Positions 1 through 64,000 of a stretch of DNA of 64,000 nt are shown piece by piece (the stretch's first letter is position 1; every line of letters begins with the position of its first letter). This stretch comes from Psilocybe cubensis (taxonomy: Eukaryota). The DNA is taken from assembly GCA_017499595.2 (NCBI GenBank), contig CM039009.1:2480001-2544000 (forward strand). The letters are read 5' to 3'. Under the pieces are notes generated by a model. That model did not search any database. It saw nothing but the letters and a program-made list of their open reading frames with translations, and was not told where the DNA came from. The position numbers were made by a program, and so were the translations under genes.

Positions 1-701
1 CGCGCATGAATTCTCTCTCAGGGATGTGCGAACAATGATGCGTCGAATCGATCCGCAACGATTTAAGTAGCTGGCGTGCAGCCAGCCCTCGCTCGGTATA
101 GCTGAGCAAAGCAAACAGCGTGTGAGAGTTGTGATGAGGATGCATCCGATATGTACCACGGACGCACCGGTCTAACACCCAGTGCGCCATGCGTATGCTC
201 GCAGGCGGGTATTGCAGAACCTCCTTCCGCGTGTTATCGTGTGATCCCGCTCGCGACGACACCTCTAAGCCAGCCACAAGCCACAAGCCTGCATGCCCGC
301 GACTGACGTATAAACGATGTCGCTGACTGGTCACACCGCACTCCCAAGCCAGCTACGTGGCCTCCACCGTCCATTGCAGAGTTGAATGTAAGTAACGTCG
401 GCGCGAATGATGGTGTGTTGAATCAACTCGGGACAGCGTAAGGGCAGTTCGATATTGCAGATATCGGTGCGAATAGAGCAGCGACAGGCGATAAGTGAAC
501 ACGAAGGTGTACATGTGAGGTATGATGACGAGACTGTACGTCGTGTGCATCCGCGCGCGGGAGTTAATCAGCACCGCGGACGCACCTATCTCGCGCCCAG
601 CGCCCCATTGACACTGCGCGTACGCTCAAACGCGAGTTTTGACGTCTCAGTTTAGAATATCCGTCCGCATGTTTATGGTATGATACGATTAGCAGCCACC
701 A

Positions 702-739
702 GCACTCGCACTCGCACTCGCACTCGCACTCGCACTCGC
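702..739. repeat. (GCACTC)n microsatellite, ~6 copies
   Basis: Direct reading: gcactcgcactcgcactc... Confidence 0.9.
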
Positions 740-1014
740 CCGCCAGGGACGCGTAATGGACGTCGATGATTGGTCCCAACGCACTCCCAACATACAGTCC
801 CACCACGTCTGCCGTCGTCCATTGCAGGAATCTGGCAGGAGGTGGAATCGAAAGCGAATGCAGTATGGTAGAGATGGTGATGTGGCGACGACGCTGGACT
901 CTATTACTTTGACGAGGGCGATGATGTGTGGGTAGATGTTATATTGTAAGGGCTGACAGCCCATGTGTATATGCCAACCAGGAAATCTTTGTACGTTGAA
1001 ATGACAGTGAGACG

Positions 1015-1137
1015 GTGGATGAACTGAGGGCGTGGATGAACTGAGGGCGTGGATGAACTGAGGGGGTGGATGAACTGAGGGGGTAGACGAATTGAGCGGG
1101 GATGAATTGAGGGGGTGGATGAATTGAGGAGGTGTGG
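1015..1137. repeat. 17-bp minisatellite (GTGGATGAACTGAGGGC-like), ~7 degenerate copies
   Basis: Tandem gtggatgaactgagggc/gggg units visible directly. Confidence 0.85.
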
Positions 1138-2393
1138 GATATGTGAACAATTAAAAAAGCAAATTTAAGCACTTACGATGGATGTGATTCACATGCATTG
1201 ATACCACCCGCCCCAACTGAGCTTCTCGATTCCTCTGCACCTCATTGTAGCCAACCCGCATACAGTCTGTCTTTAAGTATATGCACAGTCCCATTTCCAT
1301 GAGCGCTCACCGAACCCAATTCCAATGCTTTTCCTTTCCCTTCCAATGCAGATGTTGTGCCAAACCGAACGTGAGATTAAGAGATAACTCTGAACTTGGA
1401 TTTGAGCCGAAACAACGCGAAGCGAGGTAGGAATGCGCACTTACTCTGAAGCATGTCCGCAGAAGCGCTCTCGCTTACCCACGGGGTCCCATTCCTATTC
1501 CATCACTCCAACCCACTTCAGTAGTGGGACCACGTATGGTTCAAAATGGGCAATCCCGATCAACGGTTGGATGAAGCGGGAGATACGGTGTGGGTGAGTC
1601 ATGTGTATGGGCAATTGTTGCCTGTATCCCGCATAGGATACCTCCCAGAGCTATCACAGTGGAGAAGATGTTATAATTGGGAACGCACATACTGAAAACG
1701 GGGAGGCTAACTGAAGGGGCCTTGAGGTCGAATCGGGAACCGTGGATCGAATGGGTTGTGATGACGTATGCGGAATATATGCAGGCTGGAGCAAATTGGG
1801 CGCGTTGAACACAGTAGCTGCATAGAAAATTATCTGCTCATGGGAAACGTAAACGATTTAGCGAATTGTGCTTTCTGGACTCGGTGGCAACTTCGAACAG
1901 AGTCGGGACTCGGGAAGCAGGACACGTGCTAACACTGGGGGGTTTGGCATATATAGTCGGGCCCGTCTTCGTCGATTTCATGTCCGATTCCATATGTAAA
2001 GTATTTAGTTATTTAATCACATGCGTATATCTAGCTTTCCCTTTGAAAAATATGCTGCTGTTGTGATTGTACAGTATTTTGTGCTTATTAATTGAGAAGA
2101 ATTCGAAGCCGAAAGAACAATTATATTTCATCATTCTTCACCGGCAGGTCGCAGACCACATGTCATGTACGTCTCATAAATAATAATTAATATGACTAAT
2201 CACGCTTTCAGATGTTCTCAAGCACGGTCACCCGATGTTGTGTAGATGGTGCACGACGCCCGCCCTGTGATCAGCAGCGGCGTCTGCAAAAAGAAAAGAA
2301 ATGTATTTGCGCAGTTTGTACTCTAAAAAATGTGTAACGACTGCGGGAGGTAATCTACTCCGGAAAAAGTCGTTCGGGGTGACCGGCGCACAT

Positions 2394-5300
2394 TCACTGG
2401 TCGGCGGCCTGATCACTCGCTTCCTCCGCGTGGCTGCTGAGACCCATTGAATCAAACTCCAGCATTAGCTTTGAAACATCGCTCAGTAGAGACAAACAGT
2501 GAAGCGGTAATAACAGCTTACCCTGTCCAATGGTAGTACGTGAAATAAACCTCTAAAGGGATCAGTGACAAGATTTGTCAATGCACAGTGTGATATAACT
2601 TGTGAGAGTTTAATCACTCGGGTCTGCGCCGTTTCCCTACAAAGATATCCTCCAAAGGTAAAGCTTTTGTAAGGGTCAAATATGGTTGTATCAATCGGAA
2701 CAAGTTCTCGCAGAATGAGAAAGTGGCCGTCGGCATATTGGTTCTCGGATATGGGATACCGATAGTGAAAAATGTGAGTCGTTATTCCGGCATACGAAGC
2801 AGCGTCCTGAGGATCGTCAGATCGGAATGTGATAGAACTATTTTTGAAGGTTGTTGCTCCTGAAACACCGTAGCAAACTCCTTTGCGAGATATTTCTTTC
2901 ACAAATGTTACGTCCCTTGGCATTGTATGAGTAGCTCTACCCAAAAGTTCGCAGAGCTGAGTATGATACGCTTGCCCTAATGGAGCGACATCAGACTTGC
3001 TTCGCTGGGTATATGTTGGCGAGTCAGGATCAAGGATTGTTGCCAAACGAAATCCTTGAATGTCCTCTTGGTCGATATTGTCCATGACATTTACAAGTTC
3101 AATGACTGATTTCCGCAAAGAAGTATTGTCAGAAAGCGCAGCCCGAATGTTTGCACTCCGGGCAGATGTGTAAAGTAGAGTAGATTCTAATTCGCCTAGA
3201 AAAGTGTTGATCAGCTTTGATGGTAGAATATGTGTAGAGGCCCTACGTACCAACTTTCATATTGGTATTTACACGATGGAAGAAATTAATATATCGCTCA
3301 TAATGAGGGCCGCTATGAGAGTGGTTTGGACCAAATAGTCCCAACATATCGCCTATATGAAGAGCGGCATGATGTGTTGGTTTCAATGCTTGGTCGGGAT
3401 AAAGGGACCTCAGCCTGGACACATAGCGAGTCATATAACGGTTGTATTCCTGGATTTGAAGTTCAGATGTAACACGCATATTTGCAATTCGAACGGCAGA
3501 GACGAGATCCATGAAATGTGAAAGCATTCTCCGTTTACGCTCAGTTCCATTCGCCCAGAGCCGAATAAGCGTAATAGGCAAGTGAATTGAGCAAATTACT
3601 CGCCAGTTGTCAGCGCTAAGTTTCCCCCGTCTGAATGTACCCCAGTCGGGAGGTGCGGGGGTAATCCATGTTGGAAGTTGAGTACGTGTCATCTCAGACC
3701 AAATTTCTTCCATGACATCGATTCCGAGTACAGGACGTGCAGAATCGTCTACAGTGGGGATATACATTTGCAGCTCTTGAGACGCCCCCGTATTTCGCTC
3801 TATCTGCATAGCAAGAGCGTGTTAATTTTACAGGTTAAACGAAACTGCATCAAATATATGCTTACTTCTCCAATTATCTTGTCAAATAAACGCCGCTTTG
3901 CGGTTTTCCTTCTTGTATCGACATCACTGGTGGATATGTGCACAAGATTACAGATGTACAGAAATGCAGCAACCGACCCTTGGCCATATGCCCAAGAATG
4001 AGATGCCTCAACATCTTCGCTAGCAAAGAGATGTCGTAAGATTCGAATGATAAGCGCACGATCAAGGCCACTATCCAAAGGAAGAATAGGAGTTTGTGAT
4101 ATAGCCAATTCATCGTTGGATGGGTCATCATCCAGAGAAACTAGGGAAGTGCTGACATCTACATAATTTGGACTGTTCCTCTGTATAAAAATATAACCGT
4201 AATGAGAATCCACATTGTCCAAAATACAATAGTTATGAGTACTCACCCAAGCCAATATGTTATTAACAAGTATCCATTTTGTCCCGATGATGCGCCGGTG
4301 ACCTTCTCCAATGATGTCATTTTCAACGCAGATCTGATACAGAACAGGGCGCGGATGCAAAAGAAGCTTTGTTATTAGGTCATCGTCGTTAGACCGGATG
4401 AGCTCCCGGCACTGTCGCAAATGCTGAAGGTGATCTTTGGATGTAAAATGTCGCTCATGAGGAAGTGAGGGTCCAATACCATCCCCACCCTGAGCGCCTG
4501 TGTTAATTTGAAAGACTGAGCGACAATGATTTTGGAATAAATTGAGGTCAAGCGCGTGCATAGGATCAATGACAGTAAAACAGATAACATCCCAATATGG
4601 AAGCGTATGAAGAGGCGACCACCATATGCCATATGATTCGAAAATAGTTTGCTGCTCCTTTTCACTGGCCGCATTCTTCCAAAGGTTAGCAACATGCTGA
4701 ATATGTTGCAAATCCTTGGACGGCCATTCTGCTCGATCTGTAATGTCTATATCGTCAAGATCAATTTCGCAAAAGGTGCAGAAATAATGAGATGTTGTAG
4801 CGCCCAGGCCAGCCATCTGGCGTGCAGCCAGCATGTCACAAATCAGAGAAATGAGCATAGCTTTGTAAAGTTGGCTGAATAGGCTACTCTCAGTCCGCGA
4901 AAATCGAACACCCTGGTACCAAAAATCCAAAAGATCTTCCATAACCAGTTCAACGTACGGATATATGTCTTCCTTCGATGGTTTATCTGGGCCGGGGATA
5001 ACACCTGCAACATACATGTTTTCGTGGAGATATCAAAGATGTGCCGGGAGGTTGAGTAAAACCATCCAAATACCAGTCGATGATATACTTTGTTTGGCGG
5101 TTTTATTGTGGAATGGGTTGAAGCTATCGACTGATAGGCTAAATAATAGCCTCCCCTCGCCATTATTACCGGGAATGAACTTGTTTCCAGAACCATCTTC
5201 TAGATTTTTAACAATACTTGCTGACCAAATGTCATTAACGGGTGAGGTGGGGGAGGTGCTGCTGAGATCCACATTCTGTTTGTCGATAAGTTCTTCCATC

Positions 5301-6446
5301 CCCTTTCTAGAGAGTAGACGTCCGACCCAATGCTTCAAATCCTGATGGACGTACTTCCGAATTGGGACTAGGTACGAGGTCCCACGGCTTGTAGTTTTTT
5401 CTTTCCAAAGAGGCATGTTACACTCATTGGACTCGGGGGTGCGGCGCTGCATACAAATTGAAATGAATGGATTACTGTCGTTGAGAGGACTATCACCGGG
5501 TTTGAATGGGTATAGTTTGTGGCAGGTTGGGCAAACAACAAATTGGCGTGTTTCAGGGTTCAAGCGTGCTCTATGTGCTCCTGACTGCGGATCCGCCGGT
5601 ATCTCTTCCACAACAGTCTCGGATGCATTGTTAGAGCGTAATAGAGATCGAGCGCCTGCCAATAAAGTTTGTAATGCTCGCCGCGGTACAAAAAACATAT
5701 TTTCCATGACGAGGGAAATATAGACAGCAACCCTCTGTCTTGGATTCAATGAAGGCAGAGGTGTGAAATATATATCTGCAATATAAGCCAGTATTATAAT
5801 CAGCACAATATAATTCTTTTTGAACAAGGGATTTCATACCTGTATTGACGTATGGACCATTTACGCGGCTATTTCCTCGCTGCTGAGACCACTGAACTTC
5901 TTTCATCCATACAAGTTCTCCCATTTTCTCCATAATACAATCCAATAAAGGTGTAATGTCATCAGAGTGCTGGATGAATGGATTTGTTGCCCAGTTGTAG
6001 ATTTCTCGAAGACGATGCGCAGCAAGTAAGTATGTTCTGTTGACAAGGCTGTTTTTCAACGAGTATAGCCCATGATTTGGAAGTAGAATTTCGTCGTCAT
6101 TGGGCCAAACAAATTGGCCATTGTCTTCTGGTTTGTTTACAAAGTCAAACGGACGCAGAGCATCAGACAGTGACTGGGACATTATGATATCTATTTCATC
6201 AAAGACCTCTTGAAACGGTGAGCCATCTGTGCTGCCGTCAGGAACATGTACTGGCTGTGGTGCGTGATTAGAAAGTGCTATCAGGAGTCTATCGTCTTTC
6301 ATGTGATTGTCGCGTGTAGGACGTGTCTGAAGTATACCATCTCCCTCATAGAGTCCAGTAGCGGCATTGAACGTTGTGCAGTGCGATTTGCATCTGCAGT
6401 TTACTATTACAGGCCGTGACCGGCCGCCACGTCCACGCCTTATCAT
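2394..6446 (-). pseudogene. CACTA/En-Spm Tnp2 (Transposase_21-like) transposase, spliced, one in-frame stop
   Basis: Motifs VVCPTC, LSVDSFNPF, VLLNLP..(R)Y..ENMYVAGVIPGP..P, LICDMLAAR, C..C, VIDPMH, GKLSADNW, KPTHH, YERY. Inferred introns 5776-5839, 4181-4246, 3804-3865, 3196-3250 and one near 2470-2521. TGA at 5033-5035 lies where the consensus has Arg (LPAHL*YLHENM). Confidence 0.88.
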
Positions 6447-6573
6447 GGTGAGAGGAAAAGGAATATGAAATAAAAGAAGTGACATTGAAGCGACAGTACA
6501 AAAGTAATGTATCAAGCATGTTCCTACTGCTATTGTTCCCGCTACTACGAGTTTGGAGTAATCTGTGTATTAG

Positions 6574-8210
6574 TCAGTCACTTGATCTTCTGGCAACACT
6601 AGATGGAGATGCAGAAGGCGCAGGAGTCAGCGATGCACGGCCTATATCTAATCGTTTCTTCTTATCCGCTTCTGCCAAATATTTCTTCTGATTAGAACTC
6701 CATGTCTCCTCCTTTATCCAACGTGGTCGTCCCTCCTTCCCAGGATAGACACTTAGGCAACGACTCGGGACCCTAGGGTGTGGGATTGGTTGTCCCGCAA
6801 ATGATCCGTAGTTAGATGAAATGTTTACCCAAACTCCTTGCTCATTAGGAGAAACACCGTCGACGTACATCCACACTTGTGCTTGCCTGAGTGACTGTGC
6901 GGCATGTGGGAACTAATTGAAGAGAAGGTCGCCAGATTGAGGCGGTTCTTCTAATGCTGCTACGGGTGGATTATCAAGAGGCCCTGTCGAGCATGATATG
7001 GTATAGGTAAAGTCGATTGGGCCGTCTATACCTTCCATCTCTGTGTGAAACACCTTGGCAGATAGCGCGGTAAAATATGCCGAAGTATTATTAGTGGATG
7101 TTGCAGTTGAGAGTGAGGTAGTAGCAGATGATAAGGAAGCACTTGAATTGGGTGCCAAAGAATGTGGAGGACTGACTTGACTCTGTGGAGTGGCATGACG
7201 GGCAACAGACTGGCGTGGTGTTCCCTCAGAAAAGGATGATGCTGCCAAGGATACAGACGCCGGAGAAACAGGCGGGAGCGGCAAGTTAGATGCGTGGGAA
7301 AGCATCCGGTCCAACGAAGAATGGGGAGGTGTAGACTGTTGATTTTGTGAAGTGGGGGAAAGAATTGGCGCGGTACGCAATCCTGAAGTGGCTGAAGATT
7401 CTCTGATATTCTGAGACACAGGACGTGCAGGCAAACTTCCCACTCCAACATCGATCCGTGACTGGATGGGAGGACTAGGAGTTGATCGAGAAGTAGGCGG
7501 ATTTAGTGGATACACGGCAATTGGGGCAGCAAGCGCAGCAGGTTCTCTAACTGATGTAGGACTGCGCTGTTGTGCTCTCGGGGTATTCGGTGCAGAAATA
7601 GATCCCGGGTCATTGTCAATAATAAATCTATGACTGGTGTTGTGAGCACTGACAGGGGTGTACAAAAGAGAGTTTCTATACAATAGATTTACATGATCAA
7701 TTGATTTTTTTGATATACATGAAATGAGAAAACTTACGGAGGATTCGTGTCTCTCTCTTCTCCAAATACAATGTAATGTAGACGGTTATAGACCTCGCCA
7801 ATGTCTTCATACCTGGTAGGTGGACCAAGGATATTGAGCTGGGAGAGCAACGCTCCATAGTCGTCTGTACTGCCAGTTATAATACTGACTACTTGATGAA
7901 CGTTCTGGGGGGAAACGGCAGACGAGTGAAAGTAGTAAGCAATCACCCGTCGAACTTCAGATGTCTTCTCCTCAATGCCGGCTCGATATGGCGCTGGCGT
8001 GAAGGGGAGTGACATTTCGCGGCGGCCACGATTGAAAGGCTCCTGGGGACCACTTTCCCGCCGTTCAACTGGATTAGCAACAGATCCAGAGTGATTGTGA
8101 CCGGTGCGCTGCCCCGAATGTCCACTAGAGCCTGAGATGCGTCTGAGCTCACAAGTAATTTCTTCAGTCCAATCCTGTTGTGACCGTTGCGCAATAACAT
8201 GGAAAGACAC
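6574..8210 (-). pseudogene. CACTA-internal gene 2: Ser/Pro-rich protein with a conserved-looking C-terminal domain (GDL..QVW..W..G..HP..L..PRWI..TW); in-frame TAG
   Basis: ORF 7734-8210 splices in frame (GTAAGT donor near 7737, TAG acceptor near 7676) to ORF 6913-7683, which continues through TAG at 6913-6915 into ORF 6574-6876. 5' end uncertain. Confidence 0.6.
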
Positions 8211-9605
8211 CTGGATTCCTTCACGGTCCGGACTGCGTTGACGCTCTGGTATATTGGATTCAGAGTGGTAGTGACTGTGCGCTGCAGAGACAGAGAACTC
8301 CCTCTGCTCATGAGAGTTATAGGGGGGCCTTGTATGCGCATACTTATAGTGAATAAAAGATCATATTTTAATCAATAACAACTGACCTTGTCATGTTTAG
8401 CTCCCCAAAATCGTGAGTAAGAAGCTATGATCAAGAGTGAGATAGCGTATTTGTGTTGATGAATATGGTATACGTACATCAATGTCCGGAAAATGTTCAA
8501 TCTGAACGAATAGTGGCTTATCATAGTTGGGAAGCCTTTGAGTGTTGAGCGGCGGGCTGGAGTCACTGTTTGGATCAAGGTCCTGGATTATGGATTGCAT
8601 GTCTAGGTGAACCAAGGTACAGAGAGGCAAAAAAATGTGTTGCTAATAACTGTATCGCAATGCGACAATTGATATCTTTGCTTCGAATGCCAAGATTCAG
8701 AAGAGTAACGAGTTAGCTCGGTGATATGGCCCGCATTGTCAGATATGATTTATAAGAATTCGGTGGAAGTATTTGAGTAAAACCACTTGATAAGTTACAT
8801 CTCATGACCTACAGTGCTGTTTTCCAACGCATAGAAGCACTGAACATTGGCCAATTGGGTGACATGTTGGCAATATGGTTACACCTTTGTATTCTACTGC
8901 TTCAAAATTGCTACAACTGCTGACTCTCTTTGCTACTTATTACTTTGTCAATGTCTGGTAACCTGGCTTGTGGCTTAATGCACTTCTAACCCTCTCTGTT
9001 ACACTCTACCTGGACTATAATGTTAATGCGGTCAACTATGGCCCGTGCGTACGTGTTACTCTTAGGTAATGCGTTCTAGACCAACCTAGAGTCTAGACCA
9101 CTTGTGCCATTCTTGAATCATGTGACTGACAGAAGCATGAATCAACAAAAAATGGTTGAGTGCGCATGTGCATTACCGTTGCCGCTGAAGAGGCTTCCTA
9201 TGCTAGTGGTAGCGCAGAAACAATACGCCTGCGTGTTTTGATCCCCTCATACGTTGGTGGCAGATTAACTATTTTGAGGTGTCAACATATATTGTGATCA
9301 GCATATGTGATTGGTGTCCAATTGTCTAAGTGGTATGTTTTGGGACTTCCAACACTTATTATTGTGCCAAAATTCAATTCAAGAAGTATTGAAATCAAAG
9401 ATATAGAATTGTAGAATCATTGTTGTCAAGTATATATACATTATCAAAACTTTTTCCCTCTTTTGGACCATTTTGAATGGCAGGGAACATACAAAAAAAA
9501 GATTTCGTATCAAGAATGTTGGGGCACTCCTACCCTCTTTCGGAACCTGTGCTAACACGGTAGGGAGGACGAGCCCTGATTAATTTGAGGATGGTGGCTA
9601 CAACA

Positions 9606-11494
9606 TTAGACTTGGAAATATCTATTGAAAAATGTAGTTAGTGCCACAGTATAATGAAGAAATATGTTTGACTCACGCAAAGAGTCGGTTGTCGTGATTG
9701 AAGTTGTAGTTCTCATCGGTCGGGCGAACATCAAACATATAAAATGGCCTAGCGGCAAGCCAGTTTGGGTTGTATGCCATGATGGGTAAGTCAGTGACAA
9801 AGCCCTTGCTGTCGCTGTCTTCTCCAGATGCAACGCGGAGGCGAGGAAATGAGCCGCGATGCTTACCATTGGATCTCCTAAAAAGAACCTGGAGCGAATC
9901 AATTGTCTGCAGCCAGTAGGAGAGGGCAGAGGCACGCCAGGCAGGGGGATGCACTTTGTATCTTGGAGCACCCCCTGTGGCAGTGCTTGCCGGGCCATCC
10001 TCAAAATCGCTCTTGTCTGAGCTCATCCCTGCAATACCGAGACGTTGTAGAATGGGTACATGCTCTTGTAGGAGGGGGTGCTCCTGGGCAATCCCAAGAC
10101 GCTTGTGGAAGAGCTAAAACATTGAATAAGTAAATGTAATAATGGAATATACATTAAATTTAATACATACATTTTGTTTTCTTTGCCAGCGGCGCTTAGC
10201 AGTGGTTTCGGCCTGTCGAGCAGCATTGTCCGCATTCTTCCTCCGAAAAGCTGCCTGAAGAGACTTCATCCTCTGGTAAAAATAATTCTGGACCAGAGGG
10301 AAATAGCTGTGACTATATGCCGATGTGGTAATGAAGTGCTTGGCAAAAACTTGTGAAGCTGATTGGTTCCAATCACTTCGGGGAGAACCAATGAGGTCGA
10401 CCTTAAAATTGTCAATGTCACAGCAAGATGGACGTGGCTCAGCTGTAGAAGACTTCCAGATAGATCCAAAAACATTGAGCTCGTCACAAGTCAAGACATT
10501 CTCGAAGCTCAGAAAATCATCACCGAGCAGTCGGCTGAGCTCTGCTCTGACTTGGCGCTATAGACAGAACAGTGAGACCGAGTATTCCGGATATTATACT
10601 AAAATACTTCTCACCATGAGAGCAGTTCGGTCTGCTGGGCGCCTATTTGGACCAAGTGGTCGAGTTGAGATAACTCCAAGACGAGAGGTTGGGGTAGTAG
10701 TAGGCCCCTGAGCCGACGCTGCTGCTGCTGCTGCTGCTGTGAGTGACTGGATTGCTGCTAAGACGGCAGTGATGTTAGCTTCTAAACGTGTGAGTCGAAC
10801 ATTGGTCGAGTCCGTTACAATCTACAATAAAAACATTAATATGACAAAAAAATTTCAACCATTCACTTACCATTTGAGCCTCGTCATCCAAGGCAATATA
10901 ATCTTCATCTTCCATCTCCTCTGCAGAGTCAGAACTGAGTTCATCATGCATCTAAGAATACAACCAAATTTCGTTTGCTAATCAGAGTATGTATAGTGTC
11001 AACAAGTAACAGACTTACCTCTTCATCTTGGGGACTGTTGTCAGACGTTTCATCACAAGCCTAACAAAGGTTGTTAGAAAAACTTAACAAATTTTGTGCA
11101 TAAGACAGTTTGGCTTACGACCATCATAGAACCTTTTACGTCGTTGTTGTGTGGAGCAGAAACAGGAGAAAAATTCTCCAGGGAACCAGTGTGAGTTCCA
11201 AAGGATGATTCGCTCCCCGTGTCAGTGCGATTCAAATCAAAACCGCGAATGAAAGACTCGGCGAACTGAGGAGAGAATGCGCTCTGCTGGGCCGTTTGGA
11301 AACTCTCGCTACTACAAACAGATGCAGTAACAGAGGCAGAGAGCGATGTTGGTGGACTGCTGTCAGAAAATCCTTTAACATAAGGTCAGTTATTTGATTC
11401 CAATGTGCTTTACACAGAACTACGCACCTTTGTAGCTTGCAGTTGCAGACATTGGGTGACTGCGACTGGTGGAGTAGAAGCTTCTGAATGACAT
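9606..11494 (-). CDS. CACTA-internal gene 3: multi-exon hypothetical protein with a GMSSDxSD...PAWR...L..WL..ID motif (Agaricomycete TE-associated family, possible TnpA-like accessory)
   Basis: ATG at 11494 followed by a GTGCGT donor; exons include ORFs 10114-10494 and 9673-10026; last exon YFQV* ends at 9606. Internal exon boundaries only partly resolved. Confidence 0.6.
10718..10738. repeat. (GCT)n microsatellite (Ala run in gene 3)
   Basis: gctgctgctgctgctgctgct. Confidence 0.8.
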
Positions 11495-12514
11495 CGCTCT
11501 TTGAGTTGGGAAGAGGAGCTGAGGAGTATTAGGCTGGAAAATGGACGCCTTTTATGTCTTTGGGATGCTTTGCTTACTTTGTAGAATATAATCAGCGTTC
11601 TTCCAACTCTGCCTCATGTTTTCCTATTTCTCAAAGTCATGGCCCAAGATGGAGATATAACATGAGGTTTTGACGAGTCAAGCAACACATTATAATTACC
11701 ACGTTCAGATAACTTATGGGATATGTAGAATTAATGTGCCCTATATTTGCCGCCCACTAGTACTGCACTCCACCAAGTACACATCACGGTTTTCAAAATA
11801 TCAATGCCTCTGTTAAACATAGAAAGTATTCACAAATTTTACTTTCCTTAAATCTTTCACTAGAGCCCTATCTAGTGTCGCAGTGGTGCATCATTGTCAC
11901 CACAAACCGTGTTCATCTGAACTAACAAAGTACCACGGTCATGTAAGTTTTCCCACAAGGGTTTGTGTGCGTGTTCAGGCCCAGAACAGTCATTAGGCTT
12001 CTAAACAGCCGAAGCAAGACCTTTTAGGGCTTATTATCTACGCAGTTCATGCGCGTTTTGATTTTTTGGACTTTGAGCGCAGACAGAAGGGCCGCAGCAA
12101 TGCAAATCAGGACCACACGCATTGTATTACCGTCATCCCAGCTTCTCACCTATGGACCAATATGCACACGAGGATTTAATGCCCGAGTTGATGCTTATTC
12201 ATGCCCGGGATATCCTTAGCCATTCTCATACAATTGTATCTACCCAAGAGTACCAAGCAGGTCTGAGATAGGCTTGTAAAGCTTCTTAAACCTGGTTCAA
12301 ATCCATGGCCGGTCTTAAGAGTACAATGTGAATATGTATCCTAGAGCATGTGCTAATGTACGGTCCGAGTCCGGCTCTAATTGCAATGACTGATAAGATA
12401 GGTGAGCCAACGTGCTGCAATATTCTCCTTATGATCAAATGCTAATTCAATTCCCAACTTCCCACTGAGATTTTAACCATAATGTTATCATCTACATGAT
12501 TGAAGGCGTCATAT

Positions 12515-14396
12515 CTAACTCCTATAGGCCCCTTCTGTCCAATTATCAATGGTGATTGGATTGAAACTTCCAATCATCTGACGGCCCGGGTCCGACTCAA
12601 TGAATCTGACGCTCAAAGGTTAGGACACATGTTGAGCAATTATACCGGAGTTCTAGCACTCACCTGGCTGGTCCCCGAATATACATTGGTTCAGCCGTCA
12701 CTAAAGCTTCTTCTTCAGCGCTCTGAGGAGAAGGACAATTCTAGCGCAGTATGGCATTAGACCCCATGACGAGAGAATAAAGAAATACTTATCATGCAGA
12801 AATTTTCTAGACACTCTGCCATTGTACTAGCGAAAGAGGCATGCCTGTGCAAGTTTCGGTTGAGGTTTACCAAGTTATACTTTGAATTTGCCCTCTCGTC
12901 CTAACAAAGTCAATGAGATTTGGGTGAAAAAATGTGGATGGAACTCACAAATCTCTTTACCCATTTTTCAATTATTCTAGAATTTACTCCTGGGCGATGG
13001 GGAATGCGAATATACTCATAATTATTGGAGAATATAAGCTCCTTCAAATTCGCAGTCCTGATGTTCTCAGGTGCATACAGACGTCTTGCCTTTGGAACTT
13101 GACCCTTCCACTGAGAAAGATTATTGTAGTAGTGGGGATGCTTGTGCTCCATCTCGCCGACAATCAGAAATGAAAGGCCTTGTGGATACTCCTGTAAGTC
13201 GATGTCATAAAGCTTTGTATAGATGTCATTATGTATCCAGTTAGACAAAAAGATTTGGACATACTTTCTGGTAAGCAATATTATGACGATTTAATTCGGG
13301 ATAGTGGACCTCAAATCCCCGTTCAGAATACTTCACAAAGCGAACTTCATAGGAAGGTGATCTTCGTGATATATCTATCAAGTTTGACTGACAGATCAAC
13401 GCCGCAAGCGCCCGAGGATTTACGTAGACACTTTGACCTAATAGCACAGTTAATAAAATAAATGTACCAATTTGTGTCAAGAAATTCGTACCATCAAACA
13501 AGCAACATGAGCAGTCGATGTCAAACCCAGCAAGAATCTCAGACGGTGACATATACAGTCGCATTATAATTTGGATTGGCCTTACAGGCCATGTTGCTAA
13601 GAAAAATATGGTGAGCATCTTTAAAAACACATCGGAAAAATTAGTAGTTGTCGCACTATAGATTGTAATGGTATTTGCCCTGCGCACGCAAATTGTATGA
13701 AAAGGGATTGTTTCTTGAATTGAATTGTATATATTCTCCATCTTCTGAAGGGCCTACGAGATAATGAGATGTCAGTAAGTGTATGCCGGAGGATGGTAAA
13801 GCGTAGTTGACCTCTTGGTGAGACAGTCCAAAAATGAATAAGTCAATATCGGAGTCCCAGTATGCAGGCAACTGGTACAAGTCGTTGAGCTCCATGTTTG
13901 AGCTAGACGCATTAACAGGAGGTGATAGACAACCCAACACAGATCCTCCAGCAACAACAATATTTTCCCAGCTTGGGAGCCTTGACAGAGCGCCATGAGA
14001 GAAGATATGAAAATTGTTCAGAAAGGCCTCAATACTAGGAACAATGGCACGGTTACCCCGGGGCCTGACAAGTCCAGACTGAAGAGGTAGGAGATGGGAT
14101 GCTGGAAATTCTTCGTAGCTATTGTCTGGAAAAGTCAAAATGTGCATATTCTCTGTGTCTGAGCGAGGGCGGGAACGTAAAACTGCGTCGGGAACCTGGA
14201 ATATATTAATCAAGCCCAGATAGGGATCTTCGGTAAGAAAGGGGTGATTCCTGTGCTGAGCAAACCAACGACGAATTTGCTGCTCATAATGAAGGCAGTT
14301 GGTGAGTGCAATATTGACTTCCTCCCTGCTAGCATCAAGAGGGAGTAGCAAGACTCGAGATAAAAATTCCTCAATGATTTCAGGAAATGTTGCCAT
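12515..14396 (-). CDS. CACTA-internal gene 4: stand-alone Pol-beta-superfamily nucleotidyltransferase-like protein, homologous to the N-terminal domain of fungal NTase-ankyrin proteins
   Basis: Spliced exons give NIVVAGGSVLGCL...SDIDLFIFGL, IQIIMRLY.SPSEILAGFDIDC, RRSPSYEVR..KY.ERGF, LHRH, CPSP..EE..YIRGP, DPGRQMIGSFNPI...WTEGAY, then a stop at 12515-12517. No ankyrin repeats follow. Confidence 0.72.
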
Positions 14397-14547
14397 AGGA
14401 AAACGTGTTAAAGCTGCCTTCCTGCGACAATTACTTATAACCAAATATATTCCCATAGAGAAAAAAAAACAATTTAACACATTGCATATGGACTCGGATG
14501 TTTATTATGTACAAGTCAATGAGTAATCTATGTATGGAGAAATACCA

Positions 14548-16385
14548 TCACGCGCTATTACTCCCTACAGTAGGTAATGCAATTGAAGCAGACCCAGTGA
14601 CCATCCCGGTTAATGTGAATGCATAGAAGGGATGCGCAGGAGAGGTTGGTGATCCCTCCAAGAAAAGGGGCTGGGAAGATGGATTCACCAAAGTTTCTGA
14701 TGCGGAATTGGTGGGATGTTCAGTTACTGCGGCGACCTGTAGATGTGGCGGAGGCAAGTGGGACTCCGTGCTGAGCAAATATTTCCCATACAATGTTGAA
14801 GAAATTGTAACAAGCAACAACATTGCTACTTGCATAGTGGTGAAGTGGAAAGTATTAGCACTATACATAGTGAGCGGACGTGTCCTAGTTGAAGGGTATT
14901 GATCATCCTGTATCACCGTGGTTAAAATTAATTGAACATTAGAACAAACTGATTATGCATACCAATGTGCTATCAATTTCTCCAATACCGGATTCGTCGT
15001 TGTTTTGTATGAGTCCAACGTGGATAGTATTGGCAATGGCACCGTGTGTGCGCATCCATGGACTAAATGCGGGTATAACGGCAAAGATGTGAGGCTGGTG
15101 ATTGACAAGACCAAATGTTATGGCTTGTACTGGAGCTGGGTAACATAATTAGAATGTAATGCTCTCTTTGAAAACTCTTTGACATACCTCGGTAATTGTC
15201 GTCATCGAGCGCAAAGGTCCCGCATATCTCGCTAACGCCAAATGTCGCAAAAGCAACATAGCCATCAGAATGGCCAACGGCAACAGTATCTTCGTCAACA
15301 AAGATTATATTGACTATCAGATTTTTTGGGGGAGTTCGGCTAGATAAGACATAGCGCGTAGTCGACAAAAGACATCGATGGGTGGTTGAATAGAAGTCTA
15401 TACCGTCACACATGTTCATAACGGCAACTTGTTCTCCGGACGGTGAGATTGCAGCGGAGCCCAGACTGTAGACCATAGTTGTTATAACAAACAAGTTACA
15501 AAGGAATTGCAATATCACTTACAAGGTGTTATCTCGTAGTTGAATGGACCACTTGCTGGAATAGTCATTAAGGCTGTATGCTCTATAATTGACGAATTAG
15601 CGTTGTCCAGAAATAATAGATGAAGAAGTATGACACACGTTATTCCTCCTGTACCAAGGAAAGGGATGATTACTATCCGGCTTGAGGCAAAAAATATTCC
15701 GCATGAGAATTTATATTCGGAAAGACTCTGAACGTTGGGAGACAATGACACGTTCAGTCTAGCCATTTTCCCCAGCTCATTTGGCTCTATTACGCCTATC
15801 AGACCATGACATCAGTAATGAGATGTGCTTGTAATGACTCACCCATGAACGGGTCTTTTACGATGGAAACAGATCGCCCATGACCAATTGCAAGCCTTGA
15901 TCCGTCTGGACTCAGCTGCAGCGAGTGTATATAGCCTGGTATAATAGCGCTAGATGTAACATAGCTCTGAAAGGGGTGCATTAGAGTCAGTGAGGCGAAA
16001 AGTGCACACAAAGAAGTAAAACTAACCCCATCCAATTGCATAGTGATCCTATGTAAAGACCCATTGGCAGATCCACAAAAAATAGTCAAGTCCTCCGATG
16101 GGTGCCATGCAAGGGCGCGAATAGATGTACCGCTTTTGTAAATGCCGAATCTTCTCCAAACTGAGTCATGGAGCATGTAAATCTAGGAGTTATTAAGCAC
16201 ACTAAACACCTAGAATAAATTAATGACCTTTCACATACTTCAAGGAGGCCCTCATCGTTACCGACTGCAAGAAATCGACCACTGTGCGAGAGCTTCAGAG
16301 TGTGAGCAGCTTCTTTGCCATGCAGAGTGATAATTGCCTGTCGATGTACGTGGGAATTCCTGTAAAATATCCGGGAAGGCGTCAT
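14548..16385 (-). CDS. CACTA-internal gene 5: WD40-repeat beta-propeller protein with a possible C-terminal hydrophobic helix
   Basis: WD40-like strands LKLSHSGRFLAVGNDEG, IRALAWHPS, IHSLQLSPDGSRLAIGHG and AAISPSGEQVAVMN..DGID across several exons; hydrophobic AMLLLVTISSTLYG near the 3' end. 3' boundary approximate. Confidence 0.72.
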
Positions 16386-17149
16386 TTCTGGCTCGAGAAA
16401 GTTGAGTAAAAGTGACGACTAGAGGATGGGGCCTACACTCAACACTTGTCTTTGGCGTCGATCATTATAAAGATAGAATCCCGAGCCTCAAATTTGGTCA
16501 AAAATTATTCTTTCAAAGCATTCCTACAGAGTACGGCCTGCATCGTGTACAAAAAACGGAACTCACATCGTCTGATCTGGTGCCAAGATCACTTGGCTCT
16601 TTGTGCGACAGCTATTTTTGAAATATTTGCCACATTTCTAGCCGGCCAAAACAGCCGGCTATTTTTCAAAGATTATTTGTCAAGGAAGCATCAGAGGTAA
16701 GGAGCTGAACAGTAGAATATATTTCAAAAGTCGATATCGATACTTTTCAAAGATAATCCCCTGTTTAGGCTGACCAGAAGAAGCTCGATGGACACATTCG
16801 AATCCAACTTTGAAATGGCGCAGTAGGATGATGAGGTACTTAAAGTTGCGCGAACTTGAAAGCCAAGTTCCTCAGTCACCCCTACTCATCAGCATCCCCA
16901 AAATCAATATGGTGAGCATCATGTTATGCTTTGATTACTACAAGAATTCTGACCACAAGTTCTATCTAGCTTACGCGCCACGAGACCAAGATTGTCGAGT
17001 TACCAACTCATAGCACAGAACAAGTTGTGCATGTAATCAGGAGCCAAAGATTACGAGACAAGGTATGTTTTCCACTTTATAGCCAGTGAAGACCTAGAAC
17101 TAAAGTACGATCCTGCAACAGAAGTACAGGAAAGGGCTGCTTTATTCTT

Positions 17150-17640
17150 TAACAACGGCAAATCCAATGCTGCTCCAATGTTGACTCGCAGCCACGGACT
17201 CTGGCAGTTTCACCGAAACTCCTCAGATTGACATAGCCGGAGTGCTTGTAAATCCTAATTGCATCCCCACGGCATCCACCATTGTCACGGTCGATCGTCA
17301 TCGTTTCCTTATAATGGGTTACTATGACAGCACCCTTCCTCAAAATCTCAATTTACATGAGATTTGTCCTCATGCGCCCTGGCACGGAGAGCTCATAATA
17401 TTCTCTCTGGGACGTCGAACTCGCATCCTTTCACGTCCTGTTGGCCGGTTATTTACCCAAAAGGCCATTTCTATGTAAGTTATTTACTTTTAAATTGTGC
17501 ACAGATACAAGTTTACCTACCATGTATATTTCAGATACGTACGAGCTACCTTGGAGGCGCGATCCGCTGGAGTAGAGTGTCCTTCCCAAATTTCATTCAT
17601 CACACAATCCGTTTTCACTGCTTAGTTTACTTTCACGATG
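17150..17640 (+). CDS. CACTA-internal gene 6: small hypothetical protein (N..L......PWHGELIIFSLG motif), possibly degenerate
   Basis: ORF 17242-17478 with a GTAAGT donor near 17475 and a downstream exon YVRATLEAIRW...; the 5' frame is broken or uncertain. Confidence 0.4.
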
Positions 17641-20305
17641 GTGTCACAGTGTTTGTACAATACATGGGTCAAATAGAACCACAGTCAGAGAGATTATGTC
17701 ATATTCGATATCCCTCGCGGTTATGCCAGGTGCAGAAAATAAATAAGATATGGAAACGTGCTAATCTGATATGTCTGAATTAAGCCATGGCAGAATTTCA
17801 AAATCCGTCCGAGATGTAAACTATGCCTACTGTTGAATAGGTAGTCGAGGTTTGACGGGGTGACATAAACAGCAAAATATCTTTGAAAAATCTTTCCTAT
17901 TTCTGATCTAATCCAGAACAATAATTATATTTAAAATTTAGTCGCAATATAAGAGACGATTTTATTATCGACTATATATGCCAATCCCCGCAGTGTAAGT
18001 TCGGCAAATACCCCTCCAATCGGATATAATCGGCTTGTCGGCCAATCTCGTTGACAATCATTGCCATCGCTCGACAGTAGTCGACAGTACCCTCAGCAGT
18101 ATCCCCCGAATCTCTCCTCCTCTACTTGGGTTTAATATCGGTGCGACTGGGCCATTAGTGGATAGACTTTACTTCCCATTAATAATGATTAACTCAAAAG
18201 CGAGCGCCTGGGGGTCACCGATGCCAACGATTACTGGCATCGATATTTGGGATCCAGTCGACCCCTGATTGTTTCTTTACAGCTCGAACGTATGCGAAGG
18301 TTCCTATAAAGCGCCTTCACCTACATTAAAAGCACTGAGAGGAAACAAACAGGATCAGATGGTATGATATTCGATGGATATTCCTGAAAACATGCCACTG
18401 CAAGCTCACCGCCACAGTTCTTTCCTTGTCTTTCCATTTCATACTGTGTTTTCCCGCTTCTCCCGATGGGTCCATTTTCTGACATCATGCTATCTGGAGT
18501 CTCCCTTATTTGAACGCTTTTACTGGATTTTTTTTTTTGCACCTGTGGCCTCTATCAAAATATCTGGGTATCAGCCTTGCCACCAGCCTATTACGCACCC
18601 ACGCTCATGCTGGCTTCCTGATCTTATGTCCATGCATTGTACCCACTCGTGTTATGTCTAGGAAAACCAATATCATGGTTGTGGAGTGTGTGTATCAACC
18701 GATGTGGTCGGTGTTCCATTTGTAATGGCCATCACGATGTCCATCAAGTCCACGTCCACACAACGGAGCTGCGGACATCCATGAGGTCGAAATACACACA
18801 GGACGAACCTATATAAGAACACCACATATTCTCAAAGTTTCTTCACGCCTCTTACTACCTACCTTCATTACCACCACACGGAAGACGATATAACATTATG
18901 CCATTCTTCCTCAGAAGAGGGCCGGGGACGTTTCCCCAATCCTTGGTATACGCTTCGCCTTCGATATATGTGCCACCACGGAGTTACACCACTCTTCCTC
19001 CACATATCTGTCTATCGCTACACACGACTGCGTGTCAGTTGTGACCTTGGGCAAGCGACTTGGAGAGGGAGATATGATGGCGGCACACCTCCTTGCCCAC
19101 TCTCGACCACGCATTTGATATACTGGAACGCCTGCTGTCACCACAAACATCCTGTTTGCACCGCAATGCAGTAAATGGCGTGTACTAAAGCGCCTGGAGG
19201 AATACAATACCCTCACTCACATCCACACAAAGATGAATGGCGCCCGTAGTGCTCGTATTGCAGCAGTGATGATGGCTTGGAAGAAGATATTTCATTGACA
19301 ATTGTCGTGAAAATCATGGTGTGATGGGTTTGGGACATAAATTAGACTCTTGAGGTTACATATATACAGATATCAAGAGATGTTATTAATCCACGCTATT
19401 TACACAGCTTTCTCACTGAGATTCTGGATGCAAGGATATAGTTTTAGTTGATTACTACAGGGGTCCGTGCATGGGAAATATGTGTGCTCTGGGCCAGTCT
19501 GGGCCCAACTGAAATTGCACTCATAGGCTATGTCGGCTGAGCTGCACACAAACAAGCTCGTGTTGTGCAAGTGCAATGTGTACAAATACCTGATGTTCAT
19601 CAAGCAAGATCGCGCGACACCAATGTCTGTATGATCTGAATTGTGTTGTGACAGATATCCGGCGGTTCTGCATGAAATGACATGCTTATTATACGTCAGA
19701 ACATTACTGAAGTGTAACATAGGTAGGCTCCGACGGTTGATGCACACCCACACCGTAACGCAGAAGTACTGGAAAGCATCAGTCAACCACACCATATATG
19801 GTACAACGCAAGCGCCAACGGAATGGCAGAACACATATCGAAGCCAATTCTTTTCAACTTTGAAACTGAGGTCAAGTGACAGCAAACAGGAATAACAGGA
19901 GCACTATTATAATGTTTTTGTGGCTAATATACCAAATGCGGGTGAGTATTCTATGAATCAGTTACCGCCCACTTCGGAGGGGTGACCGGGATTTCGAGCT
20001 TCCGACATGTACATTCAAGATACTCAGGCAACACACATGTCATTTCAGAGTCTTGGGTAAGGTACATGTTTAATTATATCGTATGTTTCTTTTTGTATTT
20101 ACTCAAGAAGAAACTAGAATAATCTTCCCGTCATATTACCATACAAAATGTCTAGTGTCAAGATGAGACATGATTAAACCCTTTGATATATACTCACAGG
20201 CCTCGGATATCCAACTCCATACGGTGCAAGAGAGAAAGAAGCCTTTAAAACAGACGATGAATTTATTATCTTCCTTACAAGTTACCCTTCCCCACCACAG
20301 TCACA

Positions 20306-21337
20306 ATGTCCACCAACGCCAATTTTCCCAAACAAAGGAAACTTAAATTCTTCTACGATGGTTTGGATAGGGATGTCGAGTTGGTACTCTTACTCGCCCG
20401 CCCCATGGACAAGTACGCATTCTGCTGGAGTATGTGGTTCCATTCACTTGATGGCAATAAAGTGCTAATGCCCAATTGCTAAAGAGGTCATAAAATGCCA
20501 AGCTGGTGTAAAACATTCTGAACTTGTCACCTACGTTGACAAAACCGCACTTGCTGTTCCCGATGCAAGTCTACACTCCAATATATATAGTGCGACACTT
20601 TGCTTACATGTACCGCATGGCTGCAGGAGGATACTGGACGTGTCATCCCTGGATCGCCCGTTGTTCCTTGTCAGGTATGAGGTGACATCCCTTTCCATGA
20701 GTACAATACTCATTGCCATTTTGACTAGGCTGGCCAGAAATGCACAATGAAAATGGATGAAGAGGGCAACAATTATCTTACCCCTACCGTGGACTATGAG
20801 GCACCTACATCTATTACATGCTACTTTGATACAACCGACCGGGCGGATATCATATTTGTATGTCCATCACTGCAAATTCTGTCGATCATTGACATGTCAG
20901 TATATTCCGGGCTCAATGAACGAACTTTCACGTGCACAGGGGCTCCTGGAAGGAAGCGATAAGACAACAATGTGTCCAGTTACAAAGTTTCGAGATATTA
21001 AGTATGTAAAGAATTCTACAGTCATTCTGCAATACAAGCTCATGCTCTGATTTTCGTTTCTCAGACCCGGAACGACCCTTATGCTGGAATTCACCCCAAT
21101 GCTAAGTGTCTATGCTGTCGACGGATACCATGGTGAGTAACGCCTTCATGAAACCCTTTTCTAGATGACTCACATTATCCATCATGTCAATCAATAGCTC
21201 AAGATATCTTCAAGTCGGCATCGGAGTCCCAACCATTACTTTGCCAAAATCTCAATGATCTCCGGCGTTATACGAAGTGGGAGGTTCTTACAGATAAGGA
21301 TAGTGGTTGTGTCAAAATCGTGCTTCAAGATGACTAG
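20306..21337 (+). CDS. Multi-exon hypothetical protein (Agaricomycete family with ...LEFTPMLSVY...L..YTKWEV... C-terminus)
   Basis: ATG 20306 (MSTNANFPKQRKLKFF), several GT-AG introns, terminal exon QDIFKSASESQPLLCQNLNDLRRYTKWEVLTDKDSGCVKIVLQDD* ending at 21337. Confidence 0.5.
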
Positions 21338-22477
21338 CAACGTATATATCATACATTCATATTATAACGCGAGCAATGGCTTCGTCGTTGAATACTTTCA
21401 TGTTATATTGGCATTCTACGTATGCGATTATTGGAGTGTACACCTGATATCTCTATCGAGCTTCTTCTCCACAGGTTGCTTTAAATAGTCCCTACGAGTT
21501 CAAGCATTAGCTCAATTTTCATTCCACGTGTCAATGGGATAGGGGTAGCCCTTACACGGGACCTTCTTCATGCCCCAGCTCCGTTGGGGGTCATACCATG
21601 CTTCTCATAAAATATACTGCCAGCTACATCAAACGCGCATCACGCAGTATCACCATCGTCGAGACATCATACCCAACACTTTGTGGTTTCCGCTGGTTTC
21701 CGAGGTGGTCAAGGACGAGGTCCAAACCAAGGACATTTCCAGGACTTCCTCCAACGTCCGACTGGGTGGTGTCGATACCACGCCATTCGTTTCCAGTTAC
21801 CCCTCCCGCCAGGAGATGTCGTGGTCCAGAAATCTGATTGAGTAGAAACCGTGGGATCTCCAAATAAGTCGGTAGACGGACTCGATCGCTACTGCTGTCA
21901 AAGCGTCCCTCGTCATCCAGTACCTCCTACTAAACCTACCAATGGCTACTGTGGAGAACACGCACATACACGGCTTGTTGAGGGCTGGTAAGGCCAGACG
22001 ATGAAATGTTGTAGACGCGCGGGTGGGTGTATGGTCATGATGGTGCGCGCGGCGTGCGGTGCGTTGATTTGGGTTGATGTATTTGCAACCAGATACTGAG
22101 TGCTGGTGAGAATAGAGCGCGGAGCAGCGTGAATGAATCTGAAGGCGAGTATGTGAGACTGTGCACGCACCTACCTGTATAGCACCCACTGCGTCGCGCG
22201 GCGCTGAAAACGAATATGGTGTCCTTTACATGCGGTCTTGAGCTCCTTCCGCACACGGCACCGACCCAACTGGTATATGGCATATTCGAATCGGATAGGA
22301 TTTCTGGAAAGAGATGGCTAATGGCGCTGTGCGAGAATCAGTGATGCTGCACACCGACGGCGCCAGCTTCGCCTGTCTATTGCATGGGCTGAAAGCGAGT
22401 GCGCGCTTTTTCACGAGCGCACCGATATGATGGATGGTGTAAGGGAAGGGTGGAGGCTCACCATCAAGATAGTTACA

Positions 22478-22729
22478 GCAGACCCTGTTCTGGGTGTGGA
22501 AATGGCCTCGACCGTTAAAGTTGCCTGCTTTGGATACGACAAATATGAAGTGTACCTCAAGGCACTCATTTTGACTGGTATCGTTCCGCCCAAGAAGAAC
22601 ATTCTCTTCTCCATCGGAAGTTATAAGGAGAAGTTAGAGATCTTGCCTTTGGTGCAGAAGCTCAGCGCTGCTGGATACAACATCTTCGCTACTTCGGGTA
22701 CCTCAAATTTCTTGACAGAGCACGGTGTG
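22478..22729 (+). pseudogene. Isolated fragment of carbamoyl-phosphate synthase large chain (URA2/CAD-type; end of ATP-grasp 2 and start of MGS-like domain)
   Basis: [54 protein letters not shown]...[17 protein letters not shown] is the characteristic URA2 CPS sequence; the flanks are unrelated. Confidence 0.85.
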
Positions 22730-24237
22730 CATCCGAGGGCAGTTGGGATGGTATCGTTGATGAGATGGAGAACGTTGAGATTGGAAATGGAAGCGGGATT
22801 GATGGTAGCTCTTTTGACAATGAAAGCCAACCCAAGTTTTCAAAATATCAGCATATTCATTAAGCACATTTGAAGTCAGAGATCATAAAGTAAGGTAAAG
22901 AAGGAGATCTCGGCTCCATGTAAATCTGCCCAGGAGGATATCAAGGCCAAAATCATCCGCCAAACGTGGCTAAAGTTGCCGCTTGTTATTCCTGATGGGT
23001 GGGATTTGTCTCGGTAAAATCTTGAGATCTTCACTTTATTATACAAGCAAAGGCTATCGTAACCGCTATATCTACGACAAGAATGAAAATACAGGCTGGA
23101 TTTGTGCTACTGAGCATAGTCTTCAAAGACTTATGGTGTCGGGAGATTGCGAGCATAACAGCGGAATGCGACAAGGGTGTTGGGAAATGACCACTGGCTA
23201 CGGGAAGGCAATACATAGCGGCGGCGCACATAGGGGTGACGTTGTGGACACACTGAAACATTCCAAGCAGAGTTGTTGGTCGGAGAAGAGGATTCGTAAT
23301 AATTTACACACAGTGTTAGCACTTTGTTTGACCTATTCAACGCTCCTCAAGGGATGTGGGAGATACTTGGAAACAAGAATTAGCACATAGATCTACAGGG
23401 ATTGTGGTCGTTCAAGAAAGCTCCCACTTCCCCGAGCCTGTGCATGTGCATTCGTCCATAGATGAGATTCCCATGCCTTGCCATGTCCTGCCATTAGTCC
23501 ACATCGTGTGCTGCAAATATTTCCCACGTACAATCGTGAAGCCTCGATAGTGGATGATATTAGAATATTCTTTGGCTTCCCCTACAACGTCCATCTTTCA
23601 GACATAGAGAAAAACTAAACACTAAACACTGCCCAAGTAATATGGCCACAGCTACGCCGCCAGGGCTTCCCATAGAGGTTATCAACACTATCATGGAGAT
23701 TGCAGTCGCTACACTTGATCCCCAATCTATTTCATCGATAACACTCCTCTCACACCATTTCCGTAACATAGCCAACAAACAGCGCTTCTCTAAACTCAAG
23801 TTTGACACTGTAACCATTTGGACCCTTTTCCAAAGACTGGCAATTCTCGTTGAGGAAGCGGCTGGATACCCAATGCGTGGTATACAAACATTTATCACCT
23901 CTATCTACATACACATTCCCGATGACTACGATCCAGACAAAATGCAACCCCACATTACAGTTTTCAACCATCTATTCAGAGATGATGTCATACTATTCTC
24001 ACCTATTCGAAAGCTGTCGCTTTATATGACCGACGTTGCAGGGTCGTTTAATATGGACCCTGCACTGGATGCATCATTAAGGTCGTTGCTAAAGGAATCA
24101 CACATCAACTTCCTGGAGCTGTATCATTCAGAGGAAATTCCTTGCGATCTTCTTCATGGATCAAGAATTGAACACCTCTCACTGTGGGATGCGGGTTTAT
24201 TATCCAAACGTTATAGCGTCCCCATGGAATTGGATCC

Positions 24238-24561
24238 TGTTGACATCCACCGATCTACCACGATGACGTCAGACCACCTTTATTATTTTCCCCCACATTC
24301 CTAAACAACCACCTTTATATTCGTCCACGTAGAATAACCCTTTGTACTATGGGGAGGTATATAGTACCGACCCACATCGATGCAGAACCTCAGTCTCTAT
24401 CATATAGAACTGAGGTATGCATGTTTTCACTTTCACACTTTATCCAATATCTAATGTACCGTATAGTCTATTTCTCTACTCTAGGTACATTGTCATGTAA
24501 TTCAGTCTCTATCATATAGAACTGAGTCTATTTCTCTACTCTAGGGTCTAGATTTTCTACA
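24238..24561 (+). repeat. Copia 5' LTR
   Basis: tgttgacatcc...ttttctaca; identical by eye to 29541-29864. Confidence 0.97.
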
Positions 24562-24572
24562 GGTTATGGGCC
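24562..24572 (+). promoter_or_regulatory. Copia primer-binding site GGTTATGGGCC (half-tRNA-iMet type)
   Basis: Abuts the 5' LTR; matches the PBS type of Drosophila copia/Ty5-like elements, which prime with an internal tRNA-iMet fragment. Confidence 0.75.
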
Positions 24573-24753
24573 TTTCTTGTCACAACTAAAGTGGCACGAA
24601 TCTTGACCCTATTACGATCTAATCTTATCAGCGCGTCCTTATCAGCGCACCTTTTGATCCCTTTCATTGGAATACTCCCCGCATATTGCTGGCTGCGGAC
24701 TTCTATTCCTCTTCATAAGGCCACTTTAACTATCTTATACACTTTCTACTACC

Positions 24754-27700
24754 ATGGGCGACGGCACAATTCCCACTGTTGATCCTAACGACGCTACCAG
24801 GCCTTCTGTGTCTGAAAAACACATCACGGCCACATACAAAGGTGACCCGCTCGACAAAAACGTTGGGAACTGGAAAACGTGGAGCCGCACCATAAAGGAC
24901 GACTTGACAATACACGGTTTCGGTGCTCACATCAATCCCAAGCTCTGCAAATCTCCCGATCCCTCTGTGTACCCCATCGCCCATCGTAACTGGACGTACA
25001 ATGACCAAGTCGCCAAGAGCTATATTTGCCGCTACTGTGTCGACTTCGAACGCGAGAAAATCGATCACCTGGAGACCGCGCTTGAGTGCTGGGAGACCCT
25101 GGAGAAGTATCACCTCGACGAGGGCCCTATCAAACAAGTATCCTTGATCCAGAAAGCGCTCACCTCTCGAATTCCACGCGATAGCACTATGGTGGAGAAA
25201 GCGCGTGAGATCCGCGAGCAGATCAAACGCGCGTTCCAAATTCCTGGAGGTGTTACCGAGGATGTACTCACGGTTATTGCGATACTCCATGCTCTCGATG
25301 ACGGCCATGACCACACACGTCTTCTCATACAGACCCAGATGCAGTCCGCCACAAAGGAACGCCCTTACAAATATGAAGATATTGTTCTGGTCCTCGAGCG
25401 CGAAGTACAATTGATACTCGGCGCAGAACAACGCAATACCCTGGCGGATAGCCCCCTCGCACTTGCTGCCCAGACGAAAGGAAAAGGGAAGTCCTCTATT
25501 ATTTGCTCGAACTGTGCGCGTTCGGGGCATACTATCGAGTGGTGTATCAAGGGCCCGAATGGCGGGATGAAAGGCAAGACCATTGCTGAGGTTCGCGCTG
25601 CACGCGCCGAGAAAAATGGTCAGAACTCGTCCCGAACGAACACTTCATCGAAACCGCCTACATATTCGTTCAAGGACGCATCGGGGAAAGCTCTTTTTAC
25701 CATCCAAGTCGATCCCTCTCCACCTGATGCAACGCCCAGTAAAAATGAATTTGCAGGACTTGCATCCATCACTCCTGAACAATTCGCTCAACTCGAGCAA
25801 CGTGCGACGGATCGCCTGGCTGAGGAGGAGTCTATTGAGTACGAGGGGTGGATGGCGAAGGTCGAGGAGATCACGGAAATGGACACCCCAACGACAAGCC
25901 TCGACTGGAATGCTCACTCACGCGTCTTCGACACTGCGAAAATCGCCACTTCCCCACTTAATACACCAGATTCCACTCCTATTAAGAATATCGAGGAACT
26001 CCCCTTCTACCTCGACTCGGGTGCCAGTACCCACATATCACCAGAAGTCACTGACTTCAAAACCCTACGTCCCATTTCTTTGAGATCCGTCAAAGGCGTT
26101 GGCGGCTCCTCAATTAATGCCCACGGCGTAGGCGACATCTCGTTACGACTCCCTAATGATATATCCATTCAATTGAAGGATGTACTATACATCCCGCAGT
26201 CAGCCGCTCGTCTCATATCCGTGAGCAAGCTGGCCCGCCATTCAAAAACCCGCTCCACCTTCGACGATGAAGGATGTATAATCCAATCAAAGTCTACAGG
26301 CGCCACCATAGCCAACGGAACACTCCTTAATTCCAACCTATATTCCCTCAACCTCTACAAACCCGAAGCCGATCATATATTCGTTGCATCGCATGAACCT
26401 GATTTGGAAACGTGGCATCGCCGTCTTGGCCATCCCAATTACCAAACTCTGGTTGACATGGCACGAAAGGGTCTGGTAGAAGGTATGTCCCTACCCGACG
26501 CACTTCCTAAGAAATGCGACTCATGCATACTTGGAAAACAGACGAAAACACCTGTTCCAAAGAAGCGTGAGGAAGGGGAAGGACATAGAGCTACGGAAAT
26601 ATTGGAAAAGGTTCTGGCAGACTTAAGTGGTAAACACGATGTAACATCTAAGAGCGGTAATGAATATGTAATGGACATTATGGATGATTGTGCGAGTTTT
26701 ACATGGGGTATTCCCCTACCCGATAAGGGGGCTGCAGATGATAACCTGATCGCATGGGAGATAGCCCGAGAACGCGAATTTGGGAAACGTGTCGGGACCT
26801 ACTACATTGACAATGGCGAGCTGAAGACCAAGAAATTCCTAGCGTGGACACGATCGCGTGGAACTCGAGTTGTGTTCACCGCCCCATATACTTCTGCTCA
26901 CAACGGACGTGTAGAACGACTTCATCGCACCATTATGAACAAAGCGCGCACGATGCGCATCTATGCGGGCTGTCCACCGTCACTCTGGGACGAATTCTAT
27001 CTTACAGGGATACACCTACAGAACAGGACAATTACCCGATCCATTGACTCTGTTACGCCATATCAAATACTCTATAAACGGGCGCCAGACTACTCCTACA
27101 TGCGGGAAATCGGATGTCGGGCCTTTGTCCTAATCCAACCAGTAAAGTCCAACCCAAAAATCTATGCTCGCTCAATCGAATGTATACTGATTGGATACGA
27201 GCCTAATGCGAAAGCATATCGGTGCTATCATCCCACAACCAAGAGGGTTATATCCTCTTACCACGTTCGTTTCCTCGAAAGTCACGAGGGCCACTCGCGA
27301 TCCATCAATGATAACCCTTCATCAACCTCACCCACTACCCTCCCCGAAATTCTTGCCTCGTCAACACCGGATTCTAATAACCTGAATGAAGACATAGAGG
27401 AATTCCTCACAGGCACTCCACCGGACGACGATGTATTGACCCCGCCAAGACAACAATCTGACATCCCACCTGTCCCTGACGCACCAGCGCCTATCTATCG
27501 CAACCCTGACCCCAAACCAGCGGATCAGAGACGTACGTCATCCCGGATTGCTAATGCGAATAGCGACGATGCCGAAAAACGATCAAGACTGGAGAGAGCG
27601 CTAGAAGAGGTTCGAGATTCTGCAGAAAGGAGGAGGGAATACCTGGACGAGTTGAAGAGGAAGAGAGAGGAAAAGAAGAGAACGTTAGTGGATGTTGTTG

Positions 27701-29460
27701 AGGAGGAGAAGCGAAACAGCCCCCAGGTGATTGAGAGAGAGGCGGTGGCGGAAATTAAGGAGACATTGGCCCAGGCATCAAACGATATTGCTGCGGTCGG
27801 CATCACAGGCCATCTCGTTGAACGGGTTCTATCCGCAATCGCGGAAACAAGCACCATCGACCCACAAACCCTTGGAGATGAAGACGAACCCAAGAACTAC
27901 GCTGAAGCAAAACACTCTCCAGACGCCGACAAATGGGAAGCCGCATTTCGCGACGAAGTCAAATCACTGAAAGAAATGAAAGTCTTTCGCTTGATTCCAC
28001 GATCTCAAGTCCCGATAGGATCCAGAATCCGGAAGGGACGTCCAATATTCACTCGAAAGCGGAATGAACATGGGGTTACAGTCCGCTTCAAAGTGCGTAT
28101 CGTATTCAAGGGATATGAACAGATCTACGGACAAGACTACACTAAAACAACATCACCAACTGCTAGAACCTCTACCTGGCGACTTCTCTTTCATATCGCT
28201 GCCGTCAAGGGGTGGGATGCACAACAAATTGATATCAAAACCGCTTTCCTTCACGGCGTGCTGCCTGAAGACGAGGTGCAGTACATGGAGCAACCGGAGG
28301 GATGTGTGGAGGAAGGCAAGGAGGATCATGTCTGGATAATTGAGCGGGGGCTGTATGGTATGAAGCAGGCAGGGCGGATATGGAACAAAACACTAAACGA
28401 GGCGATGAAATCTTGGGGTTTTACACAACTGAAAAGTGAGTCGTGTATATATTTTCGACACGATCAACACGGTACAGTCATCACTGGTGTACATGTCGAT
28501 GACTTCCTCTCAATTGCGGACCCTCCCAGCGCAAACAATCACTTCAAAACACAGATGAGGACGAAGTGGACCATCTCAGATTTAGGTGAACCAAAACATT
28601 GCATTGGAATTGCAGTTTCTCGAAATCGAGCCGAACATACCATCTCTCTCTCCCAAACCGCCCTCATCGACCGTATCATCCAACAATTCGGACAAAGCGA
28701 CTCATATCCCCTAAGCATACCATTTGATCCCGGCCTGAAACTTAGACGTCCTAACCCCAAAGACTTCACTGAGGAGGAGAAGACACAGATTATGAAACTA
28801 CCTTATCGCTCACTAGTCGGCTGCCTACTTTATCTCGCAGTAGGAACGCGTCCCGACATTTCGTATGCGGTCCAACAGCTATCCCAATACTTAGATTCAT
28901 ATTCCTACGCTCACTGGAACGCCGCTATTCGTGTCGTACGCTACCTCAAAGGCACCAGAGACCTCAAACTCATACTGGGTGGAAAATACGATATCAAACT
29001 CATGGGCTTTACCGATTCCGACTGGGCTAACTGCTTGGACACGAGGAGGAGTGTCGGCGGCTACGCGTTCTCACTCGGATCAGGTCTCATTTCGTGGAGT
29101 TCGAAGAAACAGAAGACATTGGCTACATCATCCACAGAGGCCGAATATACAGCAGCGTTTGAGGCTTCGAAGGAAGCAGTCTGGCTTCGAACATTACTCA
29201 CAGAAATCTCACTATCACCACAAGACGAAACCATCATCATGTGCGACAACAATGGCGCCATCAGCCTATCTGAGGACCCCTCAAATCATTCAAAGGCAAA
29301 ACATATCGACATACACTACCACTATCTCCGCGAGAAGGTCGAAGAAAAAGCAGTCGCCCTGGCTTATGTGCACACGTCAAACAACATAGCCGACTTATTC
29401 ACAAAAGGCCTCGACAGGACAAAGTTCACTCGTTTCAGAACCCTTATAGGTGTAGCATAA
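24754..29460 (+). CDS. Copia Gag-Pol polyprotein (1568 aa)
   Basis: Zn knuckle CSNC..SGH....C, protease YLDSGAS, WHRRLGH...CDSC, integrase D..DNG..E, RT (DIKTAFLHG, GLYGMKQAG, HVDD) and RNase H (FTDSDW, STEAEY, CDN, ADLFTK), in PR-IN-RT-RH order. Confidence 0.98.
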   Translation: MGDGTIPTVDPNDATRPSVSEKHITATYKGDPLDKNVGNWKTWSRTIKDDLTIHGFGAHINPKLCKSPDPSVYPIAHRNWTYNDQVAKSYICRYCVDFEREKIDHLETALECWETLEKYHLDEGPIKQVSLIQKALTSRIPRDSTMVEKAREIREQIKRAFQIPGGVTEDVLTVIAILHALDDGHDHTRLLIQTQMQSATKERPYKYEDIVLVLEREVQLILGAEQRNTLADSPLALAAQTKGKGKSSIICSNCARSGHTIEWCIKGPNGGMKGKTIAEVRAARAEKNGQNSSRTNTSSKPPTYSFKDASGKALFTIQVDPSPPDATPSKNEFAGLASITPEQFAQLEQRATDRLAEEESIEYEGWMAKVEEITEMDTPTTSLDWNAHSRVFDTAKIATSPLNTPDSTPIKNIEELPFYLDSGASTHISPEVTDFKTLRPISLRSVKGVGGSSINAHGVGDISLRLPNDISIQLKDVLYIPQSAARLISVSKLARHSKTRSTFDDEGCIIQSKSTGATIANGTLLNSNLYSLNLYKPEADHIFVASHEPDLETWHRRLGHPNYQTLVDMARKGLVEGMSLPDALPKKCDSCILGKQTKTPVPKKREEGEGHRATEILEKVLADLSGKHDVTSKSGNEYVMDIMDDCASFTWGIPLPDKGAADDNLIAWEIAREREFGKRVGTYYIDNGELKTKKFLAWTRSRGTRVVFTAPYTSAHNGRVERLHRTIMNKARTMRIYAGCPPSLWDEFYLTGIHLQNRTITRSIDSVTPYQILYKRAPDYSYMREIGCRAFVLIQPVKSNPKIYARSIECILIGYEPNAKAYRCYHPTTKRVISSYHVRFLESHEGHSRSINDNPSSTSPTTLPEILASSTPDSNNLNEDIEEFLTGTPPDDDVLTPPRQQSDIPPVPDAPAPIYRNPDPKPADQRRTSSRIANANSDDAEKRSRLERALEEVRDSAERRREYLDELKRKREEKKRTLVDVVEEEKRNSPQVIEREAVAEIKETLAQASNDIAAVGITGHLVERVLSAIAETSTIDPQTLGDEDEPKNYAEAKHSPDADKWEAAFRDEVKSLKEMKVFRLIPRSQVPIGSRIRKGRPIFTRKRNEHGVTVRFKVRIVFKGYEQIYGQDYTKTTSPTARTSTWRLLFHIAAVKGWDAQQIDIKTAFLHGVLPEDEVQYMEQPEGCVEEGKEDHVWIIERGLYGMKQAGRIWNKTLNEAMKSWGFTQLKSESCIYFRHDQHGTVITGVHVDDFLSIADPPSANNHFKTQMRTKWTISDLGEPKHCIGIAVSRNRAEHTISLSQTALIDRIIQQFGQSDSYPLSIPFDPGLKLRRPNPKDFTEEEKTQIMKLPYRSLVGCLLYLAVGTRPDISYAVQQLSQYLDSYSYAHWNAAIRVVRYLKGTRDLKLILGGKYDIKLMGFTDSDWANCLDTRRSVGGYAFSLGSGLISWSSKKQKTLATSSTEAEYTAAFEASKEAVWLRTLLTEISLSPQDETIIMCDNNGAISLSEDPSNHSKAKHIDIHYHYLREKVEEKAVALAYVHTSNNIADLFTKGLDRTKFTRFRTLIGVA

Positions 29461-29530
29461 ACTTTTCATTTCTATATCTTCTTCATTACACATTTATATT
29501 TCTTTCCTTCATAACATCGCGCTACCTCGT

Positions 29531-29540
29531 TGAGGAGGAG
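29531..29540 (+). promoter_or_regulatory. Copia polypurine tract
   Basis: tgaggaggag immediately before the 3' LTR. Confidence 0.85.
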
Positions 29541-29864
29541 TGTTGACATCCACCGATCTACCACGATGACGTCAGACCACCTTTATTATTTTCCCCCACA
29601 TTCCTAAACAACCACCTTTATATTCGTCCACGTAGAATAACCCTTTGTACTATGGGGAGGTATATAGTACCGACCCACATCGATGCAGAACCTCAGTCTC
29701 TATCATATAGAACTGAGGTATGCATGTTTTCACTTTCACACTTTATCCAATATCTAATGTACCGTATAGTCTATTTCTCTACTCTAGGTACATTGTCATG
29801 TAATTCAGTCTCTATCATATAGAACTGAGTCTATTTCTCTACTCTAGGGTCTAGATTTTCTACA
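29541..29864 (+). repeat. Copia 3' LTR
   Basis: Direct repeat of 24238-24561, followed by TSD GATCC. Confidence 0.97.
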
Positions 29865-30360
29865 GATCCCATCAATCTCAAGTCGCTCTCTATGTCCTTG
29901 TATCCCTCCACTTCTTTTCAAATAGGTGATCTGTTAGTTTTACTTGGTGCGCGCAGATCCAGTCCTTTTCACCACCTGACTTCGTTGTCTATATCAACCT
30001 CATTGATAACATTTACAATCGAATTGCTTCAATTGACAAAATGTCTGGAGACACTGACTCTGGACTTTGCAGAGGAAACGTACAGATGTAAGTCTTTGGT
30101 TCCATCGAAATTTCCAAGTTGAAATGTATTTGCTTTTTTCAGTGATAGCTCACAGGCTTGATTCCGGGCAGCATTTCCTAGATTCTCAGCTGTTTTACCA
30201 TCTGAAGTGTATCGAGATCAAGTACTCATTACACGCTAGGCAGCATGACCCGGACGGATCCTTGAAAGCCGCCTTGGTCGGACAGTCTCTCCCCCCTCAC
30301 CTCGAAATGCTTTGCATAACAATGAGGATACATGATACAGCACACAGCACCCCGGACGGA

Positions 30361-31481
30361 GACCACGTAGATAGACTTCCGTACATTGTGTAGCGCAGAC
30401 TCAACAAGCTTCCACCACCATCCCTCTGTGCGCTGTCCGATCCGACGCCTCCATATGGTGACAACAGAGTGATTCGACACGACCTTGCCGTATCAGACCA
30501 GCCGCACTATCCGTGTACTGCCTTCAGCCTTCCGTCTTCAGTTTCAGTTTTCAGCATTCAGTTTTCAGTCTACAGTTTTCGGCATTCAGTTTCAGTAAAC
30601 GGGTTAGAGGGTTACAGGTTACTGAGCTGCAGGAATATATGGTTCTGGAATGCTACAGTCTGTCCCTTCATCTTCGTATCCTTACCATCACAAGATCCTG
30701 GTCCTAGGACCCCTCAAAAATTTTTCACCCATGGGGCCCGCGTCTCTGACTGGTATATCGGGCCCTTTGGTTTCGCCCACCCTCACTTCCACACTTCCGC
30801 CACCTTTCCTACCTGAGACCGCCACCCCTCAGTTGCCATCTGCCAACAAAAAGCCAAAAAATAGGTGGGCCAGGGAGGCATGCCCTACCACTCACCCCAC
30901 GTTCATTGGATCCTCCTTTCTTATTACGGGCGGTCAATTCTATCCACATTCACCCCTCCGAATCACTCCCAATCCGTTCAGCTCCATTCACCGCCGATTC
31001 CAACGTTGCCAAAGTCCATCACCAATTTCCGAGCACTTCTCATCTAGTTTGGTGTCAGCCACCCGCATTCCCTGTTCTCAGCCACCAAGCAGACCCACCT
31101 CGACTACAGTTTCATCTACCGCACAAATTCGAGTTCCCGAATCGCGTTCCGACAAACCTTTGTTGCACTCGCAAAGCTGCAAGCAGGTTCACCCTTTCCG
31201 TCTTCTGTCTTTTGGAAAATCGGCCACACAATTTCGAAGCTTCATACGCCGAATCAAGGCTCGCTTGAAGAAGATTTCTAGTTAGTATATTTTTATTTTT
31301 TATTTTGGGTTTGTGTTTTGTTGCAACGCGGACGTTGCTTTTGTGGGACGGGGGAACATGTACCAGGGGATTCGGTTGTTAGTCACGTGACCACGTAGAT
31401 AGACTTCCGTACATTGTGTAGCGCAGACTCAACAAGCTTCCACCACCATCCCTCTGTGCGCTGTCCGATCCGACGCCTCCA
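30361..31481 (+). mobile_element. Small non-autonomous LTR element (TRIM-like) with 5'-truncated left LTR
   Basis: 93-bp direct repeat 30361-30453 = 31389-31481; full right LTR probably TG 31359 to CA 31481, preceded by purine-rich gggacgggggaaca; left LTR followed by ta + TGGTGACAACAGAGTGATTCGA (complement of a tRNA 3' end). No recognisable gag/pol inside. Confidence 0.75.
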
Positions 31482-31509
31482 ACACTACCTACATAATCTA
31501 CACTAAGAA

Positions 31510-32898
31510 CTACGAGGAGCGAAGCACAAATAGCCAGGGTTCGTATAAGGCGGAAGATGTATGAATGGACAGTGAGAAATGCGTAAGAGACGATCGACAC
31601 TGCCAGAATGCGGATTCAAATTTCTGTCGCCAATGGTCCTTCCAGATGCAGGAGAATGAGTCTTCCTTTTTGAAGGTACAACGTATAGAAAGATCTATTT
31701 GCACCGCAGGCTTTTTCGTGCGCCTGGACACGGCGGAAGACAGGTTATCATCCCAAGAGACTGCCTCTTTAAGTAGCACATTGTCGTCCAAAAGACCATA
31801 GTCTGGGGCTGTTAGGGTACTGCGTATTGTATCGTCAAGTGATCCTTTTATGTAAAGTTTTTCGAGCTGAGGAGGGAGTGAGTTTCCCACGACGCAAACT
31901 GCCAGCGGCCCAGATGGACTAGGAGACTGAGCATGCAATTTGTAATGGAGATCGAGAGACTTCAAATGGATGAACTGCCGGGAACTAAGTAAACTCCCCC
32001 CCGGATTCAGTCTGTCAGCCATGACTGGGAAAAAAATTGCATGTAAATTTGGATACTTATATAGCGCTATGAACTTACCTTTGTATGCTTCTTCACAGCA
32101 GTTCAACGACAGTGTCTCCAAACGTTTTGTTTGTTCAATCAATTCGATTGGGAATGCTTGACACACGGTTAATAGAGTCAACTTTGTCAGGTACTGCAAA
32201 GGACTGAATTTGGGCCCCCCAAGTAAAATCAGCAGATCGAGTACTTCAAACGAACCTATGGGTTGCGTTACAATGTTGAGCGACTTGAGATAGACGGGGA
32301 CCAATCTATCCGAGACAATATCAGGCACGGACCATCCACCGACCCACGACAGGGAGAGGTGTTCGATCTTTGACTCCCATAGAAGGTCGAAAGGTAGGCC
32401 GGTTGTGGAGTGAAGCTCCAGGGCGTTAATGTGTGATTCCTTGATTAATGACCTGAGCGAAGGTTCCATTGCGGGATGTCGATCCTGCAATTTTGCAAAG
32501 TACGTTGTACGAATTTCCAGCTTTCGAACAGGCGTGTGCAATATAGCATCATCCCTGAATATTTGGTTCCAAATTGCAATATAGACCTGCATTTGTCGTG
32601 CACGGCAGTCTTCTTGAATGATAATGTCGACATGGGCAATGAAAGTGTGTATACCACGCATTGCGTAACCAGCTGCTTCCTCGATGAGAGTTGCCAGTAT
32701 GTCGTAGTCGGTCGAACTCGTCTTGGTTTTACTATCACCCCCGATATAAAAGAAGCGTTTTTTGTTGGCTATGATACGGCAATGGTGTGAGAGGAGTGTT
32801 ATCGATGAAACTGATTTGGGATCAAGTGTATCAACTGCAATCTCCATGATAGTGTCGATAACTTCCAAGGGAAGCACTGGTAGGGTATCTGTGGCCAT
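31510..32898 (-). CDS. F-box-like/LRR-like family paralog 2
   Basis: LPLEVIDTIMEIA N-terminus, LxxLxL repeats, in-frame 54-nt intron 32025-32078 at the conserved position; full-length similarity to paralogs 3 and 4. Confidence 0.85.
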   Translation of the reverse strand: MATDTLPVLPLEVIDTIMEIAVDTLDPKSVSSITLLSHHCRIIANKKRFFYIGGDSKTKTSSTDYDILATLIEEAAGYAMRGIHTFIAHVDIIIQEDCRARQMQVYIAIWNQIFRDDAILHTPVRKLEIRTTYFAKLQDRHPAMEPSLRSLIKESHINALELHSTTGLPFDLLWESKIEHLSLSWVGGWSVPDIVSDRLVPVYLKSLNIVTQPIGSFEVLDLLILLGGPKFSPLQYLTKLTLLTVCQAFPIELIEQTKRLETLSLNCCEEAYKGKFIALYKYPNLHAIFFPVMADRLNPGGSLLSSRQFIHLKSLDLHYKLHAQSPSPSGPLAVCVVGNSLPPQLEKLYIKGSLDDTIRSTLTAPDYGLLDDNVLLKEAVSWDDNLSSAVSRRTKKPAVQIDLSIRCTFKKEDSFSCIWKDHWRQKFESAFWQCRSSLTHFSLSIHTSSALYEPWLFVLRSS

Positions 32899-33717
32899 AG
32901 CACTTGAGGAGCGTTTAATTCTTAGTTTTGTTTTATCTCTGAAAGATGAACGCTGTAGATGAAGACAAGGAATACTCCATTCTCATCCACCTTCACGCGT
33001 CATGATTGTATGTGAGAATTATTTTCAGCTCACGTGCTAAGGAGTGGCTGTGCTGTCGATGCGGCAGAGCCTGGCAAATCACAACTAAAGTACAATCGTA
33101 CATAACTGCATTTGTGTCCATGCAGACCTATGTGAAGATACTGTAAGATGACCAAGAATGCACTTCCTGTAGTCAATATCAGTGATATCTTTGAGCAGCG
33201 AGTAAACAGAGTTACTCTCTTGACCTCAAGGGGAGGGTTAATTTCACAGAAAATCCGGTTATTTCCCCCTGCTCCTGACTACTCTGGACCTGATGTTGCC
33301 ATGTTCCTACCCATTCAAAATATAGGTGCACCCAGGAGCGGAGCATATCGTGGTTTCTAGTTGAGATTACTATACAGAAAATCGACGCCAGCGTTTGTAT
33401 TAATGAGTACACGCATCAATGGATTTGGATTGCCAATGTGTTAAGGTTCCAGAAAACGACACTTCATTTTCGTCTCTGGCATCTTTACGGTTTAAGGGTT
33501 CCCACCTGGGAATGCTAATGAACGCAGCTTTGGATGCGTATACAGCAAATATTAGCGCCTAATACGTGGCAAGGATATCTTTTAACACCCGATGCACCCG
33601 ATGTAGTCCGTCGCATGAAAATAACTATTGTTTACTACTGGTTTCCTACATCTGTACCATAATACAATGTAAAAGCAACCTATCGCTTCAAAATACCGAG
33701 GAGACTGTACATCTCCC

Positions 33718-34380
33718 TCAAGCATCCGTCACCGGCTGATCCACTTGATTCTCGTTCGCAAGCGATACTTCATAGTACCCATTATCCTCTATCCAATCAC
33801 TGAAAACCCGAGTATAGAGATTTCCAGTTGTCTCCGTGACACAAAACCGTTTGTTTGCCTCTATGAGAGTAGGCCAATCATCTTCATTACACCATGGCGT
33901 TGCCAGGATATTTTCGAGGAGGGTTTTGTAGAACACATAAAATTTGGGTTCCAAGTTGTTCAGAAGTGCAGTGATCTCTTTTTTAAATGTCTTCGCTGCA
34001 TTTTGCAGGTATGCTAGCACTTGCTTTCCGATTTCGGTCTTGTCTCCGGGTATAACGCCGTCTGAAAGTGTTTTGTGTAAAATGAGTTGCCTTTCCAAAG
34101 TGCATAAGGGACGTTTGCGTTGCGTACCTTTCTCTTTCCCAGCACGGAAGAATAGAGTTTTGACCGCATGCACATCCTTTTTGAGGTCCATCAGGTTTGA
34201 CCTGGCATTCACCAGCAGCATCCCGTAGGTGGCATGTTCTATCCCAGGATTGAATGTTGGGAATGTCACTATTGTTTCTGCAATGGTGTACAGCCAAACC
34301 ACGGTGAAATACTGATATTTGGGTAAACGTTAGCCATTTTGGTACTATGACGTCTGCACTTGCCTGTAATTCGAATACAT
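33718..34380 (-). CDS. Hypothetical protein, tandem paralog A (YSN.R / YF...LYT...TF.PGI.H.T...FFRAG...L.NIL.TPWC)
   Basis: ORF 33718-34302 plus a small upstream exon MYSNYR; aligns by eye with 35536-36200. Confidence 0.6.
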
Positions 34381-35535
34381 GGTCTTGCTGACAGAAATTA
34401 GTGAATTAGTGCTGTATTCATGTTGGAAATTGGGTATAGGATGGAGTATACCTCAACACCGGGTGGCTTGGGGTTGTTTTTGTCCTCTCTCTCTTTGATC
34501 ACTTTCGCTGCGTCGTCCCTCGCGACTAAAGAAACAATGTATCTCAGTTCTCGTATGAAATCAAAGTACCTAGCCAAACAGCATTACCAGCTTTAAAAAA
34601 ACTCGAGACGCTCTAAACTTCCCAATGAGCTATGTAAATTATGCAGAGGGAAGGAGCCTACTCACATTCCAGTCAACTTGAGGCAAATGTGCTTTAACTT
34701 TGGCCTTATTCGCATCCTTTAGCTTCTCTTCGAGTTTTGAGGGGAAGCGGATGGCAGAAACGACAGGATTCTCTGATTCCATGATCGCTACTTTGAAAGA
34801 AATTTCTTTTTCCTTGATCCGCGATGAGGCGAGGTATACTTGGTATATATACCACTCATGCATACCTATCAAAAGGGTTAAATTCGTAGGAATACGAGCG
34901 ATGGGTTTATCGCTTGATCTCGAAGAAATGATAGGTACATTCCGCGTGTTAAACGTCGGTGCTTGCAAGCTCCGGAACCACAGGAGTAGAGTGAAAGGTG
35001 ACCTAAGCAAGGCGTTGTACCTGTATCACTCATAGAAATTTGTATGCGACGTCTACAGGAGTACTTGAGAACATATCCGGAGTTCCATCCCTCCGAAGTT
35101 TGGGTGACGAAATGGATCGGTCAGAATGTGTTCAAGTCTGTTCCTCAACCCCGGCGTAGTAATTGTTGCTAGATCGCATCCTGTATTACACTCATAAACG
35201 ATATATCCCCTCCTGTTTGTCGAAAGGATGGGAAGTCGTAATTTTACCCTGCTTATCTGGGATCTGGAGCTGTTTCGGTAGCCATTTTTAGACGCTAGAT
35301 GTCACACTATTCTCTGAAAAGCATAGCATCGCAGTATCGGGAGCTACTGTATGCACAAAAATGTGGGACCATTTTTACTGGTATAACAACTTTTAAACGA
35401 AAGTCAAATTCAGGTGTGTAAATGAAGTTTTCAAACATAAAACTGCTACACTGGTACTACAGTAAAACATTTCGGCAATAACTAACAATCACTCCTGACG
35501 CACACCATCCCTAACAAGCACCCACAATCAGCGCA

Positions 35536-36210
35536 TCAATCCTCCGGGTCCTTCTTCCCATTCAACCTCCCAGCGCGGAAAAACAAGTTATCATCAACCC
35601 ACGCATTCGGTACATAATGATCCAGCGTAAGATTAACCGAAAACGGACTCGTCTTCTCCTTCACAAAAAAAGGATCCCACGCGCCTGTGCACCACGGCGT
35701 CAGAAGAATGTTCTGCAGAAGCGCCAGCTTGAACTCGCGGTGCGGGTCAGTGGGGTCATTGACGACTGCAACAATGTACTTGTTTGTCCTTTCAAAGAGA
35801 CTTTGTGCGTGGGTTTGGAGGTATGTCTTTAGTAGTGCTTTTTGCAGCTCGTATATCGGATCGTTTGGATCTAGAAAGAATGAGATCGTTAATCCATACT
35901 CCAGAAAGGGTGAAGCAGGCGCAAAGCTCGCCTTTGGGACTGGATCCAGCGCGGAAAAAGCCGGATTTGAATTTATGGTCCGCAAGCGTCATGTACTCTA
36001 GATTCTCAGCAGAGTTCGCAATCTCCGCTGCGAATGTGATGTGATCGATCCCTGGCCAGAAGGTACCGTCCTGCGCCGCCAGCTGCCCCATTGTATAAAG
36101 AAGCGCCACGGCAAAGTACTAACACGCACGGACTGGCAGTCAGTATAGTGTTTAAGGTAGATTAGGAGGGGGATGAACGTGCCTGCAGTTCGAATACGTG
36201 GTCTTTCTGA
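35536..36210 (-). pseudogene. Hypothetical protein, tandem paralog B, with an apparent frameshift near 35905
   Basis: Similarity to paralog A switches from ORF 35792-36109 (FFRAG...CFTL) to ORF 35536-35985 (LEYGL...LQNILLTPWC). Confidence 0.55.
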
Positions 36211-37400
36211 TGGTGGGTTTTCTGGGTTAGGAGATGGGTTAATGGTGTGGATTGAAGGAGGAGCTCACTTGTTCCTGTTTAGAACGGCTTTCATAATCCT
36301 CATTTGTGTTTTTCATAGTCCTCGCCGCGTTGTCTCTGGCCACTTACGAATCAATGATCATTAGATATTTGAGCTTTTACCTGAGATACACCGATAAATC
36401 CATTACCTGCTTTGAAATAACGACCGATGTGCTGCAAAAGAACACTTATCGATGAGTTGTGGATAAGATCAAGCGAAGAGAAAGACGTACACCCCATTCG
36501 ATGTGTGGAAGCCCGTTAGCCTGCCTTATTTTGTCTACAGTCTTTAGATGCTCTTTGAGAGTTTTAGCGTCGCATATGGCGCTTATGAGACTCATGATTC
36601 TCGGCGACAAAAAAGGACTGTATCTGTTGTCATTGTCTTTATAGTTTCAAAACCTCGTTATGTAAACTACGACGTTTGTGAGTTTTGAGTTGCAACTCCT
36701 GATGTTGGTTTGAGCGGTCGGGACTTTGGTTCGCCGAATCAGATTGAGCCTTATCGTGTCTAAGAGCAAATTGGTGGGGAGACATCGTGCATGTAACTGT
36801 AACGGCAGAGCGCCCTGAATCTTTGGGGAACCGTTCCTGAAAGGTAATCATCGGGCACTGATGGACCATCGATCATTCAGTTAAGTGTTTCGTCCTCTCT
36901 GGCGTCTGTCAGTGCTTTTCGCAGTTTTATAATCCTGACCATTGTGATGACCCGAAATGATTTCCCCTTGAACTGGGACCTGGCGCAAATCTGACAACCT
37001 TCCGACGTTAACATCGCACTCGCACTCGCACATCTTGAATTCACATTCGTCGCTTTGTTCGCACTCGCAAACGGTAGATATATAGATGGATAGACACTGT
37101 ATTTTAACTTATAAGTGCTTGCGCATAATTCAAACATAAAATAATCGAAAGATTTTATCTTATCTCTTTCAAGTTTGTGTTTGAATTGACAAACTCTCTG
37201 ACCAGACGAACTGAGCATGGTAAAAGGAAAGCGACAAGGAAGCTTGCTTGTGTATATAGAGCTACACTCTTTGCGCTACCAGTGGTACTGCGATTGTATT
37301 TTCATACCCAGGATACAAAAGATGGCGTTAATCGATCATCGGCATGAAGCGCGATGCGCGTGGTCCGTGCGGTGCATGATGCGGTCACATGACTAAGCGG

Positions 37401-37420
37401 TGAACATTCCAGAGGGTTCT
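37401..37420 (+). promoter_or_regulatory. Heat-shock element upstream of hsp60
   Basis: tGAAcaTTCcaGAGggTTCt: alternating nGAAn units about 130 bp upstream of the ATG. Confidence 0.7.
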
Positions 37421-37550
37421 GTCCCCATCGGGACGCCCGTTTCAGCCCGAGCGCATTACGTATACATACGTGTCACGCTTTCGAAAAAAAGTTGTTTCTT
37501 CACCTTTCTTCCTCCCATCTACCCCTTGCCCCCCCAAAAAGCACACAACG

Positions 37551-39552
37551 ATGCACAGACTCTCAGCACCGACTTCTCGTTCTCTGCGCCGCGCCGCGTC
37601 GAAGGCTTCTTCGTCCAAGTTGACTAGCGCTGGTGCTACACAAACACGAAACGCGCACAAGGACATCAAGTTCTCCAATGACGGGCGTGCTGCTATTTTG
37701 AAGGGAGTGGATGTGCTTGCGAACGCGGTGCAGGTGACGCTTGGACCAAAGGGTCGCAATGTAATCATTGAGCAGGCGTACGGTGGACCAAAAATCACCA
37801 AGGGTGCGTTGTTTCGTGGTTCTGGGAGAGTGTTTGCTGACGAGGGTTTGGTTTTCGACAGACGGTGTAACGGTCGCAAAGTCTATAACTCTCAAAGACA
37901 AGTTTGAGAACCTGGGCGCTCGGTACGTCTTCCCATTTTCAATGTTTTCGTGCAGAGCGCTAAGTCGATTTGTGCAGCCTGATTCAAGACGTTGCCTCGA
38001 AAACAAACGAGATTGCCGGCGACGGCACAACAACCGCCACTGTTCTTGCGCGAGCCATCTACTCAGAAGGTGTCAAGAACGTTGCAGCTGGATGCAACCC
38101 CATGGACCTGCGCCGTGGGTCCCAGGCTGCCGTCGACCGCGTCGTCTCTTTCCTCTCCGCACACGCCAAAACAATCACGACAACCGCCGAAATCGCACAG
38201 GTCGCCACTATTTCCGCAAACGGCGACGCCCACGTTGGAGGATTGATTGCTCAGGCGATGGAGAAGGTCGGAAAGGAGGGTGTGATCACTGTGAAGGAGG
38301 GAAAGACGATTGAGGACGAGATTGAGATCACCGAGGGTATGCGCTTCGACCGTGGTTACATTTCACCCTACTTCATCACCAACACCAAGTCCCAACGCGT
38401 CGAGTTCGAGAAGCCCTTCATCCTGCTTTCAGAGAAGAAGATTTCGGCTCTTCAGGATATCCTCCCTGCCCTCGAGGCCGCGGCGCAGGCCAGACGCCCA
38501 CTGATCATCATTGCGGAGGACGTCGACGGCGAGGCTCTCGCTGCCTGCATCCTCAACAAGCTCCGTGGTCAGCTGCAGGTGTGCGCTGTCAAGGCTCCTG
38601 GGTTCGGAGACAACCGCAAGAGCATCCTCGGCGACCTTGCCATTCTCACTGGCGGAACTGTGTTCACGGACGAGCTCGATGTCAAGCTCGAGCGTGCGTC
38701 AGCGGAGATGCTCGGTTCAACTGGAAGCGTCACTGTCACCAAGGACGACACGATCATTCTCAACGGTGAAGGCGCGAAGGATCAGATCGCTGCGCGGTGC
38801 GAGCAGATCCGTGCCTTGATTGCGGACCCCACAACGGGCGACTTTGACCGCAGCAAGCTTCAAGAACGTCTTGCAAAGCTGAGCGGGGGTGTAGCTGTCA
38901 TCAAGGTGGGCGGAGCATCCGAGGTCGAGGTTGGCGAGAAGAAGGACAGGTACGACGACGCGCTCAACGCGACGCGCGCCGCTGTCGAGGAGGGTATCCT
39001 CCCCGGAGGCGGTGTTGCGCTCCTCAAGGCGTCGTTGCAGCTCGCGACGGCGAGTGCGCAGGCTGCGAGCACGAGCAGCCCTGTGAGTGGTGACGCGCAG
39101 CCTATTCGTACGGCCAACTTTGATCAGGAACTGGGTGTGGGTATTATCAGGCGTGCGCTTACGCAGCCTACGCGTGCCATCCTGAACAACGCGGGTGAGG
39201 AGAGTGCTGTTATCGTCGGTGCGCTGTTGAACCAGGGTGAGTGGTCTTGTTCACAATGTACATCTTGCACCATCTAACATTCCTTACAGGACCAACTGGC
39301 TACGGCAGCGCAGACAAGTTCTCCTGGGGCTACAACGCCGCCAAGGGCGAGTACGTCGACATGGTGCGCGAGGGTATCGTGGACCCATTGAAAGTCGTGC
39401 GCACGGCGTTGGTCGATGCAAGTGGCGTAGCGAGCTTGCTGTTCACGAGCGAGGCGTGCGTCGTTGACTCTCCCGAGGAGGAGAAGGCGGGTGCTGGTGG
39501 TATGGGTGGTATGGGCGGCATGGGCGGTATGGGTGGCATGGGTGGATTTTAG
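37551..39552 (+). CDS. HSP60: Mitochondrial chaperonin Hsp60 (GroEL family)
   Basis: Arg/Ser-rich presequence, [42 protein letters not shown] and a C-terminal GGM repeat; introns 37804-37861, 37923-37977 and 39237-39289. Confidence 0.98.
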
Positions 39553-41411
39553 AGGGTGAGATGGGTTATGGTTTTTGTTTTATTAATCACTTCCTCCTCC
39601 GACCCTTGTTATCCTTCGTCCCTCGCCGCATCTATCCCGCTTCTCTCGTTGCTTTTTTCTGCATATGTTTTCAGCATTCAGCATTTTTGCATTTTTCCTG
39701 TTTCGCATCGATCCATTATCCACTACTCCCCGCTCAGTCATATCTTCTTTTTTTATAAAGTATTTGTTACCATCGAAAAGTTGTTTACTCACTACTCGTG
39801 CTATTTTCCTTGCTAATGATTTTGTTTTTCTTTGGTGTGTGTGTTGTGGAACTTTGTGAGTTGAGTGTGGTGTTGCAGCCTTGATTAGACAAGTAATAAC
39901 GTAGTTCAATATGATATGATATGTTGTATGGTTTTATTCCATGCTTACTATTACTAGCACCCGCAAGCGAAAGTGCGTTGACAAAACGCGCAAATGCAAG
40001 TGCATGGGTGGTCAGTCTCATAGTGATTCTGTCTATGTGTATGCACTGGCTAGATATGACATGTAAGATAATTAAACAATGTAGTACCTAGTAAATTGAT
40101 TCGCTGTTTCTTTTCTACTATTCTGCCATTAGTGACTGACTGGCTTGGCCAGTGTCATGGAACCCTTTAATGAAAAGTGAGAAAAATGTCTGGAGGGAAC
40201 ACTCGTGAATGGGACATAAACGTGTATAATTTAAATTAAATGATGTCAATGCCATTCAATGGGTTGTTTTTCGAAGATACAAATAGTATAAAATGACCTT
40301 CTTTACACTCTACCAGTACTAGTATCTATTGGTTGCTGTTTTCATATCGTTTAAATATCTACCCGTCTTGTTTTGAAGCCACTGGGATTCTATGACAAAA
40401 TTTTCTTCGAATTATTTGGAATACACACTAGCATAAAGGTCTTCAACTCACCAGTGCCTTTCATTATCGTCGATACAAACAACAATTTAGTGGAAGGACA
40501 TTGTTAAACACGTGAAGAAAAATCTACAAAAAAGAAGCTACTGATCTGGTGAGGGACACTGTCAGTGAAGCTAAAATTCCGTTCTTGTCCAAACGGGCGC
40601 CATTGTTTCCCAAAAGTCTGATACCGTCATCATTCTGAGGGAACCGAAATCCCGTGTGATATATGGCATAACTGAGATGGATGAGTATGCAAAGGTGTGG
40701 TTTGAGGAACGATAAACGTGATTGCTGCATCGTGAAAAGAGCACTAGTGCGCATTGTAATCGTTCGCATGAATTGCCCTGAGGCTGGACTATCCCTAGGA
40801 AGAACATGCCGAGGGGGAGGGAGGGGGGAGCCTGTTGCGCTGATAGTGCAGATATAGGTTCCCTATTGGAAATTTAATCACAGCTCCAAAGTGAAAACAC
40901 AAAAGCGCTCACTTTAACAATGTAGCATGACCGAAACAACTTATGTCGATGACCAGAACTGGACAAGCTAAACCTGCTACGTCAGCGTCAGCAAATGGAA
41001 TTTGGAGATTTGAAAGTCTTTAGAGTCGCGCGTCAATCAAAATCCAACAAAGAGACGCTCGAGCCGTTTCTGACTAATACATTTTTCGCAGTCCGAGCCG
41101 TTTCTCAATTCCAATTTTCAATATCCGTGTTGCACTTAAACTACACAGTAGTAGCAGCCATTTCATTCGAGGAATAGTGGCTCAATCAGCGATCCCTCAG
41201 ATATTCAACTGGCTCCTAGCCAGTTAATTTATTAGGCATCATAAAAAATAAATAAACCAAGATTAGCACGCAGGGTTCGGAGCCGGATGGCGTATGTTCC
41301 CAGCCTCCTTTCGCACGCTCAGTACAGAAAAAAAGGGCACGATATTCTTTAGCTCAGTTACCAACAATCTCTATCTTCAGAGAAATTAACACTCAACACT
41401 GCCAACGTACT

Positions 41412-42774
41412 ATGTCCACAACTACCCACCCAGAGCTACCGATAGAAATTATCAACTCCATCATGGAGATCGCAGTTGTCATTCTTGATGCCCAATCAGT
41501 ATCATCGATAACGCTCCTCTCACACCACTTCCGTATCTTAGCCAACATACAACGTCTATCACATCTTGATTTTGACAGCGGAACCATTCGGAAGCTGCAC
41601 CAGCTCCATGGACTGGCAACTCTCATCGAAGAGGCAGCTGGGTACTCGATGCGTGGTATACACACTTTCATTGCCTCAATCTACATCCACATCCAAGAAG
41701 AGTGCGATGCATACCAAATGCAGGCCAATGTTACGATTTTGAACCACTTATTCAGGGATGATGCTTTATTGGCCACGCCCATTCGAAAGCTGTCACTTTA
41801 TTTAACCAATATTACAGGATTGTTTGCCGTGGAACCCGCAATGGAGGCGTCGTTCAGGTCATTGCTCAAAGAATCGCACATCAACTTCTTAGAGCTATAT
41901 TACTCAGACGACATACCATTCGACCTTCTACAGGAGTCAAAAATCGAACATCTATCACTACTTTGTGTGGGTGGATTGTACAAGCCTTATAACCGGCCCA
42001 AGGCATTGATACCTATCTATCTCAAATCGTTCTCCATTTCCTTGTATCCCACCACTGCTCTTGAAATACACGATCTTTTGGTTTTACTTGGGTTGTCCAG
42101 ATCCAACCCTTTTCCACACCTGACTTCGCTGTCTATATCTACAGCACTGATAACTTTCGGAACCGAATTGCTTAAATTGACAAAGTGTCTGGAGACACTG
42201 ACATTGGACTGTGCAGAGGAAACATTCAGATGTAAGTCTCTGGCGCTGTATGAGTATCCACATTCATATACATGTTTTTTTTTCAGTCATGGCTGAAAGT
42301 CTGAATCCTGGGAAGAATTTATTTGATTCCCAGCTGTTCCGCCATTTGAAGTTTCTCAACATCAATTACAGATTGCACGCTAGGCATCTTGGTCCAGATG
42401 GGCCGTTGGCAGGTTCCTTGGTCGGGCAGTCACTCCCTCCTCAGCTCGAAAAGCTTTGCATAACATTACGACTTGAAGATATGATACTGGATACTCTAAC
42501 CGGCCCAGACTATGGCCATTTGGATGAAGGTGTGCTACTTAAAGAGGCAGTCTCCTGGGATGAGAACTTGTCCTCCCCGGTGTACAGGAGCAGGAAAGAT
42601 TTTGTGGTGCAAATGAATGTTCGCATACATTGTTACTTCGCAGCGACAAAATACTCCTCCCCCATTTGGCAGGACCATTGGCGCCAGAAATTTAATTCTG
42701 CATTCTGGCGGTGTCAATCGTCTCTTACACACTTCTTTCTGTCCATCTACACAACTTCCACCGCATATGATTGA
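41412..42774 (+). CDS. F-box-like/LRR-like family paralog 3
   Basis: LPIEIINSIMEIA; intron 42232-42286; full-length similarity to the other paralogs. Confidence 0.87.
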
Positions 42775-43371
42775 GGCTAGGATTGTATGATACAAAGGTT
42801 CTCCTAAGACATTTCTGTTCGCGCCATTGCAGCTATGGATGCTGAAGTCATTGATGGTAGGCATGGGGGTATAAAATACCATACCTCAACTCATAGTCAT
42901 TCTATCGTCCACATTTTTTAATATAAAATCAAGTTTAACGCAAAGATACTCCAGGATTGGTCGATACAGAAATTGATACCGTAATCTTTTACAACTCCTT
43001 CACAGGGTAGGACAGAACAGAAAAAAGATCACATTTGGGTCATGGTAGGAACATGGTGACATCAGTGCATATAGCGGTGACTGGATTCGAACACGGTGAG
43101 AACGACCCATCTGACCCATGGGGTAATCCCGACGCACCTGTTGAACAATGGGCATCGCCTTCATGATGATATATAATCCAGCCTGCGCCCCATGCCCCAC
43201 GTGGAGCATGAATTCTCCCAGGATGGTGGTTATTCTTGATACCCTTTCGCACGTTGATTGCTCAAAACAGTGAATGATATTGTTTAATCTTCGATATATC
43301 ACTGCTCCTGACTTCTGCGGTCAGAAGAATCTAAGACCAAACACTACAGACGTACCCTGGCCACCACGTCC

Positions 43372-44686
43372 ATGACAGACCTTCCTATAGAAATTATCAA
43401 CACCATCATGGAGATCGCAGTCACCACTCTTGATCCCCAATCAGTGTCATCGATAACGCTCCTCTCACAACACTTCCGTACCATAGCCAACGAAAAACGC
43501 TACTCTCAGATTGGGTTCGACAATGAAAGCTTTTGGAACGACCTCCCCCAATTGGCAACTCTGATTGAGGAAGCAGGTGGATACCAAATACGTGGAATAC
43601 ACACATTTATCACCTCGCTCCATATCTGGATACCGGATAAATGCTATGCAGAAGCATTACTACCCTACGTTACAATCTTCAATCACCTATTCAAAGATGA
43701 TGCCATGCTGTGTACGCCTATTCGAAAGCTGTCCATTTCCGTGACCAACTTTGCAGCAGCGTTGTGCATATCTTCCCCCCTAGATGTTTCGCTCAGGTTG
43801 CTGTTCAGGAACTCTCACATCAACCTCTTGGAAATGTTTTCCGCAACAAATATACCTTATGACCTTCTACACGGGTCAAATATTGAACATCTGGTCCTTT
43901 CGTTCGTGGGTGGGTTGGCAGAATACACCATTGTTAAAAAATTGGATCCAGTTTATCTCAAGTTAATCTCAATTACAAACTCACAACTTGAAGTAGCCGA
44001 TCTCCTGGTATTACTTGGGATTCAGGAATCCATTGGTTTTACTTCTCTGATTTCTCTCACCATATCAACCCAATTTGTCTCATTCGCAACACAGCTACTG
44101 CATCTATCACATTGTCTGGAGACATTGACACTCAATTTCTCAGAGGAAGTGGCCTCAAGTAAGTCGTCTCTCTCCTTTCCATGTCCATCCATTTGAAACC
44201 GGTCTGCTAGGCGCACATAAAACTCCTAAAAAACCTGTTTTCAACTATGATTTGCTGCCTCATTTTAAGTGCCTTAACATACATCACCAATTGGGCGCAT
44301 TCCGTTATAATCAACCAGCACCGCCTACAATCCACCTGCTAGGATACTTGCTACCATTGCAACTCAAAAAGCTTTGCATAGAGATTAGATTTGAGGACAT
44401 AGTGAATAAAGCAGACCATGGCCATCTGCAGTTATCTGTTCTCCTTAATGATGCAGTCGCCTGGGATGAACATTTGTTGACACTGGTGTGCGGAACCATG
44501 CAACACCTCGTCGTACAGATCAATGCTCAGCTACACCGTCATTTCGAGTCGATAACATATGAATCACCGAACTGGAGAGATTACATACGGGAGAAATTTG
44601 TATCTGCCTTCCCGAGGTGTCGAGCTTCACTTGCGCATTTCTATGTGTCCATTGATATAACGTCGTCTGTGTTTATTTATGATTAG
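43372..44686 (+). CDS. F-box-like/LRR-like family paralog 4
   Basis: LPIEIINTIMEIA; intron 44159-44210 restores the frame into ...YDLLPHFKCLNI... Confidence 0.85.
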
Positions 44687-45201
44687 GGATATAGGGACAA
44701 AATAGAATAAAACCTACAAGTCATCTTTTGATGGGAGCTTTTAGCATTCGGAGTGTGATTTATAACTCCGTATTCAACTCACGAGTGACCTTAGGAGCCT
44801 GTATTATCTTTGGAAATTATGATAACCCTGCGCTGCGCACCGAGCCAGCTTTAGGAGTGCCGGGAGCTGCCACCGTACGCTTACGCACGCACACGGCCAG
44901 CTCCATAGACGACTATGAAGGCAAATATCACTAGCTTAGATGATATATATATCATAAATACTATACAATTCATGATAGTGTAACCACTGGCTCGTCGATT
45001 CAGATGGTATTGAGATTGAAGGCTGCCCACCGTACACAAACTTGAATCACAAACACAACCTCATTGATGGAGCGAGGTGAGTTTATTATCCAGTGCTTCA
45101 GGTTCCCAGAGATCATTGTATCCTTAATCTTCTCATTCTAGATACTTATTTTGAACAACATGAATGAATTAAAGAGGAACGATGAGAAAACATGAACAAG
45201 A

Positions 45202-46800
45202 TTATTTCTTGCTCCGGAAAAGTCCTATCGAGTGTTGGCCGCCGCATGATATGGCTGCAGCAAACCATGAGCCACCGTCTTTGCGCACTACAAGTTGTGG
45301 TGTTTCTGCTTCTTTCTTATCTCCTAGACCTAGTTCTCCTTGAATCCCCTGTCCCCACGAGTACAGTGCTCCTCCTCTTGTCACAGCCGAGTTGTTATGA
45401 ACACCACATGATATCTGAACGACTGGATCGCCAGGATCTGGGAAAGAAACCAGCACAGGTTCCGAAACAAAGTCAGGATGTGTCCTATCGTTGAAAGTCG
45501 GGTGGTCAGCAGGAAGTACAAGTTGACCACTGTCTGAACGACCACATGAATAGACCTTCCCTGATTTCAGTAGGAATAGAGTATGGTGGTAACCTCCGGC
45601 AATTTGAATCACAGAGTCATTACCAAGCATTTGTTTGCTCAGCCTCTGAATCTTCTTGGGCAGTTGCACGACAGAGTCCTCTGACGAAGCATAGCCTGTT
45701 CCCGTTTGGCCCATGCTGTTCAGTCCCCATCCCCAGACGTCGCCTGTCTCGTCAACAGCAAAAGAATGAAAGTTTCCAGCGCCGACAAGAGTAGCCTTGC
45801 GAGTTTGTGTTCCAAGAATGACTTTCTCTGGTACTGTGCCATGAATCTTATGACGCTCCAAGACCCTTCTTCCTAGTTCATAGTCCTCTCCAGCTCCCCA
45901 AGAGTAGATGTGTCTGTGCGTTGTTAGCACAAGCAGGTGGTTATCTCCTGCAGCGATTGAGGAGACCCTCTCAAAATCTCCAGGTCTACGGCTAAGTTCT
46001 AGAATGGGCACAGGCTTAAATTGATGTCGAAGTCCGCTGGAGAAACCGAGAGATCCTTCATTGGCCTAAATTGGTTATAAAATGAGCTTATATGATAAGA
46101 AACTTCCTCTCATTGAATTGATGGCGAAGTCTGCTGGAGAAACCAAGAGATCCTTCATTGGCCTAAATTAGTTATAAAATGAGTCATAAGAAACCTCTCA
46201 CATTGAAGACCTACTCGGAATGAGCCCCACACTCGTAATTCACCTTTGTCGCTGACTGCGGCGCAAATATTATCACCAGAAGCAGCCTTAACAGCACGGA
46301 AACCCTCGTCAACCAGTGACTGCAAGGGATGAGGCACGGCGCTTAGATCGTCAACGCTCAAGAAGGAACCGGGATTTTCACGGTCCGGAATGCCTTGGGT
46401 GATTCAACCAAGGGCAGCGTCATCGTTCACGCCGCAAGTCCAAATCTAGATATGATGAGCAGTGTAAGAAACTAACAATGTGATGTGCAGAAAATAGTCA
46501 TACTGTTCCCCTCTCATCAATGAAGATGGTATGCATACCACCGGCCACGACAGATTCAATCCCACCATTGTCATCACCGAACACATCATTTTCCATCTGT
46601 TTGATTGCCCAAGCATTTTTCTTGGGTTTGGAAAAATCACCGAGAGCATCAGCACCCATTCCTAGCTGACCAAAGTTTCCTGCACCCCATGCAAAGGGAA
46701 CTAGCCCCGGTCGATGATGTTGAGGAGGGGAAGGCAGCTGATTAAGATAGGGCACGACTTGTACATGCTGCGTTGCCTGCATTTTGCCGACCGGTAAAAA
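45202..46800 (-). pseudogene. RCC1 (Ran GEF; Pim1/Prp20-like) beta-propeller pseudogene
   Basis: RCC1 repeats (AWGAGNFGQLGMG, VVAGGMHT, IAAGDNH, YSWGAG, WGWGLNSMGQTG, IAGGYHH, ISCGGQH); in-frame TGA at 46404-46406 (LG*IT, expected LGRIT); ~97-bp tandem duplication of an intron/exon junction; N-terminus not evident. Confidence 0.8.
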
Positions 46801-47124
46801 TTTGGGATTTGAAGCAATTTAATGGTGCTGGATTTTTACTGCATATTGTGGTCATGATATAGAGAAGTGGGGGATGTGCTACAATGGATGGAGGTTGGGG
46901 CATCAACTTAAATAATATTTCTTTGCCGGACATCAGAACCGATGGGAAACCAACAGCCAAGAATAGTACGTGACTCACGGATTCTGGTTGCACCGCCCTT
47001 AAGCTTCATAGGCTTTCTCTTTCTATCGCCTGCTCCCCCTTCATTCATTGTGTGAGGAGATATTTACATTTCTGGAGACATGCCCTCACTTCTGGTACTA
47101 ATTTGCATTGCAAGGGTACAAGAA

Positions 47125-47816
47125 GGGCACTGGAAAATGTCAGTGCAATGTCAGTGCGGTCAGTGCATGTCAGTGTATACCACAGTAATGTCAGTGCAAT
47201 GTCAGTGCAGACTGCAGTGATGTCAGTGAAATGTCAGTGCATGTTTCCAATAATCTATAAGTTGGTCATGGTGTGTCAGTACATGCCTGTGCGTGCAGGG
47301 TTATGTTAGTGCATTGGTTAGTTCATCGTGATGGTGTGGTGGCAAAATTTACCAGAGGAAACTCATACAGTCTACTTACCTAAAATTGTGTTCTTCATTT
47401 GAAATAAAAGATAACATGATTATAAGGTAAAAACTATGTCAGTGCATCGTCAGTGCACCATTAATGAAGGTCAGTGTATGTCAGTGCATGTGAGTGCACC
47501 GTCAGTGCATGTCAGTGCAAAGTCAGTGCAATTGCTTGGCGGTCAGTGCATGTGTCAGTGCATCAACTCTTGGTATTCAGTATAGAGATAATTCTAGGAG
47601 GATAGTAGATTTCTAGACACTTATAATACATTCAAAATCCGTCTAAGTAATCCTGCACTGAACACAGTTTCATTTTATATAAGTACAGACTTCAACTTTT
47701 TCACAAATCCTAAGTGATGTCAGTGCATGTCAGTGCATAGACATTATATTGTCAGCGCATGTCAGTGCCGACGTGCACTTACATGCACTGACATGCACTG
47801 ACATTTCTTGTTGCCC
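47125..47816. mobile_element. Mutator-like (MULE) non-autonomous element/MITE, 692 bp
   Basis: 9-bp TSD GTACAAGAA (47116-47124 and 47817-47825); GGGCA...TGCCC termini with imperfect TIRs; many internal ATGTCAGTGC repeats, inverted at the right end. Confidence 0.85.
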
Positions 47817-47999
47817 GTACAAGAATAATGCAGTTTGATCATACTGTTGCTGTTTTGTGATGATTCTTATGTCGTCAAAGATCCTGAAGGGTATTCTGAA
47901 CAAAGATGCAACCGACCTTTGTAAGTCCTCCGCGGACCCTAAGACCATCCCAAATTATGTCCTCAATTCGGAATTTGATCCAGCGCCGGTAAAAATGCT

Positions 48000-49230
48000 A
48001 TATATGCAGCAAACAGTCTTGAAAGGTGTCATCCGCTATCTGCAACTGTACCACCATATTGCAATTTTCAGTTAAGACTCAACATGTTGTAATCAGTGCA
48101 AATCTTAATTCATCGATGCTTCATAATTTATTGCTGGGTGACTATCCTTCAAACTCGCCAGGAAAACTTTGTCTTATTTAATTTGTCTAGGAATCTATAC
48201 ATCTCTGTATGCTACCACAGTATATGTTTATTGTTTGTGATCCGCCATATAGAACAGCGAGAGATGCATATATTGATAGAAGGTTCAATTATTTACAGGG
48301 AACAGAAGTCGGATTGTCTTGGGAACAATATCCGCGCTCTATTTATTTAATTTTATAAACTTTGTTGACCAGTGGTATTCTGTCAATTGGACCTTTATTG
48401 TCGACACAGATACAGAGAATTCGGTCTTTTTGTCATTTTTGGAATCACCGCAATGGGTCAGTGTAGTGACGAGTCTGACACAGTGCATGCTATTTGTTGT
48501 TTCTGATGGGCTTCTGGTCTGTACCATATAGCTGAGGTATGCGAAGGGCGAGAAAGTACTGAACTTTCCACTACAGATTTGGAGGTGCTACCATTTATGG
48601 GGACAATCCATAAGAATTATTTCAATTCCTTCCATGTTGCTATTGGCAGAACTCGGTACGTGTTTTCCTGGTTCTTTTCTTAGGAATCAACGACTCTTAT
48701 AAATGTCCTCTATAAGGGATTGCTATACCTACCCTAATCTACCCCTCCACTGTCTTTCAACCCACCAGCTTAAATTTCACCACAGGAAATAAATTAGCAT
48801 GTACGCTATCTCTCGTGTCCCTTTCCACCACCGCAACTGTGACGTTTCTGATTGGATACAAGATACACATTGCTTCTAGAGGCCTAATAGGTTGAGCGAG
48901 GATGCAATATCAACATATTATCGTGATCCTCGTTGAATCATCTGCCTTTTATTCATTGGTAATGCTTACTGAAGCTGTAATCAATATTTTCCCTGTGTTT
49001 GGATTCCTGAATCCTTCTTGGTGTGAAGGAAGCTATTATAACACCACTGCTATAGTCATTGCTGCGGTACGAGTTTTATTGATTTTGTATGCCATAATAC
49101 CTCTTGACAAATTTCAAGGGGCTCACGCCAACTATTATGGTTCTGCAAATTGCTGTTCCCCACCAGAGCAATGACCTCTTGTATGATACAGCACAAACAG
49201 ATCTGTAACAATTGGTCATATGTATGCTGT
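48000..49230 (+). pseudogene. Agaricomycete multi-pass (7TM-like) membrane protein, degenerate
   Basis: Motifs VSDGLL|IWRCYHLW...IP..LL.AE and ILVESSAFYSL; in-frame TGA at 48893-48895 (IG*ARMQY). 5' boundary approximate. Confidence 0.6.
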
Positions 49231-50070
49231 TAATCAAGGAAATAGAGTGATATATCATTCAATTTATCATCAAAGTGGTGATGCCATCTTTGATGTGTCT
49301 TTTGTTGTTACCACTATGGATTGTTGATCCGTACCATGGACACCACTCAAACCACACCCTCATAAAATATACCTTTGGAAAGAAAATTTACTGCTCAGAA
49401 CATAATTGACTAGATAAGCATCTATATCCTTCACCTGTGCAGAAATAATTATCTATGGTATATTTAAATACCTTATGATGCGTCACGGGCCATGCCCGTT
49501 CAAAAAAAAACAAAATCCCTTCCGCGGCCCCAGTCCCATACTACTGCTCATCAACATCAACCACAAGTGCAACGGCCATAATGACGAGCAGTACAAGGGC
49601 CCAGGTGGGCACAGAGATGGTGTAGGAGGGCAGAGGATGATAAAACTCACTGGACTTTGTTTAAACATCGGTCTATGACATAAAAGGGCTGTTTAATCCC
49701 ACGTGGGGTTTAAACCATGTTCATTCAAGTCTCTCTAGTCTATTTTGAACCATGTACTAGTTAGCTCTGAAATCATATACGGTTGGTGTACAAAAAAGTA
49801 GTCTATTAAAACAAAAATGACATAGAGACAAAGTAAAGTTAGAAGCATTCATCGCTGTTTAAACACAATCGACAATTAAACAGTCCAAAAAATTAAGCAA
49901 TGTTTAAATGAACTGGTAAAATTAAACAGCTACAAAGGAATAAACAATGTTGAAGACGACAGAGAAGATTAAACAGCAACCACAATTAAACGCTTTTTAA
50001 ACCTGCGATGGATTCAACAATGTTTAAAACTAAGATACAAATAAACGATGTTAATTGGGGCGAGGTGGAT

Positions 50071-53000
50071 TCAAGATGGCTTTTCCGGAGACGAAACTGG
50101 CTCCATATACCAAGTGTCCCTAAGCTTGCGCTTTTTGGGTGGTGGAAGAGAAGGATCTGTGACAAGCGCAGGTCCCAATGCAGCTTGCGTGCGCGGGCGG
50201 CCCGTACGTCGTACAGCTACAGGTGGTCCCTCCGTCCTAACTCTCTTTTTGGGCTTCTTCTTCGGTTTGATAGTGGCAGTGCTTGCAGCTGTGGTGGTAA
50301 TATCATCACCGGCACCCTGTTTTGCAGAGTGGCCCTCCTTGGAGGCCGGAGAGCCTGCCGCCGATGGTCCAATGACAGTTTGAGGAACATTAGAGGACAC
50401 ATCTGTGTGTTGCATTGGAGGAGAGCATGACGGAAGAGGAGTCATGGGCGATAGTGAAGAAAGCAATGCACGAGGTAGTGTTTTCGGAGGTGGTGTTGAA
50501 AAACTAGCAGCCTGGTCAGAGGTAGGTGGCAAAAGTGAAGGGCGAGATTGAGTCTTCGCAGGTGGTGTCAAAAAATGGGCAACGTTAGTCAATCTTGATG
50601 GTGAAGGTAAAGTCCCCGAAGGTGATGCATCATCGTAAGAGGGCGAGTGAGAACTTGGAGAAGGCTGCAATTTCTGTAACTCTGCTTGGCGCTGATGCTG
50701 CGCTATGCGGTCTTTCGAATAAAATTTGAACGGCGTGGCATCAGGTAGCAAACGCAGATATTTGGTTAGAGCCAGAATTTTGTCGGGTTCTAGCACTTGC
50801 GGGGACTTTAAGGCGCCTATTGGTAAATTGAATGTCTCTGTGTCGTAGTACATATCAGGGTTGGAATAAATCGCATCCCAGGGGATGGTCGCATCGCCAT
50901 CTTGAGTATAGTCTATCGCAAAGTAAGTCAGTAAGGTGTTTACAAATGCTCCAAGATTGACCTACGCCAGAGAGACAGAAAATAATCTTCGAGAATTAGA
51001 GCTGCAGACGATAGCGGTTGACCTTTCAAGTCAATAAATGGCAAGAGAGGGCAGCCGTTGGTGTCTCGCAGCAACCTAGTGCTGAGTTGGAGTTCTTGCC
51101 CTACAAAGGTTTGTCAGTATATCACAAGTAAATGACGACTAAAAGAATACCACTCACGAGGAAGAACTGACTTGGCATGATTGTTCCAGCGTTCCAGTGA
51201 AGCTGTATCATACTCAAATTTGCCATCGTCTATCAAAGCTCCTTCGTTGCTGTCGAATGCCGCGCTGACTTTGCCTCCAAAAATGTTGCCGCCTTTGCGA
51301 AATGCATATGATAGGGATAATACACATGAGCCGAGCTGTCCGCCGGTGAGCAGTCCTTCGAGGGCTTCCTGAGCCACACTGTCAAACTCTGCTCGATTGC
51401 TACGAAGCATTGTCAGAACGTATCCTAAACAAGCAACATTGACTTACGCATCAATATCATCCCTCATATGTCTAACCTTTTCCTCCCAAGCCTTGTGATC
51501 TTCTTTCGACCACAGTTGTTGAATTGCAATTTGACGAGCAGCTCCTCCAGGTATTCCCCGTTCCTGACTGATTTGGCGGTATAACGCCACAATTCTATCG
51601 TTGTTTTCGACAACAAAGTGGTCTCAAGGGGTGGCATTTGAAGAGAGTTGGAGAAAAGGAGTCTTGGCCATGGATATAGTAGGAGTTTTTTGTAAACCCT
51701 TTTTCCCTTGCTTGACCTTTATGTCGTAGTTGAAGTGATTTGTCCACACACGTACTATGGCCTGACACGAATTGTAAGTAAGTCATAAAGAGAATTCATT
51801 CTACATACCGATGACCACTGTTTGAGAGTCTCGGTCTCGGATAACTTGCCCGCAAAAATCTCCTCGGCGAGTAGAGAGTTGACAGTTTTGGCTTTCCAGT
51901 CTGATAGCTGCTTGCAGTGACCGCGCCATTCAGGATCAAGCTCCGCAACCTTGGCTCCGAATGCAGGTATGTATTCCTTGATGCGCGCCATCTGGGCATC
52001 CGAGAAAACGAATCTGGTGGCTTTGGCAGGCGAGTGGTACCTACCATCTTTTTGATAAAACAATAGCAAGTGTTAGCACACTCTTTTTATAACTGTTGAT
52101 GGTTTTATCACAAAGCAAAATAATGAGAAGACTGGTCTATTTCTCATAAGTTTACTTCGCTTTTTCAAAGCCTTTTTCATTAGATAATACCCTTCTTTCT
52201 CATTATCTTTAGGGCGCTTTTTCATTACCTTTTGATTAGATACTAGCCTGGTTATTTGATAAGATTGTTCTACATCAATATATCTTATCTTTGCTTGGTC
52301 ATTTCTGATGCCATGCCATCAAATCAGGAACACTGTGGGTACTTCTAGGCCATGTCTATCAATCCATCAAAGCTATTATTAAATAAACTTTTCTCTCCTC
52401 GGCCCCTTGGTCTATAAATAGTGCTCATCCTATGCTACTTTTGTGCATTGCTGGCAATGGATTGGGCGCTTTTGGGGGCATTTCTGGACCGTTTCCCTTG
52501 GTGTTTTTTGGTAGACCTATAGTTTTAAAGTGTCCCAATCTGAATATGAAATTAGAATTGCAATATCTTTACTCATTATTGTGCAATTAAGCGTACGATG
52601 TTTTGATCAAAAAGCGCACCTTGAATAGCACCATCCAGGGGCTGGTATGCACCATTTTGACTATGCAATTATTTTTCATTTATAATAGACGGAGTACATG
52701 CCAAGTTTCAGATCAATTGGAGCAGTGGAACCTATTGAACTAGGATGTGCACCCTACCCCTCCTCCTACTCCTTGTACAAATGCCTTCCTGATCAGATAA
52801 ATTTATGCCCAACCAGGGCTGGGTAGGCGTCCATTATACCAATTTTTAGAGCCCAAAATCTTGGTGCAATTCTAAGATTTAAGGGTACTACCCCCCATCC
52901 TCTCCAGAATTTGTATATTTTATTATGGGGTAGAATGGCCATTCCCAGCACATATAGGTATGTAAATCTGCTCTATATAGTACCACAGACGCAATACATA

Positions 53001-54950
53001 TCTTTGAAGCATTCAGAGTGAAGGGGAACACCTTGGTTATGAGGCTAATAAAAAGGTATTGGATGTACAACATAATATGACCATATCACCACTTATACTT
53101 CACCAAAATGCACATATCTTACATTCACAGATAGCTACTAAGGTCTTCTACATATTATATTCATACTGCCAAATGACCAGAACGCTTAACAAGATGGTAC
53201 AAGAAGAAGAAGCATTGTTGTTCAAAAATGGAGGAAAAGCGAAATATGATGTAAAAGATAACACTTATAAAATACATAAACTATACGGCTGTGTAGCCCT
53301 AAATGACACCTATCTGTGGTATATAGACTCATGGAAATCCGATGAGTATGAGCTGAGATATGTCAAAATGTATCTCGGAGAAAGGCCAAAGAGGTGACCA
53401 CAAACAAAGCATAAATAAAGGCCAATATCCATCCGGGTCTCTGATGGGTTCTTCAACACCTTTCTTTCCATATCTCAGCAACCACTGGTCCGATGCACAA
53501 CATCCTTAATGTTCTGGAAAGCTGCATTTTGAGGCTATACTATCCTGCTTTTATATTTCCTGATCATAATCATTTATATATGGTAAATGCGAAAATACTA
53601 TGCATTTTGATGAAGAATGGTATTCCCTCTGCAGCATCTCAGCTAATGGACGGATCTTTTTGCAGCCTAAGAAAGATATTTAGGGGGCAACTATAGGTAT
53701 CTGTAGACGTCAAGAATATGATTTATGACAATGTATTTGTAGAGATATGGCCTGATCAATAACCTACCATACCTATCCTCATACCCCCCCTTAAATCAGT
53801 ATGTTCCCTTGTTGAAGAGGGCTTTTAAGGGTAAATTTTGGACTCTATGTACTGTTTGTAGTGGATCTACATGTCTTTCAATGGTCTGAGAGCCCATCCT
53901 ATCCCATAATAAAATACACAAGTTCTGGAGGGAGTAAGGGGTAGTACCCTTAAATCTTAGAATTGCACCAAGATTTTGGGCTCTAAAAATTGGTATAATG
54001 GACGCCTACCCAGCCCTGGTTGGGCATAAATTTATCTGATCAGGAAGGCATTTGTACAAGGAGTAGGAGGAGGGGTAGGGTGCACATCCTAGTTCAATAG
54101 GTTCCACTGCTCCAATTGATCTGAAACTTGGCATGTACTCCGTCTATTATAAATGAAAAATAATTGCATAGTCAAAATGGTGCATACCAGCCCCTGGATG
54201 GTGCTATTCAAGGTGCGCTTTTTGATCAAAACATCGTACGCTTAATTGCACAATAATGAGTAAAGATATTGCAATTCTAATTTCATATTCAGATTGGGAC
54301 ACTTTAAAACTATAGGTCTACCAAAAAACACCAAGGGAAACGGTCCAGAAATGCCCCCAAAAGCGCCCAATCCATTGCCAGCAATGCACAAAAGTAGCAT
54401 AGGATGAGCACTATTTATAGACCAAGGGGCCGAGGAGAGAAAAGTTTATTTAATAATAGCTTTGATGGATTGATAGACATGGCCTAGAAGTACCCACAGT
54501 GTTCCTGATTTGATGGCATGGCATCAGAAATGACCAAGCAAAGATAAGATATATTGATGTAGAACAATCTTATCAAATAACCAGGCTAGTATCTAATCAA
54601 AAGGTAATGAAAAAGCGCCCTAAAGATAATGAGAAAGAAGGGTATTATCTAATGAAAAAGGCTTTGAAAAAGCGAAGTAAACTTATGAGAAATAGACCAG
54701 TCTTCTCATTATTTTGCTTTGTGATAAAACCATCAACAGTTATAAAAAGAGTGTGCTAACACTTGCTATTGTTTTATCATAAAAAGTGGTAGGGACTAGT
54801 GGGCAGGCATGAAGTCAGTCTAGTAAGTATACGTTGTAAGAAGGATCAGAGGTAGGGTAGGGGTCTGTACATACATATATAATGAAAAGTTATGACACCC
54901 TGCGCTTTGCCAGTGGCCTGATTAATCTCGAAATGACCAGTTGTGGCCCA
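50071..54950 (-). pseudogene. KDZ-linked gene A: multi-exon hypothetical protein (..IPWD.I..NP..YYD...LP...LK.P), split by the inverted-repeat insert
   Basis: Exons in ORFs 51755-52040, 51114-51410 and 50071-50853. Removing 52040-54791 gives an open frame (LTSCLPTSP|YHSPAKATRF). Start codon not located. Confidence 0.6.
52053..54779. mobile_element. AT-rich foldback-like insert with 842-bp inverted arms (52053-52894 and 53938-54779)
   Basis: The arms are equal in length and identical where spot-checked; about 100 bp more of degenerate inverted similarity lies inside; ~1-kb spacer with no recognisable ORF; AGTGGTA duplicated at 52033-52039 and 54785-54791. Confidence 0.85.
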
Positions 54951-55077
54951 TAATTCAGTAATGAGAAACGTTCTGAAAAGAATAGTATTCATCAGTGAAT
55001 GGCACAGGTGGCCCAAATAGCCACTCGTACCAGTGCCTTAGAAAGTACACAACGGATCTAAAGGGCCACCAAAGGAA

Positions 55078-55414
55078 GCACCTGACGCCAAGTCGAGGTT
55101 GCGAGACCAACACAGAGTAAGGGCGGTATTGAGAGCGATGGTGATGAGAAAGATGGGGGTGCTGAAGCAACCTACGCAGAGTCGAGGTTGCGAGACCGAC
55201 ACAGAGTTGAGGTCGAGCGATGGTGATGATAAAGATGGGGGGTGCTGAAGCAACCGATGCATAGTCGAGGTTGCAAGACCGACACAGAGTCGAGGCCTCA
55301 TGAGCATGAGTAGGTATGGGCGGTATTGAGAGCGATGGTGATGAGAAAGATGGGGGGTGCTGAAGCAACCGACGCATAGTCAAGGTTGCGAGACCGACGC
55401 CAAGTCGAGGCCTC
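55078..55414 (-). repeat. Hairpin array 1 (about 4 paired units), upstream of gene A
   Basis: Minus strand units GAGGCC-TC-GAC-TTGGC-GTC-GGTCTC and GCAACC-TY-GAC-TATGC-GTC-GGTTGC, separated by pyrimidine-rich spacers. Confidence 0.85.
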
Positions 55415-55643
55415 ATGAACATGGTGGTTGAGTGGTGAGTGGCGGGATGAAGGGTCGCATTACCAAATCGGACTCAATCATGTGACCTGCACCCCCCAAG
55501 TCCAACTCAGAGTTGAACTTCGAGTCCGCCGTCTTTGCCCACTTTATTCCCCCTCTGCTTTTGCTCCTCATCGCCCGCCCTTCTTTTGCCCCCTTTACTA
55601 TTAACTGTACAACCAGGTAAGTATTTAGATTTTTAATTTTCTG

Positions 55644-55837
55644 TGGACTCGACTTAAGGTCGTCCATGTGAACTCGACTATGCGTCGTTCACTTATTTTT
55701 TCCATTTACTTTTTATGGACTCGACTTTATGTTGTCCATGTGAACTCGACTATGCGTCGTTCACTTATTACTTCCGTTTACTTTTTATGGACTCGACTTA
55801 ATGTCGTCCATATGAACTCGACTATGCGTCGTTCATA
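55644..55837 (+). repeat. Hairpin array 2 (3 x 72 bp), upstream of gene B
   Basis: TGGAC-TC-GAC-N5-GTC-GTCCA followed by GTGAAC-TC-GAC-TATGC-GTC-GTTCAC, with T-rich spacers; units start at 55644, 55716 and 55788. Confidence 0.9.
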
Positions 55838-55888
55838 CATTTTCCCCCGTCAATCCAATGGATAACCGACACCGGATCCAGCAGAAAA

Positions 55889-58076
55889 ATGTCTCGCTGT
55901 ATCACCCCTGAAGACCTGCTTAAAGATCCATCGATCCTTCTTCGAAAGAAAGGCCATGATTCCTCCGAGGGTGAGTTTCTGTTCTACAATTTCCAGTCTT
56001 TTTATCTATACTTTACCAGGTCTTTGCAGTTTTGAAGGCCAAGTTGGAGCCGTAGTGTGGGAAGGAAGTCATTTCGTTACAAGCCCGAACATGGATCATA
56101 TCTGGGAGCCCCCCAGAGTATCCCGGATTACTTACATGGAGGATATGCGGTACGGAGAACACGATCCCCTTCAATGGCCCCAACCCTTCATTGGGAGTTT
56201 TTGCTATCTTGCCGCCATTCGTCGAAGGCCCGACGATCTTCGTGCAATCAATCGATTTTTTATAGTGTTTTATCGCTTAGAAGATTCTGACTTACTTGCG
56301 CAAGAAGGGGTTCTTAGCGGACTGTATACCTTGACTCCCCAATTGGTCTCCCTAGCAAAGAACTTTGTACAAAACAGAGTTATTGCAAAATCGAAAGAAT
56401 ATGAAAGCCAGGATGACGCACCCAAAAACGACATCTTGTTGAAGCTCCAACCGTCGATCCTTCGAACAGTCAATCATCTCGAAAACCTCCCAATGACATG
56501 ACGAAAAATAAAATTCTTATTTGCCGAACTACAAAGATATTTTCTGGAATTTACAGCCGCCTTTGAATACCTGACAATCTATCTCCCCAGGATCAAAGGT
56601 ACTATGCCAGCTGCCACGGCGGCTAATAAAAAACTCATTGGTGCTTTTGTTCAAACTGCGGCGGATGCGGACGACCTTTTCCGAGCGGGTATTCCAGTGT
56701 GGGTGATTCGTGAGGCCAAATGGGCAGGGAATGACCGTGTAGATTCGTTGTGCGAGGTACAGAAACCACAGGATTATCTTTGTCTGGACAGTGCTTTTTT
56801 GCATTTTTGAGTGGATTATCGTAACTCGTTGACCAGCCCGAACAAGTATATCACTTTCGGTCGATTCGCACGAGGCTTTCTTTCATACGGGGATGCATAT
56901 AACCTGCGAGCGTACGAAGCTCCCATTCCGCAATCGACCGGTTCAGAGCAGACCTCGTCAACCTTTAAAATAGGTCCTAGAGTGGCCACGAGCCGCGAGA
57001 TCAGAAAATCAAAACAGCCGTGTAAGTCGCAATTCGTTTGAACATGAAGAAATTGTACCTCATTTATTACGATTATAGATCCTATACCACAGAGGCAGGA
57101 TTTCTCAGAGCCGGTTAGTGTCTACTTACCACCATCTCAAGAAGCATGGGCCTTGGGGCTTTGCAAAATCAACACTGATGCCAAGAGGTCGCTCCTGGTC
57201 TCTCGTTCTATGGCTCAAGGTGGATACATTCTGCCTAACCCTGAAGCCTTTATCGGAGTAACGACATGCAACAAGCGCGAGTTATACATCACAAACTGGC
57301 TGAAGTACCGCTCGGCCCTCATGTATCGCCTTACAGAAAGCCAGGGACGGTGTCCACTGAGTAGTCAACTGTGGCGAGATCTACTCAGACTCCCTGTGGA
57401 TGCTCTCCCGTCTACTATAACTTAACCAGCCGCCACGGCATCGTCGTCGACAAGCACCCGAACATCTAGTAAAAGTTCTCAAAGGGGTGAGATTCTACAA
57501 AGAATTTTCGAAAACTTTGACTTTCATGCATCCGGAGTTGCAGTCAATGGTCACAAACACCAGGTCGCGTGGCGAGGTCAAGCTCTGATAAAGGGCCAAG
57601 AACTGGATATAAACCTAGTACGAGAGGTGCTCTGGGAGTTATCAGAGCTCAACTTTTGGTTTGATCTCATTGCGTTGGACCATCATCTTTATTGTAGGAC
57701 CCTCAAGGTTGAAAGAGAAGGCCAAATTCTCCAGTCTCGTGAAGACGATATTCTCCTTTGTTTCGCAGGTGGGCCCTTGGGCACATCTCCATTTCTCGCA
57801 CACATCGCCAATGCGGATATCGGCATTGCCGCTGGTGATTGGATGGTTCGTCGCGCATACATCATATACCTGCAGAATGCCATGCGAGACTGGGAGGGTT
57901 TTGACTCCGCGGCCAAGCAGTGCCATGAAGTAGATCTGTTCACCAGATCTTCGGATATTTTATCTTTTGCGGAACACCAATATTTGCTCTTTGAGGTTGT
58001 ACTGGTCCGACTTTTTATTCAGCTTTTCTATGATGCATTTGGTCGTGCGCCCGTCATACCACGTCGATTACATTGA
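55889..58076 (+). pseudogene. KDZ-linked gene B: Agaricomycete hypothetical protein (DPL.WPQ...; LWEL.ELNF.FDL.ALD...FGRAP.IP), three in-frame stops
   Basis: ATG 55889; introns 55971-56019 and ~57022-57078; a single reading frame broken only by TGA 56499-56501, TGA 56808-56810 and TAA 57423-57425. Confidence 0.75.
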
Positions 58077-58348
58077 ACTTGTACTGTTATTGTAGCTAAT
58101 TTTCTTGAATTTTTTGGACCTTACAAGTTTTTCAATATATGTATTACCTTTTTTACCTCTATAAACATCAAGCTGTTGATTTTGGACTCAAATCCCAATC
58201 AATAATGTCTAAATAAGGCCGATCGAATATTTGTTAGAATGTTGATTGAATTTCGTCCATGACCAAAATCGGAACAAAAGCGGAGTTTCAATTTTGAAAT
58301 CCCTCGTTGCCATGTCTTTCCACTTTTCGTTCTCATCATTTTCCACAT

Positions 58349-58769
58349 TGACCTCGACTGTGTGTCGGTCGTGTAGGCTTGACTGTGCGTCGCCTACTGT
58401 CTGCTCTTCTCGTCATACTTGCTCTTTTCGCCATACTCGGGCGCTCCTCATCCTGGGTCCTGTCCTTCCGCCTTTCTCTCTGGTACCCCTGGCCATTGGT
58501 TTTCAAACATCCCCTTGACCTCGACTTTGTGTCGGTCGTATAGGCTCAACTTTGCGTCGCCTAACATCCCCTTGACCTCGACTGTGCGTCGGTCGTGTAG
58601 GCTTGACTGAGCGTCGCCTACTGTCTGCTCTTCTCGCCATACTCGGGCGCTCCTCATCCTGTGTCCTGTCCTTCCGCCTTTCTCTCTGGTACCCCTGGCC
58701 ATTGGTCTTCAAACATCCCCTTGACCTCGACTATGTGTCGGTCGTATAGGCTTGACTTTGCGTCGCCTG
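58349..58769 (+). repeat. Hairpin array 3 (4 paired units), upstream of gene C
   Basis: TGACC-TC-GAC-N5-GTC-GGTCG followed by RTAGGC-TY-GAC-N5-GTC-GCCTAC; units near 58349, 58515, 58572 and 58722. Confidence 0.9.
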
Positions 58770-59024
58770 CTACCTACCTTTCTCAAATAGGAACTCGGCG
58801 CCTTTCTCCGCAAACTTCTCCAAATGGCCAGGCCACGCTTTGTTGGTGGCCGCGACTCTTCAAACTTGGCGCAAACTTGGCGCAAACTTCTCTAGTTGGT
58901 TAGGCCACAATTCGTCGGTGGCCACTATTCTTCAATATTATGCAGTGGCATGATGGGAGGGGTATACGGACACGCAGGTGCGTGTTTAAATTCAAAGACA
59001 CACTGGCCATCCCACTAATTCTTT

Positions 59025-60195
59025 ATGCCTCCAGCTCCTCCTCCTGCATCGTTTGGACCTCTCTCTGGTGCGCATCCTGAGTACCGGGGGATCTACAAAA
59101 CCGCTGCTTTGGAGAAAGTGAAACAAAACATCAAACTCTTTCTGTTACAACACACCAAAAACCCAGGACCGCAGAAACCTCACAAGCCTGACCATCCTGA
59201 ATCTAGACCCCAACTTTGTCTCGGGGGTGGATCCCATCGCGCTAATGCTGGACGGTGGCTTCAAGTTTGCCAGAAGCAATCGTGCTATATGCATCAACGA
59301 CCGCGGTTTGTTACCGAACCTTTATCACCAGAGGTTTTGTCTGGACTTGATGCCCTGTTTGCCATTCAAGATGAAATTCATGCGTATATGCCACGTACCA
59401 TGACATCAGCTAACAACCCAGTTGCTTGACCATGTGTTGCTTCACCATCATCTTCCTTGCCCCCTTCGTCTGCACCCAGCGCGTCCCCTGCCTTGTCCCC
59501 TTCGCCTGCGCTTAGCTCGTCTCCTTGTAGGCGCAATAGGGCCGTACCGGCTGTTTTCTCCACACCCACATCACAACCCTCTTCCTCCAAGCGTCGTCTG
59601 TCGCCACCGCCTTTCGCATCAACTTCGCAAGCTTCATCCTCCAAGCGTCCTCTTTCGCCATTGCCTGAGCCTGACCGTGTTTCCCCTTTCAAACGACGTA
59701 AAATTCTTGATGTATTGGATGAGCTACCACCACCTAACGTGCCTCAAGGTATAGACGAGGCGGAAATACGGCGCCGAATCAATATCTTGCTTGATGCCCT
59801 TGAACCTGCGGCTGCGCCAACTAGCCCCCCAGTAGCACCTCCTGCACGGTCTCCCCCCACGCCTGAAGCAGTAGACGAGGCAGAGATATTTGACCTTACT
59901 CAACCGGTTCTTGTTTTATTTATGTTGCAGGTTGGGTTATTGCTTTATTGTTTTATAATTCAATGCTAATTCATTGGAATAGGATCATAGTCAATTTGAA
60001 GAAACCCTTTACCCGTGCCATGATGGTCGCCTCTGTCTGAACGACTACAAGCTTCTTCTAGGACGCCAGGGGTTTGAACAAGGTTTATACATTGAGTATT
60101 TTTGCTTCAACACAGATGAATGGACCCCTTGTCTGTGGGCCACCCGGCACCTGATCTCAGGCCACGATCAAATTTTGCGATTCTGTTATGCATAG
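59025..60195 (+). pseudogene. KDZ-linked gene C: N-terminal Cys/His cluster (GRF-zinc-finger-like NAGRWLQVC....C), Pro/Ser linker and C-terminal domain; one in-frame TGA
   Basis: ORFs 59025-59429 and 59457-59930 share a frame across TGA 59427-59429; intron 59931-59982 leads to the last exon (DHSQFEE...W.PC.WAT). Confidence 0.6.
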
Positions 60196-60440
60196 TGGCC
60201 AGAACTTAGAATATAATGAATATATCTGCTTTTACAAATTCCCTTGGTGACACGATTAATTCTGCCGATTCCTTATTATAGGCGTATGCTTGGCCACCAA
60301 TGCCCAAGCAAAATGTATTGACTGAGTGGTGGCATGACCACAAAATTGCCGATTGTGGCACTTTGGGATGTAGGATGGCATACATCAACTGAAAGTACAA
60401 TAAACCTTTCCTCTTTGCCAATATTTTGCCCCCACCCGTC

Positions 60441-63400
60441 ATGAAGCTAACCGCCAAAACACTTTTGAAGCGCCGCGCGCAACAAGAAGCCGAAAACGAG
60501 AGCCCTAAACGCCTCCGACCCACTGCACCTCATCTCACGGAATATACCTGTCGAAATTCAACTTCTATTACCCATACAACTATTCTTGCCGACAACGGAC
60601 ATATACCTTCTCTGCAGTCCAAGGAAAAGGTTGAGGCCAAATTACCTCCCAGTGTCTCGGAACCTCCGGCTAAGCCTTTGGAGGTTGGTTGTTTTCACTT
60701 TGGAATTTTCCTGGTGCAACGTTGCTAATTAATATTGTGCACAGCTTACTGAGGAGCTTCAAGCATTCCAGGATAACAAAGACGAACTTTTAGACTATCT
60801 TTTTGAGCGAGAACACCATCCTCTCATTGGAACACCCTGCCAATGTGGTCAGGAAACACGTTTAGTCTGCTGCACGGAATGTCTGGGACACAATGCCACT
60901 TGTCGTCTCTGCTTTATCGCCGCTCATCTCTCAATGCCATGCCACTGGGCTTTGGTTTGGAAAGAAGGGGAACACGGTGGATTCTTTGTGAAGCGAGACA
61001 TATCGCAACTTATTCCAGGTGGCAATTTTGCCATCCCTCTTGGTCATGGAGGTCTTCGGTGTCCGGGCCCAGAAACCGAAGAAGAAAACATGTTCTTCCA
61101 GATAATTGACCACAATGGTGTTCACGATACTCGCATGCACTTCTGTACATGCCTTGGCCGGCCAAATCGTGTACGGCAACTCATCCAGTTCGGTTTTTTC
61201 CCTGCGACACTCAAACAGCCAAAAATGGCATTCACACTCACAGTCCTCAAGCAATTCCACCTGCACCATCTTGAATCAAAGGAATCAGCTTACGATTTTA
61301 TTGGGGCTCTTCGGCGGCTGACCGATAACATGTTTGCAGCCAGTACCACCAATCCTTATCCCCAATTTCTACGGGTAATGCGCTTTTGGCGTGTTTTGAT
61401 TGCTACAAAACGTCTGGGTCAAGCCCACGGTATTGACCAGTTGCTTCCTCATCGGCCACCAGGCAATCTGCTTGTGTTTTGTCCGGCTTGCCCCGAGGCC
61501 GGGCTTAATATGGAGAAGAATTGGGACCAGACACCTAAGGAATTCAGTCATTTAAACCAGATGCAACTTACCCTCGACGGAAATTTTCACGCCAACAGAT
61601 ACAACAAAAATAGTTCTGATGACAATTATTCATTATATGAAGGACGTGCCTACTATCCCACTGATTCCGATTTTAAATCTTATCTGCGTTCTTTACCTGC
61701 TCAAGACATTGCCGACAAGATTGATTGCCCTATCAAAGCTGTGAAGAATCGCAATCTTGTTATGGAGAATCTTTCGGAGACGGGTATAATCAATGTTCAG
61801 TGCCCACATGTCATAGTTGTGTCAACTGTGGATCTTCAACGTGGTGAAAGATTTGCTAACACAGATTATGCTGTGGCCCTGGCGCTCCGCCGGATTAGAG
61901 ACACAGGAAAGAACAACAGTGACCAGTATCTTACCTGGCTGGCAGCGTGGATATCGTATGACATGGTGTGCTCTTACTGGGTGAACATTGTGTCACGTTT
62001 CAAAGTCTACTTCCCTGATCTGGTCGAAATTGTCAAACGTCTTTCGTTTTTAATTCCCCTTGTTCATGTTCATAATCACAAAGAGAATTGTGAATACCTT
62101 TATTCATCTGCGTATCAATCAGGCGCGGGACATTTCCATGGCGAAACAGCAGAACACGAATGGGTTGAACTTAATCAATTGGCACCCCAAGTCCGTCAAA
62201 TGAACAATGGCCATCGTCAAGACACCCTGATTGACCACCACGGGGATTGGAATTTCAAGAAAATGGCGAATATGGCCTCGTCGCTAGAGACAGACATTGT
62301 CCATTCCCGGAAGATTTTTCACAAAAAACGCGATGACTTTATTGGAAAGACAGCACTGTATTCGGATCGTGCCCCGTTATGGAATTGCCTTGATCGTGAA
62401 CTGAGAACGGTTAGCGCAGACAAAGAGATTCAGTGCGTATTCCGACACAAGACAGGAAAAGGTGAGCGATAATCAGCTCGATATTTAACATATCTCATTC
62501 TTGCAGTTCCTTCTCAGGCCAAAATATACGAAGGATTGGTTGACAGATTGAAGAAATTGGCCGACAAATCAGACAACACATTTTTGAACATGGAAAGTTC
62601 TGTACGTCTAATCAATGAGGGCATTATCATTGAACGAAAACAGTATGTGGTTTATATGTCCATTTATAAGCATCTCATGAGTAAGATAGACAGGAGTTGG
62701 CGTCAAAATTAGCATCTGAGGAATATCCCATGGCTCCGAAGGAAATGCTCAGTCATCGTACCAAGCTAGCCAAACTTATCAAAGGATGGAAGACTCTGCA
62801 GCAGGATGTCATGGGCACTGCTCTGTGTAGTGTGGAAACTTCGTCAATTGATAAACCAGAATGCGCAAAACTCTATCTTCCATCTTCATTCTTGGCTACT
62901 GATCGTGCAAAATATGATCTGGAAGGTCTTGCGGCAGACGAGCTTCTCTTACGGAAAGGAAATATCTTTGATACCATTTGCAACATTCAAGATACATCAA
63001 AAACACTATCCTTGATGCGTACTGAGAGGCAACAAAACGACCGTGGACAGACTGCTCGGACACGGTCAAAGTCGAAATTAGAAGATGTAGAACGCCTTCT
63101 AAGCCTGCAAATCCACATATATAATCTCTGTCGGCAAGCTCTTGTGTCCCTAGGCGGTGATGAATACTCCAGCATGTTCCCAGAAATGACTGTAGCCGAC
63201 ACGTACTGGGTACCTACCCATCTTCGACGTGAAATTGGTACGTCAAGAAAGTCAGATGGTCGGATATTCAACCCGGGTATTACTGGCGGGGCGCAAGGGA
63301 GAGCTCCGGGTGTGTCTAATTATCTTGAGTCCACCATGGATGTGATACAAACACAAGGGTCCAAACCCAAACCTAGGAACGACAAAAAGTTGGGCAAAGA

Positions 63401-63941
63401 CAAGAAAGGCACTAATTGTGGTTCTGGCATATCTCCCCCCAAAAACAATGAAAAGGTCAAGAAAGATGGATGGATTTGGTCGCTTGCGGAGCTAGTGAAC
63501 TTGACGCCTGAAGATATCGAGGCCTGGTCCGATGAAAGTGATCGGGTCAAATGGTTTCATGCAGAAGCTGAAATGCGACGTTGGCAAGAAGAGAACAAAA
63601 TCAACCAAGCACAATTTTTACGATGCATCCGTTCATTCCACGTAATGTCCAAGCACTGGACACAACTGGCGAAGATGAATGCTACTGACCCCGGCCGTGT
63701 GGCATATGCAAAAAAAATGTCGGCTCGGTTTTCTCGGTTGGAAAGTGATGCGAAAGAGCGCCTTGTGCGAGCAGGATATCGAGGTTTTTTAGGGTTTAGG
63801 GGGGGAGCGAGCACCGAGCGAAGCGAGGTGCGAGCGACTTGTTTAAACTGTGAGTTAAATGGAAAGAAGGCCAGAGGGCTGTTGGGGGGTACCAACAACC
63901 AGCCCTTTCGTCTTTATAGACTCTTCAGTGGCTATTCTTAG
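60441..63941 (+). CDS. CxC2-KDZ (Kyakuja-Dileera-Zisupton, Kyakuja-type) transposase
   Basis: C.C...C..C...C..C...H...P.H, CxC2 (DHNGVH...FC.C, QL...FFPAT...P..AFT), KDZ core (CPACP, LDGNF, C.H, DLQRGERFANTDY, SYDMVC, HVHNH...C, GE..E..W). Introns 60684-60744, 62462-62506 and 62643-62689. No internal stops; sequence after ~63781 may be foreign. Confidence 0.93.
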
Positions 63942-64000
63942 AAGGAATGTTCTAGACATCCGATGACAGCGCGTGAAGTGATGCTGTGCAGTTGTCATGT

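Follow-up and report, generated by a model that had tools for sequence, protein, structure and literature searches.

A 16-kb EnSpm/CACTA transposon of Psilocybe cubensis, polymorphic among strains, with a probably long-kept accessory gene set and a nucleotidyltransferase gene derived from a host gene

A block of 16 kb between CACTG ends has inserted into contig C12 of Psilocybe cubensis, duplicating 3 bp, and strains differ in whether they carry it. The block lies in the window, by which the whole stretch of 64,000 nucleotides that was analysed is meant (C12:2480001-2544000, in a genome of 46.6 Mb on 21 contigs). The identity of the host is borne out by named P. cubensis proteins, to which the exons of the genome correspond at 99-100%. 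It is very probably a recently mobile DNA transposon of the EnSpm/CACTA superfamily with a long-kept core of accessory genes that includes a captured nucleotidyltransferase (NTase) gene.

The preliminary description of this DNA had reported two terminal inverted repeats (TIRs) of 27 bp bordered by a TAA duplication, and both were confirmed; the TIRs are inverted with respect to each other, start with CACTG and are identical at 25 of 27 bases (Table 1). A strict pattern derived from the TIRs had 6 matches, forming three pairs, in the 46.6-Mb genome and 0 in the reversed control. A second copy of the element (copy 2; C12:2013140-2029042, opposite orientation) is 99.2% identical to the window copy across 15,645 bp and is flanked by TGT as target-site duplication (TSD) instead of TAA. 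Also, four public sequencing runs from three studies, none of them flagged as a potential source of the DNA, were mapped to positions 1200-20500 of the window. The exact empty site, with a joint 1929>17996 at which three letters are shared, was present in three of the four runs, as contigs in X8 and X9 and as 9 raw reads in X12. In X12, the depth across the element was about one third of the flank depth which, together with the empty-site reads, indicates that X12 has both alleles. In the fourth run, X6, a variant empty site with one different base was found, as well as a contig of 16,013 nt that spans the whole element and is like copy 2, with 115 other letters and 6 gap letters and lacking the 154-bp insert. 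The different TSD of the second copy and the exact empty sites show that the element moved as one unit, as stated in the preliminary description, which had named the empty site in other strains as a check.

Table 1. Features of the element in the window (positions are those of the window)
Feature	Position	Strand	Basis or remark
Left TSD, TAA	1930..1932	.	One TAA at the empty site
Left TIR, 27 bp, begins CACTG	1933..1959	+	Sequence comparison of the ends
Insert of 154 bp, private to the window copy	2197..2350	.	99% like a unit repeated on contig C6
EnSpm/CACTA DDE transposase, 6 exons, 1250 aa	2394..6446	-	Model, Pfam Transposase_21, motifs
Gene A, 4 exons, 617 aa, Ser/Pro-rich middle, conserved C-terminal part	6574..8600	-	Model; no Pfam match
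Gene B, 8 exons, 496 aa, acidic N-terminus, basic helical C-terminal domain; frame open	9606..11494	-	Model, family matches
Class II-like NTase, 8 exons, 499 aa; donor of intron 6 lost	12515..14396	-	Model, homology, tree, structure
WD40 beta-propeller gene, 8 exons, 484 aa, hydrophobic stretch near the C-terminus; frame open	14548..16385	-	Model, Pfam
Small gene C, 4 exons, 179 aa, head-to-head with the WD40 gene	16909..17625	+	Model
Right TIR	17969..17995	-	Sequence comparison of the ends
Right TSD, TAA	17996..17998	.	One TAA at the empty site

The six genes that had been proposed between the TIRs were borne out by models built by comparison with the related element on contig C1; all six are interrupted by GT..AG introns of 47-67 nt, and only small gene C is on the plus strand. 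When 20 exon frames were compared with Pfam, meaningful matches were limited to Transposase_21 and WD40, and a search of positions 1200-19000 against Rfam gave 0 matches at the gathering score. As to the source of the 154-bp insert, no matches were obtained with Rfam at E≤1 (two loci) or with ARAGORN (six loci).

The preliminary description had called the element intact, which holds for its ends and not for its interior. Besides carrying the insert, which is absent from copy 2, the window copy has premature stops at codon 450 of the 1250 codons of the transposase (open in copy 2), at codon 505 of 617 in gene A and at codon 53 of 179 in small gene C, and the NTase has lost the splice donor of intron 6. 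In copy 2, all six frames are open and one acceptor, that of WD40 intron 3, is changed. Between the two copies, 116 sites differ and 106 of the differences are transitions, 74 of these at CpG, which fits methylation pressure. When 43 coding differences in four genes were polarised with the C1 element as outgroup, 26 had arisen in the window copy and 8 in copy 2, with 9 unresolved. The window copy is therefore a mutated, non-autonomous version and copy 2 a near-intact one; the stops, the lost donor, the preponderance of window-derived changes and the CpG transitions further suggest that the window copy is the older one and worn by methylation.

The search of the genome with the TIR, suggested in the preliminary description, uncovered a family. 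A relaxed pattern had 38 matches, of which 12, those with three mismatches, were set aside because the reversed control (34+17) put them at noise level, and the remaining 26, with at most two mismatches, form 13 pairs delimiting seven large and six short elements. The large elements are the two 16-kb copies on C12 and elements of 25.0 kb on C1, 25.8 kb on C8, 44.6 kb on C6, 54.6 kb on C9 and 76.8 kb on C5; the C9 element corresponds to the C6 element plus an internal duplication of 10 kb, with different flanks. For the 9-kb insert within the C1 element, neither a TIR pair nor a TSD was located. The short derivatives (366-1725 bp) are flanked by a duplication in five of six cases, and none of them contains accessory genes. 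Among 23 transposase matches in the genome, the best seven are those of the seven large elements.

Small gene C and the genes for the WD40 protein, the NTase and gene B are present in all seven large elements, and their order varies. In the C12 and C1 elements the order is C-WD40-NTase-B-A-transposase, and in the C8, C6 and C9 elements the transposase is reversed and the NTase stands ahead of the C/WD40 pair; small gene C and WD40 are head to head in every element. The encoded proteins of the C12 element are 50-66% identical to those of the C1 element and 31-43% identical to those of the other elements. For the five accessory genes, comparison of copy 2 with the C1 element gave pN values of 0.22-0.33 and pS values of 0.73-0.81; silent sites are thus saturated and replacement sites are not, which indicates purifying selection. 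A gene set that occurs in all seven elements, in varying order and under selection, argues for an old family core reshuffled as modules rather than for fresh cargo. The comparison of gene content between copies thereby sustains part of the earlier view of a cargo-carrying large transposon, namely that of a mobile multi-gene unit; the genes themselves are a conserved, selected core, and among them a host origin was demonstrated only for the NTase. It had also been supposed that such elements explain the expansion of certain hypothetical protein families. Within the P. cubensis genome this is fully so, as every match of small gene C (7/7), WD40 (7/7), gene B (8/8) and gene A (5/5) lies inside a TIR-bounded element, and an additional, weaker gene A match was aligned in the C6 element; elsewhere it is so in part. 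Metagenomes yielded 104 loci with a related transposase, and in the best 80 of them, several sharing a sample and 22 reaching 9 kb, gene A was found beside the transposase at 6 loci, WD40 at 5, small gene C at 4 and gene B at 3 (reversed controls 0). The NTase was beside none of these 80 transposases (only 22 loci of at least 9 kb), which suggests that EnSpm elements at large do not need it.

The transposase fragment of the window copy matches Pfam Transposase_21 with 1.7e-5, below the cut-off, and that of the C1 element reaches 44.4 bits against a cut-off of 28.6. Its motifs occur in order at residues 417, 514, 535, 961 and 984, and C(2)C and H(3-4)H motifs lie between the acidic ones; the D/D/E residues presumably correspond to these acidic motifs. 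Section 3.1.5 of PMC12730594 defines EnSpm by short TIRs of the form CAC(T)..(A)GTG, and the ends found here are CACTG..CAGTG. The 3-bp TSDs flank all seven large elements (TAA, TGT, TGA, ATA, AGT, AGT, ATA). By the description in PMC12730594, the combination of Transposase_21, CAC..GTG ends and 3-bp duplications places the element in EnSpm and not in Plavaka, whose ends are given there (section 3.2.2) as TGT..ACA or CATCA..TGATG. Besides these ends, the match of the transposase to Transposase_21 and not to PF18759 also rules out Plavaka. Starships are mobilised by a tyrosine-recombinase captain gene; the DDE transposase of the Tnp2 type, the TIR ends and the 3-bp TSD exclude that the element is one of them. 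A Pack-CACTA element was rejected because of its own transposase, the selected genes and the old capture described below.

The NTase of the elements shares homology with the N-terminal third of ankyrin-repeat proteins of fungi, about 1800 aa long, for which precomputed annotations list PF26128, a family that we take to carry the name Gad2, plus ankyrin families. Two genes for such NTase-ankyrin proteins are located on contig C4 of P. cubensis, and a third NTase outside the elements is a degenerate stand-alone copy (C8:2775k), around which the search placed no TIR pair or TSD. Element NTases and the C4 genes are about 40% identical and have seven intron positions in common, the host genes having an eighth one (414/phase 1), and the element NTases end where the host frame continues into the ankyrins, so that they lack the ankyrins and the C-terminal two thirds. 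Common introns and the stop before the ankyrins indicate that the gene was captured as DNA and truncated; on this comparison of sequences, the NTase gene was taken from a fungal NTase-ankyrin gene and cut ahead of the ankyrins. All five element families have retained the motif GG[SA]..DxD.

A tree built from 40 sequences unites the element NTases with proteins from Gymnopilus dilepis, Galerina, Hebeloma, Pholiota and Candolleomyces that lack ankyrins (FastTree support 0.988), in a clade whose long branches may make it partly an artefact and whose non-Psilocybe members are proteins only, one of them partial. Slow-evolving host NTase genes, those of Psilocybe included, fall apart from this clade. 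Forcing the element and host NTases of Psilocybe together was rejected (dlnL 147.8, p-AU 5e-44) in a likelihood test with 29 of the 40 sequences, 11 redundant or poorly aligned ones having been dropped, and with 5,000 replicates, a number below the program's advice. A recent capture from a Psilocybe host copy is thereby ruled out, and the separation implies that the capture is old or that the element crossed species.

A structure model of the Galerina relative (40% identical, pLDDT 83.8) had its best matches among tRNA-processing and CCA-adding enzymes (3wfr_E, E 6.2e-4) and aligned to 3wfo_A with Z 9.1 and rmsd 3.5 over 176 aligned residues. The next structural matches had Z 7.5 and, for TENT5B, Z 7.4, so that the likeness is moderate overall and TENT5B is equally near. 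Judged from this model, the element NTase is predicted to have a head domain folded like that of CCA-adding enzymes and poly(A) polymerases, with G[GS]..DxD; the fold resembles that of class II CCA-adding enzymes and bacterial poly(A) polymerases, and sequence identity to solved enzymes is 11-14%. The model also matched 74 giant-virus proteins at E≤0.001 (best 1.8e-33). The phage NTase family phrog_1614 (PHROG) was a weak match for the window exon (E 0.015) and a stronger one for a giant-virus relative (1e-10). A single NTase sequence had no match among sequences of solved structures, an NTase profile retrieved only ankyrin matches among the 60 listed, and NCBIfam offered nothing useful for the NTase.

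CACTA transposition takes place at the TIRs, and on this basis the DDE transposase would excise the block at its TIRs and reinsert it through a staggered cut of 3 bp; it could also act in trans on broken and short copies. The pair of WD40 and small gene C may form an adaptor module. Freed of its ankyrin sensor, the NTase might add nucleotides either to the 3' ends of RNA (small RNAs or transcripts of the element) or to a factor of host defence; such tailing or modification could ease silencing of the element that bears it, similar to what has been proposed for transposon-borne TET/JBP. According to section 4.2 of PMC12730594, TET/JBP genes are kept by several fungal superfamilies, and counter-silencing is proposed for them. 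We regard a role of the NTase in counter-silencing or counter-defence, through RNA tailing or modification of a host factor, as the leading but tentative reading, which falls somewhat short of probable; the RNA-acting fold, the loss of the ankyrins, the CpG decay and the TET/JBP parallel point towards it, and the lack of an NTase at the 80 related metagenome loci weakens it. Fungal transposons would then carry the NTase as a second counter-defence enzyme alongside TET/JBP. More speculative, and rather doubtful, is the wider proposal that an agaric EnSpm lineage, at a time when Psilocybe, Gymnopilus, Galerina, Hebeloma and Pholiota had not yet separated, domesticated one half, the catalytic one, of a host NTase-ankyrin protein and employs it as a counter-defence enzyme that constitutively tails RNA or modifies proteins. 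If true, this would provide a eukaryotic transposon bearing a phage-style anti-defence nucleotidyltransferase and a role in genetic conflict for an uncharacterised family of fungi and giant viruses.

The NTase might instead serve transposition chemistry, filling or tailing DNA ends, or modify the transposase. Its fold of the polymerase-beta type with an intact DxD and its presence in all seven elements are compatible with such a function; its top structural matches, however, are RNA-acting enzymes, related transposases occur without it (0/80), and a 7.5-kb CACTG element of Cryptococcus is described as mobile with one annotated gene (PMC12810828), so that we consider this unlikely while according it some weight. 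In a toxin-antidote system, the ankyrin-less NTase would be a constitutive toxin and small gene C or the WD40 protein its antidote, which would turn the element into an addictive one or a spore killer. A catalytic module severed from its repeat sensor domain, the abundance of NTase relatives in giant viruses and the report that the phage NTase Gad2 is toxic on expression and blocks a defence system (bioRxiv 10.1101/2023.05.01.538930) would suit it. Small gene C and WD40 next to transposases without NTase, and filled and empty alleles together in one run, make it highly unlikely. Whatever probability these three roles and a benefit to the host, treated next, leave for the NTase goes to unforeseen roles.

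It is very unlikely, too, that the genes persist owing to an advantage for the host fungus, as cargo of a Starship would. Purifying selection suits any useful gene and the element is polymorphic among strains, but each divergent family within one genome keeps the full set, and section 4.2 of PMC12730594 reads a separate full set per family as a benefit to the element. Furthermore, the host already has NTase-ankyrin genes, and the interior of the element was without depth in two runs, those with contigs only. The view that the accessory genes are host genes or pieces of them that were acquired recently, functionless riders as in Pack-CACTA elements, is largely refuted and extremely improbable. 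The host-derived NTase with its introns would agree with it, as would an excess of amino-acid over silent changes between the near-identical copies (47 to 18, five genes). This excess, however, mostly reflects decay of the window copy, to which 26 of the 43 polarised differences belong. Between families, silent sites are saturated and replacement sites are not, and frames and introns are maintained in relatives that are 30-66% identical. The likelihood test rejects a recent capture from a Psilocybe gene, and small gene C, WD40, B and A are unmatched outside elements in the genome.

Plant En/Spm elements consist of TnpD and TnpA with subterminal repeats, and Pack-CACTA elements capture host DNA. 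The P. cubensis element resembles both in its Transposase_21 (Tnp2), CACT ends, 3-bp TSD and capture of host DNA, but no arrays of subterminal repeats were found in it and, in contrast to the decaying fragments in Pack-CACTA, its NTase is a whole domain, spliceable and under selection. The contrast that the preliminary description drew with canonical two-gene CACTA elements does not hold as a mark of novelty, since multi-gene EnSpm elements of similar size have been published (PMC6431247, PMC12730594). Enlarged En/Spm elements of Chondrus crispus have 16-20 kb and 4-5 ORFs rather than 1-2 (PMC6431247); the likeness lies in size and ORF number, and the host is a red alga of another kingdom. EnSpm-1_PGr from the rust Puccinia (Kojima 2025, PMC12730594), a TET/JBP-bearing EnSpm with a consensus of 24,178 characters in Table S1, belongs to a type of family with which the P. 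cubensis element shares CAC..GTG ends, 3-bp TSD, large size and an enzyme intact across families, the passenger being a dioxygenase there and a class II-like NTase here; that table contains no entry with 'Psilocybe', 'nucleotidyltransferase' or 'WD40'. CNIRT6 of Cryptococcus neoformans (PMC12810828) is likewise an active basidiomycete element with CACTG ends, a 24-bp TIR and a variable 3-bp TSD, but has 7.5 kb and one annotated gene, compared with 16 kb and six genes. In the open literature, with Repbase and subscription journals lying outside, neither a description of the element nor one of any fungal DNA transposon with an NTase turned up. Large multi-gene EnSpm elements being known, the new part is the ancient, selected capture of an NTase.

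These data portray large cut-and-paste elements of mushrooms as built from a stable, reshuffled accessory set of their own, which accounts for several families of 'hypothetical protein', and draw attention to an NTase family that is widespread, uncharacterised and common to fungi and giant viruses. With a near-intact copy, a broken copy and empty-site strains at hand, the role of each gene becomes directly testable.

Of the remaining accessory genes, gene B, being basic and helical, may be the second, DNA-binding CACTA protein, an analogy to TnpA that is weakened by the lack of repeated words near the element ends, where no 8-10-mer occurred more than three times. Neither gene A nor gene B has a Pfam match, and with a model of a 293-aa relative of gene B (pLDDT 83.3), Foldseek produced no hit at E≤0.001, the best structural alignment having Z 4.6. 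For small gene C, no match at E≤0.001 was obtained among 10 candidates of 64-207 aa, and its top Atlas score of 0.82 is a lead only. Gene B is a member of a large, unnamed family of fungal proteins, for which 420 clusters were found at E≤0.001; named members come from Agrocybe, Hypsizygus, Tricholomella, Coprinopsis, Phlebia and Pleurotus, and the Atlas leads of gene B are unnamed clusters of Basidiomycota and Mucoromycota as well as DUF4616/DUF8263.

The window copy of the 16-kb EnSpm/CACTA element carries a 154-bp insert, and at 2.27-2.30 Mb of contig C6 a unit is repeated every ~1.1 kb, a 159-bp part of which is 99% identical to this insert. The first 77 bp of that part recur on many contigs (80-88%), and at the joint of the insert 5 letters can be assigned to either side. 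No match of the insert to Rfam (E ≤ 1, two source loci) or to tRNA (ARAGORN, six loci) was obtained.

Among the public sequencing runs compared, the empty site of X6 (window 1930-1932) differs by one base from those of X8, X9 and X12, a difference that may be polymorphic or a footprint left by excision. In X6, X9 and X12, fragments of the 3' part of the transposase gene (window 2443-3091 and 4743-4783) are found in other surroundings; in this region X9 displays a joint 2475>2988 and loose ends at window 2443 and 3091, and X12 has loose ends at window 2443, 4743 and 4783. The final exon of the WD40 gene (window 14548-14907) codes for a hydrophobic stretch, also present in the C1 relative, that could be a membrane anchor.

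Features of the element, its large relatives and nucleotidyltransferase (NTase) genes in the P. cubensis genome (G000)
Feature	Size	Location	Remarks
Insert	154 bp	window 2197-2350	private to window copy of element
Internal stretch	~9 kb	C1:245800-254800 (L029-L030)	opposite strand, within C1 relative
C5 relative	76.8 kb	C5:2272474-2349289	CACTA ends, TSD ATA
Stand-alone NTase		C8:2775137-2776853 (L093)	ankyrin-less
Host NTase-ankyrin genes (n = 2)		C4:3450184-3463666; C4:3560996-3567019	

The stretch within the C1 relative matches Plavaka weakly (E 0.01) as well as DUF6698 (E 0.03) and is probably a nested Plavaka element; neither a TIR pair nor a TSD could be placed for it. The C5 relative has inverted termini of ~1.08 kb each that are 98% alike, and its interior holds three 6.4-kb nested repeats, each with a 1298-aa frame.

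In the tree, the stand-alone NTase is the sister of the C12/C1 element copies. Its first catalytic position is degenerate, and a search of its surroundings for a TIR pair found none. The first of the two host genes is interrupted by a ~8-kb gap past residue 627 of the reference protein.

The window contains further repeats. An AT-rich stretch holds an inverted repeat of 935 nt (52049-52983 and 53849-54783; 97% complementary, spacing 865 nt). A gene-sized unit occurs in at least four diverged copies on both strands (23335-24537, 29526-33311, 41378-44400), 70-80% alike and with exact duplications of 300 nt and 93 nt. Short tandem or dispersed arrays (996-1150, 47137-47809, 55084-55848, 58348-58935) consist of 17-nt, 10-nt-based and 57-72-nt units.

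Follow-up and report, generated by a model that had tools for sequence, protein, structure and literature searches.

Three arrays of a paired, bulged hairpin stand before the three genes of a KDZ transposon in the window, the 64-kb stretch of Psilocybe cubensis DNA analyzed here, and a fourth array of the same module precedes a capsid(Gag)-like gene on a metagenome contig (L001). With rather less than even confidence, and on the strength of sequence comparison, we read the arrays as a portable, orientation-dependent and structured cis-regulatory module of Agaricomycete transposable elements that would act on the sense transcript. The module looks like a portable control element of fungal transposons that is apparently undescribed. 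In the parts of the literature on KDZ and other large fungal transposons considered here, extra open reading frames without predicted function are described, and regulatory repeats are not mentioned. The three arrays lie at the places and on the strands given in an earlier note on this DNA. The features of the region are the following:

49659–50028: cluster of (T/A)TTAAAC and GTTTAAAC motifs just 3′ of gene A, holding 9 of 15 and 5 of 13 window matches in two counts
50071–54810, minus strand: gene A, an accessory gene, with its ATG at 54810–54808, about 265 nt downstream of array 1
54875–54881, minus strand: TATA-like TATATAT and, after it, a pyrimidine-rich stretch; the box follows array 1 and precedes the gene A ATG by 65–71 nt; putative promoter signal
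55074–55417, minus strand: array 1, upstream of gene A; four modules at 55361–55417, 55246–55302, 55163–55219 and 55074–55130 (the last one decayed); outer stems GAGGCC/GGTCTC (including a G:T pair) and GCAACC/GGTTGC
55418–55639: central divergent region separating array 1 from array 2, with a pyrimidine-rich tract and a consensus splice donor CAG/GTAAGT (GT at 55617) on the plus strand
55640–55840, plus strand: array 2; modules recur every 72 nt, three in all, at 55640–55696, 55712–55768 and 55784–55840; outer stems TGGAC/GTCCA and GTGAAC/GTTCAC, the latter ATGAAC/GTTCAT in the third copy
55889–58076, plus strand: gene B, of a KDZ-linked accessory family, about 660 amino acids; the ATG at 55889 is backed by alignment to homologues
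58345–58774, plus strand: array 3, past the stop codon of gene B and ahead of the start of gene C; four modules at 58345–58401, 58512–58568, 58569–58625 and 58718–58774; outer stems GACC/GGTC and GTAGGC/GCCTAC
58963–58967, plus strand: TATAC, past array 3 and about 62 nt before the gene C ATG; possible promoter signal
58984–58991, plus strand: TATA-like GTTTAAAT, which follows array 3 and precedes the gene C ATG by about 40 nt; putative promoter signal
59025–63783, plus strand: gene C, the KDZ transposase, with CxC2 and KDZ domains at 60733–62472

The window holds 11 modules of 57 nt, each consisting of two bulged hairpins. The resulting 22 hairpins agree with the approximately 20 copies of one fold counted in the earlier note, and the seven outer-stem pairs listed there are all present. 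From 5′ to 3′, a hairpin is formed by an outer stem of 4–7 bp, a 2-nt bulge on the 5′ side, GAC, a 5-nt loop, GTC and the second arm of the outer stem. The bulge reads TC in 14 cases and TT in five, other letters being confined to decayed copies, and the loop follows the pattern T-N-N-G/A-Y. Adjacent hairpin pairs and pyrimidine-rich spacers had been described correctly: the cores of paired hairpins are 25 nt apart in all 11 window modules, and the spacers are 73–83% pyrimidine on the sense strand. Because the core spacing is constant, all modules can be aligned without gaps. The arrays, including that of L001, are oriented in the sense of the downstream gene in four of four cases, and lie upstream of the start codons at distances of about 50–680 nt. 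Beyond the modules, no similarity was found when the upstream regions of genes A, B and C were compared. Arrays were said to precede every KDZ-linked accessory gene; they do precede genes A, B and C, but gene C is the transposase itself.

The arrays stand out clearly from chance matches. With at most one mismatch, the core TYGAC-N5-GTCG occurs 42 times in the window, compared with 20.1 ± 4.4 times in shuffled sequence, and none of 100 shuffles reaches 42. All 15 zero-mismatch occurrences are located inside the arrays, and nine of the 42 fall outside them. A covariance model trained on 13 modules (the 11 of the window and two of L001) was searched, with filters off, against the window and L001. 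It recovers its training modules at about 54–73 bits (array 1, 56–72; array 2, 69–74; array 3, 67–71). On the antisense strand no match exceeds 8.5 bits, and the best match after the training modules has 8.5 bits (E 0.86). A decayed lone hairpin at about 55497–55520 on the minus strand scores 6 bits. Dispersed single copies with target-site duplications would be expected of a hairpin-shaped miniature (MITE-like) mobile element; within the 64-kb window, neither the pattern scan nor the model revealed further module copies outside the arrays. A search of Rfam 15 over 54700–59200 assigned no family; the sole match at E ≤ 5, to mir-654 (55433–55504), lies outside the arrays and has 20 bits against a gathering score of 63.5.

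Comparison of the modules reveals that pairing is maintained while the paired letters change. In the 13 modules, 90.0% of the 221 cells are paired, against 28–49% after the partners are slid by 1–3 columns. Nine of the 17 pairs show changes on both sides, and the covariation score is 0.431, compared with 0.195 ± 0.024 for shuffled alignments, none of 500 shuffles being as high. Because the copies within an array are tandem duplicates, the independent evidence consists of four arrays and eight hairpin types from two loci, which make up the known set, rather than of 26 hairpins. At the level of the four array consensuses, seven of the 17 pairs take two Watson–Crick types that differ on both sides, and all seven are found among the 11 outer-stem pairs. 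The mean identity between arrays and hairpin types is 0.48 for the outer stems, 1.00 for the inner stems, 0.83 for the bulges and 0.57 for the loops. Within arrays, 41 changes fall in the 23 unpaired columns and 23 in the 34 paired ones. Two double changes are fully compensated, namely G:C to A:T in the third module of array 2 (A2.3) and A:T to G:C in L1.2, and the single-sided stem changes yield three G:U and five A:C combinations, several of them as CpG transitions.

As judged from these alignments, base pairing of the outer stem is under selection, and so are the letters of the 2-nt bulge, of the inner GAC/GTC stem and of loop positions 1 and 4. Compensatory covariation beyond tandem duplication is thereby upheld for arrays whose copies are themselves tandem duplicates. 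The idea of a structured element common to genes A, B and C has likewise held up, with one fold, a pairing constraint, and conserved bulge, inner-stem and loop letters. The module is not a plain palindromic operator in duplex DNA, because the outer arms differ between types (0.48 identity) yet stay complementary, with 90% of cells paired, while the inner stems are identical; the constant 2-nt asymmetry introduced by the bulge is also at odds with it.

The predicted RNA hairpins have folding energies of −5 to −12 kcal/mol each, decayed copies excepted, and the modules are predicted to fold as single-stranded DNA with −10 to −12 kcal/mol. Neither strand folds better than the other, whether as RNA or as DNA. 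Mismatches compatible with G:U pairing had been taken as pointing to the strand that encodes the downstream gene. Some of the mismatches are indeed of this kind, but the strand argument fails: because there is no G:U excess and both strands fold alike, no feature of the sequence other than orientation favors RNA or the sense strand. A further point against an RNA reading is that co-operative binding to duplex DNA would be equally well served by the exact 25-nt phasing.

A scan of a metagenome collection for the double-hairpin pattern returned one contig, L001, which carries two modules about 515 nt upstream of the capsid-like gene. The outer stems are new yet complementary (ACGGA/TCCGT and CTAGAA/TTCTAG), and the a-b module order, the 25-nt phasing and the orientation are shared with the window arrays, in a different element of a different genome. 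Nothing else is common to L001 and the window, and the 2-kb contig has no KDZ gene. Most of the top 30 structural matches of the L001 protein model are retroviral or retrotransposon CA domains; the best is PEG10 CA (Z 8.4, rmsd 2.6, 83 residues aligned), and the Copia capsid gives Z 8.1 with 160 residues aligned. The gene also carries a Cys-His knuckle. The protein has no Pfam match and no sequence match in the PDB, and retrieved no locus when used as a guide in viral contigs. The double-hairpin pattern had no occurrence in 596 Gb of prokaryote genomes, nor, with two patterns, in viral contigs. Because the L001 copy precedes a Gag-like gene on an unrelated contig, the module is not specific to KDZ elements, and a factor that binds it would more probably come from the host, or be shared between elements, than be encoded by KDZ. 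The KDZ link and the KDZ-encoded binding protein of the earlier note are therefore not sustained.

The host element in the window is a KDZ (Kyakuja-Dileera-Zisupton) transposon by its transposase: gene C matches the Pfam KDZ (1e-46) and CxC2 (3e-29) families and no HUH or Y1 domain, and its KDZ domain is preceded by a CxC zinc cluster. Its start is probably the first ATG (59025), 256 nt downstream of array 3. Gene A is interrupted by a foldback insertion after codon 3 and by an in-frame TGA. A named hypothetical protein of Psilocybe cubensis is, in its N-terminal part, 99% identical to it. The gene model of this near-identical homologue is fused to a fungal kinase. An ab initio splice model of gene A was dropped, as it disagrees in places with the named protein. 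Gene B is a pseudogene with three in-frame stops, and its linkage to KDZ recurs in the fused gene model P0158. Neither gene A nor gene B belongs to a Pfam family. The predicted model of the gene B protein (pLDDT 90.1) has no Foldseek match at E ≤ 0.001, the only matches being to generic helical bundles (Z ≤ 7.1), and the gene B alignment retrieved no locus from prokaryote genomes. Because genes A and B are broken, this transposon copy is dead.

The (T/A)TTAAAC and GTTTAAAC cluster presumably represents subterminal repeats, distinct from the hairpin module, that mark the left end of the element. On the evidence of this cluster only, the left end is placed here, and the right end would lie at or beyond the window edge, near which (T/A)TTAAAC recurs. 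The arrays are thus internal, 5–9 kb from the presumed left end, and located at gene starts. Contigs of four sequencing runs were compared with positions 44001–64000. The contigs from DNA span all three genes but end at the arrays and the foldback, and so yield neither variation within the hairpins nor transcript ends; those of one run have 13 differences in 2036 for gene A, 23 in 2710 for gene B and 30 in 4198 for gene C. Over the same interval, the contigs of a run guessed to be RNA match only a neighboring host gene and a few short fragments of repeats.

The strongest rival account, possible though doubtful, is that the arrays are untranscribed promoter or upstream activating elements, that is, repeated DNA sites before each core promoter that are bound by a host transcription factor or a transposon protein. 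Recognition would involve duplex CGAC-N5-GTCG sites, or DNA hairpins extruded from underwound promoter DNA. TATA-like boxes are found downstream of three of the four arrays (gene A, gene C and L001, where the box lies 37–44 nt past the last module), and these boxes, together with the pyrimidine tracts that accompany them, fit arrays located upstream of the transcription start. The distances of the arrays from the start codons are in line with such a position, and tandem copies phased at a fixed 25 bp are what one typically sees in co-operative DNA sites. Two to three CpG are present in the conserved core, and CpG observed/expected is 1.26 in the modules and 0.55 in the spacers, so that binding could be methylation-sensitive; neither methylation decay nor protection is clearly apparent from the ratios themselves. 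The modules are predicted to fold as single-stranded DNA; however, a short and imperfect palindrome with a bulge and a 5-nt loop does not readily form a cruciform, and a dimer reading the duplex would leave unexplained why the outer arms change in sequence yet remain complementary. Nor does an upstream activating site need the strict sense orientation of the arrays. From the end of array 2 to the ATG of gene B, only about 50 nt are left for a core promoter and a 5′ UTR. Array 2 is bracketed by the consensus donor at 55617 and the next usable YAG acceptors (CAG) at 55879–55884, an arrangement that suggests that array 2 lies within a 5′-UTR intron of gene B. The TATA-like boxes at three of the four arrays seem to argue against a leader position, and the position of array 2 seems to argue for it. 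Precedents for control through DNA sites are described in the parts of two sources considered here: TnpA binds repeated Spm motifs and regulates its own element (PMC2613891), and transposases activate cognate copies (bioRxiv 10.64898/2026.08.24.746577).

It is improbable that the arrays are a self-propagating quasi-palindromic minisatellite without sequence-specific function, in which complementarity of the arms stems from template-switch mutation (quasi-palindrome correction) and not from selection. The copies are tandem duplicates in a dead element, and templated correction can produce compensated double changes. Such a process, however, would not account for a 2-nt bulge that is kept in all hairpin types and never corrected away, or for inner stems, bulge and loop positions that are conserved across arrays whose spacers have diverged past detection. 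Paired columns are also less variable than unpaired ones, and the same a-b order, phasing and orientation are found in the other element, in another genome.

A role in transposition, as single-stranded DNA hairpins or as internal sites (an internal transposition enhancer) for the KDZ transposase, is more improbable still, and the single-stranded recombination signal considered in the earlier note is not supported either: the hairpins do fold as single-stranded DNA, but every array is internal and goes with the start of a gene, the presumed left end is occupied by another repeat that reappears near the right window edge, the transposase has KDZ and CxC2 domains and no HUH or Y1 domain, and the module also stands beside a Gag-like gene on a 2-kb contig without a KDZ gene. 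Kyakuja-type KDZ elements are reported, in the part of the source considered, to have no terminal inverted repeats (PMC12730594), which leaves room for such a signal and implies that other KDZ recognition signals must exist.

Under the cis-regulatory reading that we favor, the functional unit would comprise two bulged hairpins and, after them, a pyrimidine-rich spacer, with two to four such units placed 5′ of a transposon transcription unit. The folded single strand would be read by one hairpin-binding protein that contacts the bulge, the inner stem and the loop, with the outer stem needed merely as a helix. The simplest carrier would be the sense transcript, through the 5′ leader in general, the 5′-UTR intron in the case of gene B, and the leader or U3 in the retroelement. 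By analogy to Tat/TAR or IRP/IRE, binding might set the expression of the three transposon genes jointly. A broader proposal, which we consider possible but on the unlikely side, is that mushroom-forming fungi possess an unrecognized class of structured control element, in which a two-hairpin module, in tandem before genes of KDZ DNA transposons and Gag-encoding retroelements, is bound by one hairpin-specific protein and works, like Tat/TAR or IRP/IRE, as an on/off switch for entire groups of transposon genes at once, perhaps specific to a life-cycle stage. Overall, the observation made in the earlier note is confirmed, and its interpretation is partly supported.

The module bears on how KDZ and other large fungal transposons control several genes. 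It offers a handle for the discovery of a regulator through hairpin pull-down, a marker for the annotation of transposon promoters or leaders in Agaricomycete genomes, and possibly a regulatory part, small and portable, for use in fungal genetics. As an example of compensatory stem evolution upstream of eukaryotic nuclear genes, it would be a rare one.

Several known systems resemble the arrays in part. IS200/IS605, REP/RAYT and the Helitron 3′ hairpin share imperfect DNA hairpins, sometimes arrayed and with covarying stems. Those systems require an HUH or Y1 enzyme and carry their hairpins at the element ends, whereas the enzyme here is a KDZ transposase and the hairpins are at gene starts; with gene C matching KDZ/CxC2 and genes A and B having no Pfam family, single-stranded DNA signals of this type were rejected. 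The TnpA repeats of En/Spm (CACTA) are, in the part of the source considered, likewise short CpG-containing motifs repeated upstream of the genes of an element, and such repeats could give co-ordinated and possibly methylation-sensitive control. Spm motifs are subterminal, defined by sequence, present in both orientations and without stem covariation, whereas the arrays are internal, of one orientation and constrained by structure. A CACTA/Spm-type subterminal repeat was rejected, as the arrays are kilobases from the presumed left end, which is held by the separate (T/A)TTAAAC cluster, and so was a sequence-defined direct and inverted motif, as the modules share one orientation and have outer arms that vary but pair. 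In L001, the exposed loop G and the location upstream of a capsid-like gene with a Cys-His knuckle recall the packaging stem-loops of retroviruses and retrotransposons that are bound by Gag nucleocapsid; the same module, however, also fronts three genes of a DNA transposon without Gag.

The closest likeness in shape is to HIV TAR/Tat and IRE/IRP, which have in common with the module a lower stem required only to pair, a small 5′ pyrimidine bulge, an upper stem that is short and conserved, and a small loop containing conserved letters. In HIV-2 TAR the hairpins are arranged in tandem, and some mRNAs carry several IREs. Two marks of this class of element were considered. Pairing kept by compensatory change, together with a conserved bulge and loop, is found in the module; tolerance of G:U with avoidance of A:C is not, given the counts of three and five and the equal folding of both strands. 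The module further differs from TAR and IREs in that it has no sequence or Rfam match, reaches up to eight hairpins per gene in fixed pairs, and is hosted by a fungal DNA transposon and a retroelement.

The bulged hairpins are arranged in three arrays that precede the genes of one KDZ element, namely the accessory genes A and B and the transposase gene C:

55074–55417, minus strand: array 1
55640–55840, plus strand: array 2
58345–58774, plus strand: array 3
54810, minus strand: ATG of gene A, running leftward
55889 (ATG) to 58076 (stop), plus strand: gene B, from a large uncharacterised family
60733–62472, plus strand: domain ORF of gene C (transposase; Pfam KDZ 7e-46 and CxC2 3e-29)

The arrays comprise 11 modules of 57 nt, each formed by two hairpins, a then b, in agreement with the three arrays of a single bulged fold described in the earlier note. 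A hairpin opens with an outer stem and a 2-nt bulge on the 5' side, continues with GAC, a 5-nt loop and GTC, and closes with the other arm of the outer stem. The GAC–loop–GTC cores of a module always stand exactly 25 nt apart, so that all modules align without gaps. The core pattern has 42 matches in the window against 20.1 ± 4.4 expected, and all 15 exact core matches fall inside the arrays. A covariance-model search trained on the modules and run with filters off found no other copy in the window, with the best non-member at 8.5 bits versus 54–73 bits for the sense copies. The antisense strand scored no better than 8.5 bits, and the module is, therefore, strongly polar.

The start of gene C is probably the ATG at 59025. 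Gene B shows ~26% identity over its full length with four homologues in a word-based search, and its very large, fungal family has 3372 representatives at E ≤ 0.001 in a profile search. In P0158, a fused gene model, gene B is followed by CxC2 and KDZ; the B-to-KDZ order thus recurs elsewhere, and the family (P0047 and others) is linked to KDZ transposases in one or more genomes besides this one. The fold of gene B is predicted with a pLDDT of 90.1, and no clear match to it was found among solved structures. The window represents nuclear DNA from an agaric fungus: gene pieces are 99% identical to one named Psilocybe cubensis protein, and homologues of the other genes are found in Agaricales. 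Extra ORFs of unknown function are described for Cryptococcus KDZ elements in bioRxiv 10.1101/2024.08.15.608186. This KDZ copy is dead, because gene B contains three in-frame stops and gene A contains an in-frame TGA and an insertion after its third codon:

52032–54801: foldback element of 2770 bp, with arms of ~935 nt that are 97% complementary
52025–52031 and 54802–54808: 7-bp target duplications, GGCAGGC

Excision of the foldback element in silico restores the gene A N-terminus MPAKATRF, as in the named homologue. The element is multi-copy, as shown by its matches to many contigs from other strains. It may be non-autonomous and KDZ-mobilised, with a 7-bp duplication as in Kyakuja elements; according to PMC12730594, these have 7-bp target duplications and CA..TG termini, without inverted repeats. 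The limits of the KDZ element itself are suggested by a second repeat:

49659–50028: cluster of (T/A)TTAAAC / GTTTAAAC motifs just past the stop codon of gene A, with 9 of 15 and 5 of 13 window matches
63841–63848: further (T/A)TTAAAC-type motif near the right window edge

The latter lies close to position 63783, where contigs from other strains end and many contigs pile up. The motifs are probably subterminal repeats, in which case the element would extend from ~49.65 kb to beyond 64 kb. Outside this extent, contigs of three other runs join 47115 directly to 47817 and so bypass a 701-bp stretch (47116–47816); many contigs match this stretch, which appears to be a small insertion, multi-copy and confined to this assembly. 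Copies of window positions 44001–64000 in X8, a sequencing run of organism C, differ by 489 C>T and 523 G>A changes versus 137–152 for the other transitions, a pattern suggestive of RIP-like repeat decay through cytosine deamination in organism C.

When metagenomes were scanned for a degenerate 39-nt pattern with ~21.5 specified bases, one contig matched, L001, of 2027 nt; neither viral contigs nor 596 Gb of prokaryote genomes contained the pattern. L001 carries two modules with the a–b order and 25-nt phasing of the window, a 74-nt period and a pyrimidine-rich spacer. Their outer stems are new, ACGGA/TCCGT and CTAGAA/TTCTAG, the second shifted in register by 1 nt. In sense orientation, the two modules precede by ~515 nt an ORF with no similarity found to genes A, B and C; the family of this ORF has a DUF4100 located downstream of the part present on the contig. 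The predicted model of the ORF (pLDDT 68; residues 20–190 mostly 70–90) resembles retroelement capsids. Most of its top 30 structural matches are retroviral or retrotransposon CA, and the Z values are middling but uniform in theme: 8.4 for PEG10 CA (rmsd 2.6, 83 aligned), 8.1 for the Copia capsid (160 aligned) and 7.9 for dArc1 (158 aligned). A language-model look-up pointed to the same capsid lead. The proposal that genes A, B and C share the module is upheld, whereas its restriction to KDZ elements is not; because it also precedes the capsid-like ORF, the module is tied neither to KDZ elements nor to proteins A, B and C, and occurs in two transposon classes.

The window also contains an uninterrupted Copia-type Gag-Pol ORF of 1576 aa (24730–29460) and a tnp2 (CACTA/Plavaka-like) transposase fragment (3800–5032), both with no hairpin modules nearby. 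In the central region, a solitary hairpin on the minus strand (55497–55520; AAGTTCAAC-TCTGA-GTTGGACTT) looks like a module hairpin with the inner stem changed from CGAC/GTCG to CAAC/GTTG, both changes preserving pairing. A second motif, GGCCAC/GTGGCC, located from the hairpin arrays towards the start codons of genes A and C, is clustered at 54913–55069, 58831–58925 and 60138–60297 (13 of 34 window matches); its copies include two GGCCAC-N9-GTGGCC hairpins (58831–58851 and 58903–58923). The string ACTTGGCG occurs both in a tandem repeat of CAAACTTGGCG (58861–58889, 2.6 copies) and across the loop and 3' stem in the first hairpin of array 1 and the b hairpins of L001. The tandem repeat is possibly what remains of modules that have decayed.

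Covariation was analyzed in an alignment of 13 modules with 17 pairs and 221 cells. Standard pairs occupy 90.0% of the cells, versus 28–49% after sliding of the 3' partners by 1–3 columns. Both sides have changed in 9 of the 17 pairs, and the covariation score is 0.431 versus 0.195 ± 0.024 in shuffles, with 0 of 500 shuffles as high. Since copies inside an array are duplicates, the data were cut to one consensus per array; at this level, 7 of the 17 pairs have two Watson–Crick types differing on both sides, all among the 11 outer-stem pairs. Mean between-array identity is 0.48 in outer stems, 1.00 in inner stems, 0.83 in bulges and 0.57 in loops, and a sequence constraint acts on the bulge, the inner stem and loop positions 1 and 4. 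Changes within arrays number 41 across the 23 unpaired columns, compared with 23 across the 34 paired ones. In two recent cases, a double change is exactly compensatory: a G:C pair became A:T in the third unit of array 2, and an inner-stem A:T pair of the second L001 unit became G:C. This, together with the covariation, indicates that the pairing constraint is real, as claimed initially for the outer stems.

Tentatively, the module is read on the sense transcript. This reading is favoured by a shape typical of protein-binding RNA hairpins, in which a helix-only lower stem is combined with a conserved bulge of pyrimidines, a short upper stem and a loop, by the constant sense orientation, and by array 2 ending ~50 nt short of the gene B ATG, a start position set by alignment with homologues. 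Upstream of array 2 there is a pyrimidine tract and a perfect CAG|GTAAGT donor, with a TAG 9 nt into the candidate intron and then no YAG before two CAG acceptors, 5–10 nt before the ATG. Array 2 could accordingly belong to the 5' UTR proper or to a 265–268-nt intron within it. As an argument, the G:U compatibility of mismatches on the coding strand carries no weight, with single-sided stem changes giving G:U in three cases and A:C in five; several of these changes are CpG transitions, which fits neutral decay of a dead copy. As RNA, the antisense strand (z −5.1) folds no worse than the sense strand (z −3.8), and the two strands fold alike as DNA.

That the arrays form an untranscribed promoter DNA element is the main alternative, and somewhat less likely. 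TATATAT (54875–54881) and then a pyrimidine tract are found between array 1 and the gene A ATG, as are the TATA-like GTTTAAAT (58984–58991) and then a pyrimidine tract between array 3 and the gene C ATG. In L001, TTTAAAAA lies 37–44 nt past the last module and precedes the ATG by ~470 nt, a layout to be expected of a retroelement U3 plus leader. These promoter-like features, TATA-like boxes and pyrimidine tracts, were picked out by eye and argue weakly for this alternative. A functionless quasi-palindromic minisatellite is improbable. A transposition signal is very improbable, and the ssDNA recombination signal of the earlier note is unlikely because the arrays are internal, the enzyme is non-HUH and a different repeat, (T/A)TTAAAC, stands at the presumed end.

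In the mechanism favoured here, the module would represent a portable cis-regulatory element that the transposons of these fungi set in tandem before transcription units. We infer that one hairpin-specific protein may read it, which would set the expression of the element's genes jointly. The module is less KDZ-specific and less clearly RNA than first proposed.

The structured repeat, although drawn from a narrow base of four arrays, is real and statistically solid, and apparently undescribed as far as the literature was covered: no account of such arrays was found in the searched work on KDZ clades or basidiomycete transposon hairpins. While it lacks the full defining features of any of these systems, the module may be likened in its working to TAR or IRE hairpins and to the Spm TnpA-site arrays (PMC2613891; bioRxiv 10.64898/2026.08.24.746577).
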